From a virus (lineage: Duplodnaviria > Caudoviricetes), in the IMG/VR virus record IMGVR_UViG_2786546475_000015, positions 1 to 64,000 of that record: a DNA stretch of 64,000 bases, one strand, 5' to 3'. A model generated the notes under the pieces. The model did no database searches. It was not told where the DNA came from and saw nothing but the letters and a program-made list of their open reading frames with translations. Positions 1 to 64,000 of this stretch are shown here, in pieces (position 1 is the stretch's first letter; the number at the start of each line of letters is the position of its first letter). The position numbers and the translations under genes are program-made.

Positions 1-70
1 ATTAGCTCAGTGGTAGAGCAATCGGCTGTTAACCGATAGGTCGTTGGTTCGAATCCAACATCCCCCGCCA
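1..70 (+). tRNA. tRNA-Asn(GTT), 5' end cut by window edge
   Basis: D-arm gctc/gagc, anticodon loop ctGTTaa, TTCGAAT T-loop, encoded CCA. Confidence 0.93.
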
Positions 71-76
71 AATTTT

Positions 77-152
77 AGGGGTATAGCCAAGTTGGTAAGG
101 CATCGGGTTTTGATCCCGACATTCGCAAGTTCGAGTCTTGCTACCCCTTCCA
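77..152 (+). tRNA. tRNA-Gln(TTG)
   Basis: Acceptor aggggta/tacccct, anticodon arm tcggg-ttTTGat-cccga, CCA. Confidence 0.93.
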
Positions 153-211
153 GTTTAATCAAAAACCTAGTACCATAGGGTAGTCGTGATCGAGGTTCAG
201 CGACAATCATT

Positions 212-286
212 GCTTGGGTGTCAGAATGTGTTATGTGCGGGATTGCAAACCCCGTTATGTCGGTTCGAATCCGATCCCAAGCTCCA
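212..286 (+). tRNA. tRNA-Cys(GCA)
   Basis: Acceptor gcttggg/cccaagc, U73, loop ttGCAaa, CCA. Confidence 0.9.
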
Positions 287-307
287 AATCATTATGAAAG
301 GTATATT

Positions 308-496
308 ATGAATTTTAGAATCGGAACGTCAGTGATTTATATCGGTTGTCCTAAAAAACACGAACATTTGATGAATAAGTGGAAAATTACAGACCGATTT
401 AAAATGAGTAGTTGTTATATTTACGTTTTACAAAACGAACAAGATGGTAGTGTAGTTGAAAAAGATGTACCACATTACTGTTTAGATAAAGTTTAA
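308..496 (+). CDS. small hypothetical protein in tRNA cluster
   Basis: gaaagg RBS before ATG 308; the longer ORF-track start overlaps tRNA-Cys. Confidence 0.7.
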   Translation: MNFRIGTSVIYIGCPKKHEHLMNKWKITDRFKMSSCYIYVLQNEQDGSVVEKDVPHYCLDKV

Positions 497-497
497 T

Positions 498-585
498 GGG
501 CTTGTGGTGAAATTGGTAGACGCGCTAGATTTAGAATCTAGTACCCGTAACGGGTGTGTGGGTTCGAATCCCACCAAGCCCACCA
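498..585 (+). tRNA. tRNA-Leu(TAG)
   Basis: ctaga-ttTAGaa-tctag, long variable arm, A73, CCA. Confidence 0.93.
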
Positions 586-600
586 AATTGTGAAAATGAT

Positions 601-918
601 ATGTTAAAATTTGATTATTCTGAAAATGTAATTTACTCATACGACGATTATAGTTTAGTTGTCGTTGATAAAGTTTTGTACGTTTTTCGTAACGAATTTA
701 CTAGAAAGATTTCTAGTCATATTTCTGGTGGCTGGAAATCGCCGTTGTTATATAGTAGTGATGCTGTTTACACATCGGAAAAATGTATTAGGAATCGATT
801 AATAGACTTAGAAACAGCGGATTTTGTTTACAAAACAATGGGTAGACTTATAATTTCGGAAAAAGATTTACAAAACGTTAAGTCTGATATTAAAGAACTA
901 GTTAATAAAGTGTTGTAA
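601..918 (+). CDS. hypothetical protein
   Basis: ORF between tRNAs; first ATG after the tRNA. Confidence 0.65.
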   Translation: MLKFDYSENVIYSYDDYSLVVVDKVLYVFRNEFTRKISSHISGGWKSPLLYSSDAVYTSEKCIRNRLIDLETADFVYKTMGRLIISEKDLQNVKSDIKELVNKVL

Positions 919-963
919 CCGTATTGGGTTACAAATCAAAATGTAACTTAATACAGTTACCAT

Positions 964-1051
964 CGGGGTATGGTGAAATTGGTAAACGCAGTAGACTTAA
1001 AATCTACCGACTGTAACAGTCTTGTCGGTTCGAATCCGACTACCCCGACCA
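964..1051 (+). tRNA. tRNA-Leu(TAA)
   Basis: gtaga-ctTAAaa-tctac, long variable arm, CCA. Confidence 0.93.
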
Positions 1052-1057
1052 AATTTA

Positions 1058-1155
1058 GGTAGGTTGAGCCGAAAGATTACAGGGTAACGGCAACGGTCTT
1101 GAAAACCGTCTGCTCTTAACAGGGCGTGTGAGTTCGAATCTCACACCTACCGCCA
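1058..1155 (+). tRNA. tRNA-Ser(TGA) with enlarged D-loop
   Basis: Acceptor ggtaggt/acctacc, G73, acggt-ctTGAaa-accgt, long variable arm, CCA. Confidence 0.88.
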
Positions 1156-1171
1156 AAATAAGTGAGTTATT

Positions 1172-2145
1172 ATGATTAGGTTTTATCCAAGAAATATTGG
1201 TAAGTGGAGAGGTCAATTTGATTTTTCTGATAGAATTACTTTAGAGGTCAAGGAACTAAAATCCTCTAAAGACTTTTATGATAGAAACGAACTTATAGAG
1301 TTTTTAAAGTCTAATGGAGTAAGACTTGATGATCCTAGACGCCCACTAAAATTTGAAGAAATGGAACATACTCAATTTGGTAGATGTTATGTAGTACATC
1401 AATGGACTGTACTTGGATGGTTTACCGACGATTTTAAGTGAGTTATTATGATTAAAATATTTTGTGATGGTAAAGGTTGTGGTGAAGAATTAGAACGTTA
1501 TAATACTGTTCAAGTTCCTTATCATGTTACTAGACCAGTAAGTGAAGCTGGATATGTAGATAACGACATGAACCGTGTGAGTGGTAGGATGATCGAATAT
1601 CACTTATGCAATAAATGTAGTAATAAATTTTATTACGCCGCTTTTGATATCGTTTTTAAGTGAGTTGTTTATGAATAAATATCTAGTTACTAGTTCCCAA
1701 ACTCATTTCATTTATAATGAGGAAAAATCAACCGTAAAATGTACGCATGGTGAATGGTCGGGAAAAATTAAATTTAACGATGATGGTTCATGTGTTATAG
1801 ACGTAGGTTTCACAAAACTTAATTATGATTCATACGAATTTACGGAATTTGGGGGCATATACGAATATATGAGTAATAGTCATGAATAAATTATTAATGA
1901 GTCGTGATAATCATAATGGTTGGAAACTCGAAGAATTATTACAAACCATTATTGATGATTTGAATCATAAAAACAGTTTGATCGAACATGACGAATGTGA
2001 AGTTTCTAAGAACGTTCAACTAAATAATAATAGAATCATTGAATTGTTGAAGTATTCTATTGGTGTCCAAAACAACACTTTGGATTTGTTAGATAGTGTT
2101 GGAGAAGATGAAGGCGTTACTGGTAAACCACGAATTGGTGGTTGA
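1172..2145 (+). other. four small hypothetical CDSs (1172-1441, 1448-1663 with two Cys pairs, 1671-1889, 1882-2145)
   Basis: Tightly packed ORFs; three share the leader taagtgagtt(a/g)tt(t)atg. Confidence 0.7.
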
Positions 2146-2151
2146 ATGAAC

Positions 2152-2159
2152 ACTAAATA
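2152..2159 (+). promoter_or_regulatory. T4-type late promoter variant (ACTAAATA)
   Basis: Resembles TATAAATA; precedes a CTS-bearing ORF; same octamer at 4254 precedes gp67-like gene. Confidence 0.6.
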
Positions 2160-2164
2160 AGTGT

Positions 2165-2329
2165 ATGAAAACATTTAATCAATTCATACAAGAAAAAATA
2201 TCCAAAGAGAACGGTAAGTGGGTATTGCGTAGTAAACGTACTGGTAAAGTTTTGGGTACTCATGATAGTGAACAAGACGCTATCGATCAAGAAATCGCTA
2301 TTCAAATTTCGAAAAAGGAACGTAAATGA
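2165..2329 (+). CDS. putative internal head protein (54 aa) with capsid-targeting sequence; absent from ORF track
   Basis: MKTFNQFIQE-KISKENGKWVLRSKRTGKVLGTH...; N-terminus matches T4 internal-protein CTS MKTYQEFIAE. Confidence 0.75.
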   Translation: MKTFNQFIQEKISKENGKWVLRSKRTGKVLGTHDSEQDAIDQEIAIQISKKERK

Positions 2330-2457
2330 AAACTTACAAATATTTAGAAAATGAAGTTACTAATCCTAGTGCAGAAACTATTATTGGTGGCGGTACTAAA
2401 TGTATCGGTTATGGTGCTGGTAGTACTCATACGTTAGTAGGTTTTACAGGTGCGTGA
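2326..2457 (+). CDS. 43 aa Gly-rich micro-protein
   Basis: ATGA coupling to previous ORF; MKTYKYLENE...GGGTKCIGYGAGSTH. Confidence 0.5.
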   Translation: MKTYKYLENEVTNPSAETIIGGGTKCIGYGAGSTHTLVGFTGA

Positions 2458-2608
2458 AGAAGATCACCCTGTAATAAAATTTACTGATGTGCGAAGAATA
2501 TTGGGGTTAACAAGAGAATGGATATGACTAAAGAACTTTCACAAGAACAGAAACAGTTGATTAAGCAAGCTTATCAATGCCTTGATACGATCCAGCGTTA
2601 TTTAGACA

Positions 2609-2707
2609 ATGTTGAAGCGCAACACGGTTAACGTTGGTACACTTGGTCATGTAGACCAAATAGAGTTTCGTTCTTATTTACAGAATATAAGGATTTACTA
2701 TGAGTAA
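2609..2707 (+). CDS. 32 aa micro-ORF containing EF-Tu G1-adjacent motif VNVGTLGHVD
   Basis: Manual translation MLKRNTVNVGTLGHVDQIEFRSYLQNIRIYYE; weak RBS. Confidence 0.4.
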   Translation: MLKRNTVNVGTLGHVDQIEFRSYLQNIRIYYE

Positions 2708-2989
2708 ATCAGATTATGACAAAGCGATGTTTTATATCGATAATATTGTCGATTGCTTAAATGATATCGCTATTAAGGTTGGTCATCCGACTTTCGATGA
2801 AAACCCCGAACACAAAGTTAAAGGAATGTAATGAATCCTTTTGTTGAAGAAATTGAAGAATTGTATGTAGCTCTAGCTAATAACAATTTGACACCAGATA
2901 AAAAGCAAAAATTGTTGGTGTATTTAGAAGGTATGACCAAAATAGATACACCAGAAAAAGTACAAATATTTAATGAACTTGTTAGTTAA
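2700..2989 (+). other. two coupled micro-ORFs (2700-2831, 2831-2989)
   Basis: aagga RBSs, TAATG coupling. Confidence 0.55.
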
Positions 2990-2995
2990 ATTATC

Positions 2996-3148
2996 GGAGA
3001 GTCACTACCGTTAAGTGTGGAGTTAAAAGATTGGATAGCAACGAATGGTGGTAGGACAGCCCCATGTAAAAAACAGAAATGTCCAGACAGAGTGTGAATA
3101 ACGTTTAATTCTTCGTTCGGAGATAGACACTTAAAAATTGTATTCTCT
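2996..3148 (+). ncRNA. putative ~150 nt structured ncRNA in tRNA cluster
   Basis: ORF-free; nested helices ggagagt/attctct, ttaagtgt/acacttaa, ggagttaaa/tttaattct, ggaca/tgtcc. Confidence 0.5.
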
Positions 3149-3231
3149 AAAAATAGAATTATTTTAACATTAGGCTTTAACCCGCCGAATACATATGCGA
3201 TTCGGGTATCATTAGAGTCTAATATTAAAAT

Positions 3232-3307
3232 GGGAATGAGGTGTAATTGGTTGCATAACCCCCTGTCACGGGGTAGGTAGCGGGATCGTAACCCGTCATT
3301 CCCGCCA
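3232..3307 (+). tRNA. tRNA-Asp(GTC)
   Basis: acccc-ctGTCac-ggggt, G73, CCA; T-loop ATCGTAA. Confidence 0.9.
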
Positions 3308-3313
3308 AATTTA

Positions 3314-3389
3314 GGTGGTATAGTTCAAATGGTAGAACGCTTCCTTTGTAACGAAGATGTTGTGGGTTCAAGTCCTACTACCACCACCA
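3314..3389 (+). tRNA. tRNA-Thr(TGT), atypical
   Basis: 76 nt cloverleaf, loop ttTGTaa, C31-C39 mismatch, CCA. Confidence 0.8.
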
Positions 3390-3395
3390 GTTAAT

Positions 3396-3472
3396 GCGGG
3401 TGTAACTCAGTCTGGTAGAGTCGGTGATTTCCAATCACTCGGTCGCAGGTTCAAATCCTGTCACCCGCTCCA
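3396..3472 (+). tRNA. tRNA-Gly(TCC)
   Basis: gcgggtg/cacccgc, U73, loop ttTCCaa, CCA. Confidence 0.93.
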
Positions 3473-3473
3473 A

Positions 3474-3547
3474 GCGGTAATAGTATAACGGTATTATGGG
3501 TGGTTGCCAGCCACCAGATTCGAGTTCGATTCTCGATTGCCGCACCA
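3474..3547 (+). tRNA. tRNA-Gly(GCC)
   Basis: ggtgg-ttGCCag-ccacc, A73, CCA. Confidence 0.88.
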
Positions 3548-3570
3548 AATTAAATATGGGCGTAGTTTAG

Positions 3571-4131
3571 ATGGAAGATTTTTATAATATACCAAATATA
3601 AAGAATTATTTAATTAACGATAGCGGATCGGTTTATTCTTTATATAAGAATATTATTTTAAAATCTTTCTTAAATAATCGTGGATATGAAGAAGTAGTAT
3701 TACGAGTAAATAAAAAGCCTAGACATTTTTTAGTTCATAGACTAGTTTCTAGCGTCTTTTTGGGTTTGGATTTAAACGATACATTGACTCAAGTAGATCA
3801 TATAAATTCCGATAAAACTGATAACCGTTTAGATAATTTAAGATTGGTTAGTAGTGTAGAAAATGTTAGGTATTATTTAGATGGGTGTGGTTATCCTATC
3901 AGGGTCAAGAGTTGTAAGAAATGTAAATCCAAATTCAGAGATAGAACTGAACAAAATAATAGAATTTATTGCAAGAAATGTAAATCAATCGTTTATGGAA
4001 TAGATATATCAAAAGAAGAAATTGATAAATTAATTGAATCTGAAGGAAGTTGGGTTCAGGCTGCAAAAGTTTTAAATTTGTCTGATAATGGATTAAGAAA
4101 AATTTATAAAAGAAAATTAATAACCGTGTAA
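3571..4131 (+). mobile_element. free-standing HNH homing endonuclease
   Basis: NUMOD4-like N-terminus, VHRLV...VDHINSDKTDNRLDNL HNH motif, CxxC..CxxC and C-terminal HTH-like segment. Confidence 0.9.
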
Positions 4132-4204
4132 CCGCATTAAGCTACGAACTTAGTAAGCGTAATTGGAGTTGAAAATGTAGGTTCGAGTCCTATCACGGTT
4201 GCCA
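4122..4204 (+). ncRNA. tRNA-like element lacking D-arm (anticodon-like ACG, Arg)
   Basis: Acceptor aaccgtg/cacggtt+G-CCA, T-arm gtagg-ttcgagt-cctat, stem-loop ttaag-ctACGaa-cttag; only 8 nt where the D-arm should be. Confidence 0.65.
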
Positions 4205-4208
4205 ATAC

Positions 4209-4235
4209 AAACCCTAGCTTTGTCTAGGGTTTTTT
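4209..4235 (+). terminator. intrinsic terminator ending tRNA operon
   Basis: aaaccctag-ctttgt-ctagggttttt. Confidence 0.85.
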
Positions 4236-4253
4236 AATGTCTAAAAAATGACA

Positions 4254-4261
4254 ACTAAATA
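4254..4261 (+). promoter_or_regulatory. T4-type late promoter variant (ACTAAATA)
   Basis: Directly after a terminator and before a head-core gene. Confidence 0.65.
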
Positions 4262-4291
4262 ATAGTATACAATTATTAATGAGGATATGTT

Positions 4292-4648
4292 ATGAGCTTA
4301 GAACTATTAGAAGCCGCAGATAATAAAAAATTCAAACAATTCAAAACCCTTTATCAAGAAAACATGAATAAGAAAGTTATGGAACGTGTTGAACAAGCCA
4401 AAGCTAAAATTCTTGGTAATTCTTTGATCGAGGGTGAAGAAGTACAAGAAGAAGAACTAGACGAAGATACGTTATCTATCGATGTTACGCGTGTTGAAAA
4501 TATCGAAGAATCGCTTAAATCATTGTCTAATCTTGGTGTAGACGCTGAATATGATGAAGATGAACATCGTGTTTATGTTGAAAATACCGACGAAAACAAA
4601 GAACTATGTGAAACATGGTGTAATCGTTTCGACGGAAAAATTCTATAA
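4292..4648 (+). CDS. 67: prohead core protein gp67-like with C-terminal extension
   Basis: N-terminal half resembles T4 gp67 (LLEA...KAKILGNSLIEGEE plus acidic tract). Confidence 0.65.
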   Translation: MSLELLEAADNKKFKQFKTLYQENMNKKVMERVEQAKAKILGNSLIEGEEVQEEELDEDTLSIDVTRVENIEESLKSLSNLGVDAEYDEDEHRVYVENTDENKELCETWCNRFDGKIL

Positions 4649-4670
4649 TAAAAATAATAAGAATGCAATT

Positions 4671-4695
4671 AGCCCCATTAAATGGGGCTTTTTTG
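4671..4695 (+). terminator. intrinsic terminator
   Basis: agccccatt-a-aatggggct followed by T-tract. Confidence 0.85.
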
Positions 4696-4755
4696 TTTCT
4701 GAACCATTTTAATGTGTTATCATATCTATGAACTAATCAAAGAGGTATATTTGTA

Positions 4756-5400
4756 ATGAGTAATGAAATGGATAACATCATCGACGAATGCATGAGCGAC
4801 TATAACGAAATTAAAGACGTTCATAATCCATTGTTGGGTAAATTGTCAAAGATTTTTAAAAATTATTATGGTGTTGATACTGGCGTATACAAAACGTTAG
4901 TCAAACATGATTATAAAACGGGTGATGTACCAGAACCCGGAAAAGCTAACGAATTTGCTAAATATTTAGATATGTTTGGTCAATTAATGCGTTTTTATTC
5001 TGTTATGGAGCGCGACGACGAAATCGTTTCTTATTTGAATAAAAATTTCGGTTTGAATATTTCTATGAACCCGCAAAAACCTGTACAAGCTGGTGACATT
5101 AAAAAGGCGGGTAAGTTGTTAACAGAAGTTTATGGTAACGATGCTTATTTGAACGATCCAGATAATATGCTAAAAACTATTGTACGCGCTGGTGTCGAAA
5201 CAAATGAAATGATTGATTTGTCGAAAGCTGAAATTGAAGCTATCGCGGAAAAATCAGAATTACCATTAACTTATTTGAATAAGTTGTTGGCTATTCGATA
5301 CGCTAAAGAATCGGGTAAAGAAGTTGACAATAAAATCGAAAAAATCGATGAAACTATTGAATATCATCAGAAGTTGTATGATTTAGCTTCTGGTTTATAA
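4756..5400 (+). CDS. hypothetical protein, possibly DsbA-like dsDNA-binding helical repeats
   Basis: gaggt RBS; two segments loosely recall T4 DsbA. Confidence 0.55.
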   Translation: MSNEMDNIIDECMSDYNEIKDVHNPLLGKLSKIFKNYYGVDTGVYKTLVKHDYKTGDVPEPGKANEFAKYLDMFGQLMRFYSVMERDDEIVSYLNKNFGLNISMNPQKPVQAGDIKKAGKLLTEVYGNDAYLNDPDNMLKTIVRAGVETNEMIDLSKAEIEAIAEKSELPLTYLNKLLAIRYAKESGKEVDNKIEKIDETIEYHQKLYDLASGL

Positions 5401-5409
5401 GGATTTATT

Positions 5410-5850
5410 ATGGACTATGACGTAATTAGAAAAGTCATAGAAAATAGTTCGGATGCTACCGCAATCTATGTAGGTTGCGATAGCAAACGTAAAAAGAAGA
5501 AGTTAATTTACGTTACCACGGTTGTCGTTCATTATGATAGTAATCGTGGCGCTACTGTTTTCGTTGACAAACAAGTTGAAAGGTATATCGGTGTTTTTCC
5601 GAAGTTACAAGGCGAAATATACAAAGCCGCAGAAGTAGCGAAAGAAATTAAAACTATGGTTGGAACGCGTAAATTTGAGGTTCATTTAGATTTCAACCAC
5701 AACATCAAGTACCAATCTAATAAATTAATTCCAGAAGCCAAAGGTGCTATTATGGGTATCGTTGGTGTTGAACCTAAATTTAAACCCGATGCTTGGGCGG
5801 CGAGTACATGTGCTGATAAGTATACGGTTAACGGTGGTATGGTGAAGTGA
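5410..5850 (+). CDS. RNase H-like (YkuK/DUF458) protein
   Basis: IYVGCDS...EVHLDFN...KPDAWAASTCAD motifs. Confidence 0.85.
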   Translation: MDYDVIRKVIENSSDATAIYVGCDSKRKKKKLIYVTTVVVHYDSNRGATVFVDKQVERYIGVFPKLQGEIYKAAEVAKEIKTMVGTRKFEVHLDFNHNIKYQSNKLIPEAKGAIMGIVGVEPKFKPDAWAASTCADKYTVNGGMVK

Positions 5851-6033
5851 TGAAAGTAAATGTTAGTATTGATGTAGACGAGTCTAAGTTATTTGGGGAT
5901 GTTACTGAACGGTTTATAGGTGAAAAGTATAATACTGAAACTAGAACCCGTATCAGACGCTATGTTTGGGATTGTATCAATGATAAAATACTTGATAATA
6001 CAATCGGAGAATATATTGAGGTTAATGTAGATT

Positions 6034-6975
6034 ATGAAATTATGTGAAATTATTCATGGTAGCCATCTTTACGGATTGAACACACCAGATAGCGATATTG
6101 ATAAGAAAGGTGTTTTCTTACCCGATCGTAAAGATATTCTACTACAAAGAGCGAGCAAATCTGTTAAATCTTCTACTGGTAACGATACTAGTAAAAATGG
6201 TGCTGGTGACGAAGATTTTGAGTTTTATAGCTTGCATTATTTTATTCAACTCGCATTAAAGGGTGAAATGATTGCATTTGATATGCTACATGCGCCTGTA
6301 CAGAGTTGTGAAAGCGTTTGGCGTGAGTTAGTAGCCAATCGGTCATGGTTCTATACAAAAGACGTTAGAAGCTATATAGGGTACGCTAGAAAACAGGTCG
6401 CTAAGTATGGACAGAAAGGTAGTCGGTTAGCTAACTTACGTCAGGTTATTGATGTAGTCGATAGATTACTTTATTCTGTACCGTCAGTAAAAAATGAAAA
6501 GTTATCCGAAATCATCGATTATTTGCCTAATGATGAATTCGTTTTTCCTATCGGTGATGAACATGGTAATCGTTATTATGAAGTACTAGGCTCTAAACAC
6601 CAAGATACGACAAAGGTAGAACATTTTATCAATCGTATCAGAAATACTTACAATAAATATGGTCACAGGGCTAAGAAAGCTGAAAAGAATGAAGGTGTGG
6701 ATTGGAAAGCGGTAAGTCATAGCTTTAGAGCATGTTACCAACTAATTCAATTATATACTCAAGGTACAATGACATTCCCGATCCCGAACCGAGAAGAAGT
6801 TTTATCGGTTAAATTGGGTGAAAAAGATTACAAAGGGTATGTCGAACCTAAGTTAAATGATTTGATGGAGCAAGTTGAAGAACTCGCTAAAAATAGTAAC
6901 TTTCCAGATAAACCAGACCGAAAATCGGCTGAAAACTTTGTAGCTAATGTTTATTACGATTATTTGAGGTCATAA
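6034..6975 (+). CDS. nrdC.11: nucleotidyltransferase, T4 NrdC.11-like
   Basis: HGSHLYGLNTPDSDIDKKGVFLP, DWKAVSHSFR. Confidence 0.88.
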   Translation: MKLCEIIHGSHLYGLNTPDSDIDKKGVFLPDRKDILLQRASKSVKSSTGNDTSKNGAGDEDFEFYSLHYFIQLALKGEMIAFDMLHAPVQSCESVWRELVANRSWFYTKDVRSYIGYARKQVAKYGQKGSRLANLRQVIDVVDRLLYSVPSVKNEKLSEIIDYLPNDEFVFPIGDEHGNRYYEVLGSKHQDTTKVEHFINRIRNTYNKYGHRAKKAEKNEGVDWKAVSHSFRACYQLIQLYTQGTMTFPIPNREEVLSVKLGEKDYKGYVEPKLNDLMEQVEELAKNSNFPDKPDRKSAENFVANVYYDYLRS

Positions 6976-7217
6976 TGGTAGAAATTTTTGGATTTGATGA
7001 ACGTATCAAAAAATGTCGATCATGTATTAACGCTAAACGATTTTGTAAAGTTAAGAACATAGATTATACATTTCATTCAGTAAACGATGATGATAATCTA
7101 AAATTGTTAATGTCTAAAATGGGTTTAGAAGAAAGTCGTGGTTTAACTATGCCGCAGATTTTTGATGATGGAAAACATATTGGTGGGTTCACTGATTTTA
7201 AAAAATATAAAAAATAA
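6975..7217 (+). CDS. nrdC: glutaredoxin/thioredoxin NrdC
   Basis: CRSC, GLTMPQIF..HIGGF as in T4 NrdC. Confidence 0.93.
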   Translation: MVEIFGFDERIKKCRSCINAKRFCKVKNIDYTFHSVNDDDNLKLLMSKMGLEESRGLTMPQIFDDGKHIGGFTDFKKYKK

Positions 7218-7221
7218 TGAT

Positions 7222-7292
7222 AAAAGCCCTTGCATCGCAGGGGCTTTTTTGTTACCATGTATTTGTCGGTTGGGAAAACAAAGGAGATCATT
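7222..7292 (+). promoter_or_regulatory. PeSL-like terminator/early-promoter cassette, copy 1
   Basis: Hairpin aagcccttgc-atc-gcaggggcttt containing TTGCAT; TG-n-TACCAT; aaggag RBS. Confidence 0.8.
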
Positions 7293-7909
7293 ATGAGTTC
7301 AGTAGTTATTAAACGTGAAATCGATTCAAACGGTTATTTTTATGTTGTTTATGTAAATGATTCTTATGTTACTGATTATTACGACGAATCAAAAGCCGTT
7401 AAAGAAGCTGAATATTTAGGTAATGGCGATTATTGTAAGGATTATAGCTTGTAATTTAAATCCACCTATGTTACCATGTATTTGTCGGTTGGGAAAACAA
7501 ACAAAGGAGTTCATATGTATAAAGTTACAGTAACAAATATTCCAAACAAGCGTAATAGCACTAAAGTTATTTCAGCAGTAAAGCGTGATACTGTAATGCG
7601 TCGATTGAAAGAGTTAGCTAATTCTATCCCTATGTTCTATGCTTACATGGGTAGTTACGAAAATGGTGGAACTTTGACTGTACAGACAGGAGTATGGGAT
7701 TAATGAGTATTTTAGAACGTATGCATCAAAATCGGTTGTCTGAATTACGTGGTATGAACGAATATTACGAAGAAAAGCTTAGAACCGATTTAGAAGAATG
7801 GGAAAAGCGTGAATATGAAATCGTTTTAGCCGACAATAAGCGTAATCTAAAAGATTTGCAATCACTTGTTCAGTTCTGTAAGGAGAATGGTTATTATGAC
7901 ACAGTTTGA
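7293..7909 (+). other. three small early CDSs (7293-7454, 7515-7703, ~7703-7909)
   Basis: aaggag RBSs define starts shorter than in the ORF track. Confidence 0.7.
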
Positions 7910-8042
7910 TAAAATGCTTCATGAGTTGGATTCGGATAAAGAATCTAACAAACAGGAAGATGATTCAGAAGAATAATTCAGAATAGTATTATAAACCCCT
8001 TTATCGTGTATAATTAAATACATTGATAAAGGGGTTTTTTTA

Positions 8043-9470
8043 ATGCGTATAGAAGTTTTAGAAGCTATTCCCGCCGCTGGAAAGACAAAAGCCTTTCTAA
8101 GGGATGTTAGAGACAATCCGAACGGTTGTGTAGTCGCTTCTATCAGTAGAAAATTAAGTAAGGATAGTCTTAATTATTATGAATCTATTGGTGGAAGTGA
8201 TATGGTCATTATCGATGGTGACCATTGTTCTAATGGTAGTGTTACTCAATCCATCAAACAAAATATAGATAAAAGAGTTATTTTCATCACGCATAAAGCG
8301 TTATTAGAGGTTGATTTGTCTATGTTTGAGGGTAGAGATTTATACATCGATGAAGTACCCGATTTAGTGAACATGGAAAATTATCGCTTTAAAGAGCATT
8401 TCCATGTTATCGAAAAATATTGTGATGTTGAAATGACTTCTGAAAATATGGGTTCGGTGAAACTAAAGCGAGGTTGTAAGTCTAAAATTAGTTCGATGAT
8501 TAATAGTGGTCTTAAAGAAGATGACTGTATTAGTCGTTCTATATATCCGATATTCCAAAGTCTATTACAAGAACTACCCGTTAAAATTAAAAAAGATGAT
8601 GACGGTATAGTCTTGTTTTTTGTTCGTGATAGTACGATGAACAATTGGGATAAATTAAACACTGTTACTATTGCATGTGCTAATTTTGAAGAAACGTTTA
8701 CGGGTAAAATATTAAAACATTGGTGTAAGTGGGAAGTTGCTAGGAGCGATCTAAACGATGTGTTAGATTTCTATGAATATCCTAATAGCGAACGAGTAAC
8801 TATTCATGTGTTGTGTGATAAAAAATGGTCTAGAACCGTAGCGGATAAGAAATATAAATCTCATACGGTCTACGAGGAAGCCGTTAGACGCGTTCAAAAC
8901 CATATAGGTAATGAATCATACCTGTATACAACAAATAAGTCCAGAGGAAAGCTTACAGGGCGCGAGATACAATATAACCCACATGGTTTAAACCGATATA
9001 TGAACGAAACCAATATTGTAGCTCTATTTTCTTATAACCCTATGCCGTGGCAAGTTCCGATTCTTAATAAGTTGTCTGAAATGTGTGATATGCCAAAAGA
9101 TACATTAGCAAAAGCGTTTACTATTTCTAAGTTCATTGAACCTGTATTCCAATTGTGTACACGTGGTAATATCCGAATCGCTCATAGTAAGAAACCGATT
9201 AATCTATATGTACCCGATTTAAGAACGGCTAAATACTTAATAGAAAGGTATATACCAAAAGGAAAGATTGATACTTCACTAATGATTGAAGTTGAACGAG
9301 ACAAAAAACCTAAAAAGCGTAAACCAAAAAGTATACCCGCATTATTGGGTATGAATAAAAAGCAACGCGCTAATTGGTATTACCACGTTCGTACTAAGGG
9401 GTACGGTAATAGTATAGATGATCCAAAAGATATAGCAAATGCTAGGAAGTGGTTAAATGAGCAAAAATAA
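8043..9470 (+). CDS. P-loop helicase-like NTPase with basic C-terminal tail
   Basis: Walker A AIPAAGKT, FITH, Walker B YIDEVP, QLCTRGNIR motif VI-like. Confidence 0.7.
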   Translation: MRIEVLEAIPAAGKTKAFLRDVRDNPNGCVVASISRKLSKDSLNYYESIGGSDMVIIDGDHCSNGSVTQSIKQNIDKRVIFITHKALLEVDLSMFEGRDLYIDEVPDLVNMENYRFKEHFHVIEKYCDVEMTSENMGSVKLKRGCKSKISSMINSGLKEDDCISRSIYPIFQSLLQELPVKIKKDDDGIVLFFVRDSTMNNWDKLNTVTIACANFEETFTGKILKHWCKWEVARSDLNDVLDFYEYPNSERVTIHVLCDKKWSRTVADKKYKSHTVYEEAVRRVQNHIGNESYLYTTNKSRGKLTGREIQYNPHGLNRYMNETNIVALFSYNPMPWQVPILNKLSEMCDMPKDTLAKAFTISKFIEPVFQLCTRGNIRIAHSKKPINLYVPDLRTAKYLIERYIPKGKIDTSLMIEVERDKKPKKRKPKSIPALLGMNKKQRANWYYHVRTKGYGNSIDDPKDIANARKWLNEQK

Positions 9471-9966
9471 TTATGTAGATAAAAAAGAATTACACGATGC
9501 TATTGTAGAATGGCTAGAACAAAGAAAAGAAGATGAAAACGCTCAAATGAGTGAGTTTATTGGTGACGCGATTATAAAGATCGCTACTGGATTTTGTAAA
9601 CAGTACAACTATGCTGGTTATACTTGGAACGACGAAATGATTGGTGATGCTATCGTCAATACAGTACGTTATTTACACAATTATAACCCAAGTAAGTATG
9701 ATAATCCACACGCTTACATTTCTATGTGTTGTGAGTCAGCCGCTAAAGGTCGTCTTAACAAAGAAGAAGCTAATCTAGCCGTTCGTTATAAATATTTCGT
9801 TGATAATTTTGATATTCATGATGAAAATTTTGATGCTGAAATGTCAGACGATTTTATGAACGATATTCAAGATAAAATTGGTAAACACGAAAAGAAGCGT
9901 CAAGCTAGAAAAGAAAAACGTAGAAAGAAACAAATGAATAAAAATGGTAACGGGTTAGATATATGA
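9457..9966 (+). CDS. 55: late transcription sigma factor gp55
   Basis: NYVDKKEL, YAGYTWNDEMIGDA, YDNPHAYI. Confidence 0.95.
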   Translation: MSKNNYVDKKELHDAIVEWLEQRKEDENAQMSEFIGDAIIKIATGFCKQYNYAGYTWNDEMIGDAIVNTVRYLHNYNPSKYDNPHAYISMCCESAAKGRLNKEEANLAVRYKYFVDNFDIHDENFDAEMSDDFMNDIQDKIGKHEKKRQARKEKRRKKQMNKNGNGLDI

Positions 9967-10676
9967 AATCGTTAATACAATTTATTATTGAAGCGGGTGG
10001 TGCGGAAGCTGGTAAATTAGAAATAGCCAATACTTCTTTAAATACAGCCGTAACTTATGCTAGTAGATTGTTTGATGATAATGGTATGGATCTATATGAT
10101 GAAATACCAGATTTCGATTTCAATTACGAACTAGCTCAAAGAAAATCGACAATGGGTTGGACGCGCCGAAAAGATATGCCTGTCATTAGCTCTAGTGATT
10201 TAAAACAATTTCAAAAACGATTGGCTAATGGCGAATTGGATGTTGTTTTAAACCCACGTGCTAACAGTACTAACCCTAAAAATCCGTTCCCACAAGGTTT
10301 GAGTGGTTCAGAAGCTAGGGATTGGCTTAACGCTGGTATGCACGATGGTTATATACCCGATGATAAAGTTGATGTTAAAATGACTAAGGTTAGGGTCAAA
10401 AATTTAAACCCTATACAAAAACAGATTTATTTTGACAAATCGATAAAAGGTATTTCAAAGAATGGTGCTGATAAATCTAGAAATTTTTACACCGATACGG
10501 TATTAATAGCTAGTGCTGATAATTATATTATCGATGGTCACCACCGATTTTTGGGTTCTATATTACTTGATCCAGAAATGAAAGTAAATGTGTTATCTAT
10601 CGATTTACCTATCAAGAAATTATTACCTTTATCGTTGGCATATAGTGACGCGATAGGAAACAAAAGAAACAAATGA
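9963..10676 (+). CDS. ParB/Srx-like domain protein with CTS-like N-terminus
   Basis: LNPIQKQI and YIIDGHHR motifs; MKSLIQFIIE start. Confidence 0.7.
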   Translation: MKSLIQFIIEAGGAEAGKLEIANTSLNTAVTYASRLFDDNGMDLYDEIPDFDFNYELAQRKSTMGWTRRKDMPVISSSDLKQFQKRLANGELDVVLNPRANSTNPKNPFPQGLSGSEARDWLNAGMHDGYIPDDKVDVKMTKVRVKNLNPIQKQIYFDKSIKGISKNGADKSRNFYTDTVLIASADNYIIDGHHRFLGSILLDPEMKVNVLSIDLPIKKLLPLSLAYSDAIGNKRNK

Positions 10677-12499
10677 AGGCATTATCATTATTCACTGGTG
10701 TAGGTGGTATAGATTTAGCCCTAGAGTCAGAAGGGATCGATGTAGTACAAATGTGCGAGGTTGATCCTTTTTGTGTATCTATACTAAACAAAAGATTTCC
10801 TAATATACCAGTACACGACGACATACGAACATTAGATGGTAGTCAATTTAAAGGTGTTGACATTGTTGTGGGTGGTTTCCCTTGTTTTACCAAGGACGCT
10901 ATGATATCAACCGAAAATGGGTTAAAGAAAATAGATTCATTGAATGTTGGTGAGCGCGTTTTAACTCATACAAATGTATATAAACCTATTAAATCTAGAA
11001 TGGTTACTAAAAATAAACCAGTACATGAAATTAATATACAAGGATTACCAAAAATTTTTGGTACAGAGGAACATCCTTTTTATGTAAGGGAAAAGATAGG
11101 TAAGGTATTTAAAGAACCTATTTGGCTACCTGTTAATGAATTAAAGAAAAATGTACATTATTGTGGTATACCAATAAACCAGTTATCAGAAAACCCTTAT
11201 AAATTAACCGAAGAAGAATGTTATATATTGGGTAGGTATTTGGCTGATGGTCATACTATAAAAAGGTATAGAACGAACGAAAATAGACCTAAAGATAGAT
11301 ATTGGGGTGTCGTTCTTTCTATCGGTGACGCTAAATTAACTGACTTTAAAAGCAAAATATCGTCAAATTATACGTTACATAAACATACAAAATCTGTACA
11401 TAGGGCTATATTCAGTTCAAAAAGACTGGTAAAAATCGCAGAACAGCATTGCGGTATTGGTTCTGGTAATAAATTTATATCTGATATGATATTGAGTTTA
11501 CCTAAACCCCTTCTTGAAAGTTTCTATAATGGTTACGTTTCTGGTGATGGTTATTCTGATGGTAGAACTATGACTATATCTACCGTCAGTAAAAATCTTG
11601 CTATAACGTTTTCATTAATGGTAGCAAAGTTATATGAAATACCGTGTTCTTATAGATATGTAAAAACGGATGACACTAAGGTTATCGAAGGTAGAATAGT
11701 CAATCAGAAAGATTATCATAGAGTTCAATTTGTGTTAAATCCTAAAAGAAAATTGGGGTATTCGGATGGTAATCATTTATGGGTTAAGTTTAGGGATATG
11801 AATTTTTACCGATACGAAACTGTTTATAATATCGAAGTTGATGATGATAATTCTTATGTAGTAAATGGTGTAGTTGTACACAACTGTCAACCATTTTCTA
11901 CGGCGGGGAAACAAAAAGGCGAAGAAGATGAAAGGTATTTGTGGAATGAAATGTGTAGAATCATTAGACAGTCTAGACCGAATTGGGTTATTGGAGAAAA
12001 CGTTAAAGGATTACTTCAAACAGGAATTGAAACAGTCGAATCCGATCTTAGAAATGAAGGCTACGAAGTTAGGACATACGTATTATCGGCTAAAGACGTT
12101 GGAGCATACCACGGACGCGAGCGAGTGTTCATCATTGGATGTAAAAAAGAACGACTATCTACCGACACCGCAATTGATGGATTACATAGGTGCGAGGTCG
12201 GAGATAGGGTTACACAAGCTGATGAACGGACAACGGAAAGGTCGAACGAAAATAAATGCTTTAAAAGATGTAGCCGCGTACGGTCTGTACTACCATTCAG
12301 AGATTACAAAAAAGGATGGAGAACTGAACCCAACATTCGTAGAATATCTGATGGGTCTACCCGAAAATTGGACAAATCCAGAATAAAAGCATTGGGTAAT
12401 GCAGTAGTACCACAACAAATCCTACCATTCATACGCGCTATCGTTGCAGTAGAAAACTACGATGGTGACGTATCCGACATAAATCCGCTAGGTATATAG
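10673..12499 (+). CDS. C5 cytosine DNA methyltransferase (alpha subunit), intein-containing
   Basis: Motif I LFTGVGG, IV GGFP|CQPFS, VI ENV, VIII RERV, X LGNAV. Confidence 0.93.
   Translation: MKALSLFTGVGGIDLALESEGIDVVQMCEVDPFCVSILNKRFPNIPVHDDIRTLDGSQFKGVDIVVGGFPCFTKDAMISTENGLKKIDSLNVGERVLTHTNVYKPIKSRMVTKNKPVHEINIQGLPKIFGTEEHPFYVREKIGKVFKEPIWLPVNELKKNVHYCGIPINQLSENPYKLTEEECYILGRYLADGHTIKRYRTNENRPKDRYWGVVLSIGDAKLTDFKSKISSNYTLHKHTKSVHRAIFSSKRLVKIAEQHCGIGSGNKFISDMILSLPKPLLESFYNGYVSGDGYSDGRTMTISTVSKNLAITFSLMVAKLYEIPCSYRYVKTDDTKVIEGRIVNQKDYHRVQFVLNPKRKLGYSDGNHLWVKFRDMNFYRYETVYNIEVDDDNSYVVNGVVVHNCQPFSTAGKQKGEEDERYLWNEMCRIIRQSRPNWVIGENVKGLLQTGIETVESDLRNEGYEVRTYVLSAKDVGAYHGRERVFIIGCKKERLSTDTAIDGLHRCEVGDRVTQADERTTERSNENKCFKRCSRVRSVLPFRDYKKGWRTEPNIRRISDGSTRKLDKSRIKALGNAVVPQQILPFIRAIVAVENYDGDVSDINPLGI
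10883..11884 (+). mobile_element. 334 aa intein with LAGLIDADG endonuclease
   Basis: Starts CFTKDA, block B TEEHPF, YILGRYLADG and FYNGYVSGDG, ends VYNIEV...VVHN before Cys. Confidence 0.95.
11928..12386 (+). CDS. nested +1-frame beta subunit of the C5-MTase (motif IX carrier)
   Basis: LPTP and LNPTFVEYLMGLPENWT motifs; arrangement of M.EcoHK31I; start codon uncertain. Confidence 0.75.
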   Translation: MKGICGMKCVESLDSLDRIGLLEKTLKDYFKQELKQSNPILEMKATKLGHTYYRLKTLEHTTDASECSSLDVKKNDYLPTPQLMDYIGARSEIGLHKLMNGQRKGRTKINALKDVAAYGLYYHSEITKKDGELNPTFVEYLMGLPENWTNPE

Positions 12500-12555
12500 T
12501 TTTGTAGCCCCGTTTGTATGATATAATTTTATAAATTGTCCAAATGGGGTTTAAC

Positions 12556-12780
12556 ATGAAAAAAGTAGTATTAGATAAACAATCATTATTAGAACAATCA
12601 GAGTATGATACAGCGGTAGCCGCTCACTTAGTTCGTTTACAGTTATTAGAATGCGATATTCCAGTAGATGTACCATTTCCTAAAATCGAAAAAACTGTAA
12701 TAAATGTTCTTAGGGGTAGTTTATCGTGTTATTATGACCAAAATTTAATCACATTCGAATGGTATGATGATAATGAATGA
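12556..12780 (+). CDS. hypothetical protein
   Basis: ggggt RBS before ATG 12556. Confidence 0.6.
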   Translation: MKKVVLDKQSLLEQSEYDTAVAAHLVRLQLLECDIPVDVPFPKIEKTVINVLRGSLSCYYDQNLITFEWYDDNE

Positions 12781-12914
12781 TATTTATGACAAAATTTTTT
12801 ATTGTTGGCGTAAAGGTTATAGAACGTCAAAAATAAAAGAATATGTTAAGGATAGATCTTTGTCTGATAAAGATATATCCGATTTGTTTAAATGTGTAAC
12901 TGAAAGGTATTGGA

Positions 12915-13574
12915 ATGGAAAACGAGATTCAAAAGAAGTTTAAAGAGAATAGATCAGAAGATGTAATTTGGGATAAACCATCTAATGACGAGAGTACTAA
13001 AATTTTTATTCTCAACGCGCCGCCACGTGCTGGTAAAGATTCTTTAGCTGAATATCTGCATAAAGAATTAGGTGCTAGTAAATTTTCTTTTAAAGATAAA
13101 CTGTTTGCTATTGCGTTTGTGACTGGTAATTTTACGCGTGATGAATGGCTTAATGTATGGATTCCGCGTTATAATACGGATGCTAAAGATAAACCTTGGG
13201 ATCGTATTGGTGGTATTAGTCAGCGCGATTATTTAATTAAGATTTCAGAAGAATGGATCAAGCCACATTACGGTAATGATTATTTTGGTAATTGCCTAGT
13301 CAATAATATTAATAACCAACGTTGTGATATCGCCGTTGTGTCTGATGGCGGTTTTGTTGATGAAATCGAACCATTATTTAATAAGTACGGCAAAGAAAAT
13401 GTGTATATCGTCCAATGGTCTAAGAAAGGTTGTAGTTTTGAAAACGATAGCCGTGACTATATCGATGATTATCCAGATAATATTATCAAAGTTGGTGAAA
13501 ATGTTCAAGACCACTTCGATGTATTCGCTGAAAAAGCTAAGAATAAACTATCTATGTACGCGAACTACGGTTAA
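12915..13574 (+). CDS. deoxynucleoside monophosphate kinase-like P-loop protein
   Basis: LNAPPRAGKD, SFKDKL, VVSDGGF..E. Confidence 0.78.
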   Translation: MENEIQKKFKENRSEDVIWDKPSNDESTKIFILNAPPRAGKDSLAEYLHKELGASKFSFKDKLFAIAFVTGNFTRDEWLNVWIPRYNTDAKDKPWDRIGGISQRDYLIKISEEWIKPHYGNDYFGNCLVNNINNQRCDIAVVSDGGFVDEIEPLFNKYGKENVYIVQWSKKGCSFENDSRDYIDDYPDNIIKVGENVQDHFDVFAEKAKNKLSMYANYG

Positions 13575-13576
13575 TT

Positions 13577-13786
13577 ATGAATATTAATGATAAAAGAGAA
13601 GTAAGACGTTTGTGTAAGCTGATGAAAAAAGCTATACAAAACGAAAACCGAGAACAATACACCTATGCTATCGCTAAGTCAAAATATCTATGTGGCGATA
13701 CAAATAGTATTATTCTCGACGATTCTTGTTATGATCGTGCTATGGAACGTTTGAATAACACAAAAAGTAGGACAGGTGTTAAGTGA
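13577..13786 (+). CDS. small hypothetical protein at the T4 a-gt.x position
   Basis: Immediately upstream of gene 47. Confidence 0.55.
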   Translation: MNINDKREVRRLCKLMKKAIQNENREQYTYAIAKSKYLCGDTNSIILDDSCYDRAMERLNNTKSRTGVK

Positions 13787-14829
13787 GTAAAACAATATTA
13801 TTAGGTGATATGCATGTTGGGGCTACAAAGGATAGCCCCTATGTGTATAAAATTATCGAACATGGTTTAAAGCAAGTCGTTGAATATGCTAAAAAGCATA
13901 ATATTAGAAGATTGATTCAAGCGGGTGATTGGTTTGATACGCGTAAAGCGGTATCACAAGTCGCTATGGAATTTAATCGTTATGTCGTCATGCCAATGTT
14001 AGAAAGTCAGTTTACCGAAATTATCGTATTAGTCGGTAACCACGACATGCATTATCGACAAAAAATTAGCCCGAATAGCGTTGAAGAATTGTTAGGCGAT
14101 TACGATAGTGTTACCGTAGTAGATACGCCGATGACATTAGACATGGGTAAATTTCAATTTGATTTATTTCCTTGGATGTGTGACGAAAACCGTGAACAAA
14201 TTATGGAGTTTATCAAAAACTCTAATTCTGATTTTAGTTTAGGTCATTGGGAATTGGACGGTTACGAATTCTATCGTGGTATTCGTAGTAGTGGCGACGA
14301 TCCTCAATTTCTACGTAAATATGATTTAGCTTATAGTGGTCATTATCATACTATAAACGGTGATAGTACGGTTCAGTATTTAGGTACGCCGTACACGTTG
14401 ACTATGGGTGATGCCAATGATCCGCGTGGATTCTTTGTATTTGATGATGAAACGGGTACACACGAAATTGTTTATAATACCGAAACATGGCATTACAAGC
14501 TTTATTTTGACGCTAATACATGGGATAAGAACCCTAAAGATTATGCTGGTAAGCGTGTTCATTTAGTGGTTGAAAATCTGGTTGATGATAACGGTAAGAA
14601 AACTAATATCGACAAGATATTCGATAAGTTCGAAAGTGTTTGTGAAACATTCGGCTATACATATGATCAAGAAATTCAAGAAGCCAAGGAAGATGAAGAA
14701 GTTGACGTAAAAGCGAGATCGTTTAATGAAATCGTAGATAATCGCGTTGATATTATGGAAGAACCCGACGAAGTTAAGAAACGTGTTAAGTCGATCATGC
14801 TTGGTTTACGTACAGAGGTTCAACAGTGA
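13783..14829 (+). CDS. 47: recombination endonuclease gp47 (Mre11/SbcD-like)
   Basis: GDMH, GDWFD, GNHD, SGHYH phosphoesterase motifs; synteny. Confidence 0.96.
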   Translation: MSKTILLGDMHVGATKDSPYVYKIIEHGLKQVVEYAKKHNIRRLIQAGDWFDTRKAVSQVAMEFNRYVVMPMLESQFTEIIVLVGNHDMHYRQKISPNSVEELLGDYDSVTVVDTPMTLDMGKFQFDLFPWMCDENREQIMEFIKNSNSDFSLGHWELDGYEFYRGIRSSGDDPQFLRKYDLAYSGHYHTINGDSTVQYLGTPYTLTMGDANDPRGFFVFDDETGTHEIVYNTETWHYKLYFDANTWDKNPKDYAGKRVHLVVENLVDDNGKKTNIDKIFDKFESVCETFGYTYDQEIQEAKEDEEVDVKARSFNEIVDNRVDIMEEPDEVKKRVKSIMLGLRTEVQQ

Positions 14830-15557
14830 GTTATGTTAACTTAATGCAAGGCGATTGTCTTGAAAGAATGAAAGAAATACCAGACGGCAGTGTTGATATG
14901 GTGTTGACCGATCCACCTTATGGAACAACCGCCTGTAAGTGGGATACTGTTATTGATTTAGATAAGATGTGGATGCAATTGAAACGGGTTATTAAACCTA
15001 ATGGGGCTATTGTAATGACTGCTAGCCAGCCGTTTACGAGTGCGCTAATAATGAGTAACCCTAAAACGTTTAAGTATTGTTGGGTGTGGGAGAAAGAAAG
15101 ACCTAGTAATCCCATGCTTGCTAAAAAACAACCACTAAAGTATCACGAAGATATTATAGTTTTTTATGATAAATTACCATTGTATAATCCCATAATGACT
15201 AAGGGCGATAAAAATCACGGTAGTACGTCTGGTAGTCACTTTAACCAAATCACACAAACAAATAGTAAATATTGTCCGAACATTTCGGATATGAAATATC
15301 CTAAGAGTATTCAAAGGTTTAACAGTGAGAGGGGTAGTACTGAACACCCAACCCAAAAACCAGTAGCACTAATGGAATACCTAATTAAGACCTACACCTA
15401 TCTCGGCGAAACGGTACTTGACTTTACTATGGGTAGTGGTACTACTGGTGTTGCCTGTAAAAACCTTAACCGTAATTTTATCGGCATTGAATTAGACCAA
15501 GAATATTTTGATATCGCTAAAAAACGTATCGAATCAGTGAATAATTTGGGGATATAA
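14826..15557 (+). CDS. beta-class N4-C/N6-A DNA methyltransferase
   Basis: TDPPY, HPTQKP, VLDFTMGSGTTG, FIGIEL. Confidence 0.95.
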   Translation: MSYVNLMQGDCLERMKEIPDGSVDMVLTDPPYGTTACKWDTVIDLDKMWMQLKRVIKPNGAIVMTASQPFTSALIMSNPKTFKYCWVWEKERPSNPMLAKKQPLKYHEDIIVFYDKLPLYNPIMTKGDKNHGSTSGSHFNQITQTNSKYCPNISDMKYPKSIQRFNSERGSTEHPTQKPVALMEYLIKTYTYLGETVLDFTMGSGTTGVACKNLNRNFIGIELDQEYFDIAKKRIESVNNLGI

Positions 15558-17248
15558 TGAAATTAACGTTTAAAAATATAGAATTCAAAAACTTTTTAAG
15601 TACTGGTAACGACTCTATCAATATCAATCTTTGCGAACATGATAAAACGCTTATTACGGGTTCAAACGGTGCTGGTAAATCGCAGTTATTGGATGCTATT
15701 TACTTTGCATTGTTCGGTAAACCATTCCGTAAACTGAAATCTAAGAATCAGTTAATTAATGGTACGAACAAGAAAAAGCTTGAAGTCGAATTAGAATTGT
15801 CTAAGGGTAACATTGATTACAAAATTATTCGTGGTATGAAGCCGAATAAATTAGAGTTCTACAAAGACGGTGAAAAGGTTGATGAAGCCGCTAGCGTAAA
15901 AGATTTCCAATCGATTATCGAAGATACCATAGGATTAAACGAAACCACATTTAAACAGGTTATCGTAGTGGGTACGGCTGGTTACACACCATTTATGGAG
16001 TTGACTACACCACAAAAACGTGCTTTTATCGAAGAACTATTGGATGTGTCCGTATATGGTCAGATGAATGATATCAATAAACAAGCTGTTAAAGATATCA
16101 AAAACCGAATGACTAGTATTGAGTCGGAAATTGAATCGCTTAAACGTGAAGCATTAGCTCATAAAGATCATATCGATAGCTATAAAAAACTTAATGATGA
16201 AAATCAACGTAAGCTGAAAGCTATGTATGATGAATACGTTAAAACAGCTAAAGAAAGTAAAGTTAAGTTATCGAAATTAAAAGAACAGTACGAATCGTTA
16301 CAAGAACAGTATGATAGTTCTTTTTCTCAACAATTGTCTAAAGTCAATAATGACATTCGTTCGATTCGTCAGAAAATGAATTCGATTAAGTCGGATTTAG
16401 AGTTCTTTACAGATAGTGGTGAGTGTCCTACATGTACACAAACTATTGCGCCAGAGTTGATTGAATCTGTTAAAAATGATAGTGAAAAAGAGATCAGCGA
16501 ATATAATAATGAATTGAAAAAACTTGATTCATCGCAATCTGAACTTGAAGAAATTGTAGATAAACAAAACAAGTTATCCGAACAGATTAAAGATATTCGT
16601 CGTGATATGGCTTCATTGAAAAATGAAATCGAGCAATCAGTATCCAAAGCTAAGAAAGTTAAATCTAATATGGAAGTCGAGGATAAGACAGACGACTATC
16701 GCGATAAACTCAACGCTGTTAAAGAAAAGATAATCGAAGCTAAAGAATCTAAAGGTGAATTGTTTGAAGAACAATACGCACGTTCTTTAGTCGCTGAATT
16801 ATTGAAAGATAGTGGTATTAAAGCTGATGTTCTTAATGAGTATATGCCACTAATCAATAAGAAATTGAATCAATACATTAAACGTACAGGCTGGAATTGT
16901 TTAATCACGTTAGATAGTCAGTTTAATGAAACGGTTCAAACAGTCGGTAAACAGAATTTCGCGTACGGTTCATTCAGTCAAGGTGAGAAAGCGCGTATTG
17001 ATGTTAGCTTATTGTTTACATGGCGTGATATCGCTCAAACCGTTAGTGGTGTCGAAATTAATCTATTAGTTTTAGATGAAGTATTCGATTCAGCCGCAGA
17101 CAGTCAAGGTATCGAAGCTATTCAAGGTATACTTAACGATATCAATGGTAATATCTTTGTTATTAGCCACAGAGAAAGCCATGATACCGAAATGTTCGAT
17201 AACCATATCCATATGGTCAAGCAAGGTAGATTTAGTCATAGAGGTTAA
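15557..17248 (+). CDS. 46: recombination ATPase gp46 (Rad50/SbcC-like)
   Basis: GSNGAGKS, zinc hook CPTC, FSQGE, LDEVFD, ISH. Confidence 0.96.
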   Translation: MKLTFKNIEFKNFLSTGNDSININLCEHDKTLITGSNGAGKSQLLDAIYFALFGKPFRKLKSKNQLINGTNKKKLEVELELSKGNIDYKIIRGMKPNKLEFYKDGEKVDEAASVKDFQSIIEDTIGLNETTFKQVIVVGTAGYTPFMELTTPQKRAFIEELLDVSVYGQMNDINKQAVKDIKNRMTSIESEIESLKREALAHKDHIDSYKKLNDENQRKLKAMYDEYVKTAKESKVKLSKLKEQYESLQEQYDSSFSQQLSKVNNDIRSIRQKMNSIKSDLEFFTDSGECPTCTQTIAPELIESVKNDSEKEISEYNNELKKLDSSQSELEEIVDKQNKLSEQIKDIRRDMASLKNEIEQSVSKAKKVKSNMEVEDKTDDYRDKLNAVKEKIIEAKESKGELFEEQYARSLVAELLKDSGIKADVLNEYMPLINKKLNQYIKRTGWNCLITLDSQFNETVQTVGKQNFAYGSFSQGEKARIDVSLLFTWRDIAQTVSGVEINLLVLDEVFDSAADSQGIEAIQGILNDINGNIFVISHRESHDTEMFDNHIHMVKQGRFSHRG

Positions 17249-17596
17249 TCATGCACGTTATATGGGAAGATTATTACGAAACAGAACCAGAAAGGAGAGA
17301 TATCTACATCATAGAATCTCATGATGGTTGTTATAGGCGTCAAATGTCTAAAAAGGAAATTAAACAAGCGTTTACGCCTTCTGAGTTCAGTTCTGTTTTA
17401 GATGGTACACACCCTGTATGGGTAGGATATAAACGTGATTGACCGAATATTTTTATCTTTGTCGTTCTATCCACTGTTTTTAGTATATTACTTAATTCAG
17501 TGTGGTAGAATGATAAAGAATAAACAAATAAAGCACGATTGTTATAAGGTTATACAACGTGCTAGAAATTATGGTATTTATGTATAAAGGTGAAAT

Positions 17597-18253
17597 ATGA
17601 AAATTAGTAATGATACACTTGTAATCCTTAAAAACTTCTCTAAAATTCAACCGTGTATTTTATTGAAAGAGGGTTCTCGAATCAACACCATGAGTTTAGA
17701 TAAAAATCAATACGCTCATGCTACGATTCCAGATAAATTTGATCAAAACATGGGTATTTATGATTTGAAAGAATTTTTGGCTACGTTATCTTTGATTGAT
17801 GAACCAGAGATTGAAGTAGAATCAGATGGTCATGAAATCAAAATCAGCGACGGTCGTAGTACGTGTTTTTATGAATTATCAGACGAACGTATTATTTCAA
17901 CACCAAACCGATTTGTTGATTTAGAAGATGATGCTTTCGATGTTCATTTCGATTTGAAGTTTGCTGATTTGGCTAAGGTTATGAAAGCCGCCGAAAATAT
18001 GAAACTTAAATGGATTAGTGTTTTGGGTGAAAACGGTAAACTATTCTTAAAAGCGTTTGATAAAAATAACGAACGTAACAATGAATTTTTGGTAGAGATT
18101 GGTACTTTCGATGGTGATGACTTTCAAGCTATTATGAATATCAGTTACCTAGATGTTATTAATTTAGATTATCGTGTTAGTGTTAAAAAGGATAGTAAAA
18201 TTCGTTTAGAAAATCCAGCGGTTACTTATATTGTCGCGCTAGAGGTAGAATAA
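17597..18253 (+). CDS. 45: sliding clamp gp45
   Basis: MKISNDTLVILKNFSKI, GIYDLKEFL, YIVALE. Confidence 0.95.
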   Translation: MKISNDTLVILKNFSKIQPCILLKEGSRINTMSLDKNQYAHATIPDKFDQNMGIYDLKEFLATLSLIDEPEIEVESDGHEIKISDGRSTCFYELSDERIISTPNRFVDLEDDAFDVHFDLKFADLAKVMKAAENMKLKWISVLGENGKLFLKAFDKNNERNNEFLVEIGTFDGDDFQAIMNISYLDVINLDYRVSVKKDSKIRLENPAVTYIVALEVE

Positions 18254-19215
18254 TGCTTAGTGTAGATAAAAAATATGATATTTGGGAACAGAAGTATCGC
18301 CCACAGTCTATCGATGAAACTATTTTAACTAAAGAGTATAAAAAGAAATTCAAGGACATTCAAAATGGTGTCCTTGGTAACTTACTTTTGGTGTCAGAAA
18401 ATAGTGGTACTGGTAAGACTACGGTGGCGCGTATTTTGGCTCAAGATTATGACATGCTATTTTACAACACGTCAGATGTGAATATTAATACATTACGTAC
18501 TGATATTCGTCGTTTCGCGTCTACTAAATCTATTGATAGTGATGGTAAACGTGGTAAAGTGGTTATTTTTGACGAGTTCGATCGTGCTGGTAAGGATTTA
18601 CAAAAGTCTTTACGTTCATTTATCGAAGAAGTTAGTGGAAACTGTAAGTTCATTTTAACCGCTAACTACCCTAGTAACTTAATCAAAGCGATCCGCGATT
18701 CACGTTTTACCAGAATTGATTTCGTAACACCAGAAAAGCACAAAAAAGAACTTATGATGCAGATGATCAAACGTTCTTTAGCTATTTTGAAAAACGAGAA
18801 TATTTCTGTTGATGGTGATGTTAAGAAAAAGGTAGCTACCTTAGTTAAAAACAGTTTTCCAGACTTTAGACGTGTAGTACGAGAATTACAACATCATTCT
18901 ATGGGTGGTGAGTTATCAGATTCTATTCTTAACCAACGAGAAGAATCGGACTCACAATACGACGAGTTGTTTGAAGCTTTAAAAAGTAAAATGTTTAAAG
19001 ATATTCGTTCGTTCGTTCCTAAAGTAAGTGATAATTATGATAAATTCATCAATAGATTTTTTAAGGAATGTTTAGAACGTGTTGATGGTAGAACGTTGCC
19101 TAATGTTATCTTAGAAATTTATGACAATAACAAAACGGTTACGAATGCCGCGAATATAGACATTCACATCACTGGATTGTTAGTGTTTGTTATGATGGAA
19201 GCCAAATTTAAATAG
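18253..19215 (+). CDS. 44: clamp loader subunit gp44
   Basis: WEQKYRP, GTGKTT, DEFD, FPDFR. Confidence 0.96.
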   Translation: MLSVDKKYDIWEQKYRPQSIDETILTKEYKKKFKDIQNGVLGNLLLVSENSGTGKTTVARILAQDYDMLFYNTSDVNINTLRTDIRRFASTKSIDSDGKRGKVVIFDEFDRAGKDLQKSLRSFIEEVSGNCKFILTANYPSNLIKAIRDSRFTRIDFVTPEKHKKELMMQMIKRSLAILKNENISVDGDVKKKVATLVKNSFPDFRRVVRELQHHSMGGELSDSILNQREESDSQYDELFEALKSKMFKDIRSFVPKVSDNYDKFINRFFKECLERVDGRTLPNVILEIYDNNKTVTNAANIDIHITGLLVFVMMEAKFK

Positions 19216-19222
19216 AGGTATC

Positions 19223-19801
19223 ATGTTAGATATTCTAAATGATAGTGAGTCAATCAAAACACATGGTTGGCTCACTAATGATAAAGACGCTATCAAAGAA
19301 CATAGTAAACAGTTTACGGATAAAGACGAACAAGATAGTTCATTACTATTTAACGCTATCGAAAAAATTGGCTACACCAAAGAGGATATAGAGTTTACCG
19401 AAGATACTGGATGGTATAACTCATTTTTTATTAATAACGCATTTTCGCAACATATCGATACCGCGTTATATGCTTTTGAAATGAATATCCGACCAGATAT
19501 GCCTAATGAGTGGCATTACCATTATCTTAAAAACTCGATTAAGGCGTATAAACGTAGGGGTAAGTGGGCTAAGTTAGAGGATGACGTAGAAAAGATCTTA
19601 TTGACGTATGTTTTCGCTAAAAGCCAAGATATCAATCGGGATAAGGCTAAAGAATACATCGATACTATGCCTAAACAGTTCATAGACGACTTTAAACGTA
19701 GAAATAAGGCTATCGCATTAACCGATGCAGATATGGTCTTAAAACGATTCCCAAAGAAAGAGATTAACAAAGCTAAGAAGGCTGTTAAAGATAACTGGTA
19801 A
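19223..19801 (+). CDS. 62: clamp loader subunit gp62
   Basis: YNSFFINNAFSQHID, KRRGKWAK; synteny. Confidence 0.92.
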   Translation: MLDILNDSESIKTHGWLTNDKDAIKEHSKQFTDKDEQDSSLLFNAIEKIGYTKEDIEFTEDTGWYNSFFINNAFSQHIDTALYAFEMNIRPDMPNEWHYHYLKNSIKAYKRRGKWAKLEDDVEKILLTYVFAKSQDINRDKAKEYIDTMPKQFIDDFKRRNKAIALTDADMVLKRFPKKEINKAKKAVKDNW

Positions 19802-19833
19802 TAAATAAGGGTGTAGTTAACATGGGATAAATT

Positions 19834-20202
19834 ATGATTAAAATAAAATTAGAAAAAGATTTCAATGTTGTAGCTGAAACCCTAACCAGAATCGGTATTG
19901 CTAATAACAGAACACGAAAGTTATATCAAAGTTGCCATATTTTACATAAGCGTGGCGAATATTATATCGTTCATTTCAAAGAAATGTTAAAACTTGATGG
20001 TCGTCGGGTGAATATTTCAGAAGAAGATATTTTCAGACGCGATGATATCGCTAACTTACTACATGAGTGGGGATTGATTAACATAATCGATTCGGTAGCT
20101 GATGTATGTAGTGACCGACCGCGAAATTGCTTTCGTGTAATTGGTTTTAGAGATAAACAAAATTGGAAATTGATACAAAATTATCAAATCGGATCTAAAT
20201 AG
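19834..20202 (+). CDS. regA: translational repressor RegA
   Basis: ETLTRIGIA, LYQSCHILHKRG.YYIVHFKE. Confidence 0.97.
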   Translation: MIKIKLEKDFNVVAETLTRIGIANNRTRKLYQSCHILHKRGEYYIVHFKEMLKLDGRRVNISEEDIFRRDDIANLLHEWGLINIIDSVADVCSDRPRNCFRVIGFRDKQNWKLIQNYQIGSK

Positions 20203-20263
20203 CCTTGCAACACGCAAGGCTTTTTGCTATCATGGGTTTGTTGATTGATAACTAGGAGATAGC
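20201..20263 (+). promoter_or_regulatory. PeSL-like cassette, copy 2
   Basis: agccttgc-aacac-gcaaggct-tttt, TG-c-TATCAT, gggtttgttga, aggag. Confidence 0.85.
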
Positions 20264-20839
20264 ATGACTGAACAAGAAGTAATCGATTTCGCAGAAGAAC
20301 GTATTGAATATTGGTTTGATCGTTTTGGTATCAATCGAAAGCCTTATAAAATTTGTGTTGGTGATACTAACATAGCGCGTGGTCGGTTCAAATCCAATGG
20401 ATATGCATACGGTATATGTGATGATAATATTGGATTAATTGTTATCGATTATAGACATGTAGAAACGGGTACAGAAGAAATGATTAAAGATACTGTACTA
20501 CATGAAATAGCCCATGCCATTGATAAACAATATAACGGTTATAGTAGTGGTCATGGTCGTAATTGGAAACGTATCGCCTGTATTGTTGGTGCTACACCAA
20601 AGGCTAAATCAAAAGACACTAAAGAAGGTTTGTTAAAACGTATTAGTAATGCTAAGTACGCTATCATAGATAAGCGAAATCCCACAAAACCGATAAGTTA
20701 TTGTCAACGTCGATTAAAAAATCTACACAATCGATACTACCCGAATGATCCTTCTGGTAAGGGTAATCTTTACTTAGTAGAAAGTGGTTATTTTATGACA
20801 GGCGATGTAGATGTTATTTTGAAGAAAATGTTTCGATAA
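20264..20839 (+). CDS. SprT-like zinc metalloprotease
   Basis: TVLHEIAHA...GHGRNWK. Confidence 0.85.
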   Translation: MTEQEVIDFAEERIEYWFDRFGINRKPYKICVGDTNIARGRFKSNGYAYGICDDNIGLIVIDYRHVETGTEEMIKDTVLHEIAHAIDKQYNGYSSGHGRNWKRIACIVGATPKAKSKDTKEGLLKRISNAKYAIIDKRNPTKPISYCQRRLKNLHNRYYPNDPSGKGNLYLVESGYFMTGDVDVILKKMFR

Positions 20840-20867
20840 AGTTCTTAAAAATTAATCGTATGTTATT

Positions 20868-20900
20868 ATGTGGGTGTCACTAAATTAGTGGCGCTCACAT
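20868..20900 (+). promoter_or_regulatory. hairpin upstream of gene 43 (translational operator and/or terminator)
   Basis: atgtgggtgtcacta/tagtggcgctcacat with several G-U pairs, ~10 nt before the gaggt RBS. Confidence 0.6.
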
Positions 20901-20922
20901 TTTTATATATGAGGTAATTAAA

Positions 20923-23493
20923 TTGTTTTATACAGACATTGAAATTAGTAAGGGTAAGGTCGTAGAACGATACATCGATAAAGATGGTGGCGATCACGCT
21001 CGACGCGTTAATTTCGAACCCACATTCTATTATCCGCATGACAAAGGCGAGTATAAAGATATATTCGGTAATAGAGTTAAAGAAAAGGTATTCGATAACA
21101 TTTCACAAAGCCGAAAATGGCGTAAAGAAATGTCAGATGTTGATATTTCGGTTCTTGGAATGGACGATTACAAACTTCAATACATCGCTAATACATACGA
21201 AGATGAAATTGAATTTAATATCAATTATATCCGTATAGCTATTTTCGATATCGAGGTTAAATCAAGTGATGGATTCCCTAAACCAGAAGAAGCCGCCCAT
21301 CCGATAGATAGTATCACACATTATGATAGTATAGAAGATAAATATTTCGTTTATGCTTTGTATGATTGGGATGAATACTTATCCCGCGAACGTATGGATA
21401 TCACCGAAGATGTGATCGATAAAGTTGTATTTCATAAACTTGGTTCTGAACTTGAGTTGTTACAAAAATACAAAACAGACTGGTGTAGCCGTTACCCACA
21501 CGTATTAACTGGTTGGAACAGCGAAACGTTCGATATTCCATATATCATTAATCGCTATGACGTATTGTTGGGTGAAGGAACGGCTAAGTTTTTAAGTCCG
21601 TGGAAAAAAATTACATCAAAAGATACCAGAGATAAATTTGGTAATCCTATTCGTGTTTATAAAATTGGCGGCGTGTCGTGTATCGATTATCTAGCCGCTT
21701 ATAAAAAATTCGTATTAGAGCCTAGAAAGAGTTACAAACTTGATCACATCGCAGAAGTAGAATTAGGTGATAATAAGGTTGAATACGAAGGTAAATTACA
21801 TGAGTTATCAGAAACAGATCCACAAAAATACGTAGATTACAACATTAAAGACGTTAGTATTATCGTTGGTTTGGATAATAAACGTAAACTATTCCAATTG
21901 ATCTTTGAGTTGGCTTATTACGCACGTTGTAGTTTCGAAGATACATTGGGTACTATCAAAATTTGGGATGCTATCATCTATAATTCTTTACGTAGAGAGA
22001 ATATCGCTATCCCACCTATTAAAAAGCATGATAAAGCTCATTTTGAGGGTGCATTTGTAAAAGAACCTGTTGTTGGTATCTATGATTGGGTTATGAGTTT
22101 TGACTTAACATCACTATATCCTCATATCATGATGCAGTGGAATATCAGCTTAGAAACATTTGTTCGTAGAGAAGATGAACAGAGTATTTTAGCGTTTGCT
22201 AATAAATCGGCTGAAATTGATTATCCAGAATACGCTTATAATCCTAGTGGTAGCCTGTATAGAAAAGATATCAAAGGCGTTATCCCACGTGAAGTAGAAA
22301 AGGTATTCATCCATCGTAAAGAGCATAAAAACAAAGAATTTGAAGCTAACAAAAAAGCTGAACAATGTAAATTAGATGGTGATATGAAAGGATACGAGCA
22401 TTGGAAAAATATCGAATCCGCTGAACATATCGCTCAATGGTCACGTAAAATTTTGATCAACGGTTTGTATGGCGCTACTGGTAATAAGTATTTCCGTTAC
22501 TATCGTGTGGAAAACGCGGCATCTACTACGGCTGGTGCTCAACTAGCTATTCGCTGGATTGAACGTAAATTGAATGAATATATGAATCGTGTTGTAGGTA
22601 CAACCAATAAAAACTACGTAATCTACATCGATACAGATAGTGTGTATATTCAGATGAAACCTTTATTAGAAAAAATGTTGGCTAAGAAAGGTAAGAAAAT
22701 TGGCGATTTAGAAAAAATTAAGATCGTAGATTTTCTAGATAATGTAGGTAAAAAGAAAATCGAACCGTACATCAAAAAATCATACCAAGAAATGGCTGAT
22801 TATACCAATTCGTATGAGCAAAAAATGTTCATGGATAGAGAAGCTATTGCAAGTCGTGGGTTTTGGACAGCTAAAAAACGTTATGCTCTTATGGTGTGGG
22901 ATAACGAAGGTAAGCGTAAATTTGATGAAAACGGTAATGTTATTCCGTCTAAGAAAGTTATCGGTTTAGAGACTAGAAAGGCGGGTACACCAAACGCGGT
23001 TATTCCAGCGTTAGAAAAATCATATGACATTCTTTTGACTTCTGATGACAACCAAGATTTGGTAGATCATTACGAATCATTCAAGAAAGAGTATATGAAA
23101 AAAGATGTATCAGAAATGGTACAAGTGAGTGGCGTTAATAACATTAAGAAATATAGTCGTAACGGATTCCCGATAAAGGGTACACCGCATAATGTTAAAG
23201 CCGCCCTATTCTTTAATAGGTTAGCCGAGGAACATGGTATACCACCTATCAAAGATGGTGAGAAAATTTGTATGCTTAATATCAAGTATCCAAATCCATA
23301 TAATGAAAAGAAAATCGCTTGGGTTAGTGGCGATAAACTACCAGAGGAATTCAATTTAGACTTGAGTATGTTGGTTGATAAAAAAGCCATGTTTGATAAC
23401 ACGTTCACAAGTCCTATCGAGAATATCTGTAAGGTAACTAATTGGTCTTATGAGAAACAATCGCCCACATTAGGTGATACATTGGGGATTTAG
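20923..23493 (+). CDS. 43: family B DNA polymerase gp43 (TTG start)
   Basis: FDIEV exo I, SFDLTSLYP, KILINGLYG, YIDTDS. Confidence 0.98.
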   Translation: MFYTDIEISKGKVVERYIDKDGGDHARRVNFEPTFYYPHDKGEYKDIFGNRVKEKVFDNISQSRKWRKEMSDVDISVLGMDDYKLQYIANTYEDEIEFNINYIRIAIFDIEVKSSDGFPKPEEAAHPIDSITHYDSIEDKYFVYALYDWDEYLSRERMDITEDVIDKVVFHKLGSELELLQKYKTDWCSRYPHVLTGWNSETFDIPYIINRYDVLLGEGTAKFLSPWKKITSKDTRDKFGNPIRVYKIGGVSCIDYLAAYKKFVLEPRKSYKLDHIAEVELGDNKVEYEGKLHELSETDPQKYVDYNIKDVSIIVGLDNKRKLFQLIFELAYYARCSFEDTLGTIKIWDAIIYNSLRRENIAIPPIKKHDKAHFEGAFVKEPVVGIYDWVMSFDLTSLYPHIMMQWNISLETFVRREDEQSILAFANKSAEIDYPEYAYNPSGSLYRKDIKGVIPREVEKVFIHRKEHKNKEFEANKKAEQCKLDGDMKGYEHWKNIESAEHIAQWSRKILINGLYGATGNKYFRYYRVENAASTTAGAQLAIRWIERKLNEYMNRVVGTTNKNYVIYIDTDSVYIQMKPLLEKMLAKKGKKIGDLEKIKIVDFLDNVGKKKIEPYIKKSYQEMADYTNSYEQKMFMDREAIASRGFWTAKKRYALMVWDNEGKRKFDENGNVIPSKKVIGLETRKAGTPNAVIPALEKSYDILLTSDDNQDLVDHYESFKKEYMKKDVSEMVQVSGVNNIKKYSRNGFPIKGTPHNVKAALFFNRLAEEHGIPPIKDGEKICMLNIKYPNPYNEKKIAWVSGDKLPEEFNLDLSMLVDKKAMFDNTFTSPIENICKVTNWSYEKQSPTLGDTLGI

Positions 23494-23548
23494 TATAATT
23501 CCCTATTTTTTGGTATATAATCGTAGTACTCAACTAAGAGGTTATTAA

Positions 23549-24628
23549 ATGAGTGCATTAGAAAAACTATTAAATTCTAGTAAAAACGAACACGCCGCTA
23601 TTCTATCAGAATCGGAATTCTTTGAAAAGCGTAGTCCTGTAAGAACTAAAGCGGCAACGCTAAATATCGCTTTAAGTGGCGATATGGCTGGTGGTCTTAC
23701 AAGCGGTTTAACCGTATTGGCTGGACCATCTAAGCATTTTAAATCAAACATCGGTCTAACCGCTATCAGTGCTTATATGAAAAAATATAAAGAAGCTGTA
23801 TGTATCTTCTATGATTCGGAAGGTGGTGTGACTAAAGCATACCTTAATTCTATGGGTGTTGATCCATCACGTATCATGCATGTTCCGATTAAAAACATCG
23901 AACAGTTGAAATTTGAAATGATGAATCAGTTAGAAGCGTTAGAACGTGGTGATGATGTTATCATTTTCGTTGATAGTATTGGTAACTTGGCTTCAAAGAA
24001 AGAAGCGGAAGATGCTAAAGACAATAAATCAGCGGCAGACATGACACGTGCTAAAGAAATTAAGTCTTTATTCCGTGTTATTACACCATATTTCCAACAT
24101 TTAGACATTCCCGGAATTATGATCGCTCATACGTACGATACAATGGAAATGTTTTCTAAGAAAGTAGTAGGCGGTGGTCAAGGTGTTATGTTAAGTGCTG
24201 ATACCGTGTTGATTATCGGTCGTCAACAAGATAAAGATCAAAAGACTAAAGAGATTAAAGGTTGGGATTTCATTCTAAACATCGAAAAATCTAGGTTTGT
24301 TAAAGAGAAAATGAAAGTTCCTTTAGTCGTTAAGTATGATAAAGGTATTGATATATTTGGCGGTCTTTTGGATATAGCAACCGATTTAGGATTTGTTGAG
24401 CGTCCTACTACACAATCATACAATCGAGTTTTCATCGATGAAGAAACTGGCGAACGTACGGTAGAAGAACGCAAGTGGAAAAAGAAAGAAATCAACGGTA
24501 AAGAATTTTGGTCGGATCTAGTTAAACATAAACCGTTTAGGGATGCGATTAAAGCACATTACCAGTTAGGTGAAGAAGCTGTTGATGAACAAGATAAAGA
24601 TGATATTGACGATATTATAGGTGAATAA
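23549..24628 (+). CDS. uvsX: RecA-like recombinase UvsX
   Basis: LAGPSKHFKS, YDSE, DSIGNLASKKE. Confidence 0.97.
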   Translation: MSALEKLLNSSKNEHAAILSESEFFEKRSPVRTKAATLNIALSGDMAGGLTSGLTVLAGPSKHFKSNIGLTAISAYMKKYKEAVCIFYDSEGGVTKAYLNSMGVDPSRIMHVPIKNIEQLKFEMMNQLEALERGDDVIIFVDSIGNLASKKEAEDAKDNKSAADMTRAKEIKSLFRVITPYFQHLDIPGIMIAHTYDTMEMFSKKVVGGGQGVMLSADTVLIIGRQQDKDQKTKEIKGWDFILNIEKSRFVKEKMKVPLVVKYDKGIDIFGGLLDIATDLGFVERPTTQSYNRVFIDEETGERTVEERKWKKKEINGKEFWSDLVKHKPFRDAIKAHYQLGEEAVDEQDKDDIDDIIGE

Positions 24629-24822
24629 TGGAATTTTTGAGTTTATTACTATCAATTGGATTAATTGTATTAATTTTTGCGTCTTTGTTTAAAATTTGTC
24701 GCAAATTGAAATACTCTAAAGGTATGAGTGCTTTATTAACTGTATTATTGTTCATTCCGTTTATCGGTATGGTAACATTAATCTACTTAGGGTTCTCCAA
24801 ACAACGAGGTAGCGGCGAGTAA
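24628..24822 (+). CDS. small two-TM membrane protein
   Basis: Hydrophobic segments, IPFIG; followed by hairpin 24811-24837. Confidence 0.65.
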   Translation: MEFLSLLLSIGLIVLIFASLFKICRKLKYSKGMSALLTVLLFIPFIGMVTLIYLGFSKQRGSGE

Positions 24823-24837
24823 TCGCCGTTTTCTTTT

Positions 24838-25254
24838 ATGGAACAGAAATACGACGAAGATCTAGAGCAAAACGAACTGTACGACGATGTAAGCGATTCT
24901 GTTGATGATGTTGAACGCTCACAAGATATCGCAGAAAAAACGTCGGAGAATTACAAACGAGCGTTTTTAGAAGCCGAAAACAATAGCGATCTAAGTATAG
25001 TTATTGATGATATAGTCGTTTATGTCAATTTCAAAGAATCGTTGAATGGTAAAACTAGTTTTGAGTGGTTTACGCTACACAAAATTGAAGATAATCAAAG
25101 AAACGAATTAGAAAAACATTTACGCGATGCAATGGGTAAAGTTGCGCGTGGTGAATTTAAGGTAGAAGGTGCTAATAAGTGGTCATTACGAAAACAATTT
25201 TCTCGAATTTATTCAGCAATAGGGAATACTTTAAAAAGGTTTTTCCGTACTTAA
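24838..25254 (+). CDS. 40: head vertex/portal assembly chaperone gp40-like
   Basis: Acidic N-terminus, IVVYV..WFT; position between uvsX and 41. Confidence 0.7.
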   Translation: MEQKYDEDLEQNELYDDVSDSVDDVERSQDIAEKTSENYKRAFLEAENNSDLSIVIDDIVVYVNFKESLNGKTSFEWFTLHKIEDNQRNELEKHLRDAMGKVARGEFKVEGANKWSLRKQFSRIYSAIGNTLKRFFRT

Positions 25255-26561
25255 AGAACGAATATTTCGAAAATCCTGTTGATAGAGCTATATTTAAATT
25301 AATCAAACAGCATGTTATCGATAACAGAGCTATTCCATCACCTAATGCTATTAAAGTAGCATTCGAACGGTCTGATTATAGCGAAAAGGTTGTAGAAGAA
25401 GCGTTTAAAACTTTACGTAGCTTAGAAAAAGTACCAGAAGATTTAGAATGGATCGTTAAAGAAACAGAAAAATTCTGTAAAGAAATGGCGATGGATGATG
25501 CTATTAAGCGTTCTATCGAAATACAGAATAATGCGGAGAAAGAACCGAGTAAGCGCGATAAACGCATTCCAGATATTGGTACTATACCAGAATTAATGCA
25601 AAAAGCATTAGCGGTTAGTTTCGATTCGTCTATCGGTATGGACTGGAACGAAGATTATGTAGCCCGATTCAAATCTTACCAAGATAAAGCTGATAAAATA
25701 CCGTTTAAACTTGATATTCTTAATAGGATTACCAAAGGTGGTGTAGAACGTGGTACACTGAATATCATTCTTGCGGGTGTTAACGTGGGTAAATCATTAG
25801 GTATGTGTTCGTTAGCTACTGATTATATTCTTGATGGTTGGAATGTTTTATACATCACAATGGAAATGTCAGAAGAAATGGTAGGTAAACGTATCGACGC
25901 TAATATGATTGATGTTGATATGGATGATTTTGATACGTTAACTGAATCTGAATTCATTAAGCGTTTGAAGCGTAAAAACATCGACCAAATCGGTAAGTTA
26001 AAAGTAAAACGTTATCCTACTGGTGGCGCTAACTGTAACCATTTTAGAAACTTATTAGATGATCTACGTACTAAGCAAGATTTTAAACCCGATGTGGTGA
26101 TGGTCGATTACTTAGGTATTTGTTCAAGCTCGCGTATGCGTTATAGTGAAAATAGTTATACGTTAGTAAAAGCTATTGCAGAAGAAGTACGTGGTTTGGC
26201 TGTTGAATATGATTACGCTTGTTGGTCGGGCGCACAATTGAACCGTGAAGGTGCTAAATCAAGTGATGTTGATATGACTGATACCGCAGAATCTTTTGGT
26301 TTGCCAGCAACCGCCGATTTCATGTTAGCGGGTGTAGAAACCGATGAATTAGCCCAAATGGGTGTACAGTTATTCAAACAAGTAAAATCTCGCTATGGTG
26401 ATAAGAATAAAATATCTAAATTTAAATTGGGTGTGTTAAAAGGTCGTCAGCGTTGGTATGAAAAAGCTGATCCAGAACAAGAAGCTCAAGTAGAAAAGGA
26501 TGATAACACCAGACGTTCTAAAATGGATAACATAGATGGTGGCGATATTCAATGGAATTGA
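25179..26561 (+). CDS. 41: replicative helicase gp41
   Basis: LAGVNVGKSL, YITMEM, VDYLGI, AESFGLPATAD, KSRYGD. Confidence 0.97.
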   Translation: MVITKTIFSNLFSNREYFKKVFPYLKNEYFENPVDRAIFKLIKQHVIDNRAIPSPNAIKVAFERSDYSEKVVEEAFKTLRSLEKVPEDLEWIVKETEKFCKEMAMDDAIKRSIEIQNNAEKEPSKRDKRIPDIGTIPELMQKALAVSFDSSIGMDWNEDYVARFKSYQDKADKIPFKLDILNRITKGGVERGTLNIILAGVNVGKSLGMCSLATDYILDGWNVLYITMEMSEEMVGKRIDANMIDVDMDDFDTLTESEFIKRLKRKNIDQIGKLKVKRYPTGGANCNHFRNLLDDLRTKQDFKPDVVMVDYLGICSSSRMRYSENSYTLVKAIAEEVRGLAVEYDYACWSGAQLNREGAKSSDVDMTDTAESFGLPATADFMLAGVETDELAQMGVQLFKQVKSRYGDKNKISKFKLGVLKGRQRWYEKADPEQEAQVEKDDNTRRSKMDNIDGGDIQWN

Positions 26562-26569
26562 TATAAATA
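26562..26569 (+). promoter_or_regulatory. canonical T4 late promoter TATAAATA
   Basis: Exact consensus 20 nt before the ORF at 26589. Confidence 0.8.
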
Positions 26570-26588
26570 CTAATAAAGGGGTATTTAT

Positions 26589-27050
26589 ATGGTAAGAAAT
26601 GTATTAGCGGTCTATTTCGCAGGACAGTTTATTAACCTACTGCGAAAAGACTTTAGAGAATGGAAAGCGTACCGTTATGGAATCATCGACGATAAAGGTG
26701 ATGTAGTACGCGAACCAAAAAACGAAAAAGAGAAGAAAGTGTGGACGCGTATTCATAGATTGGTCGCCGCTGTTAAGCAACCATTAGAAAAGGTTGCTGG
26801 TGGTACAACTATTGCATCCGTTTACGCTGGTTACAAAACCTTTGTAGAGCAATACGAAATTGACGAAGAAAGTGAACAGATGATATTAAATTCTAATAAG
26901 AGTTTACATGAAGCTGTTGTAGCTGGCGATTATGGTGGTAATCCAGATAATATCGCTAAAGGTCAAAATAGTGGCGCTGTTACTGGTGGTGTATGCCGCA
27001 AAAGAAAAGGTTTTAAGGACTGGATCGATTTGGATAATCCTAAAATATGA
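26589..27050 (+). CDS. conserved T4-like late protein (gp61.1-like)
   Basis: FINLL..F.EWKAY..GIID.KG motif; position between 41 and 61. Confidence 0.65.
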   Translation: MVRNVLAVYFAGQFINLLRKDFREWKAYRYGIIDDKGDVVREPKNEKEKKVWTRIHRLVAAVKQPLEKVAGGTTIASVYAGYKTFVEQYEIDEESEQMILNSNKSLHEAVVAGDYGGNPDNIAKGQNSGAVTGGVCRKRKGFKDWIDLDNPKI

Positions 27051-27604
27051 TTAAATTTACGTCATTTTTAAGTGAAGCGAGTAAGGTTACCGTATATCAT
27101 GGTAACCGATTCGGTACAACAAAAATTAATCCTGAACATATGGATACTAGTATCAACGAACATGGTGTTGGTATCTATTTTACGGATGATATCAATACGG
27201 CTAAGACTTATGGTAAACATGTAGTTAGTGCTAAAGTTGATCCATCGGATTTTGTTGAATCTAGAGCGGATGTTAGTCGATTAGGTCGTGGGTATGTTGA
27301 TTTATTAAAGTACTTACACAAAGTTGAACCAGAAGGTATGTGGTATCTGATTACTGATTATGGGTTTGAATTGCCGAATCCAGAAGATGTTGAAGAATAT
27401 CATTTATCAGAATTGGCGAAACGAACGAGTACCGAGCAAATTAGACATATGCAACAAACCTTAGTTGACAGTACATCGGTAACCGATTTTGTTAAAGCTT
27501 GGAATAAGACCATTAAGTATAAAGGTACTTATCAAAGGCAACAAACAGGTGAAACGTTTTATATGATTGTTGATCCGACGATAAAATTAGAAAAAGTTTT
27601 TTAA
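27047..27604 (+). CDS. ADP-ribosyltransferase-like protein with CTS-like N-terminus
   Basis: VYHG, G.GIYFT...A.TY motifs; MIKFTSFLSE start; coupled to a late gene. Confidence 0.62.
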   Translation: MIKFTSFLSEASKVTVYHGNRFGTTKINPEHMDTSINEHGVGIYFTDDINTAKTYGKHVVSAKVDPSDFVESRADVSRLGRGYVDLLKYLHKVEPEGMWYLITDYGFELPNPEDVEEYHLSELAKRTSTEQIRHMQQTLVDSTSVTDFVKAWNKTIKYKGTYQRQQTGETFYMIVDPTIKLEKVF

Positions 27605-27605
27605 T

Positions 27606-27671
27606 AAAAGCCCTTGCGTAAGCAGGGGCTTTTTGCTATCATGGGTTTGTTGAATTGATTTAGGAGATTTT
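27606..27671 (+). promoter_or_regulatory. PeSL-like cassette, copy 3
   Basis: TTGCGT-N17-TATCAT within and after terminator hairpin; near-identical to 55006. Confidence 0.88.
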
Positions 27672-28550
27672 ATGAAACGTTTTGATTTATACCAGATTCT
27701 ACTTAGCAAAGAAGAAATTGATACCATTAATGAAATGGGTTGGGGTGAAGAAACCAACAAGGTAGTACCAAAAGCTGGTGTTATGTTGAAAAATGGTTTA
27801 AACGGATCTAAGAAATTTGAATCTAGTGATAAGCAATATTACACACTAACAGCTAATACCACATGTGATAATTTAGATAAAGTTTTTGATACATTCAACA
27901 ATCACGGAGAACATTTCGTGAAGTTATCTGAATTGATGCGTTCTGCGTCTGCTGGTGATTTGATTCATAACGTAGATGATGATAAGTGGTATATGATTGA
28001 TATGTTTGGTTTTGGTGAAGTGGAGGTGTAATGAAATTACGCGATTGGTTACCACACGAAGTATTAACCGACGACTCATTAATTAACGGTCGAATCAAAA
28101 AACATTTAGACGTTGATATTCATTCGGAATACCAACATCGACCGTTCCCGCAACGTGGAGATACGTATCGATATATTCATAATTGGGTGTTATTAACGAA
28201 TGGCTATGCTCTTGGTTGGAACGAGTCACCGCGACATGGTTGGACTTTTGTTCTATCAACACCTAATGTAGTGAAACGATATGGATAATTTATTATGAAA
28301 CGGGTATTTACTGTATTCGTCGAAGAATATATCGAAGTATGTGGTGATAAAGAATTTGTACTAAATCAATTACCACATCATAATAATGATATTGAAACAT
28401 TGGATGAAGCCATTAAAGATGTTTTAGAACGAGTAAAAAAGAATTACAAGTCGAGAGATATTGTAAGTATTATTATCCCGCAATATACTGATAATTGTTT
28501 CTATTGGTCTGGGTGGAAATCTATTAACGAACCTAAATTATGGAAGAAAC

Positions 28551-29087
28551 GTGGATAAACCTAATATTATTTTTCTGGATATCGACGGAGTGATTAATAC
28601 TACTGTTAGTCCAGAATGGAACGACCGAATATTTGATCAGAACAGTATCAAATTTTTACGAATGATCCAGAAAGAATGTAACACTAAATTTGTCATTAGC
28701 TCTACATGGCGTGGCGACGACGATTATTTAAGATTCGATCAAATGCTTCATGTCGCTGGTTTAGGTCAAATGAGTTTGTTTAGTGTTGACCGAGATATCG
28801 ATGAAAAACATACCGAATGGCGCACACCTTATATCAGTGTTCATAGTCGCGGTAAAGAAATTGAAGCGTGGTTAGCAAAATATGGTGATCTAATCAATAA
28901 CTATGTTATAGTAGATGATGAAACTTATGATTTATTAGGTTATCAATTAGAAAAGGTTGTACAAACCGATCATTGGTGTGGTATAACTTATCGTGAGTAT
29001 GATGCTATTAAGCGTGTCCTTGGTTATAAAAACGAAGGCATGGCAACAATTAGTGAAATGAGAAAAGTCTATCAAAAAAGTAAATGA
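28551..29087 (+). CDS. HAD-family phosphatase (RNA-repair-associated type)
   Basis: FLDIDGV, ISSTWR, RGKEI, YVIVDD. Confidence 0.85.
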   Translation: MDKPNIIFLDIDGVINTTVSPEWNDRIFDQNSIKFLRMIQKECNTKFVISSTWRGDDDYLRFDQMLHVAGLGQMSLFSVDRDIDEKHTEWRTPYISVHSRGKEIEAWLAKYGDLINNYVIVDDETYDLLGYQLEKVVQTDHWCGITYREYDAIKRVLGYKNEGMATISEMRKVYQKSK

Positions 29088-29094
29088 GGTTACA

Positions 29095-29535
29095 ATGAAT
29101 CATAAAATTAATAAAGATAGTTGGCATTACAATCTGATTATGCGTTATCTGACAACTCCACCAAAAAGTTTATGTGTATATCCGTATACTGTTATATTTT
29201 TCATGCTATTATCGATTGTATTGGTATTAGTTGCTATCACTGTTATTTTATTAGTGGGGTATGCAGTTATCGCACCGACATTAGTTATGCTTGGTTTTAT
29301 GGATATCAGTTGGAAAACTAATGCCGCCGCGATTATTACATCCTTAGTGTCAGTTTATATCGGTTGCATAATGTTTTATCTTTATTGTCGCGATAGATAT
29401 CGTATTTATAAAAATAAAAAATTCTTTTCGGATGAACCACCGAAACCTAAACCCAAACCCAAACAAAGTAATATGATCGTCGCTATCATCAAAGCGAAAA
29501 AAGAAAAGATTTGTCCAAGGATTGAATATGTATGA
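29095..29535 (+). CDS. membrane protein
   Basis: Two long hydrophobic segments; KICPRIEY tail. Confidence 0.65.
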   Translation: MNHKINKDSWHYNLIMRYLTTPPKSLCVYPYTVIFFMLLSIVLVLVAITVILLVGYAVIAPTLVMLGFMDISWKTNAAAIITSLVSVYIGCIMFYLYCRDRYRIYKNKKFFSDEPPKPKPKPKQSNMIVAIIKAKKEKICPRIEYV

Positions 29536-30554
29536 ATTTAGCTGGTCGTAGTATCGCACGTAGTATCGCAATGTCACTCGAAAAAAGTGTAGTGACAAGC
29601 GATAATCCGTTAAGAATAAATTTTCGTTGTCATGTGTGTGGTGATTCTAAGGAAGATCCACACAAAAAACGTGGTTGGTTTGTAGAACTAGATGGTGAAA
29701 TGTTTTATAAATGCTTTAATTGTGATTACAGTAATCATATCAGTGAGTATTTAAAAGAACATCATCCAGCTAGGTATACCGATTATCTGATGGATCAACG
29801 CAAAGAACGTTACGCGTTTGATAGCTTTAAAAAAGATAAAAAAGAAAAACCAAAGGCGGTAATGCCTAAACGTAAGATAGAAAAATTAGAGCATTGTGTT
29901 AACGTTAAAGATCTAGATGATAATCATCCTATCAAAAAGTATATTAGAGATAATCGACTTATCCCTAAACGCTTTTGGAAAGATATTTTCTTTACATCGA
30001 AGTGGAAATCACTCGCTAATCACATAAAACCAGAAACTTATTCATACGAATACGACGAAAACCGTATTGTGGTCGCTCTACGCGATTCTAACGGTGATAT
30101 TCAGTCGGTGCAAGGCAGAGCCTTATCTAAAGACACAAACGCCAAATACATCACGATTAAGCCACACGATAAAGCATCTAAGTTATACGGATGTGACCGT
30201 GTAGACGAATCTAAAGATGTGTTTTGTTTTGAAGGCGCTTTTGATTCTATGTTCGTCGAAAATGGTATTGCAATTACTGGTGGTACTTTAGATCCAGATA
30301 TGATACCTTATGAGAACCGTGTTTGGGTATTAGATAACGAACCTAGAGCTATTGATACAGTTAAACGTATAGAAAAGCTTATAGAAATGGGTGAGCGTGT
30401 AGTTATTTTTGATTCATGTTTGTTTACTGGTAAAGATATCAATAGAATGATTCAGAACGGTGCATCCATTAAAGATATAAATGAGTACTTGCGTGAACAT
30501 ATTTATAGTGGTAATATGGCTAGGTTGAAATTTAATAGTTGGAGAAAAGTATGA
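29532..30554 (+). CDS. 61: DNA primase gp61
   Basis: FRCHVCGDS, CFNC, QGRAL, EGAFDSMF, DNEPR, KDIN. Confidence 0.96.
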   Translation: MNLAGRSIARSIAMSLEKSVVTSDNPLRINFRCHVCGDSKEDPHKKRGWFVELDGEMFYKCFNCDYSNHISEYLKEHHPARYTDYLMDQRKERYAFDSFKKDKKEKPKAVMPKRKIEKLEHCVNVKDLDDNHPIKKYIRDNRLIPKRFWKDIFFTSKWKSLANHIKPETYSYEYDENRIVVALRDSNGDIQSVQGRALSKDTNAKYITIKPHDKASKLYGCDRVDESKDVFCFEGAFDSMFVENGIAITGGTLDPDMIPYENRVWVLDNEPRAIDTVKRIEKLIEMGERVVIFDSCLFTGKDINRMIQNGASIKDINEYLREHIYSGNMARLKFNSWRKV

Positions 30555-31538
30555 ACGTAGGATTTTTCGAATTGATTTGTCATGGCACACAAAATGTTGG
30601 TCGTCATCGCGGTAAGCCGATTTTCGACTATCGTTATGAAATTAACGATCAATACATTATCTTTTCTTCGTTGACGAATATTCATCACCCAAGCCGTAAT
30701 GGTGAATTGAAAGAATCTGATATTTGTTGTGTCAGTATCAATGGTAACTTATTGTTCGGGAAAGAAGCGTTTTATATTCTTAAATCAATCTTAAAAATGG
30801 TAGGAAAATTATGAAAAAATATGCGATTTACATCACCGCTGGTTTGACTTGCTTGGTGTTAGTGTTTTCTTTAATTCTATGTGTTATGTTTGGTATCCGT
30901 TACTTTAATTCTGCAACCGCAATGGAGCGTACTGTACAAGTCGAAGAAAACGTGAAATGTTTTGTTGTCACTACAAGTGATGGTGTAGCTACTGATTGTT
31001 GGAAAGAGGAATGATATGTATAATTTATATACTATTCTATGTGTTGTCGGATTTTTATTAGTTGTATTTAAATACGACGACGAAACGACTACTATCGATT
31101 CTGGAAAATTCTTACTCGATATTGGTCTATGCTTCTTACCACCAATCATATTCATCAAATATTTTATTGAATTAAAAAGGTATTTAAGATGCAGAAATTA
31201 ACTAAAGAACAAGCTATCGTGATTACTGGTTATACTGGTATATTGACTGGTAATGTGTTTGGCGATTTTCATGCCGACTTAGAAAAACGTTTAGGTCGTC
31301 CTGTATGGACTCATGAAATGCCGCATTTGAAAGAAACTATAAGTGATTTATACAAAGACGATTTCTTATCCATGTGTTGGAGTGAAAATGAGTGAACGTA
31401 CGGTAGAACAATTAATCAAAGAAGTCAGAGATCGGATTTTCTTGCGGTATGCAGATATTAATGGAAAAATCCAATTACCAAATTCTTATGACGGTGATGT
31501 TATGGCGTTAATGCTAGAAGCGTATGAGAAGGTGAATA

Positions 31539-32351
31539 ATGAATAGTTATTTGAAATGGGCGGGTTCTAAACGGATTATCTTGCAACATATTTTATCATC
31601 AATAAATTACTACGAACCTGATGTATTCATCGAACCATTTTGTGGTGCATTAAATGTTGGCGCTAATGTCGATTGTGATATCAAAATTATTAACGATATC
31701 AATTCAGATTTGATGAATTTACACGCGTTAGTAAAAATCAATCCACAAGACTTAATCGAATCGACTAAAGAATATTTCGAACGTGGTATCGAATCGTATA
31801 AAGATATCCGAGAAGAATTTAATAATTACGATCGAATGGATGTAAAAAAGGCGGCGATGTTTTTGTATTTAAACCGCCATTGTTTTAACGGGTTATGTCG
31901 TTATAATAAAAATGGTAATTTTAATGTACCCGTTGGTAGTTATGATAAAGTATATTTACCAGAAAAAGAAATTCTAGATTATCATAAGAAATTGGCTAAT
32001 TGTATTGCGTTTAACAACATGGATTTTCAAATGTGTTTTGATTTAGCTAAACATAATCCAGAATATGATAGGCGTAAAATAGTATTTTATTGTGATAGCC
32101 CCTATGTTCCGCTAACAAGCGATTTCAATTATAGCGCGGAAGGGTTTACTATTGATGACCAAAAACGTTTAGCTCGATTAGCGGAAGAATGCGATCATAC
32201 TGTTATCATTAGTAATCACGATACGCCTGTAACACGTGAGTTGTACAAAAATGCGACTAAAATTATATCGTTCCCTGTACAACGTACGATTAGTAGTAAA
32301 GGCGGTAAACGTGAAAAGGTAAAAGAATTGTTGGCTTTTTATGAACGATGA
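31539..32351 (+). CDS. dam: DNA adenine methyltransferase Dam
   Basis: LKWAGSK, EPFCG, FNGLCRYNKNGNFNVP, YCDSPY. Confidence 0.93.
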   Translation: MNSYLKWAGSKRIILQHILSSINYYEPDVFIEPFCGALNVGANVDCDIKIINDINSDLMNLHALVKINPQDLIESTKEYFERGIESYKDIREEFNNYDRMDVKKAAMFLYLNRHCFNGLCRYNKNGNFNVPVGSYDKVYLPEKEILDYHKKLANCIAFNNMDFQMCFDLAKHNPEYDRRKIVFYCDSPYVPLTSDFNYSAEGFTIDDQKRLARLAEECDHTVIISNHDTPVTRELYKNATKIISFPVQRTISSKGGKREKVKELLAFYER

Positions 32352-33320
32352 ATTTATTGGTAAAGTGAACGAAGAATTTGTAGAACCACTATCTGGTGAA
32401 ACTATAACCATCGATGGTGTTGAAATGCAATATATAGATGAACACGATATCCACGATTCAGAAATAACAGCGTTTTTATATGGTAGAGACTTTACATTAC
32501 GGCGCGAAGGAATCAAGGTCTATTCTTATGATTCGTGGGTAGAAACGTATTGGCATGATGATTGGTGTTTGTATGAGTAGAAATAAAATGAATGATGTGT
32601 TAGGTGATTTTACCGTATTCACAGAAATCGGTAGAAACTTCCTATACCACAAAGACAACCAAATCGCCGAATGCGTTAACGGCGATTATAAAGAGCGTTA
32701 TGGATCGATTGAGGGTTGGATTAAGAGTATCGAAAAACGTGAAACCAAACGTATCGATAAAATTGAAGAACAGATTACCAATCTGAACGACGAAATGCGA
32801 GAACGTACTAAAATATTAGTTTCTTGTGAAAGTGTTTTAGAATCGTAATAATGTGTTATAGTGTAACAAAAGAGAGGTATTTATGAGAATATGTGGATTA
32901 GAATTTCTTTTGTTAGCATTACTAGCATTATTTAAAAAGAAACAGGATGGGTTATGAGTAAAAAAGATTTAGATCGAATCGAAAACATGTTGGTTGAGAT
33001 CGCAAGTCATTGTACGGCGTGTGTTAAAAACGAAATCGAAGTATCACCCGAAGATATGGATTTTGGTTGTCATGTAGATGACGCGTATATGATAGGCGTT
33101 AATAATGGCAACGCACAATTAGCTAAACGAATATTAAAATATATTGGTGTATAATGGCTTATCCAAGTTTTTTCGATTTATTTAAAGGTAAAGCGGTCAT
33201 GAACAAAGCTACAAAAATGTTTGGACATGTAGTAAAGTTTGGCTACTACAATAAACATACTGTATTTGTTAAATGGGCTGATGAAGATGAACCAATTGAA
33301 CACGAAGTTAAGGATATATC

Positions 33321-33992
33321 ATGGTAGAAAATGATATCATTATTGATTACGAAAGTTTAGGTATGCAACCTGACGGAATGGTTGTAGATTTAGCCGCTGT
33401 CGTATTTAAAGATAATGAAGAAGTACCCGACTTTAAAGAGTTAAAGAAAAACGCTTTTCATGTTAAATTTAAGATCAAAGATCAAAAAGGAAAACGAGTT
33501 TCAGATCAGAGCGTTAAAGAGTTTTGGAAAAAACAACCAAAAGAAGCACAAAAGATTTTATATCCAAGTGACGTAGACGTTACCGTAGAAGAAGGTACGA
33601 AAATGTTTCTTGATTGGTGTAAGCGTGTTAAAGTAAACTTTTGGAAATCGCATATCTATTCACGCGGTAATGAGTTTGATTTAGGATTTCTTACTAATAT
33701 TTTACGTGAGACATTCAATACACGTGATACGTTTAAATTATTCCCTGTTGCATTTTGGAATGCACGTGATGTACGCACCGCTATTGAGAATAGATTATTG
33801 ACTAGGGATATGGTTCATGCCCCACTAAAAAAAGGCGTTCTCGATGGTTTTGTGAAGCATAGTAGCGTAGATGATTGCGCTTGTGCTGTCATGGAATTAA
33901 TTTATGCGCGTAGGTATGCGTTAGGTTTAGATGAACCACCAAGTGAAGATGAAGTAGACGAAAATACAGTAAACAGAAGGGTAAAACATTGA
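33321..33992 (+). CDS. dexA: exonuclease DexA
   Basis: IIDYE, RGNEFD, FWNARDVRT, LDGFVKHSSVDDCA. Confidence 0.92.
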   Translation: MVENDIIIDYESLGMQPDGMVVDLAAVVFKDNEEVPDFKELKKNAFHVKFKIKDQKGKRVSDQSVKEFWKKQPKEAQKILYPSDVDVTVEEGTKMFLDWCKRVKVNFWKSHIYSRGNEFDLGFLTNILRETFNTRDTFKLFPVAFWNARDVRTAIENRLLTRDMVHAPLKKGVLDGFVKHSSVDDCACAVMELIYARRYALGLDEPPSEDEVDENTVNRRVKH

Positions 33993-34357
33993 AACAAGTA
34001 GAAAGTAAACATGCCGATATGGTAAATGAATTAGTTTGGTTGTGTCATAGTCGAGCTAAAGATATGGGTTGGCATGATAAACCGCGTGAGATTGGTACTG
34101 ATTTGGCATTAATCCATAGTGAAGTATCAGAAGCTTTGGAAGGTTTTCGTAAAAACTTAATGGATGACCATTTAAAACAGTACCCGATGCCGTTGGTCGA
34201 ATTAGCAGATACCGTTATTCGTTGTTTTGATACAGTCGGTAAAGTCTATGGTTATAACGCGTTGGGTAAAGCGTTTACAGATAAATTGATTTATAATGCC
34301 GAACGCCCCGATCATAAGAAAGAAAATCGTGAATCTGAAAAAGGTAAAAAGTTTTGA
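33989..34357 (+). CDS. MazG-like NTP pyrophosphohydrolase
   Basis: LALIHSEVSEALEG, VELADTVIR. Confidence 0.88.
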   Translation: MKQVESKHADMVNELVWLCHSRAKDMGWHDKPREIGTDLALIHSEVSEALEGFRKNLMDDHLKQYPMPLVELADTVIRCFDTVGKVYGYNALGKAFTDKLIYNAERPDHKKENRESEKGKKF

Positions 34358-35019
34358 GTGATAGTAATGTAGAAATTTTTGATGGATTAGAACTAGTTAG
34401 TAGCACTGAATTGAGAAATTCTATATTAGTGGCTAATTATAAACTAACGCGTGATATGCCTATTGGTGATTATTACCAAATGTTAGAACGTTTACGAGAA
34501 CATTGGATGAAATCTGGTTATATTACGGTTCATATCAATGTGAATCGTAAATCACAATCATGTAAGACTTTGAGTGAACAACATTCTATCGGTTACGGTG
34601 TTAACCGTAGAGTGTTTTATATAGATGTAGGTGATAATAATGAATATTAAACACGGCACACATGTAGCAGAAGTAGAAGTTCCGAGTGAGGACTATAAAG
34701 CAAAGGTAGCTGTAAGTTTTTCTAACGATTGGACATTGGATTATTTGTCGAATCATGATATTGACAAAGAGCAAATTTTCTTGGTTCAATTTGATACGTC
34801 TAAAGAATTGGATGATGTTGATAATTATAATGAAGTTTTGGATTCATTAGAAGTATATCCAGACCACTTATTATCACAAGCCGCTTGGATCGGTAATTTT
34901 AGCGAAGAATCAATTCCAGAAGTTATTTCGCATAAAATTAGACAATTGTTCACAAGTCCTATGGGTAGTCAATTTAATGTGGAAATTGTTGACACAGAAA
35001 AACCAGAATTGGTGAAGTT

Positions 35020-35367
35020 ATGAATATTAAACAAATCGCACAAATCGCACATGAAGCAAACCGCGCTTATTGTCTTACTATCGGTGATGAATCTCAATTA
35101 CCTTGGGAAGATTCACCAGATTGGCAAAAACAAAGCGCGATGAATGGTGTAGGATTTGTTCTATCAAATCCAGATAGTACACCAGAAGATAGTCATAATA
35201 GTTGGCTGAAAGAAAAACGTGAAAATGGTTGGACGTATGGCGAGATAAAAGATCCAGAAGCTAAAACACATCCATGCTTTGTTGAATACGATCAATTACC
35301 ACCAGAACAACGAGCAAAAGATTATTTGTTCCGTAATGTGGTATTAAGTTTTAAAGATTTTATTTGA
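35020..35367 (+). CDS. RyR-domain protein
   Basis: HNSWLKEKRENGWTYG.KD...KTHPC.V.YDQLP.EQRAKD. Confidence 0.85.
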   Translation: MNIKQIAQIAHEANRAYCLTIGDESQLPWEDSPDWQKQSAMNGVGFVLSNPDSTPEDSHNSWLKEKRENGWTYGEIKDPEAKTHPCFVEYDQLPPEQRAKDYLFRNVVLSFKDFI

Positions 35368-35392
35368 CATATAAAAACTAGTATGAAAGAAT

Positions 35393-35420
35393 AAGCCGTA
35401 ACATTGAGTTACGGCTTTTT
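35393..35420 (+). terminator. intrinsic terminator
   Basis: aagccgtaac-attga-gttacggctt followed by T-tract. Confidence 0.8.
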
Positions 35421-36191
35421 TATTGGGAGATTTATGATTTATATTAGTCTTTTACTCGAAAAACGCGACATGACTATTGCTCTATTGACAGTATTATTAT
35501 TTTCGGCTTTAGCTACAACGGTATTTACGTTTTTCTTACCCAACCGATGGCTGTTAACATTAGGTCTATGGATAGCATGTTTGGGTTTATTTTTGACACT
35601 TATTCCAACGATTAATGATATCAAACGCGAAATAAATGAAGTACAACTAATAATTGATAGTATCAAATCGGGTCTTAGTATTGTAACCGATAAAGAAATT
35701 CATTGGACGGAAAAACACAGAGTTTATAATCGGAAAGTGATTAAAGGTGAATATAATATTGAGGTAGAAGATTTTGATTATTGGGGGTGTGTTAACAAAT
35801 GCGCCGATGATGTGAATGGTTATATGGGGTTAACCAAAAGTATGATTCTATATAATTTTATATTTAAATGCGATTAAGAAAGTTGAATCCGTTGACCATT
35901 AACTTTACCAATGTCAGAGTATAAGAAAATGATACTGATGGTGTCGTCTATAACAATTAAGGGTATTACGATGAAATTAAAAGAAATGATGGGTGTAGAA
36001 ACACTAGGTGCTTGTGACAATCTATCGGATGGTAGTTATTTAATTTCTTATAAAACTATTCATCTTAATGGAAATTTAAGCCATAAGCGTATTGATGTTC
36101 TAAGTATGACGAATGGTATTGGTGTACTAGGTGGTGTATTCCTTTTCGACCGCGATGCGAAATCACCAGTAGAAGAAATTTACAAAATCAT

Positions 36192-36219
36192 TTGACATGG
36201 TGTTCAGAACGTGTATACT
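36192..36219 (+). promoter_or_regulatory. sigma70-type early promoter
   Basis: TTGACA-N16-TATACT upstream of the unlisted ORF starting at 36255. Confidence 0.75.
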
Positions 36220-38153
36220 TATAGATGTTGATTAAAACGAACTAAGGAAAAGTTATGAATTGCTCAAAACTTTACGTAGTACAAATTGTTGAAGATTCTA
36301 CTGGCGAAGTCGTTAAAGATTTCGAACCGCAACCTTATAACAAAGCGTGTAAGATTGAATCTGGTGTGTCTATTAACATGGATCACGAACGTTTTTCTAC
36401 TTACATCGAAGTATATAACAAAGAACAGGAGTAATTATGAATAACCGAGAAATTGATATTTTAGTTGCTGAAAAGCGTTACGACCACGTTAATACCGAAG
36501 CACCAGACGCGGTATGGGTTGGTAACAAACAGGAAGGTACTAACGTTATTAGTGTGTTGGGTGTTTATAACCCAACACGTAATATGATCCAAGCTTTAAA
36601 GTTAGTGATTGACGCTGAAATCAGTATTGATTGGGATAATAAAATGGTATTTAAGGGTGATAAGTCTGAAAAATTCTCGGACAAAAGCGATTTACCGTAT
36701 GCTATTTGTTCAGTTTATTTACAGGTGAAATAATGTTTTATAAATCCGATTTTGAAAATATGTTGGAATATTCCGAAGAACCATTGTATTTAGACGAAAT
36801 TACTTTTGTTGAGCGTTTCCGAGAACCTTTAAAAATGGGTGACGTATATGGCGCTGTAATCGATTCTAACGGTGATATTTATTACCTAACCCGTTATGCT
36901 ATGCATGGTGTTGTAGTCGCTATGTTGGACAAAGAAACCGCAGATATGATTGGTGTACCACAACCAACGGGTAGTGTTGAAGAATTACCTACTATGGCGT
37001 ATCAATGGTATTATTTGAACATGAATAAATTTACCGATTTAATTACGATTTCGGCTACCGATAATCATGTTGGTGTTCGTTGGGGTATTGAGGAAGGTAA
37101 GCGTCCTAACGAAAAACAATTAGAATCTTTGGGTAAATTCTTGACAAAGAATTACAAATATGCGAGTATTCATGGTGAATGTGGTTCTGGTTATAATTCT
37201 GTTAAAGAATTTATGAAAGATATGCATAGTGGTGTTTGGATCGATATGGTTGATATCAAACAAGAATACGAAGATTCGAACGAAGATTTGAATGAAGAAG
37301 GATTTTCGTTTCGATTTGGGGAATAACATAAGGTTTTAATATGAAAGTTGATTTTAAAAAAGACAAAACATTACGCGAATACGGTATTAGTGTCGGTGAT
37401 GTATTAATTCATAATAACAATTCGTATTTAGTAAAGATTGAGGATCTTGATAGAACGATAACACATCTTGAAAATTTCGAGATATCGGTTTATCGTAAAT
37501 TTAAAAATAGCCACGATTTAAAATTTGTTGCTTTAATTAAACGGAATAGATTCGATGAAATCGTAAAAACATTACATCGCCAAAGGAAGTTGACTAAAGA
37601 AGAATTGACATGCTTTGTTAAAAACATCGACAAATTCTTTGAACCCAATATAAAAAATATTGTTTATTGTTATAAAAAAGGTAAGAGCTACAAAATTAAT
37701 CGTATTTCTTTATCCCAATTAAAGATTAATTTTGATAATATCGTTAATAGTACGGAACGTAATTTTTATTGGTTCGAAGCTCCCGCTATTGAATACACAA
37801 AACAAGCATGGTATTATATGTCTAAGCGTCAGAAGCGCGATTTTGAAGATTTCTTACTTGAGGTAGAATAATGAATAGATGGAATGTTACAACTAAAGGT
37901 GTTAATGCTATCCAAAACATGCGCGAACGGAGAGATTTTAAAAAATTACGAGAAGCATTAAACGCAAAGATTAATATTGCGTCTAAATCGGGTTTTGGTA
38001 GTGTTACATTCAAATATGATAATCCTAAGTTTCCGTATGATTCTATGGATTTGATGAAGCATGATTACCATAATGAAGATATCATTTTTCAATATGGCGT
38101 TAAGATTGGTGTAGGTTATCTAATTAAACTAACTTGGTTGAAATGAGGTATAC

Positions 38154-38627
38154 ATGAACATGTTTAAAGCGTTGGGTATGGATATGTGTTTGGAATTACC
38201 ATCACAAAAATTCTTTGAACCCAATGAAAAATTCTTTGAATGTATGAAACGGTTCGATAAAACTATTGTTGATGTAGGCGCTGGTATGGGTCAAGTCACT
38301 AAGGGTTTATGCGAACGCGGTCATTTATGCGTTGGTATCGATAATAACTATCGTGAAGGTCAATACGGATATATCTTAACTATGGATGCTTTTGATTATC
38401 CGTATAAAAAGGATACAATTATTTTAGTGTGTCGTCCTAATCATAGTGGTTGGGTAGAAGATTTATTCGAAGAAACAAATCAAACATTTATTTATGTCGG
38501 ACTAGAACATAATTTAGATATCGATTTGAGTTCGGATATTCGTTCTGATATGAAATTATTAGCGTCTAACGTTGGTGATGACGGAGAAAATATGTATTTA
38601 TTACGAGGTTGTTATGAAAAACATTGA
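38154..38627 (+). CDS. minimal SAM-dependent methyltransferase-like protein
   Basis: IVDVGAGMG, VGID. Confidence 0.7.
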   Translation: MNMFKALGMDMCLELPSQKFFEPNEKFFECMKRFDKTIVDVGAGMGQVTKGLCERGHLCVGIDNNYREGQYGYILTMDAFDYPYKKDTIILVCRPNHSGWVEDLFEETNQTFIYVGLEHNLDIDLSSDIRSDMKLLASNVGDDGENMYLLRGCYEKH

Positions 38628-39966
38628 AATTAAAACTTCTTTCGATCCTAATATGATTAGACAGACTATTGACGTAAATCATGGGATGTATAAAAACAGC
38701 CAAGAACAGATTATCAATTTATCCGAAGATGGTGTTAAACAAGCTTTAAGTAAGTTAGGATATTTGAATAAAGAACAAGCTTTACACTTAACGAATACGG
38801 TAGAACAACTACAAAAAGATAAAGATATTTTGTTGGGTGAAAAAATAAATTATTAGGTGAAAATAAAGATTTGATGCAATCTAAAGATTTGTTGAAACAG
38901 ACTATTAGACAGTTGTGTAAATTTATTGGAGAAAATAATAATGAAAACATTTCATGAACTAGAAATTTTACCAAGCCTTGGTGATACCGTAAAATTCGTA
39001 CCACATAGTGAAGCGATTTATGAGCATTATCGCGGATTAGAAGGTAAAATAATTACCAACGAACCAAAACAAACGTATACAGTAGTTGATATCAGTGGTA
39101 ATATCATTAAAGCCAATGGTAATATCAGCGGTCATACGTACTGGTTTAATGATGCTCATTGGCGACCAGTACGCGATACAACACCTATTGATTGGCGTAC
39201 GCGTAAAGATGCATATAGAGATTATAAAAAATATAAAAATGTAAGTGCGATCGGGCGTAAATATGATATTAGTCGGCGTTCGGTAGGTCGTATTGTCGCA
39301 GAAATTGAAGATATGTCATGGTTTCGTCGGACTTTGATTAAATTAGGGTTTTAATGAGTAAATTGGCTAATTTACGCGTATGTGCGTCATGTGAATGGAT
39401 TTTTCGTTTAGATCAACATAGTGTTGAATGTCCTAAGTGTCAATTTGGTTCATATGGCGCTCGGCGCGTATATGGTGATAAGTGCTATCGGTTTGAGAAA
39501 ACACAACAACCGTGGTACGATAAGATTATGACACACTATTCAATTAAATTGAGGATGGAAATAGATGATTTTCAAAGCAGGAACAGAATTGGAAAATGTA
39601 ACCTTTTTAGATGAATATGTATTAGAATCAAAGGATACAGATTTTGGTATTTTCGTGACTATGGTTAACGGTCAAATGGCAGAAGTACCTTGGGCTACGT
39701 ATAGCGTAAATGGTAATAAACATGTTGTTAATTTGGCTAATGTTCAAGTGGTTACAGTAAAATGATTAAATTAATTAATAGGTTTTTACGATGGCGAAGT
39801 TATCGCAAGAACTTAGCAGTTCGCTATAAAATGGCTACTGGTAAATCATTACCTTGGGCTTTTGGTATGAGTTCGAAAACCGCTGAATTAATCATTGAAG
39901 AATATTATTTATTTGGTGGTCGAATGGAAAATGAACGCGAACCAGACGAATGGGATGATATAATGG

Positions 39967-40353
39967 ATGATATCAATGACTGATTATCAAAAATTAAGAG
40001 AATTAGGTTTCCAATACCTAGATTCACCTTATTTTTGTGAAAAGGATAGACTCAAGTTCAATATCAAGCGTGAGGAACACGTAAACCTTGTGTACGCCAT
40101 TTTAATTGACCAGAAGTTGAAGTATATTGGTAGAACAAAAGATTTCAATGTACGCGTACACACGTACAGGAACGCCAAATACTGGTGTAATGCGTTTACA
40201 TCAAATAAGGTTAAAACGGACAGACTAGAAAATGCGGTTCGTCGTGGTCGTCAAGTAGAATTCTATTGCATTTATAGTGATAACTATGATACTCTAGAAG
40301 AAGAATTAATAAGTCGGTTCAATCCGACTTGGAACAAATACTTATGTTGTTGA
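39967..40353 (+). CDS. denA: GIY-YIG endonuclease II (DenA)-like
   Basis: LVYAI...KYIGRT, VEFY, LEEELI..FNPTWN match the T4 DenA pattern. Confidence 0.85.
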   Translation: MISMTDYQKLRELGFQYLDSPYFCEKDRLKFNIKREEHVNLVYAILIDQKLKYIGRTKDFNVRVHTYRNAKYWCNAFTSNKVKTDRLENAVRRGRQVEFYCIYSDNYDTLEEELISRFNPTWNKYLCC

Positions 40354-41783
40354 GGTTGATATGGACAGATATAGCGCTGATGAAATTAGTAGTACTATCG
40401 TTGATGTAAACGAAATGATTGAACGTTTTGGTCGTGGATTCTTATTCGCTAGTGATACTGGTTATCTATTTTATTGCTTTAATGGTGATAAAGACTATTA
40501 TCGTTTTAAAGAAAATGATATTCACGAATCCGACGATGGTGTGAAATGGAGTGATATCATTAAATCCGATATGGATGGTAGAGGTGATTTAGAATTCCTA
40601 AATTTACCAAAATTCTTTTTTATCGATAAAGACGGTAATAAAACCAAAGAGCCTGTATATTATGAGTAAAGAGTTTGATTATATCGACGTTAAATCTATG
40701 TGGGATGAAGCTGGTTATATATGCGAAAATAAATTTGTAGCCGATTCCGAAATAGAACGCGTTGTTAACATTTTAGTTGATGAAATTAATAGATTACGTG
40801 TACGAGTCAGTGAATTGGAGTCGAAATGAAAGGTTATTTAGGAACAGAAGTAGTCAGCCACGAAGAAGCTGGTTTTAAAGATTATACACCCTTCGATTGG
40901 GTTATGTATTTTATTGAATGTTACGGACAATTTGACGGTTCGCATCACAAAGATTGGGTAATGGATCAAGTCGCACGTATTTACAATGGTACACCAATTA
41001 TCGTTGAAAAGGCGAGTTGGGATAATGGTCATTACGAATATCGAGTACATCTAGACAAACCCACAGAAAAATACCATAAATGGGTTCGTGATATGAAAGA
41101 CGGTGAAGATGGTGCGAATACTTATAGTTATGACGAAGGTATTGCGCCATGACCGATCTAGAAAAAGAAATTCTGGACATGGTTCATAAAGGTTTACTGT
41201 TTAACGACTATCTAGGTGATGGTGAATGGATAGAAGTATGTCCTTTATGCAACGCGGCGGTGTGTTTTGGTAAACAACATACTAACGATTGTCCGACGAC
41301 ATTATTAAGGAAAGAACGTGATGGATAATAGAGATTATGCAGTTTTCTACGACGACGAAGATGAAATTGAAAAGTTATCTATTTGGTGTAGTAAAGAAGA
41401 AGCTTTAAAAATACACAAAAATATTGATTTCCAGACAGTAATACTTAAAAGAGTAAACTTAGATGACTGAAAAAGATAAAGAAGCAATTGAACGTATGGT
41501 AGAACGTCATGGTGTTGATAGGATCATGATTATTTTACCTAAACGTTTAGACAAATCTAAACTTGACGATATTAATTGCTATGGTGTATATTGTAGTGAA
41601 TTCGTACCAGATAATGAAATTTGGCTTCAAGTAAAATATGACGAAACTTTAAATTACAAATATTATACAGATACCAACAAAACGAGTCGGAAGCTAATGT
41701 CTAATATAAAATCTCGAAAACGGAAATTTTATGAATAAATTTATTTTTGTGAAAGAAAGTTATAACAACAAAGTGGAGTTCGA

Positions 41784-42074
41784 ATGATGAAAGAAGGCAA
41801 ACAAGAATTATGGAATTGGTTTGGATTGTCATATGCTAGTTTTCTGACTATCCCGCGTGTATTAATGCATCAAATGTCAGATGAATGGCAAAGTGAAATG
41901 TGTAGACTTTTACAGGAATACGACGAAACTTTTCCTAACGTGTATAAACAAGATATTGGTATTACAGTATAGTTTAAAAAAGATGGTAAATTCATTAAAC
42001 CACCGAAATGGGCTATCGATTATCGTCATCCAGATTTTGAAATGATTAAAGAGTTAAAAGGTGAAAATGGATAA
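41784..42074 (+). pseudogene. hypothetical gene interrupted by in-frame TAG at 41970
   Basis: Frame continues FKKDGKFIKPPKWAIDYRHP to a stop overlapping the next gene. Confidence 0.6.
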
Positions 42075-43278
42075 GCTAATTAACAAATTAAAATCGATAG
42101 CGAAAGATACCGCCAAATACGGTTTTGAAGAAGAAACTATTTGTGGTCGAGCCGCCGAAGCGATTGAACAACTTCAAAAACGTGTGGCAGAACTTGAGGA
42201 TTCAGTTACTATATACAAAGGTACTGTCGAAGATTTAGTCGAATATCGTGATAAAGTAAAGAAAGAAAATCAAGCACTGGTGGCGTATATTGAACGTGTT
42301 AAGAAAGTGGTAATCGACGGTGTTGAACTAGCAGAACAACCATGTCTAGACGATCTTGAAATAGGTGGTTACTACCAACAAATGGCTTTAAAACTTGAGC
42401 CTATTTTGCTATATGAAGCACCACAAACTAGCTTAACCGAATTTAGAAAAGAACAAGCGGTAAAAAGCTTTATCGAAGGTTGTCAAGCGGTCGCAGAAGA
42501 ACAAAATTGTCCTATGCCTTTCAATGTACAACATAGGGCTGAACAACACGCAGAAATGGTGTAATTATGTTAAATGATTCAATACATGTTCATTGGACAG
42601 GTCGTTGGAAAATGGACGACGAACCCGATCCAGATGATCCTATGAATACCTATTTTCATAGTCGGGAAATAATGTTTCCGTATAAACCAAAGCTTAGAAT
42701 TCCGCAAGTAGAGATTGAAATTAAGTATCTGGATCACTACAATGAAATTGTAACAGCATGGGTACGACTAGATGGTAATGAAGAACTACGTGGTATTGTA
42801 CCTGACGAATTTATCGATACAGGAAAAATTATTATTTATGGATAAGTACGAGTTAAGACTATACAGACCAGACAATAGCTACGAAAAGATCGAAATAGGT
42901 TCTGTAATAGCTGATAATCTTATCAAAGGTCGTTATAAACAGAGAAGTAGTAACCCATTTGATTGTTATGAAATTTATCTGAACGGTGAATATTATCGGT
43001 CTGGTATTTTAAAATGGTATGGTGATATTGGTAGTCGAGCGTTAGATAACATCATACCTAATGTATATTTGTGGGTAGAGGAAATCGACGGTGATTATAA
43101 AGTGTTTTGTAGTCAACATAGAGTGCATTCGCCGATAAATTTTGAATGGAGAAGTACGTTCAAAGAATATCCCACCGCTGATATTTTATACGAAATCAAA
43201 GAAAACGCTCAAGCCTATATCAAAGCCCGTAGAGATTTGATTTTAGACCACTTTAAAAGAAAATTGAGTAAATGATAG

Positions 43279-43344
43279 AAAGCCCTTGCATCGTCGAGGG
43301 CTTTTTGCTATCATGGGTTTGTTGGTTGATGACTAGGAGATTTT
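43279..43344 (+). promoter_or_regulatory. PeSL-like cassette, copy 4
   Basis: aagcccttg..cgagggctttt, TG-c-TATCAT, gggtttgttg, aggagattttATG. Confidence 0.85.
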
Positions 43345-43708
43345 ATGAATAAATTCGCTAATATCGTTTGTAACGCTCATGCTTATGTCAATGAGTTCGA
43401 CAAAGAACTTGATAAAATGGAAGAAGCGCATTTTGGCGACGAATTCAGTGAAGCGTTGACAGCGGATATGCACTTTGCTACTATTAAAGCTGATTACGAT
43501 TTTCTTTCTGAACGATTCAGTGATGAAGAAATCGCAGAAATGCAAGAGTTTGTAATGGATAACCTTTAAGGAGATATCATGATATTAGATAATAAACGAT
43601 ATATCGTCACTTTCGGCGGTGGTAAACGAATTGATATGTTAGGAAAATTTTTAAAAGTCATACTACGTCATGGTAGCGACATTGTTTCATGGGAAATAGG
43701 AGAATAAT

Positions 43709-44521
43709 ATGTACTACATTTCAAGCGGCGAACAGACCAAAATGTATACTTTACGTATTAGATACATAGAAGAACTACGCGGTATCGCAATCGAACGCGA
43801 TTACTATATTCGTAACCTATCTACAAACCCCGATAAAGCGTTACAAGTAGCGCGTGATTTAGGTTATGACGTAAGTAAAAAACCAGAATTTACGCTGGAA
43901 GAAATTCGTCGCCAAAAATCAGAAGAACAAGCTAAACGCTATGAAGAACAGCGTATAGCAGAAGAACGCGAGCGGGTTTTAAAAGAAAACCGTATGATCG
44001 ACGATATCAAAAATTATCGTTTTCCATTCGGTAAGTATAAAAATCAGAATTTTGCGTCAGTACCAGAAGATTATATTCAATATTGGTTGAGCGTGGAATT
44101 GGGAGAACATGATACTGTTTTACACGCGTTGGTAAGCGTATTGGCTTCATTATTTCCTGAAATTGTCGAACGTATTAAGCGCTCTAGTGGTAATGGCGAA
44201 TATTTTGGCGAAATCAAAAAGCGTTATCAAAACCTGAAAGGTGAAATCGTTAAAGTCACTGGTTTTGATGGTTTTTATGGTTGGAGTAATGTTTATAACA
44301 TCATCCTAGAAAATGGTGAATTAGCGGTTTACATGGGTTCTGCTTATATTGGTTATGATGACAACGGTTTTGTTCCCGCTAAAGTGGGCGATAAAATCAA
44401 ATTCGCTGGTACTGTAAAAAATCATAGCGAGTATGACGGTAAAGCACAAACCAAATTAGCCCGTTTGACCATTAAAGAAATGAATGGTGTTAAAATTAAG
44501 AAAGGTGAAAGGGTTGATTGA
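43709..44521 (+). CDS. nucleic-acid-binding protein (FGKYK motif plus OB-fold-like C-terminus)
   Basis: FPFGKYK..VPEDYIQYW; GD...GTVK.HSEY.G..QT. Confidence 0.6.
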   Translation: MYYISSGEQTKMYTLRIRYIEELRGIAIERDYYIRNLSTNPDKALQVARDLGYDVSKKPEFTLEEIRRQKSEEQAKRYEEQRIAEERERVLKENRMIDDIKNYRFPFGKYKNQNFASVPEDYIQYWLSVELGEHDTVLHALVSVLASLFPEIVERIKRSSGNGEYFGEIKKRYQNLKGEIVKVTGFDGFYGWSNVYNIILENGELAVYMGSAYIGYDDNGFVPAKVGDKIKFAGTVKNHSEYDGKAQTKLARLTIKEMNGVKIKKGERVD

Positions 44522-45452
44522 TTATTACATATATTTCGTTTTATCGTTGTGGGCTATCATTTTAGCCCACGTACCATTTAAAAATGGTCGTAAACGTTTG
44601 TGTATCGAATCGTGGGGAGATTTCTTCACTTCATTGATAGTAGCGATTGTTCCGTTCTTAAATGTGCTTATATTCGGTTCTATCGCGTTTTATAGGAATA
44701 AGATTTATGATTAATATGACTACAATAGGTAGTATCGGTTATTTAATAACCATAGCACTGATTTATCGTATGGTATTTGTACTACCAAAGAATTGTTTAG
44801 ATTACGAAATTAGTAAATCGGATAAGTGGATAGCTATTGCGTTTATGGCATTCTTTATGTTATGCTTTATCTTGTGTTGGGTATCTTATGTGTTAGCGGG
44901 TAATTATGAAATTTGTTAAACAATATTGGATGGTATGATTGTTAGAAGTGAGGGGTAAAAATGAATACAGTAGAAGTCGGATCTATTATTTTAATTAATT
45001 TAGCAGAATTTAAAGTTGTTGGTGTTCAATCGCCACGTAGTTTAGAAATCGTATCGACTGAACCAGTACCAGAAGGATTTAAACCTAAAGTACAATACAT
45101 CGATGTAAACCAAATCGATAAAGTCGTTAAGTGAGTCAGCGTTTTACGAGGTAATCGATTTCGCCAATCAAAAATAGTAGCAGAAGGTAACACAAATGAA
45201 ACATTGGATTAGTGTTTGTAAAAATGTAATCGCGTCAAATAATAAACGCGGTTGGAAAGATCCACAACCATCTATTCGTGTAGCAACCGCGAAATATGGT
45301 AAAGTAGTAACGCGTAGTAATCGTGTTGGTATCACCGACAAAGACGGTAATGTTGTTGCTGAAATCGTGGCTACCACAGATGGTGAACCTGTTATTGGTT
45401 GTGGCGCGAAAGTTGGATTAATCACAGAATTTGAAACAGTGGATTTAGAATC

Positions 45453-46267
45453 ATGAAAAAAGAACAAGTAGATGAAATGAGTTTAAGTGAAGCAGTTAAT
45501 TACGCTTTGAGTAAAATTATTGAACAGGGTAAACCTTGTAAAAACAACGGTTATTGTGCTTACGGTTATGATGGTAATCATTGTGCTATTGGTTGGTTAT
45601 TAGATGAAGATGACGATGCATTGATGGGTTATAATGGTAGTCTTAATTATCTAATTATCGATTACGGTGATAAAGTTCCAGATTTGATAAAGGATAATAC
45701 CTGTATCTTTGAACCGTTACAAAAAATTCACGATGTATCAAATAAAGAAATATTTAATACAAAACTTTATGAATTGAATGCTTACGCCGTTGATATCGAC
45801 CAAGATTTATTAGACAAGTGGATCGCTATCAAAGAAAATGAAATTAAAACAGTGGATTAAGAATCATGAAAAAAGAACAAGTTGATCAAATGAGTTTAAC
45901 CGAAGCCGTAAACTACGCTTTGGGTAAAATTATCGAGCAAGGTAAACCGTGTAGAAATCCTGATAATGGTTATTGTGCTTATAGTGACGGAAATGGAAAC
46001 CATTGTGTCGTTGGTTGGTTATTAGATCATGAAAATGAAGAATTGATGAAATGGGATGGTGGAGTATCATCTTTATCAGAAACGTACAAAGAACGTCTAC
46101 CAAAATTAATTATTGATAATGTCGAATTGTTTTACCACTTACAGGGATTGCATGATTATGATAGTCTTGCGAAGGTGGATTTTGATATCGATGTTATTAA
46201 AAATTGTGTCGATATCAATGAAGAATTATTAAACAAGTGGTTAGCTATCAAAGAAAGGAATTGGTAA
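45453..46267 (+). repeat. tandem paralogous CDS pair (45453-45860, 45866-46267)
   Basis: Both start MKKEQVD.MSL.EAVNYAL.KIIEQGKPC and share CAY, HC..GWLLD, LQ..HD. Confidence 0.9.
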
Positions 46268-49200
46268 TGAAGGATAATATTAGTGTATCTATATCGGGTG
46301 ATGTAATCATTATCCAAATCGTTAGAGACGGTGAAGTTATGCAATATACTATGAACGTTCACGAAGCCGTTTCATTTCGTAATATTCTGACTAGGGTTAT
46401 CGAGGAAGCGTAATGAGTGAGTTAGAAAATTTAAGACAACGACTACGCGATTTGATTCATTCGCAATGCAATACACGTGGTTGTAAAGATTGTCCATATA
46501 AGTTTGAAATTGACGGTATCGGTGGTGAATGTAGTGCTACTGATCTAGAAAGTAAAATCATGGATATCGAAATGAAGGATATGACGAATGGGTAGAATTT
46601 GTGATAGATGCGAAAATATAATCGATTGGGAAGATGAACGTCGATTAGGACGTGGTAATTGTAGTTGCACTCCACATGATGTACACTACCTAGAATACAT
46701 TTTCACTTTATACGCTAGATCAGAAAAAGAAGCGATCGAAACATTCAGATACTTTCTTAATCGTTGTTCGCGAACTAAAGACGAAGTATCGATAGCAAAT
46801 TTTGCTTGTGGTAGCGAACATGATAATGTGATAAAAAGTGAAAAATACGTACCCGATATTTCTTATATTAAAGAAAGGGCGGTAGAGGGTGAATCATGGA
46901 AAGTGCGACTCAATGAGGAATTTGTGTGAACAGCGTAGAACATTTATTCGATAAACGAATAGTACAACAAAAAGATCAGATTATTCAGAAACAAGAAGAA
47001 TTGATCGAATCGTTACAAACGTCTATCAAACAACGCGACGAAAGGATGAAATATGTTGTTGACATCATCGACGATATATTAGAATGCGAACCACATGTGG
47101 CTAGATTATTTTTATCAGATTTGAGTGTTAAGTTGAAATCATGAAAGAAGAACAAATAAAACATGAACTTTTTAAATTTGTTGATTGGGTTATCGATAAT
47201 AAAGATCCAAATCAACTAATGGAAGCCTATGATGTTTATGTCTTAGAGGAATTAAATCATGAAGAAAATCAATAAAGCCGAAGCTAGAGAATGGCGCGAA
47301 CAGCAAAAGTATATCGAACAATGTGGTAAAGACCTTGAACGTCAAAAACTATTACTGTATAGTGCTGGCGTAAAACGTAAGTGTGGCTATCCATGTGCGG
47401 ATATTATTCGTAGGTTAGGTCATGCCAATGTAGCGGATAAAATCAGTAAAGCGTATTCGTTGTTAGAAGATGCATTTGAACAGTTTGAGAGGGAAACGAA
47501 ATGAACAACGATCTAGTAATTAATCAAGGCGCGTTTAACTTAGGCTTACAAGCCCTTCGTCGCGCTGGTAAAGATGAAATCGCGGAACAATTAGAATCTG
47601 ATTGTGAATGTATCCCCGATGAAATCAAGCGATTAAACGAAAAACTTGAGTTAGTTAAAAAAGAGATTAGATATGCTATCGCTCATGCTAAAGCGTTGTT
47701 ATCATTCACAGATCATGGTGGTCGTAATGGGTAAGATTAAAGAAATTATCATGCATTGGCGTATGGGTCAAATTCGTGACATTTATCGTGATGGTGTAGA
47801 AACAGCTAAAAAGCATGAATGCGCCGTACGATTCGAATTTAATGGTGTAGAAATCGTTGTAGACCAAACTTGTAATTTAGAATTAAGTCAAGATGATTGG
47901 TCGGAGATTTATAACGCAGTCGGTAAGGAAAAAATACTACATTTATGTTAGAGTCGAATCAATACAAATTCTTAACTGATGTAAATAACGAGCGTGGTTG
48001 TTGTGAATCATGTCCAAATCGTTCGTCAGAAGCTAGTGAGTACGCTCAAAACACTGGATGCTTACCAACGCCTTTCGATATCATAAAAGGCGTCGAGAAT
48101 GGCGATACGTGGGAATGTCATTCACGCGAAAATAAAGTTTGCGCTTGCGCTAATAATTATGCTACTATGTTCAATATCGAGATTGGCGACAAACCCACAT
48201 GCGGTTTAGGTCATGGTACACTAAATGGAGAAGAATATTAATGAATAAACAAAATAAACCCGATTGGAACGAAGTTATTGGTGATTGGTTGTGTCAAAAT
48301 CCTGATGGTCAATGGGTTAGTTTTTACCAAAAACCACAACCAGATAAAATTCGTGATATGGGTAATAGCGATATCCATTATTGGTCTGCTGATCGCGGTC
48401 ACGCCAATACATATAGTTTTGGTGAAGTTATTGGTGATTGGAAAGAAACATTAGAAAAACGTCCTAGTCAAGAAGAAAACTCAAAAGAGTCGGAAAAATA
48501 TTTCGAAGTAGTGACACAATACACTATGCGCGGGAAAGATGGTAAACAAGTAGAAATTGTTGTTATCAATACTAACGACATAACACAACAAGAAGAATTA
48601 AATCGATTCGAGCGTGTTATTGAATCCAAATTAGGCGTTCCAACTCTTGTAGTTAACATTGGTGAATAATTATGAATAAACAAATTTTAAATTATATTAT
48701 TTGTGTGATCATCTGGTTCGCTTTTGGGTTAGTCGTATCGCTGTCAATTGCTCAAAATTGGGATATAGTTTATACCAATGAAATCAAAACTATCGAACGA
48801 GCGGAAAACGCTTGCAAAAAACATGAATCCGTTCCGTATACCTACGATTGGAAAGGTAATGTTAAGTGTGAGAACGGCATTTCATTTAACGTACAGGATT
48901 GGTGATGAAAAATTATAAACTAGGAAATTGGTTGCGTGGTGGGTTTTCGCGTCACTTTAAATCTAAAGAAGAAGCTTGGAAAGTATTAGGTAGTAGATAC
49001 CTTCTTTCATTTCCGTGTGAAACTATTATTGATGGTGAATGGAAAGAAAACCCTAAAGGTGGTAGAATGGTTAATTTATATGTCGAAGAAGAAAACCAAT
49101 ACGGTATTACACAATGGTTGGTGTGTAAAAGTGATTATTTTAATATGAATGAACGTGTTGATATAGATTCGTATAAATTTCATACACATTCACCGACTGA

Positions 49201-49844
49201 TTTCTACTCATAACGGAGAAAAAATTGATTAAAATTATTTATGCTATCGTATCCCTTAACATTATTTTTCTATCGGTTAGTGGTGAAAGGGAGTTTAAAC
49301 TAGCTATGTTATGTTATTTCATCGGGATCATCGGTGGTATGCTATTACGAGGTAAAAATGGTGAAGTTTAAACCAGACGCGAATAAAACAACGGTTAACG
49401 GTATCAAGCGTCAAGTCGTTTGTGCCGCTAACAAATATCCTTGCGGTACTATTGTGTTGGGTGTACGTCATTTTTGTCCTTTAATGCGTCAGAACATTAA
49501 AGCCCACGGAATCAAGCCAACACAAATGGATATGATTCAAGGCTTTGTAGACCAATGGGGTAATTTCATGGATCGTGAAGAAGCGTTAGCGGTAGTCAAA
49601 GCCAATGGTCGGTTCATGCGTGATACTGGTTTCCATTCTAGGGAATTATTCACGGAGAATTGTTACTAATGATTTTTATTCAGTTATTTTTAATCGTTTT
49701 TGGTGTGTGGTTTAATTATACTAGCTACCATAAAGAAGATGCTATATTCGGTATTGTAGTTGCCGCTATTGGTGGTGTATGGTTCTTGATTGATTTAGTA
49801 TGGTCTGCTATAATCGGCGGTTGGTTAAATTAAAGGAATTACTG

Positions 49845-50024
49845 ATGACTCCAATTAAAGACAAGGGAATTGCGGTCGAAGATCGCGAAATTCTAGAATC
49901 CATAGAATTTCAAACACCAAAAACAGTCGTCAAAGGCGATGTAGAAAAACGCAAAAATAAAACGCGTAATATTCCATGTCCGATTTGCGGTAGTGGTAAG
50001 AAATTCAAAAAATGTTGTTGGTGA
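49845..50024 (+). CDS. SEC-C motif micro-protein
   Basis: RNIPCPICGSGKKFKKCC; aagga RBS. Confidence 0.8.
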   Translation: MTPIKDKGIAVEDREILESIEFQTPKTVVKGDVEKRKNKTRNIPCPICGSGKKFKKCCW

Positions 50025-51496
50025 TATTATGAAACAATTATTATGTAAAGAAAGTATTTTAAAAAATAGTATTGTAGTTAACGTCGGTAAATTAACGAAT
50101 TTAGATAAATCACGTATCAACCGTTATCTTAAAGATATCACTGGTGATTTATATGGTATTGGCGATAATGTTAATAATGTAGAATATATGTGTTATGCAA
50201 ACGGATCTTTATGTGGATATCCGTATGGTACTCCGTTAGCCGAAGATACACCACTAGTTTCTTATTATGATTTTATTCAATACATGAAACATGGTCTTAA
50301 AGGTCAATTAGAAGATGGTATGCGTGTTTTGACCGAAGATGGTACTAAGCTTTGGAAATGCGGTAGCTTTTTTACAAACGGTCATATGAAATTAGATATC
50401 GCTGATTACCATATTAATTTAAAACACTCTTTTTCGTACTTAAATATCGTCAAAATTTTTGCCGCAAATGATTTTAGTGGTGACACTATTTACGAGCGAC
50501 CAGAAAAGGTCAAAGTAACACTAGACGAAATCGCCCATTGGAAAGGTGTCAGTAAAGATCGAATCGAAATCGAGGGTTTATCATGATTTTTGAAAAATAT
50601 ATAGAAGTGATGACTAAACGTGCAGTTGAGTTGGCTAAAATTATCTATATCACTCAAGTAGAACTTGGTGAACAAGTAGAATTGGATGAACTTATTCCAG
50701 TTTTCCATAAATTGGATATAGACAACATGTTCTTTTATATTGAGTTTCGTGATAAGCGATATGTTCATTCTGATGAAATTGGTATATCGGTTGACTTGGT
50801 AGTAGAAGAAGAATCGTTTAATAAAGCAATTTCAGAATTTTGGAAAGACCACAAATCAACCGTAGAACGTTTAGCAAAAGAACGTGAAGAACAATCACGT
50901 GAACTTAAAGAAAATAAAGAACGTAAAGAACGCGCTGAATACGAACGATTGAAAAAGAAATTTGGGGGTTAATTATGACATTATTAATTGCATGTTTACT
51001 TATCCATATGATGGGATTATCGCCTTGGTTTTATGCACTAGCGGCTTTAATATGGATTATTCATATAGTTTATCATGGTGATGAATCATGAGTAAACCGA
51101 AACCAGTTAAGACATTTGCTATTCGTCATAAAGAAACAGGCGAATATTTTTTAGCGGATAGTGGCAAAAATGCATGGCGTAGTATTGGTGCGGCTAAGAA
51201 CGCATTCGCTTATCATGGTGCTAGTAGGTATTACAGATCCGACGAAAAAGTTATAGATATTTGCAAGCGTTTAAAAGTCAAACCAATTAAGAAACTCAAT
51301 GCTTATAACGAATACGAGTATCGTGTACCATATTTCGATGAACAAGATGTGTGGGAAATCGTTGAATTATCCGCTAAGGTAGAAGATTGTGGTAAACGAC
51401 TAAAACAAGCTGAAAAGCTTTTACAAAGCATTTATGACTACGGTTACTACGAAGAAAAACGAATGGAAGTAGAAAATTTCCTATTTAATGAAAAAT

Positions 51497-51558
51497 AAGG
51501 CTTGCAACGCGCAAGTCTTTTTGCTAACATGTACTTGTCATTAATTAAAGGAGATATT
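51497..51558 (+). promoter_or_regulatory. PeSL-like cassette, copy 5 (diverged)
   Basis: aaggcttgc-aacgc-gcaagtctt-ttt, TG-c-TAACAT, aaggag before ATG 51559. Confidence 0.78.
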
Positions 51559-52193
51559 ATGAAAACCAAGAATGTACGTATTCGACTTAAAGATATTCGT
51601 AAAGGTAAAACTGTTTACATCGCGCACCCAAAGTTTGGTGTTGTTCGTGCTATTATCAATTCTAAACCGTTTATGAATCGGGATATTGGGCTGTTTGTAC
51701 ACGTCCTAGAAGAAAACGAATATTTTGAGGGTGGTTATTACGAAACTACCAAAAGCCTTTCTGATATGGGTGTTTACAACGTTTATAATTATCGACGTAC
51801 ATTCCATAATCACGAACAAGCCGAGCGTTATGTAGATCGATATGTAAATGATAAAGGATTCCTTGAACATTGGGAGCGTCATTTAAAATCAGTAGACCGA
51901 ACTTTCAGTAATTGGAACGATATTTACGCACCAGTTGATGATGACGATTTAGTTGATATGGACGATTATCATGCTTAATTTGATATTAGCTTTACTTTGG
52001 ATGTTTCTTTACGGCATATCTGTAATAGTGTTAGTATATAAAGTAGTCTACCCGATCTTAGACCGTTTTGATATCGAAGGTTGCACATACGCGCTAATTG
52101 CTATCGGGTGTTTATTTTTGTACTTCATATTCACCGTGGATTGGTTTTTCAAAATTTTTGTGGACATATTGAAAATGGGATTAAGTAGTTGAA

Positions 52194-52646
52194 ATGAGTA
52201 ATTTTTCAGAAAAGTTTATTAACAACATTAAAGAAAGTCTTACCGAAATGGATAGTTCTTGCGAACATGTCGATTTCGGTAATGTGTTAGAGTATATCAA
52301 ATCACTAGAAGCTGATGTTGAATACTGGAAATCGAAAGCTATGAAGCCGACCACCATGTATGATCGTGTCGTTGATGTTTCTCGAAAAGTAAATCCACGA
52401 ATGTGTAGCTATGTTATGCTAAAAGTCATGGAAGAAGTTGGCGAATTAGCGGAAGAAGTTAATATCAATAGTGGATTTATCAACAAACCAGTAGGTAAAG
52501 ATGGTGTTTTAGGTGAAGCTATCGACGTAATCGTTACTGTAATGGATATCATTTATTTGACTAATCCAGATATTACTAACGACGAACTGACAACTATTTT
52601 AGATAAGAAATTATCTAAATGGTACAATAATTGTAAACAAGTTTAA
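52194..52646 (+). CDS. MazG-like protein
   Basis: LKVMEEVGELAEE, GEAIDVI, KKLSKW. Confidence 0.82.
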   Translation: MSNFSEKFINNIKESLTEMDSSCEHVDFGNVLEYIKSLEADVEYWKSKAMKPTTMYDRVVDVSRKVNPRMCSYVMLKVMEEVGELAEEVNINSGFINKPVGKDGVLGEAIDVIVTVMDIIYLTNPDITNDELTTILDKKLSKWYNNCKQV

Positions 52647-52655
52647 GGATTTATA

Positions 52656-53201
52656 ATGAATAAAGCAGAAATTAGAAAATTGTTGTATAAAGTAATCGAA
52701 CACGTATTATGTTTAGATTTACTAGACAGCCTACCAGTACCAAACCAGAGTTTCGATACATACATGGATAGTTTAGATCAAGTTGAATTTGTTATGGCTG
52801 TCGAAGAAGAATTTGCATTAGAAATTCCAGATTTCGATGCCGAACGTATTAATAACATTGACCAAGCCGTAGAATATATCGACAAACATTTAAACGGTTC
52901 GTCGGAAAAATCGGAAGAATTGATTGATGACTTTCTTACATCACGCCAAAAAGAAGCTATTAAAGCACTTATTGATGAACGTGATTACCAAGAAAGTGTA
53001 TGGTGCGAGTTAAGCCTACCAAAACAACACTTGAATACGCCTAGTCATTGGTTAATTTATATCCAACGCTATCTGAATAAAGCGATTATGGATGAAAATA
53101 ACCAAGGCGATTTTTGTACTATGGACAACATTCGTAAAATCGGTGCTATGTGTATGGCGGCGATGGAACAGAATGAAATTGTGGAGCGTCAAAGTGATTG
53201 A
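52656..53201 (+). CDS. acyl carrier protein domain fused to helical (possibly MazG-like) domain
   Basis: DSLDQVEFVMAVEEEFALEIPD.DAE.I closely follows bacterial AcpP; C-terminal ERDYQ..W...RKIGAMCMAAME. Confidence 0.82.
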   Translation: MNKAEIRKLLYKVIEHVLCLDLLDSLPVPNQSFDTYMDSLDQVEFVMAVEEEFALEIPDFDAERINNIDQAVEYIDKHLNGSSEKSEELIDDFLTSRQKEAIKALIDERDYQESVWCELSLPKQHLNTPSHWLIYIQRYLNKAIMDENNQGDFCTMDNIRKIGAMCMAAMEQNEIVERQSD

Positions 53202-53784
53202 GTTTGATCAGTACGTAGTTATGAGTAAAGATCGCAAATGGATTGCTTGTGGTACACCACGTAATCGAGAATTGCGGTTAATTGAAGATTTAGGTAATAT
53301 CCGTATTCTTACTTACAAAAGTAAAGGTGTAGCGGAAAGTGGTTTTAAAAAACATTGGTTTAGTACGTATAACCATAATCGCGGTGAGAACGGTCATATC
53401 GAACCACCAAAAGAAAATGATTTAGAAGCTGTTAAAATGAAAGTAACGTATAATGAGGTAGAGTGATGAATGCATTTGAAAGAAGTTTATTCCATGAAAT
53501 GGTTAGTGAATATAACATTAAGCGAACATTACACGAAAAAGGTGATCGTGTAGAAAAGATGATTCGTTTAGTAGTAGAATCATCCGATAAACAAGAAGAT
53601 AAAGAACAATATTTTCGCGAGATCATTAAATCGGCTGGAGAACAATTCGGTCTTGATGTTGTTATAAAAACAATGCTTACCGAAAAAGGAACAGAAATAG
53701 GGTGGGTTATTTCTAGTGGTGATCTTAATTTAAATCGCGAAACGACATGGTATATGATTTAAATCAATAATTGAAAGGTATAGT

Positions 53785-54177
53785 ATGAATAATTTTATTA
53801 AAGTAATTATGTTAGTATTAAGTGTATTTGTTTTGAACGCGTGTACGGATGCGCGTATTGCGTCAAGCAACATTAGTAAAGCGTCCGATTATTTTGAAGT
53901 AGACCGTCGAGTTGTTTTCTACAACGGTATTACTGGTGAATACATGTTAGTTATTCGCGGTAAATGTTCTGTCGAACCATTAAAGGATAAATTAGAGGTT
54001 ACGTGTAAGACGGGTGACGAAAAATATAAAAAGCATTACTTAGGCTTGTCCGATAACGTAACATATTTTGTAGAGCAATTAGAATCAATTGGTGTAAACG
54101 TTTATCAATACCGTGTAGTATTTAAACCAGAAGCGGTCATTCCAGATATGGAGGTTGTCACCAGTGATCAACCTTAA
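53785..54177 (+). CDS. lipoprotein
   Basis: Signal peptide with lipobox LNAC. Confidence 0.8.
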   Translation: MNNFIKVIMLVLSVFVLNACTDARIASSNISKASDYFEVDRRVVFYNGITGEYMLVIRGKCSVEPLKDKLEVTCKTGDEKYKKHYLGLSDNVTYFVEQLESIGVNVYQYRVVFKPEAVIPDMEVVTSDQP

Positions 54178-54725
54178 AATTGAATTAGACGGAGTTAAAC
54201 ACTCCGTCCGACATTTACTAGAAACTCATAATAGTGAAATGAGTAAAATGATCCAAGAAGAAATTGAGCGTCAGATTACACAGGATTGGGTTAAACACCG
54301 TATTCGACAAAGTGTGACTGATTGTATCAATAAATCAATTGATAGTCTTGCAGACAATCACAGGCTTCGTGAAGCACTAAAAACAGTCATGATCGACCAA
54401 TTATTAAAGGATTCTTAATGTATTATAGATTCATTTTGGAACAATTAGTAGCAAACAATAAATTAACGCTATCTGATATATGCGATATAGTTAATAAGTT
54501 TTTAACGGGTATAGACATTGATACTGATGATATCGAAAATTTCTTTACTGTCCTTAATAAAGTTTTTGATATTCCTATTAAGGTAGAGTTAAGTCAAAAA
54601 TCTGAGTATAGATTTGATAATTCAAATAGTAATCAGATTATCGAACCAATCAACTATCTTAAAGTACAGATCGATAATGGTGTACTAACATATCAAGAAA
54701 CGGAACAGGGGTTGCAATTAATATC

Positions 54726-54998
54726 ATGACAAATGAAAACCTATACGATTCAACATTCGATCTAATCACTAATGACAATGCCGATTCGAAAATAATGAAT
54801 ATGAAATCTAATATGATTTTAGAGATTAGAGAAGTCACATCTGGAAAATATACTCAAAAAGATTTAGCTAATAAGCTAGGTGTAACACAACCACGTGTAA
54901 GTAAATTACTAAACGGTCATTTATACGATTTTTCGTTACAAGAATTGATTAAGTATTTAATCAAATTAGACGTTACCGTAGAAATTTTTGTAGATTAA
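54726..54998 (+). CDS. XRE-family HTH protein (HigA-like)
   Basis: TQKDLANKLGVTQPRVSKLLNG...FSLQEL. Confidence 0.85.
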   Translation: MTNENLYDSTFDLITNDNADSKIMNMKSNMILEIREVTSGKYTQKDLANKLGVTQPRVSKLLNGHLYDFSLQELIKYLIKLDVTVEIFVD

Positions 54999-55005
54999 TT
55001 TTCAG

Positions 55006-55070
55006 AAGCCCTTGCGTAAGCAGGGGCTTTTTGCTATCATGGGTTTGTTGAATTGATTTAAGGAGATTTT
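55006..55070 (+). promoter_or_regulatory. PeSL-like cassette, copy 6
   Basis: Identical to copy 3 apart from one extra A in the RBS. Confidence 0.88.
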
Positions 55071-56347
55071 ATGAATAAGCGCGAACGCCTTGAACAGATT
55101 AAAAAATATGGTATTGACGCGGGCGAAGCGTTAATGTTAAGTTCAGAAGAAGAAATCAACGATTGGATTGATCGTGGTTTAATTGACGAAGATTTTCATT
55201 ATTGGTGGTCGAACGCTCAAGAAGAACTTCGTTGTATGATGGCTGAATTCATTTAAGGAGATAATTATGAAATTAGGTACTGAAACTGGTTCTTTAGTTA
55301 ACCACTTATATTCGCGAATTGAAAAAATCAAACCAGAAATTGGTATGGGCGCGACTATTTTGGGTTGGACAGATCGTAGTCCAGCAACAGTAATCGAAAC
55401 GTTTACTAAAGGTAAGTACGATTATATCGTTGTCCAAGAAGATAGCGCCAAACGCGTTGATAACAACGGTATGAGCGAAAACCAAGAATATGAGTACACA
55501 CGTAATCCCGAAGGTTGTACGTACACATTCCGTGTTATCAAAGACGGATTTCAAGAAGTCTACAAAGCCGAAAGCGGTCGATACAATAAACTAGACGGTA
55601 AAGGTTTATTGCTTGGTACACGCGAAAAATATTACGATTTCTCATTCTAATAGTGGTAATATTCACTATAACGTCAATATTCCTACATAATAATGAAAAT
55701 TAACAATAATGGTGTAATCATGAGTCGTACTATCAGAGGTTCTAAACCAAAAGGATATGATTTTAATTCTAAACGATGCTTCGGGTGTGTTAATCTTGGG
55801 TGCGGTAAAGTAGCGAAGCAGATTACAAAAGCTAAAGAGCGTACCCGTAAGCGTTTACAGTTACGAAAAGAGTTGAGGAACTTATAATGGAAAAATATAA
55901 TTTAGGTAAACCAGTTGTCCGTCAGTGTTGGTTGAATATTGAAACAGGCGAATTCAGTAAATCTTGGTTTAAAGGTGAGTTCGGTAATACAGTAGAATCA
56001 ATTCTGTCGGATAATTCTATTGATATTAAGTGGAAACTTATCGAATATAGCGTATTAAATGATAAAGATTTTGAATTTATGGATTGTATGAGACTACGAT
56101 AAGTGGTATCATTAATTTTTTTAGGAGAGAGTATGTATATTCCAAAACAACTTAATTATAACCAGCTACATCAATTACGTTTATCCGCGTACGAACATGT
56201 ACAGGATCATAACATGCGATTCGGTCAAGCGTTTGTTTACGCCTATTCACAAGAAATTAACAGTTCTATTCGTTTCGAATCACTGTTTTATACCGAATCC
56301 GTTGATGAAGCGGAAACATTAATCAATTCTTTTATAGCGGAGTAGTC

Positions 56348-56887
56348 ATGAGTACCGAAACATATAAATGGAACGAATTACTTAGTAAATTGATCGAAGA
56401 ACCAGAATTAGAAGTTCAAACCGATACAAAGGCATATAGTTTTGTTAATCGTTATTTAAACGAAAAGCAATACGGTATTCAGACCGCTCATGCGTTAGCA
56501 CGTTTAACATGGTTAGATAAAAGTCAAATTGTTTTCGATTACATGAAAGGCGAACAAAAATTGATCGTGTTGAATGGTGGTGGGGCGCGTGATATGCGAA
56601 AGACATTGATTAATATTGGTGAAATTGATAGCACTTATTTTTCCATTCAATGGTTTAATGATATTGATATTAATCCCCAATCACCGAGCGCGATTGTAGT
56701 AATCCCTAGTCGTAAAATGCAACACATTATCGACGAAGTTCGCGCTAACAGTAAAGGTCGAGTACGGGTAAGTGGTAATTTACTATTAAACGGAGAAAAT
56801 GAATTTTTGATTAAATCGACACCTGATGGGTTGAATCAAGCCGAATTAGAATTGGTAGAAAAGATTGTAAACGGTCGTACGGTATGA
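56348..56887 (+). CDS. possible peptidyl-tRNA hydrolase 2-like protein
   Basis: QYGIQTAHA and KLIVLNGG recall Pth2 QxxHA / KxVL motifs. Confidence 0.45.
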   Translation: MSTETYKWNELLSKLIEEPELEVQTDTKAYSFVNRYLNEKQYGIQTAHALARLTWLDKSQIVFDYMKGEQKLIVLNGGGARDMRKTLINIGEIDSTYFSIQWFNDIDINPQSPSAIVVIPSRKMQHIIDEVRANSKGRVRVSGNLLLNGENEFLIKSTPDGLNQAELELVEKIVNGRTV

Positions 56888-57838
56888 TGTGGCTAAGAAA
56901 TGCTTTACTTAGATTAATGATTTCTATGAATAGCGAAATGGATGGTTACATCTATTATAAAGGAAAAGTTTTACCCGCGTTTTATAGCGAGAAATTATTA
57001 GGAAAACGATATTTATTAACTAATTATGTCAGTAGTGGTACTTACATATTACTAGATGATATGCGTTTATATCCATATTTTTCTGTTATCACGAAAGACA
57101 TTTTTGATATGCCGATGTTTATCGGTGAAGCCGATTACGTGAAATTAAAAAAGGAAAAGTAATGAATTACAAACAAGTTTGTGAATCTTTAGAACATGCA
57201 GACGAGCGTTTTAAATTAGCCAAAATCTATAACGACAACACAAGTGTTGGCATGTATCGCGGTGATTTTATCGATAAACGTATCAAAGAATTGCAAAATG
57301 AAATCAATAAACTAAAACAAGCTAAATCGGTCGAAACACAGATGAACATGCGTGGTTGGTCTTTTTTTGATATCAGCAATGATATTGAATACGACGAATA
57401 TGGTATGTTTGTAGGTACAAAGGATGAATTATTTGAACGTATTCCAAACCCATCGTGTTATAGTCGATATGATGAAGATGATGAATGGGAACAATCATTA
57501 TGAAAACTGATTGGGTAAATTGTCCTATCTGTCATCAACCAGATATGGAAGCTGTTCATTACGGTGATGAAGATGGTTGGTATGTTAATTGTGTGAATTT
57601 GTCATGTCCTAGTAATCAAGTAGGTACACGATATGCAGATTTAGAGCGACCGCCTAAACCACCAAAAGTGATTAAAGGTCATTCTATGCATGGTTGGGAT
57701 GATGAACCCATGATATGTACGACAATTAATGTTTTTCGTAGTGATGTGAAAGCACCGATTGGGTACTTAAAACCAGATCATAACAACGAAAATTGGTCTA
57801 TTCGTGATAATTTATTTACACGTTTTTATAAAAAGGTA

Positions 57839-57866
57839 TTGACATGGTTTAAACGGTCTGTATAAT
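57839..57866 (+). promoter_or_regulatory. sigma70-type early promoter
   Basis: TTGACA-N16-TATAAT. Confidence 0.8.
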
Positions 57867-57916
57867 AGTACTTGTTCTGTTGGAGAACTTCTTTTAATCG
57901 AAATGAGGAAATTATT

Positions 57917-58033
57917 ATGAAAATGTTTTTTAAATCACGTAAAGCTATGCGTCAATTCAAAGGTTCTGCTAAGAAAGTAGACCAAGGCGCGAAAGCACAA
58001 CAAGGTCGCCGTTGGGCGGTTCAAGTTAGTTAA
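57917..58033 (+). CDS. 38 aa basic micro-protein; absent from ORF track
   Basis: MKMFFKSRKAMRQFKGSAKKVDQGAKAQQGRRWAVQVS; own promoter, gagga RBS and terminator. Confidence 0.8.
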   Translation: MKMFFKSRKAMRQFKGSAKKVDQGAKAQQGRRWAVQVS

Positions 58034-58035
58034 TT

Positions 58036-58056
58036 AAAGGGCGTTCGCGCCCTTTT
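58036..58056 (+). terminator. intrinsic terminator with UUCG loop
   Basis: aaagggcg-ttcg-cgccctttt. Confidence 0.85.
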
Positions 58057-58631
58057 AGGAGTGATTATGAATACAGCCTTTAGACATGGTTATGAAGCTT
58101 CTAAATGGGAAGGTAGTAACGAAGAAATAAATCCGTATACACCATACGAACCAGAATGGTATGATTGGTTAAATGGTTGGTTCGCTGGACATGAGGAACA
58201 AAGAAATGAAAAACGTAAAGTTTAAAATCGATAATAAAGTTGTCGCAAAATTAGTTACAGATAAAATCAAAGCTTTGGCTACCGAAGGAGAAATTTTATA
58301 TCCTCTAGTTTATCCAAACGAATTTTCTATTGAACCACTATACGTGTACATCGATAACGAAGGTCGAGTTACATACGATTTAGATGAACTAACATTTGAA
58401 CGTGTAAAAGAAACGCAAATCCATTACCTACACTTTTTGACGGGTACTACTGACGGTCGGTTATTCACTAATGACATTACCGATAATATCTATCTGCAAT
58501 TAGGTGATACCGCTTATTGGATCGATATTTATACTGGACAGTTAGAATGGCATCCATTCAATTTAAGTAAGACTTTAAAAATGCTAAACGGAAATTGGTT
58601 AATTGACGTTAACGAAAAAGCGTTATAGTCA

Positions 58632-58659
58632 TTGACAAGCCCGTTATAACCTGTATAAT
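58632..58659 (+). promoter_or_regulatory. sigma70-type early promoter
   Basis: TTGACA-N16-TATAAT, then gggctttgttga leader like the PeSL copies. Confidence 0.8.
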
Positions 58660-59442
58660 GGGCTTTGTTGAGTTAGGAAATCGCTTAAAGGAGTTGATAT
58701 GAACAAGTGGAAAATCGTTTTAAACAATGGCGATATTGGTATCGTAGAAGGTAAAAAACTACTAAAAGCGGTTAAAGAAAGTCCTTTTAACCCATCTGAT
58801 GTAAAATATTACGAATTGTTGAAATAGGAGTTGATATGAACATTTCAGAACTTAAAAATCGTGTCGCTAATGCCGTTGCCGATTACAACAAAGAATTCAT
58901 GGCTACACACGACGAACCAGATTTTGGTGAATGCGGTAGTGCTGTCGTTTTAATTAGTTTTGGTCGTAAGCGTAAAATTAAGGAAGCTTTTTTAGATGAA
59001 GTTTTACTAGGTATGGATTGGAGTTCTGCTAGTAAAAAAACATTCGTTTTTGAATATGACGGTAACGCTGGTGTTCCAGTACCAACACAATATGCTGGTT
59101 ATTACCGCCAACGAGCTTACCTTGTATCGCGTATTCTAAAAGAATGGTTAGAAGAAAACGGTCAAGAGGGTGTTGACGTACACGTACATAGTTGGGTGGA
59201 TTAATGAATATTCGTGATATATCTATGCAAATTAAAGGCTTGGAAGATTTTCGTAATGATTACGTTTGTATAGCGAAACAAATGAACAAAAATGATTTAG
59301 GTATTGGTGGAGAATATATTATCACCACCATAAAAGCTATGGATGTTAGGATAGGCGAATTGGTTGATCAAAGAAAATCATTAATAGCAAAGCAGATGGA
59401 AGAAAGGCGTAATGAAATGAAACAAAAATTAAAAGGTTTAGT

Positions 59443-60015
59443 ATGAGTAAATTTTTATTAACAGATATCGACGGTTGTGTACTTAATTGGCATAAAGGCT
59501 TTATTAGCTTTTGCGAAATGTTAGGGTTTAAATTAGACAAAAATTCAGACCATACCGATTATGACATGGCTACGTGGTTTACTAATATGTCGTCGGAGCA
59601 ATTTCGCGGATTAGTGACATTGTTTAACAATTCACAATTTTCTAATTTATGTCCACCATTATCTGATGCTGGAACATATTTACCATTAATCGCTAAAAAC
59701 CATCGTGTCGAAGCGTTAACCGCGTTTGGCGATCGTCCAGAACAAAAGGAAATGCGTAAGAATTTGATAAACGCGTTATTCCCTAATGTGTTCGATGAAA
59801 TTCATGTAATCGATTTACAAGAATGTAAGCGTTCTTATCTAGAGCGTATTAAACCAGATATTTTTATCGAAGATAGTTTACGACACGCTGATAGTTCGCT
59901 AGAATTGGGTATCGAAACATGGATGATTAAAACACCATATAATGATAGTGATAAACATCAATATTTGGATAAATATGAGCCGTGGAAAGATTTATATAAA
60001 CGAATGGGTGAATAA
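59443..60015 (+). CDS. 30.2: HAD 5'-nucleotidase-like protein (T4 gp30.2-like)
   Basis: LLTDIDGCVLNW, ALTA, FIED. Confidence 0.8.
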   Translation: MSKFLLTDIDGCVLNWHKGFISFCEMLGFKLDKNSDHTDYDMATWFTNMSSEQFRGLVTLFNNSQFSNLCPPLSDAGTYLPLIAKNHRVEALTAFGDRPEQKEMRKNLINALFPNVFDEIHVIDLQECKRSYLERIKPDIFIEDSLRHADSSLELGIETWMIKTPYNDSDKHQYLDKYEPWKDLYKRMGE

Positions 60016-60482
60016 TGAAAATAGGTAAATTTAATTTCGAATACAAACCTTATCCGCATGTATGGTGGATTAGCGACAAATTACCAAAAAATACAAACGG
60101 TAATACTATCTTGGGTTGTATTCGTTTGAAACCGAATTATGACGAATCTACGTATCAACATGAATTGATGCATGTATTTCAGAATTATGTCGTTAATCTG
60201 TTAGCATTTGCGTTAATACTTTACATTTACCCACCACTATCGCCTTTGGCGTTTGGTTTACATGGTTTATTGTATAAGTATTGGGATCGATTCCGCTTTG
60301 AATGTGAAGCTATGGCGATCGCCGTATCCGTCGAATATCGAGCATTCCCTAAAGATCCCGACCGTTGGATTAAAAACTATACAGATGCTATGAACAAAAA
60401 TTACGATTTAGATGTTCGTAAGTATAACAAAGATTATATTTATAAACGCATCCGTGGTTATTGGGAAATGATGTTCAAATGA
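60015..60482 (+). CDS. membrane-associated HExxH protein
   Basis: QHELMH, hydrophobic stretch, FECEA. Confidence 0.55.
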   Translation: MKIGKFNFEYKPYPHVWWISDKLPKNTNGNTILGCIRLKPNYDESTYQHELMHVFQNYVVNLLAFALILYIYPPLSPLAFGLHGLLYKYWDRFRFECEAMAIAVSVEYRAFPKDPDRWIKNYTDAMNKNYDLDVRKYNKDYIYKRIRGYWEMMFK

Positions 60483-60707
60483 GTATCAAAGAAGATATAA
60501 AGTCAGAATTGACTAACCGTATGAAAAGTTTGTACGGACAACGTTATTCAGCAAAAACGATGTATTTGCTAGAAAAGACAATCAGCGATTATTTAGAAAG
60601 TATTAATATCGATAATCCAGTTAATAATATTCGTATATTAAGTGGCGTGAGTAATACTTCTATATACATCGTAAATTTAGACTTAGAAATTATTATTGGT
60701 CGTTAAT

Positions 60708-61163
60708 ATGGATATAGGTAGTGGAAACGGTTATCCGTCATCCAAACTTTCTAACTTCGCGCCACACTCATTTACTATCGATGGTATTGAGTGTGGTTCT
60801 ATGGAAGGTTTTTTGCAATCATTAAAGTTCAAAAGTATTGAAATGCAAATTCAAGTTTGTTCTTTATTTGGTAAGAAAGCTAAATTTCGTGGTAAGCGTA
60901 AGAAGTGGTGGCGGGATCAGATTTTATATTGGCGTGGCGTTCCAATTTATAGACATAGTGATGTTTATCAAAATCTGATTACACGTGCGTATGACGAGTT
61001 AGCCAAAAACGAGAAATTTAAAAACGCTATTATCGCTAGTAAGGATGCTGTTTATACTCATAGTATGGGTAAAAACGATCCGTCGAAAACGATTTTAACG
61101 GAAACCGAGTTTTGCGGTCAGTTAAATCGTGTTCGTAATAATATTTTAAAAGGTGATGTATGA
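60708..61163 (+). CDS. 30.3: NADAR-family hydrolase (T4 gp30.3-like)
   Basis: YPSSKLSNFA, SMEGFLQSLK, LYWRG, HSMG, ILTETEF. Confidence 0.88.
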   Translation: MDIGSGNGYPSSKLSNFAPHSFTIDGIECGSMEGFLQSLKFKSIEMQIQVCSLFGKKAKFRGKRKKWWRDQILYWRGVPIYRHSDVYQNLITRAYDELAKNEKFKNAIIASKDAVYTHSMGKNDPSKTILTETEFCGQLNRVRNNILKGDV

Positions 61164-62576
61164 GTATTATTAATGAAGCCTATGATGAAATTGAAAAGGT
61201 CGAAGAATTAGTTGGTGAGGATGATGATAATCTCGCTGAATTAATTTATGATATGAGTCAAGCTATGGATGATATATGTTCTGTAATCCATCGCGCCAAA
61301 GCCTATAAAAGAGAGCTACAACGTAATGGTTAGTGATACCAAGTACAAAGACCTAGAAGAACGTTATTATCGCCTTAGAAGTGCGTACAGCGCTGTTTTA
61401 GAGCGAATTAGTAACGGTCGTATAACAGAACCTTGTGTTGATACCGCTTATGTGTTATCCTTGCTTTATGGTAAAAATTATTTAGATAATGATTTGAGGT
61501 AATTATGTTTCATCAATTTGACTTTAACACGTTCGTTAATGGTAAACAGGGTGAATGTGTATCCGACAAACGCGGTAATGACATTTTTTGTTTTCATACA
61601 GAACCAGAAGTTTTTATAGACAAAAATGATGGATTATGCGTTAGATTTGAATTCGTTTCAAAATATAACGATGATCCGACAACATCAAAAACAATCACAC
61701 TTTATAAGAGAGATTTCGACAATGGCTAATGAAGATTATATTAATGCAATCGAACAATACGGATTTGTTACTTTCGCTGGCGTGATTTATGCTTTGTCTA
61801 CACATACCGTTATGGAGTATAATGAAAGTAATCAAACCGAATATTATCAGATGGGTATTGCCCCTAGCGGCGAAAAAGTTATTATCGATTACGATTCTGA
61901 AATGGAAGCGTTTAGCGTTAGTTTAGCAAATGATTAGTATCCAAGAAGAAGGCAACTTACAGAAATTAATCGATATCGCTAATCCATCATTAATGCCTAT
62001 GTGTCAAATAGTTGACTCTAACGATAGGGTTTTTAATGTCGGTTGTGAAGGTATGATTATGGAAAATGGTCGATTGGGTCTACAAATGAATCACCCCGAT
62101 TTGGTTTGTATGTCGCGTGAGGAATATGAATCTACTAGTAAGATTACTAGTGGCGAACACGTCATGATTCCAAAATCGAAAGAACATGCTAGATCAATGG
62201 TAGCGGTGGCTATGAATTATTTAGGTAATAATTATGAGTAAGGTTGTTATGAGTGTTAAAAATTTAGACGATTTAAAAGAAATAGATAAAGAGATCAATG
62301 AACTCAAGAGTTCTGTTCGACGTTATACGAAAAGTATGAATACATTAGCTGATTTTCGTCGCGGAGAAGTACCGAATAAAGATTTCTTATGTATTAGTGG
62401 TAATATGAACTACCGATATGAAGTAGACGGTAATACTAAAGATATTATCGAACAACAATTAGAGGTTTATCAACCAGATTTTATTCGTGCTGTTGAAATG
62501 CGTTTGGAATCTATTATACGTGGTTTGAAAAATCAAATTTCGTTGAAACAAAGGCAAATGGATAACTTTTTTAAAA

Positions 62577-62822
62577 ATGATTGAAAATATTATTGTTGAT
62601 AATGGTAATGTTTTGGATTCTGATAAAGAATTAATCTTTGGCGATGAAGAAGTGATTACGACCGAAGTTATGCCATTACCCAATTTATTACATACATTAG
62701 GTGTATATAAATCGACTTCGCAAGCTAGGAAAGCTGGTCGGGTTGGTGATATACCAACGGGGTATACTGAATACAAAGCGTCGAAGAAAGTTAGACTTTT
62801 TATTTGGAATCCTACCGAATAG
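62577..62822 (+). CDS. S4-like RNA-binding domain micro-protein
   Basis: LPNLLHTLGVYKSTSQARKAG. Confidence 0.55.
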   Translation: MIENIIVDNGNVLDSDKELIFGDEEVITTEVMPLPNLLHTLGVYKSTSQARKAGRVGDIPTGYTEYKASKKVRLFIWNPTE

Positions 62823-62824
62823 TA

Positions 62825-62868
62825 TTGACATTAAAGCCTATACCTGTATAATCATGGGTATAGGCTTT
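62825..62868 (+). promoter_or_regulatory. sigma70 promoter overlapped by terminator-like hairpin
   Basis: TTGACA-N16-TATAAT; aaagcctatacc/ggtataggcttt encloses the -10. Confidence 0.78.
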
Positions 62869-63276
62869 TCTTTTGGAGATATTATGAATATTGTAGAGTT
62901 GAAAAAACACGTTAAAAACCAACATAACGATTGGTCGATTATGTGGCAAGAAGAACGTTCAGCCGCTATTTTATCAGAAGCCAAAAAACTCTATTTGAAT
63001 GGTCGTTTAAAAGAACGTACTTTCAAAGCCGCTAAAAATTGGGCTAAGAAAGAGATTGATCGTAAAATTTATATGGGTGGAGAACTTTATGTCTAATATC
63101 GAACGAATGATTATCAACAATCTAGAATCTGGTGTTAACAATAATAAAATGTTAATGGAAACACACCAATGGAACGGCGACAAAGAAATGTACAATTATT
63201 TTAAAGGTCGTTATGAATACGCCAAAGGCTTATTAAATTCTATCAAACAATATAAACTCGACGATTTGGGTTAATC

Positions 63277-63921
63277 ATGCGTAGAGAAAAACGTTTTAAA
63301 CCAGTATTAAGAATTGATAAAAAACTAAAACATCGCATTAAGCGTAAAAAATCACGCGATAAACGTGATATTGAATTCGATTTACCAGATTGGTATGTGG
63401 CTTTACTTTATCGTTGTACTCATTGTTTTTATACTGGCGAAAAATTCGAAAAGAAAGGTGATAATCGCATGTCACTAGAACGAGTTGATAACGATAAAGG
63501 TTATATCGTCGGTAATGTTATCCCTGTTTGTACTCGCGTTAATCTACTAAAAAATGATTTAGATGATAGAGGGTTGGTTGATGCTATCGAAGATCGAGAA
63601 GAAAAAATTGATGAATATAAACGTCAATCCGATTCATTGATTAAGCTTATTAACAAAACCAACGATAGAATGTCTGATTATCTTTATGATTGGGATTGTA
63701 AACAACTCAATAAAGTGAATATCAATAATTTAAATCAATGGCATAAAAACCTTAATCATTATATTGATAAAATCGTTATTCTACAAAAAGACATAGAATT
63801 ATTGGAAATGGCGTTGACAGCGGAATCGTATTACCGTAAAATGTCAAAAAATGCAGTTATGTTATGCTTAATGTATCAACAAGAATTTAATCCTAAAGAA
63901 AGATTCGGAGTAAGTATTTAA
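63277..63921 (+). CDS. srd: Srd-like protein
   Basis: CFYTGEKF, SLERVDNDKGYIVGNVI match T4 Srd CAYSGEPF/SLERFDNNVGYIKGNVI; coiled-coil tail. Confidence 0.8.
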   Translation: MRREKRFKPVLRIDKKLKHRIKRKKSRDKRDIEFDLPDWYVALLYRCTHCFYTGEKFEKKGDNRMSLERVDNDKGYIVGNVIPVCTRVNLLKNDLDDRGLVDAIEDREEKIDEYKRQSDSLIKLINKTNDRMSDYLYDWDCKQLNKVNINNLNQWHKNLNHYIDKIVILQKDIELLEMALTAESYYRKMSKNAVMLCLMYQQEFNPKERFGVSI

Positions 63922-64000
63922 TGAAAACAGTATATCCAGATGATAAGATTTTTCGTGGTCGTTCTACGGAATCTAAGTCTTTTGGTTTTACACCAAGTGG

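Follow-up and report, generated by a model that had tools for sequence, protein, structure and literature searches.

Six of the 299 genes called in a 166-kb T4-like phage genome end in the same peptide, [N/D]-x-L-[G/D]-I-COOH. The proteins that carry it are the DNA polymerase gp43, the late sigma factor gp55, a C5 methyltransferase, an N6_N4 methyltransferase, a Mom-like DNA modifier and a DUF4326 protein, and all six work on DNA or on clamp-dependent transcription. From sequence comparisons, we consider it likely that this tail is a lineage-specific sliding-clamp-binding motif, which would tether DNA-modifying enzymes to gp45.

Results

The sequence is the Caudoviricetes record IMGVR_UViG_2786546475_000015, and the window analysed here is its positions 1–64,000. 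Four of the tailed genes lie inside the window; those for the Mom-like and DUF4326 proteins sit beyond it (Table 1). An initial annotation had described the four as ORFs with a common ending, and their positions, endings and family assignments were all upheld. It had also reported no further ORF of this kind in the window, and we found none among the plus-strand ORFs of at least 50 aa. The tail set is larger than the four proteins first noted, as a listing of C-termini across the whole genome added the Mom-like and DUF4326 proteins. The same listing had been expected to bring in gp33, which has only a conservative variant of L-G-I and thus a different peptide.

Table 1. Tailed genes and related features. 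Coordinates are window positions unless marked as genome positions.
Feature	Position	Strand	Family evidence	C-terminus or remark
gp55 late sigma factor	9457-9966	+	PHROG 234, E 8e-46	N-G-L-D-I at 9949-9963
C5 cytosine DNA methyltransferase, intein-interrupted	10673-12499	+	PF00145, E 3e-40	N-P-L-G-I at 12482-12496
Intein	10883-11884	+	Hint_2 29.4 bits (cut-off 28.4); Intein_splicing E 2e-7	LAGLIDADG-type motifs
Beta-class N6_N4 DNA methyltransferase	14826-15557	+	PF01555, E 2e-33	N-N-L-G-I at 15540-15554
gp45 sliding clamp	17597-18253	+	PHROG 223, E 2e-61	Proposed docking partner
gp44 and gp62 clamp loader	18253-19215 and 19223-19801	+	PHROG 168 and PHROG 225	
gp43 DNA polymerase (DNA_pol_B)	20923-23493	+	PHROG 262, E 1e-280	D-T-L-G-I
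Dam-like D12-class methyltransferase	31539-32351	+	28% identity to Matisse Dam	Tail-less internal control
gp33	genome 80500-80784		PF16805	L-F-G-V
DUF4326 protein, T4 NrdA.1 orthologue	genome 97277-97546		PF14216	N-V-L-G-I
Mom-family protein	genome 102486-103157		PF25680	N-P-L-D-I

In every case the tail forms the final five residues, and the Pfam domains stop upstream of it. L-[GD]-I endings were found in 6 of the 299 called genes compared with 0.21 expected (binomial P ~1e-7, for a motif chosen post hoc with the data already seen). The exact C-terminal tripeptide L-G-I occurs four times in the genome; in an unbiased recurrence test, a C-terminal tripeptide multiplicity of at least four was reached in 24 of 5000 random internal tripeptide draws (P ~0.005), and in 100 of 5000 column shuffles. 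Across the proteome, [ND]-x-L-[GD]-I occurs ten times, six of them at the extreme C-terminus.

A common ending could also be a by-product of DNA-level signals, such as overlapping ribosome-binding sites, late promoters or terminators, or could arise by chance. Some of the genes invite this explanation. Three of the six stop codons overlap the next start codon, and G-rich tail codons stand where the next ribosome-binding site would be expected; the stop of the DUF4326 gene overlaps the late-promoter word T-A-T-A-A-A-T-A; and the last gp43 codons and stop lie within a weak terminator-like hairpin. However, no one DNA signal is common to the six genes, and we rejected each of these causes as a general explanation. 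Within the tails, Leu is encoded in three ways and Gly in two, all three stop codons are used, and three genes have no coupled downstream start. Thus, the constraint is on the peptide, and selection acts at the protein level. Chance is excluded by the recurrence test, with a P far lower for the five-residue pattern, and the extension is altogether missing from the nearest homologues. We regard this explanation as very improbable and already largely refuted.

The C5 methyltransferase scored 139 bits against PF00145 (cut-off 22) and contains motif I (F-x-G-x-G), the P-C-Q of motif IV and motif X (G-N-A-V). Its intein splits the protein between G-G-F-P and C-Q-P-F-S, so that motif IV is whole only once the intein is removed; the catalytic Cys is therefore the +1 residue. 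The protein continues for 30 residues past motif X, compared with 17–24 residues in homologues, and the L-G-I ending was found in none of 120 homologues among the matches listed. The N6_N4 methyltransferase scored 116 bits against PF01555 (cut-off 26.7) and was placed in this class by that score together with a D-P-P-Y, at residue 29, preceding the AdoMet-binding F-x-G-x-G region. The D-P-P-Y motif suggests that its target is probably N6-adenine. In its structural model (pLDDT 89), the last helix ends near residue 241, and low confidence (45) is confined to the final three residues. Most homologues end 2–5 residues past this helix, and the tail is absent from all 119 of the nearest (63–80% identity). 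The nearest tail-less homologues belong to non-T4-like phages, in T7-like and siphovirus-like contexts; the enzyme was therefore acquired and the tail gained afterwards. These results bear out the earlier claims that the tail lies past the catalytic domain in both methyltransferases, as a C-terminal extension, and that both gained it relative to their homologues.

Both methyltransferase genes overlap neighbours in the replication and recombination cluster. The C5 gene does so in the gp55 cluster, and the N6_N4 gene overlaps gp47 on one side and gp46 on the other, which suggests co-expression with these neighbours. A check of the Dam-like product confirmed that it ends without the tail. The DNA ligase likewise has none, and these two absences count against the clamp-tether reading.

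The Mom-like protein matches PF25680 over its full length (132 bits, cut-off 27.1, residues 6–207) and by family membership is a predicted adenine modifier. Nearly all of 119 Mom homologues terminate in, or a few residues from, a conserved Y-P-K. The phage protein extends 13 residues beyond it, and residues 211–223 were modelled as disordered (pLDDT <50). Among about 120 nearest Mom homologues the tail is absent, with one exception described below. The DUF4326 protein matches PF14216 (93 bits, cut-off 25, residues 5–80 of 89) and shares 41% identity with T4 NrdA.1. For DUF4326, the predicted substrates are ADP-ribose-linked phosphates rather than bases (PMC9503650).

The final eight residues of gp43, T-L-G-D-T-L-G-I (23467–23490), were compared with gp43 of T4, RB49-like phages, Slopekvirus, S13 and CC2. 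They fit [ST]-L-x-D-x-[LF]-[GD]-I, the pattern of RB49-like gp43, with matches at Leu2, Asp4 and Ile8, and align position by position with the RB49-like and T4 polymerase tails (T4: S-L-D-F-L-F-G). In gp55, the tail follows a basic, Asn/Gly-rich linker. The phage gp45 matches the clamps of RB69 (1b77/1b8h, E 5e-28) and T4 (1czd, E 9e-27). In T4, clamp contact by gp33 is essential, and the variant ending of this client counts against the clamp reading. Clamp binding by the RB49-like and T4 polymerase tails is established, and the clamp pocket has been defined crystallographically (PMC2988020; PMC6212786, which describes the pocket). The C-terminal clamp-binding motifs of T4 gp43, gp55 and gp33 are nearly alike and interchangeable (PMC2988020).

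Close relatives of this gp43 were not found: megablast against GenBank phages gave no match, and the best tblastn identity was 44% (≤44% in IMG/VR and JGI metagenomes). A search with the Mom protein recovered a single syntenic relative, Logan contig L045, with 35–84% amino acid identity. Its Mom protein is the exception mentioned above; it retains the extension and ends in N-D-L-D-I, with four linker residues changed. As this is the one close relative found, the tail's conservation is judged from a single comparison.

Other T4-like phages have parallel endings of their own. RB49-like phages carry an MTS-type methyltransferase that ends in L-F-D-I, like their gp43, and a homologous N6_N4 methyltransferase that ends in N-T-L-D-L, where gp33 ends in N-T-L-D-I. 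The Slopekvirus Matisse has an extended Dam with the ending T-L-D-D-L-M and a DUF4326 protein with the ending S-L-D-F-L-D-I. In CC2, the DUF4326 protein ends in S-L-D-K-L-F-D-I and gp43 in S-L-D-D-L-F-G. T4 Dam has no polymerase-like tail, and no other ORF within 10 kb of gp43 in the IMG/VR loci carried the local polymerase tail. The tail had been predicted to covary with that of gp43 across phages. When client tails were scored by BLOSUM62 against reference tails from six phages, the matrix showed no clear diagonal; fine-scale covariation within each phage is therefore only partly shown. We rejected the V-F-D-like endings of ligases from several phages as clamp motifs, because they seem to belong to the conserved fold and the clamp motif of T4 ligase is an internal loop (PMC6212786). 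A baseplate protein of phage S13 has an ending that resembles that of S13 gp55, which we took as chance.

Could the tail serve another shared partner, for instance as a protease-read tag for degradation or timing, or as a hook for a different replisome hub? The composition of L-G-I is unlike that of L-D-F-L-F. Leu and Ile are retained, and Asp and Gly replace one another, but the tail has none of the aromatic residues of the T4/RB69 motif, and a Gly at position −2 is uncommon. Additionally, clamp binding by L-G-I and L-D-I tails is predicted from sequence. Against this, experiments in T4 have defined C-terminal clamp epitopes on three proteins, gp43 and gp55 among them, and the gp43 tail here is homologous to those epitopes in position. 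S-L-D-F-L-type tails are also carried in other T4-like phages by orthologous DUF4326 proteins and by methyltransferases. We consider a partner other than the clamp quite improbable.

The initial annotation had also proposed that tailed methylation replaces hydroxymethylcytosine. The supporting absence of T4 genes extends to the whole genome, in which no homologue of 42, beta-gt or 56 was found. However, the sole ThyA-family gene is a td orthologue with Asp at the dUMP/dCMP specificity site, where ThyA has Asn, and cytosine may therefore also be modified at the nucleotide level. Whether methylation stands in for hydroxymethylcytosine is thus uncertain.

Discussion

We propose a model in which the T4-family sliding-clamp-binding motif (SCBM) takes, in this lineage, the form [N/D]-x-L-[G/D]-I-COOH. 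gp43 and gp55 would dock through it in the hydrophobic pocket of gp45, and gp33 would probably dock in the same way through its variant. Four DNA-acting enzymes of unrelated folds would have gained the peptide as a short C-terminal extension and would thus be recruited to clamps on newly replicated phage DNA. Modification or processing would then take place close to the fork, before the DNA encounters host nucleases. We infer all three steps: that the tailed enzymes bind gp45, act at the fork and protect against restriction.

The tails may instead bind gp45 for a purpose other than fork-coupled protection, such as enrichment on clamp-rich phage DNA, coupling to late transcription, or regulation of polymerase and sigma access to the clamp by competition. 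In T4, replication and late transcription both use the clamp, whose three sites are contested by its clients (PMC2988020; PMC6212786). The predicted activity of DUF4326 and the Asp of the td orthologue point the same way. However, three of the four new clients modify bases, and in phages such enzymes usually serve to protect against restriction; in addition, clamps are loaded at primer ends and so are most abundant on newly made DNA. We judge such other purposes unlikely.

DNA modification in this phage could be organized as a clamp ‘toolbelt’, in which at least four fold-unrelated enzymes each gained the hook independently and ride gp45 on nascent DNA; we give this about an even chance. The same arrangement may hold more widely: T4-like phages that lack hydroxymethylcytosine may tag acquired modification enzymes with their own clamp motif, and phages that use the host replisome may equip homologous enzymes with a beta-clamp-type Q-x-x-L-F tail. 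A Q-x-x-L-F motif is present in five N6_N4 or Mom homologues of the tail-less type from other phages, where it is confined to C-terminal extensions.

If the tails do dock on gp45, protective modification would be physically coupled to replication, with no site search by free enzyme, which would explain how a phage whose nucleotide pools are unmodified can outrun host restriction. A simple sequence rule for clamp clients would follow, namely the polymerase's own C-terminal peptide. To polymerase, ligase and transcription factors, the client list of T4-type clamps would add methyltransferases, a Mom-type modifier and DUF4326; we found none of these three described as gp45 clients in the literature. 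This would be the first clamp-coupled Mom-type modification, and a testable prokaryotic-virus counterpart of DNMT1-PCNA coupling. As the tail is short and portable, it offers an easy experimental handle.

Eukaryotic DNMT1 is recruited to replication forks by a PIP box that binds PCNA. In both systems, a short linear motif would hold a methyltransferase on the sliding clamp of the replication machinery, coupling methylation to replication. The enzymes are unrelated, though, and the motif of DNMT1 is an internal Q-x-x-[LIM]-x-x-[FY]-[FY] box rather than a C-terminal L-[GD]-I; none of the six phage tails contains a PIP box, as they have no Gln and no aromatic pair. Additionally, DNMT1 maintains an epigenetic mark, whereas the purpose in the phage would be protective. 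The likeness would thus be a functional analogy, with no membership.

Clients of the bacterial beta-clamp (Pol II, Pol IV, Pol V, Hda and MutS) carry a Q-L-[SD]-L-F type motif. They resemble the proposed phage clients in that a short C-terminal clamp hook has been added to diverse DNA enzymes, but they belong to another clamp family with another motif, which is not present in this phage.

The T4-family SCBM is compared last. The phage tail differs from it in being L-[GD]-I without aromatic residues and, by our sequence-based reading, in having methyltransferases, a Mom-like modifier and DUF4326 among its clients. It is like the SCBM in being a short peptide at the extreme C-terminus, placed after a variable linker and common to the polymerase and late sigma factor of one phage. 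Moreover, the gp43 tail is positionally homologous, and the phage encodes a gp45-type clamp together with its loader.

Results

Six proteins of this phage end in the pattern [N/D]-x-L-[G/D]-I-COOH. The initial annotation had described such a tail on gp43, gp55, a C5 methyltransferase (MTase) and an N6_N4 MTase. These four C-termini were confirmed, and a list of all plus-strand ORFs of at least 50 aa in the window held no other. The virus record is one piece of 165,977 bp, and its first 64 kb make up the window. When ORFs were listed over the whole genome and their C-termini compared, the count of four stood for the window, but two further proteins, a Mom-family DNA modification protein and a DUF4326 protein, were added. 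The late-transcription protein gp33, expected to share the tail, has a related ending and not the same peptide. Dam was correctly described as tail-less.

The L-[GD]-I ending occurs in 6 of 299 called genes versus 0.21 expected (binomial P ~1e-7), with genes called greedily and the motif defined post hoc, after the data had been seen. As an unbiased statistic we used the highest multiplicity of any exact C-terminal tripeptide. This was 4, for L-G-I; a multiplicity of at least 4 was reached in 24 of 5000 sets of tripeptides drawn at random from protein interiors and, with shuffled columns, in 100 of 5000. The five-residue pattern occurs 10 times in the proteome, six of them at the extreme C-terminus.

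The genome is T4-like, has a G+C content of ~34% and carries nearly all early genes on the plus strand. The T4 replication and late-transcription module is present in the flagged stretch, with gene order as in T4. The phage is isolated. Its best gp43 match across GenBank phages, IMG/VR and JGI metagenomes shares 44% identity, and the nearest gp45 representative 40%.

Positions of the features discussed (genome numbering unless prefixed; L001 and L002 are further stretches of the same genome, L037 is from an RB49-like phage and L069 from Klebsiella phage Matisse)
Feature	Position	Remarks
gp55	9457-9966	tailed
ORF, 237 aa	9963-10676	function unassigned
C5 cytosine MTase	10673-12499	tailed; contains intein
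Intein	10883-11884	~334 aa; LAGLIDADG-type motifs
dNMP kinase-like gene	12915-13574	
gp47	13783-14829	
N6_N4 MTase	14826-15557	tailed
gp46	15557-17248	
gp45 (sliding clamp)	17597-18253	
gp44 (clamp loader)	18253-19215	
gp62 (clamp loader)	19223-19801	
regA	19834-20202	
gp43	20923-23493	tailed
Hairpin	23484-23503	7 pairs, then T run
uvsX	23549-24628	
Dam-like D12-class MTase	31539-32351	D-S-P-Y for usual D-P-P-Y
gp33	80500-80784	PF16805
td (thymidylate synthase) orthologue	82361-83218 (L001:18361-19218)	only ThyA-family gene in genome
DUF4326 protein, 89 aa	97277-97546	PF14216, 93 bits; ends N-V-L-G-I
Late-promoter word T-A-T-A-A-A-T-A	97538-97550 (L002:13538-13550)	T4-type; ahead of next gene
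Mom trio	100825-103900 (L002:16825-19900)	directly after dCMP deaminase
Mom-family protein	102486-103157	PF25680, 132 bits; ends N-P-L-D-I
MTS/Eco57I-type MTase	L037:6647-7486	between baseplate genes
Matisse Dam	L069:12683-13534	C-terminal extension; longer than other Dams

It could be argued that the tail is a by-product of overlapping ribosome-binding sites. In gp55, the N6_N4 MTase and Mom the stop codon overlaps the next start, and G-rich codons lie where a ribosome-binding site is expected. However, gp43, the C5 MTase and DUF4326 have no coupled neighbour (inspection of gene ends bore this out for the first two, as originally claimed), and the tail codons vary across the six genes, with three codons for Leu, two for Gly and every stop codon in use. 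We therefore rejected this as the general explanation. Only in DUF4326 does a late-promoter word overlap the stop, together with the last codon, and only gp43 has a weak terminator-like hairpin there, covering its last two codons and stop. Since comparison of codons, ribosome-binding sites, late promoters and terminators revealed no DNA signal common to all six genes, the constraint acts on the peptide and not on the DNA.

As first noted, the tails of both MTases lie beyond the catalytic parts. The C5 enzyme has 30 residues past motif X versus 17-24 in its homologues, and the N6_N4 tail follows the last helix. With the C-extein as query, 0 of 120 listed C5 homologues carry the tail. The same is true of the 119 nearest N6_N4 homologues (63-80% identity), most of which terminate 2-5 residues past the last helix; the N6_N4 structure model has a pLDDT of 89 overall and 45 for the last three residues. 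In nearly all of the 119 nearest Mom homologues the chain ends with a conserved Y-P-K or a few residues from it, whereas Mom of this phage has 13 residues more, the sole disordered part of its AlphaFold model (pLDDT <50 for 211-223). One Mom homologue alone, P0124 (75% identical), retains the extension. It belongs to a syntenic relative whose neighbouring proteins are 35-84% identical to those of this phage, and it ends N-D-L-D-I despite four differing linker residues. The tail is an add-on to both MTases and Mom. The Mom-like gene shows translational coupling on both sides, upstream with the gene of a 557-aa protein (PHROG 1745, 'DNA transfer protein') and downstream with that of a NERD/PD-(D/E)XK-like nuclease, and this trio is also present in the relative.

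One of the nearest tail-less N6_N4 homologues adjoins a T7-type RNA polymerase and another lies in a siphovirus-like context. From these contexts, the N6_N4 enzyme came from a source other than the T4 family and was tailed later, which agrees with the horizontal acquisition originally suggested. A 68% identical homologue on an 887-bp contig, P0015, ends E-S-V-N-P-L-G-D-Y-F-S, in part resembling the tail. In other phages, the N6_N4 homologues P0022, P0027, P0060 and P0113 and the Mom homologue P0139 have a beta-clamp-like Q-x-x-L-F; all five cases are confined to C-terminal extensions and none is internal. Docking of phage modification enzymes on the host clamp is thus hinted at as a parallel theme.

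Discussion

The highly similar hydrophobic-acidic C-termini of T4 gp43, gp55 and gp33 are interchangeable clamp-binding epitopes (PMC2988020), and the gp45 pocket is known from crystal structures with RB69 polymerase and T4 ligase peptides (PMC6212786; PMC7892883). We compared the whole genomes of T4, two RB49-like phages, Slopekvirus Matisse, Cronobacter phage S13 and Aeromonas phage CC2.

C-terminal endings of gp43 and gp33
Phage	gp43	gp33
T4	S-L-D-F-L-F-G	T-L-D-F-L-L
RB49-like	S-L-T-D-L-F-D-I	N-T-L-D-I
Matisse	S-L-N-D-L-F-G-D-W	T-L-D-G-F-M
CC2	S-L-D-D-L-F-G	not found
This phage	T-L-G-D-T-L-G-I	L-F-G-V

The gp43 tail aligns with that of RB49-like gp43 at all positions of [ST]-L-x-D-x-[LF]-[GD]-I, and an L-D-I ending is already in use on RB49-like gp33. 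For these reasons the tail is best read as a divergent member of a family-wide motif, beside a matching divergent clamp.

Other T4-like phages offer parallel cases. The RB49-like MTS/Eco57I-type MTase has the gp43 ending L-S-D-L-F-D-I. Matisse Dam ends T-L-D-D-L-M, resembling Matisse gp33 and gp55, whereas the Dams of T4, RB49-like phages, S13 and this phage have no clamp-type tail. DUF4326, the T4 NrdA.1 family, has clamp-like tails in several lineages (S-L-D-F-L-D-I in Matisse, S-L-D-K-L-F-D-I in CC2), and a Matisse SLOG-like protein ends T-L-D-F-L-W. An N6_N4 homologue in RB49-like 011D4, frameshifted in that isolate, has the gp33-like ending N-T-L-D-L. The N6_N4 family therefore has two different phage-specific tails in two T4-like lineages, and more than 100 closer relatives are tail-less. 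Client tails had been predicted to covary with that of gp43; concordance at the family level was found, but strict covariation was not, as no clean diagonal emerged when every client tail was scored against every reference tail with BLOSUM.

Based on these sequence comparisons, we propose that the tail probably docks on gp45 and so brings modifying enzymes to new DNA. Through docking, the two MTases, DUF4326 and the Mom-type modifier would be concentrated on newly replicated DNA that carries loaded clamps. Clamp binding, action at the fork and protection from restriction are what we infer. Both MTase genes overlap adjacent genes, one in the gp55 cluster and one in the gp46/47 cluster, which suggests that they are co-expressed with replication genes.

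The hydroxymethylcytosine and glucosylation genes, noted as missing from their usual positions, are absent genome-wide: tblastn (E 1e-3 or better) found no homologue of T4 gene 42, beta-gt or gene 56. Thus, the T4 pathway is absent. In the G-L-P-F-D of the td orthologue, Asp takes the place of the Asn found in E. coli ThyA and in the td of RB49-like phages and Matisse, and the enzyme may act in dCMP-directed chemistry. For this reason, it is uncertain whether enzymatic methylation 'replaces' hypermodification.

In full-text searches, the T4 clamp clients named were the polymerase, ligase, gp33, gp55, the loader and possibly RNase H, and methyltransferases of phages tethered to a clamp came up in no paper. 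DNMT1-PCNA is a functional analogy, but the phage tails fall outside its PIP-box class. Particular to this phage are the motif's L-G-I / L-D-I form, Mom and DUF4326 as clients, and an intein that interrupts the catalytic motif of the tailed C5 MTase between G-G-F-P and C-Q-P-F-S, so that the motif IV catalytic cysteine is also the intein +1 nucleophile.
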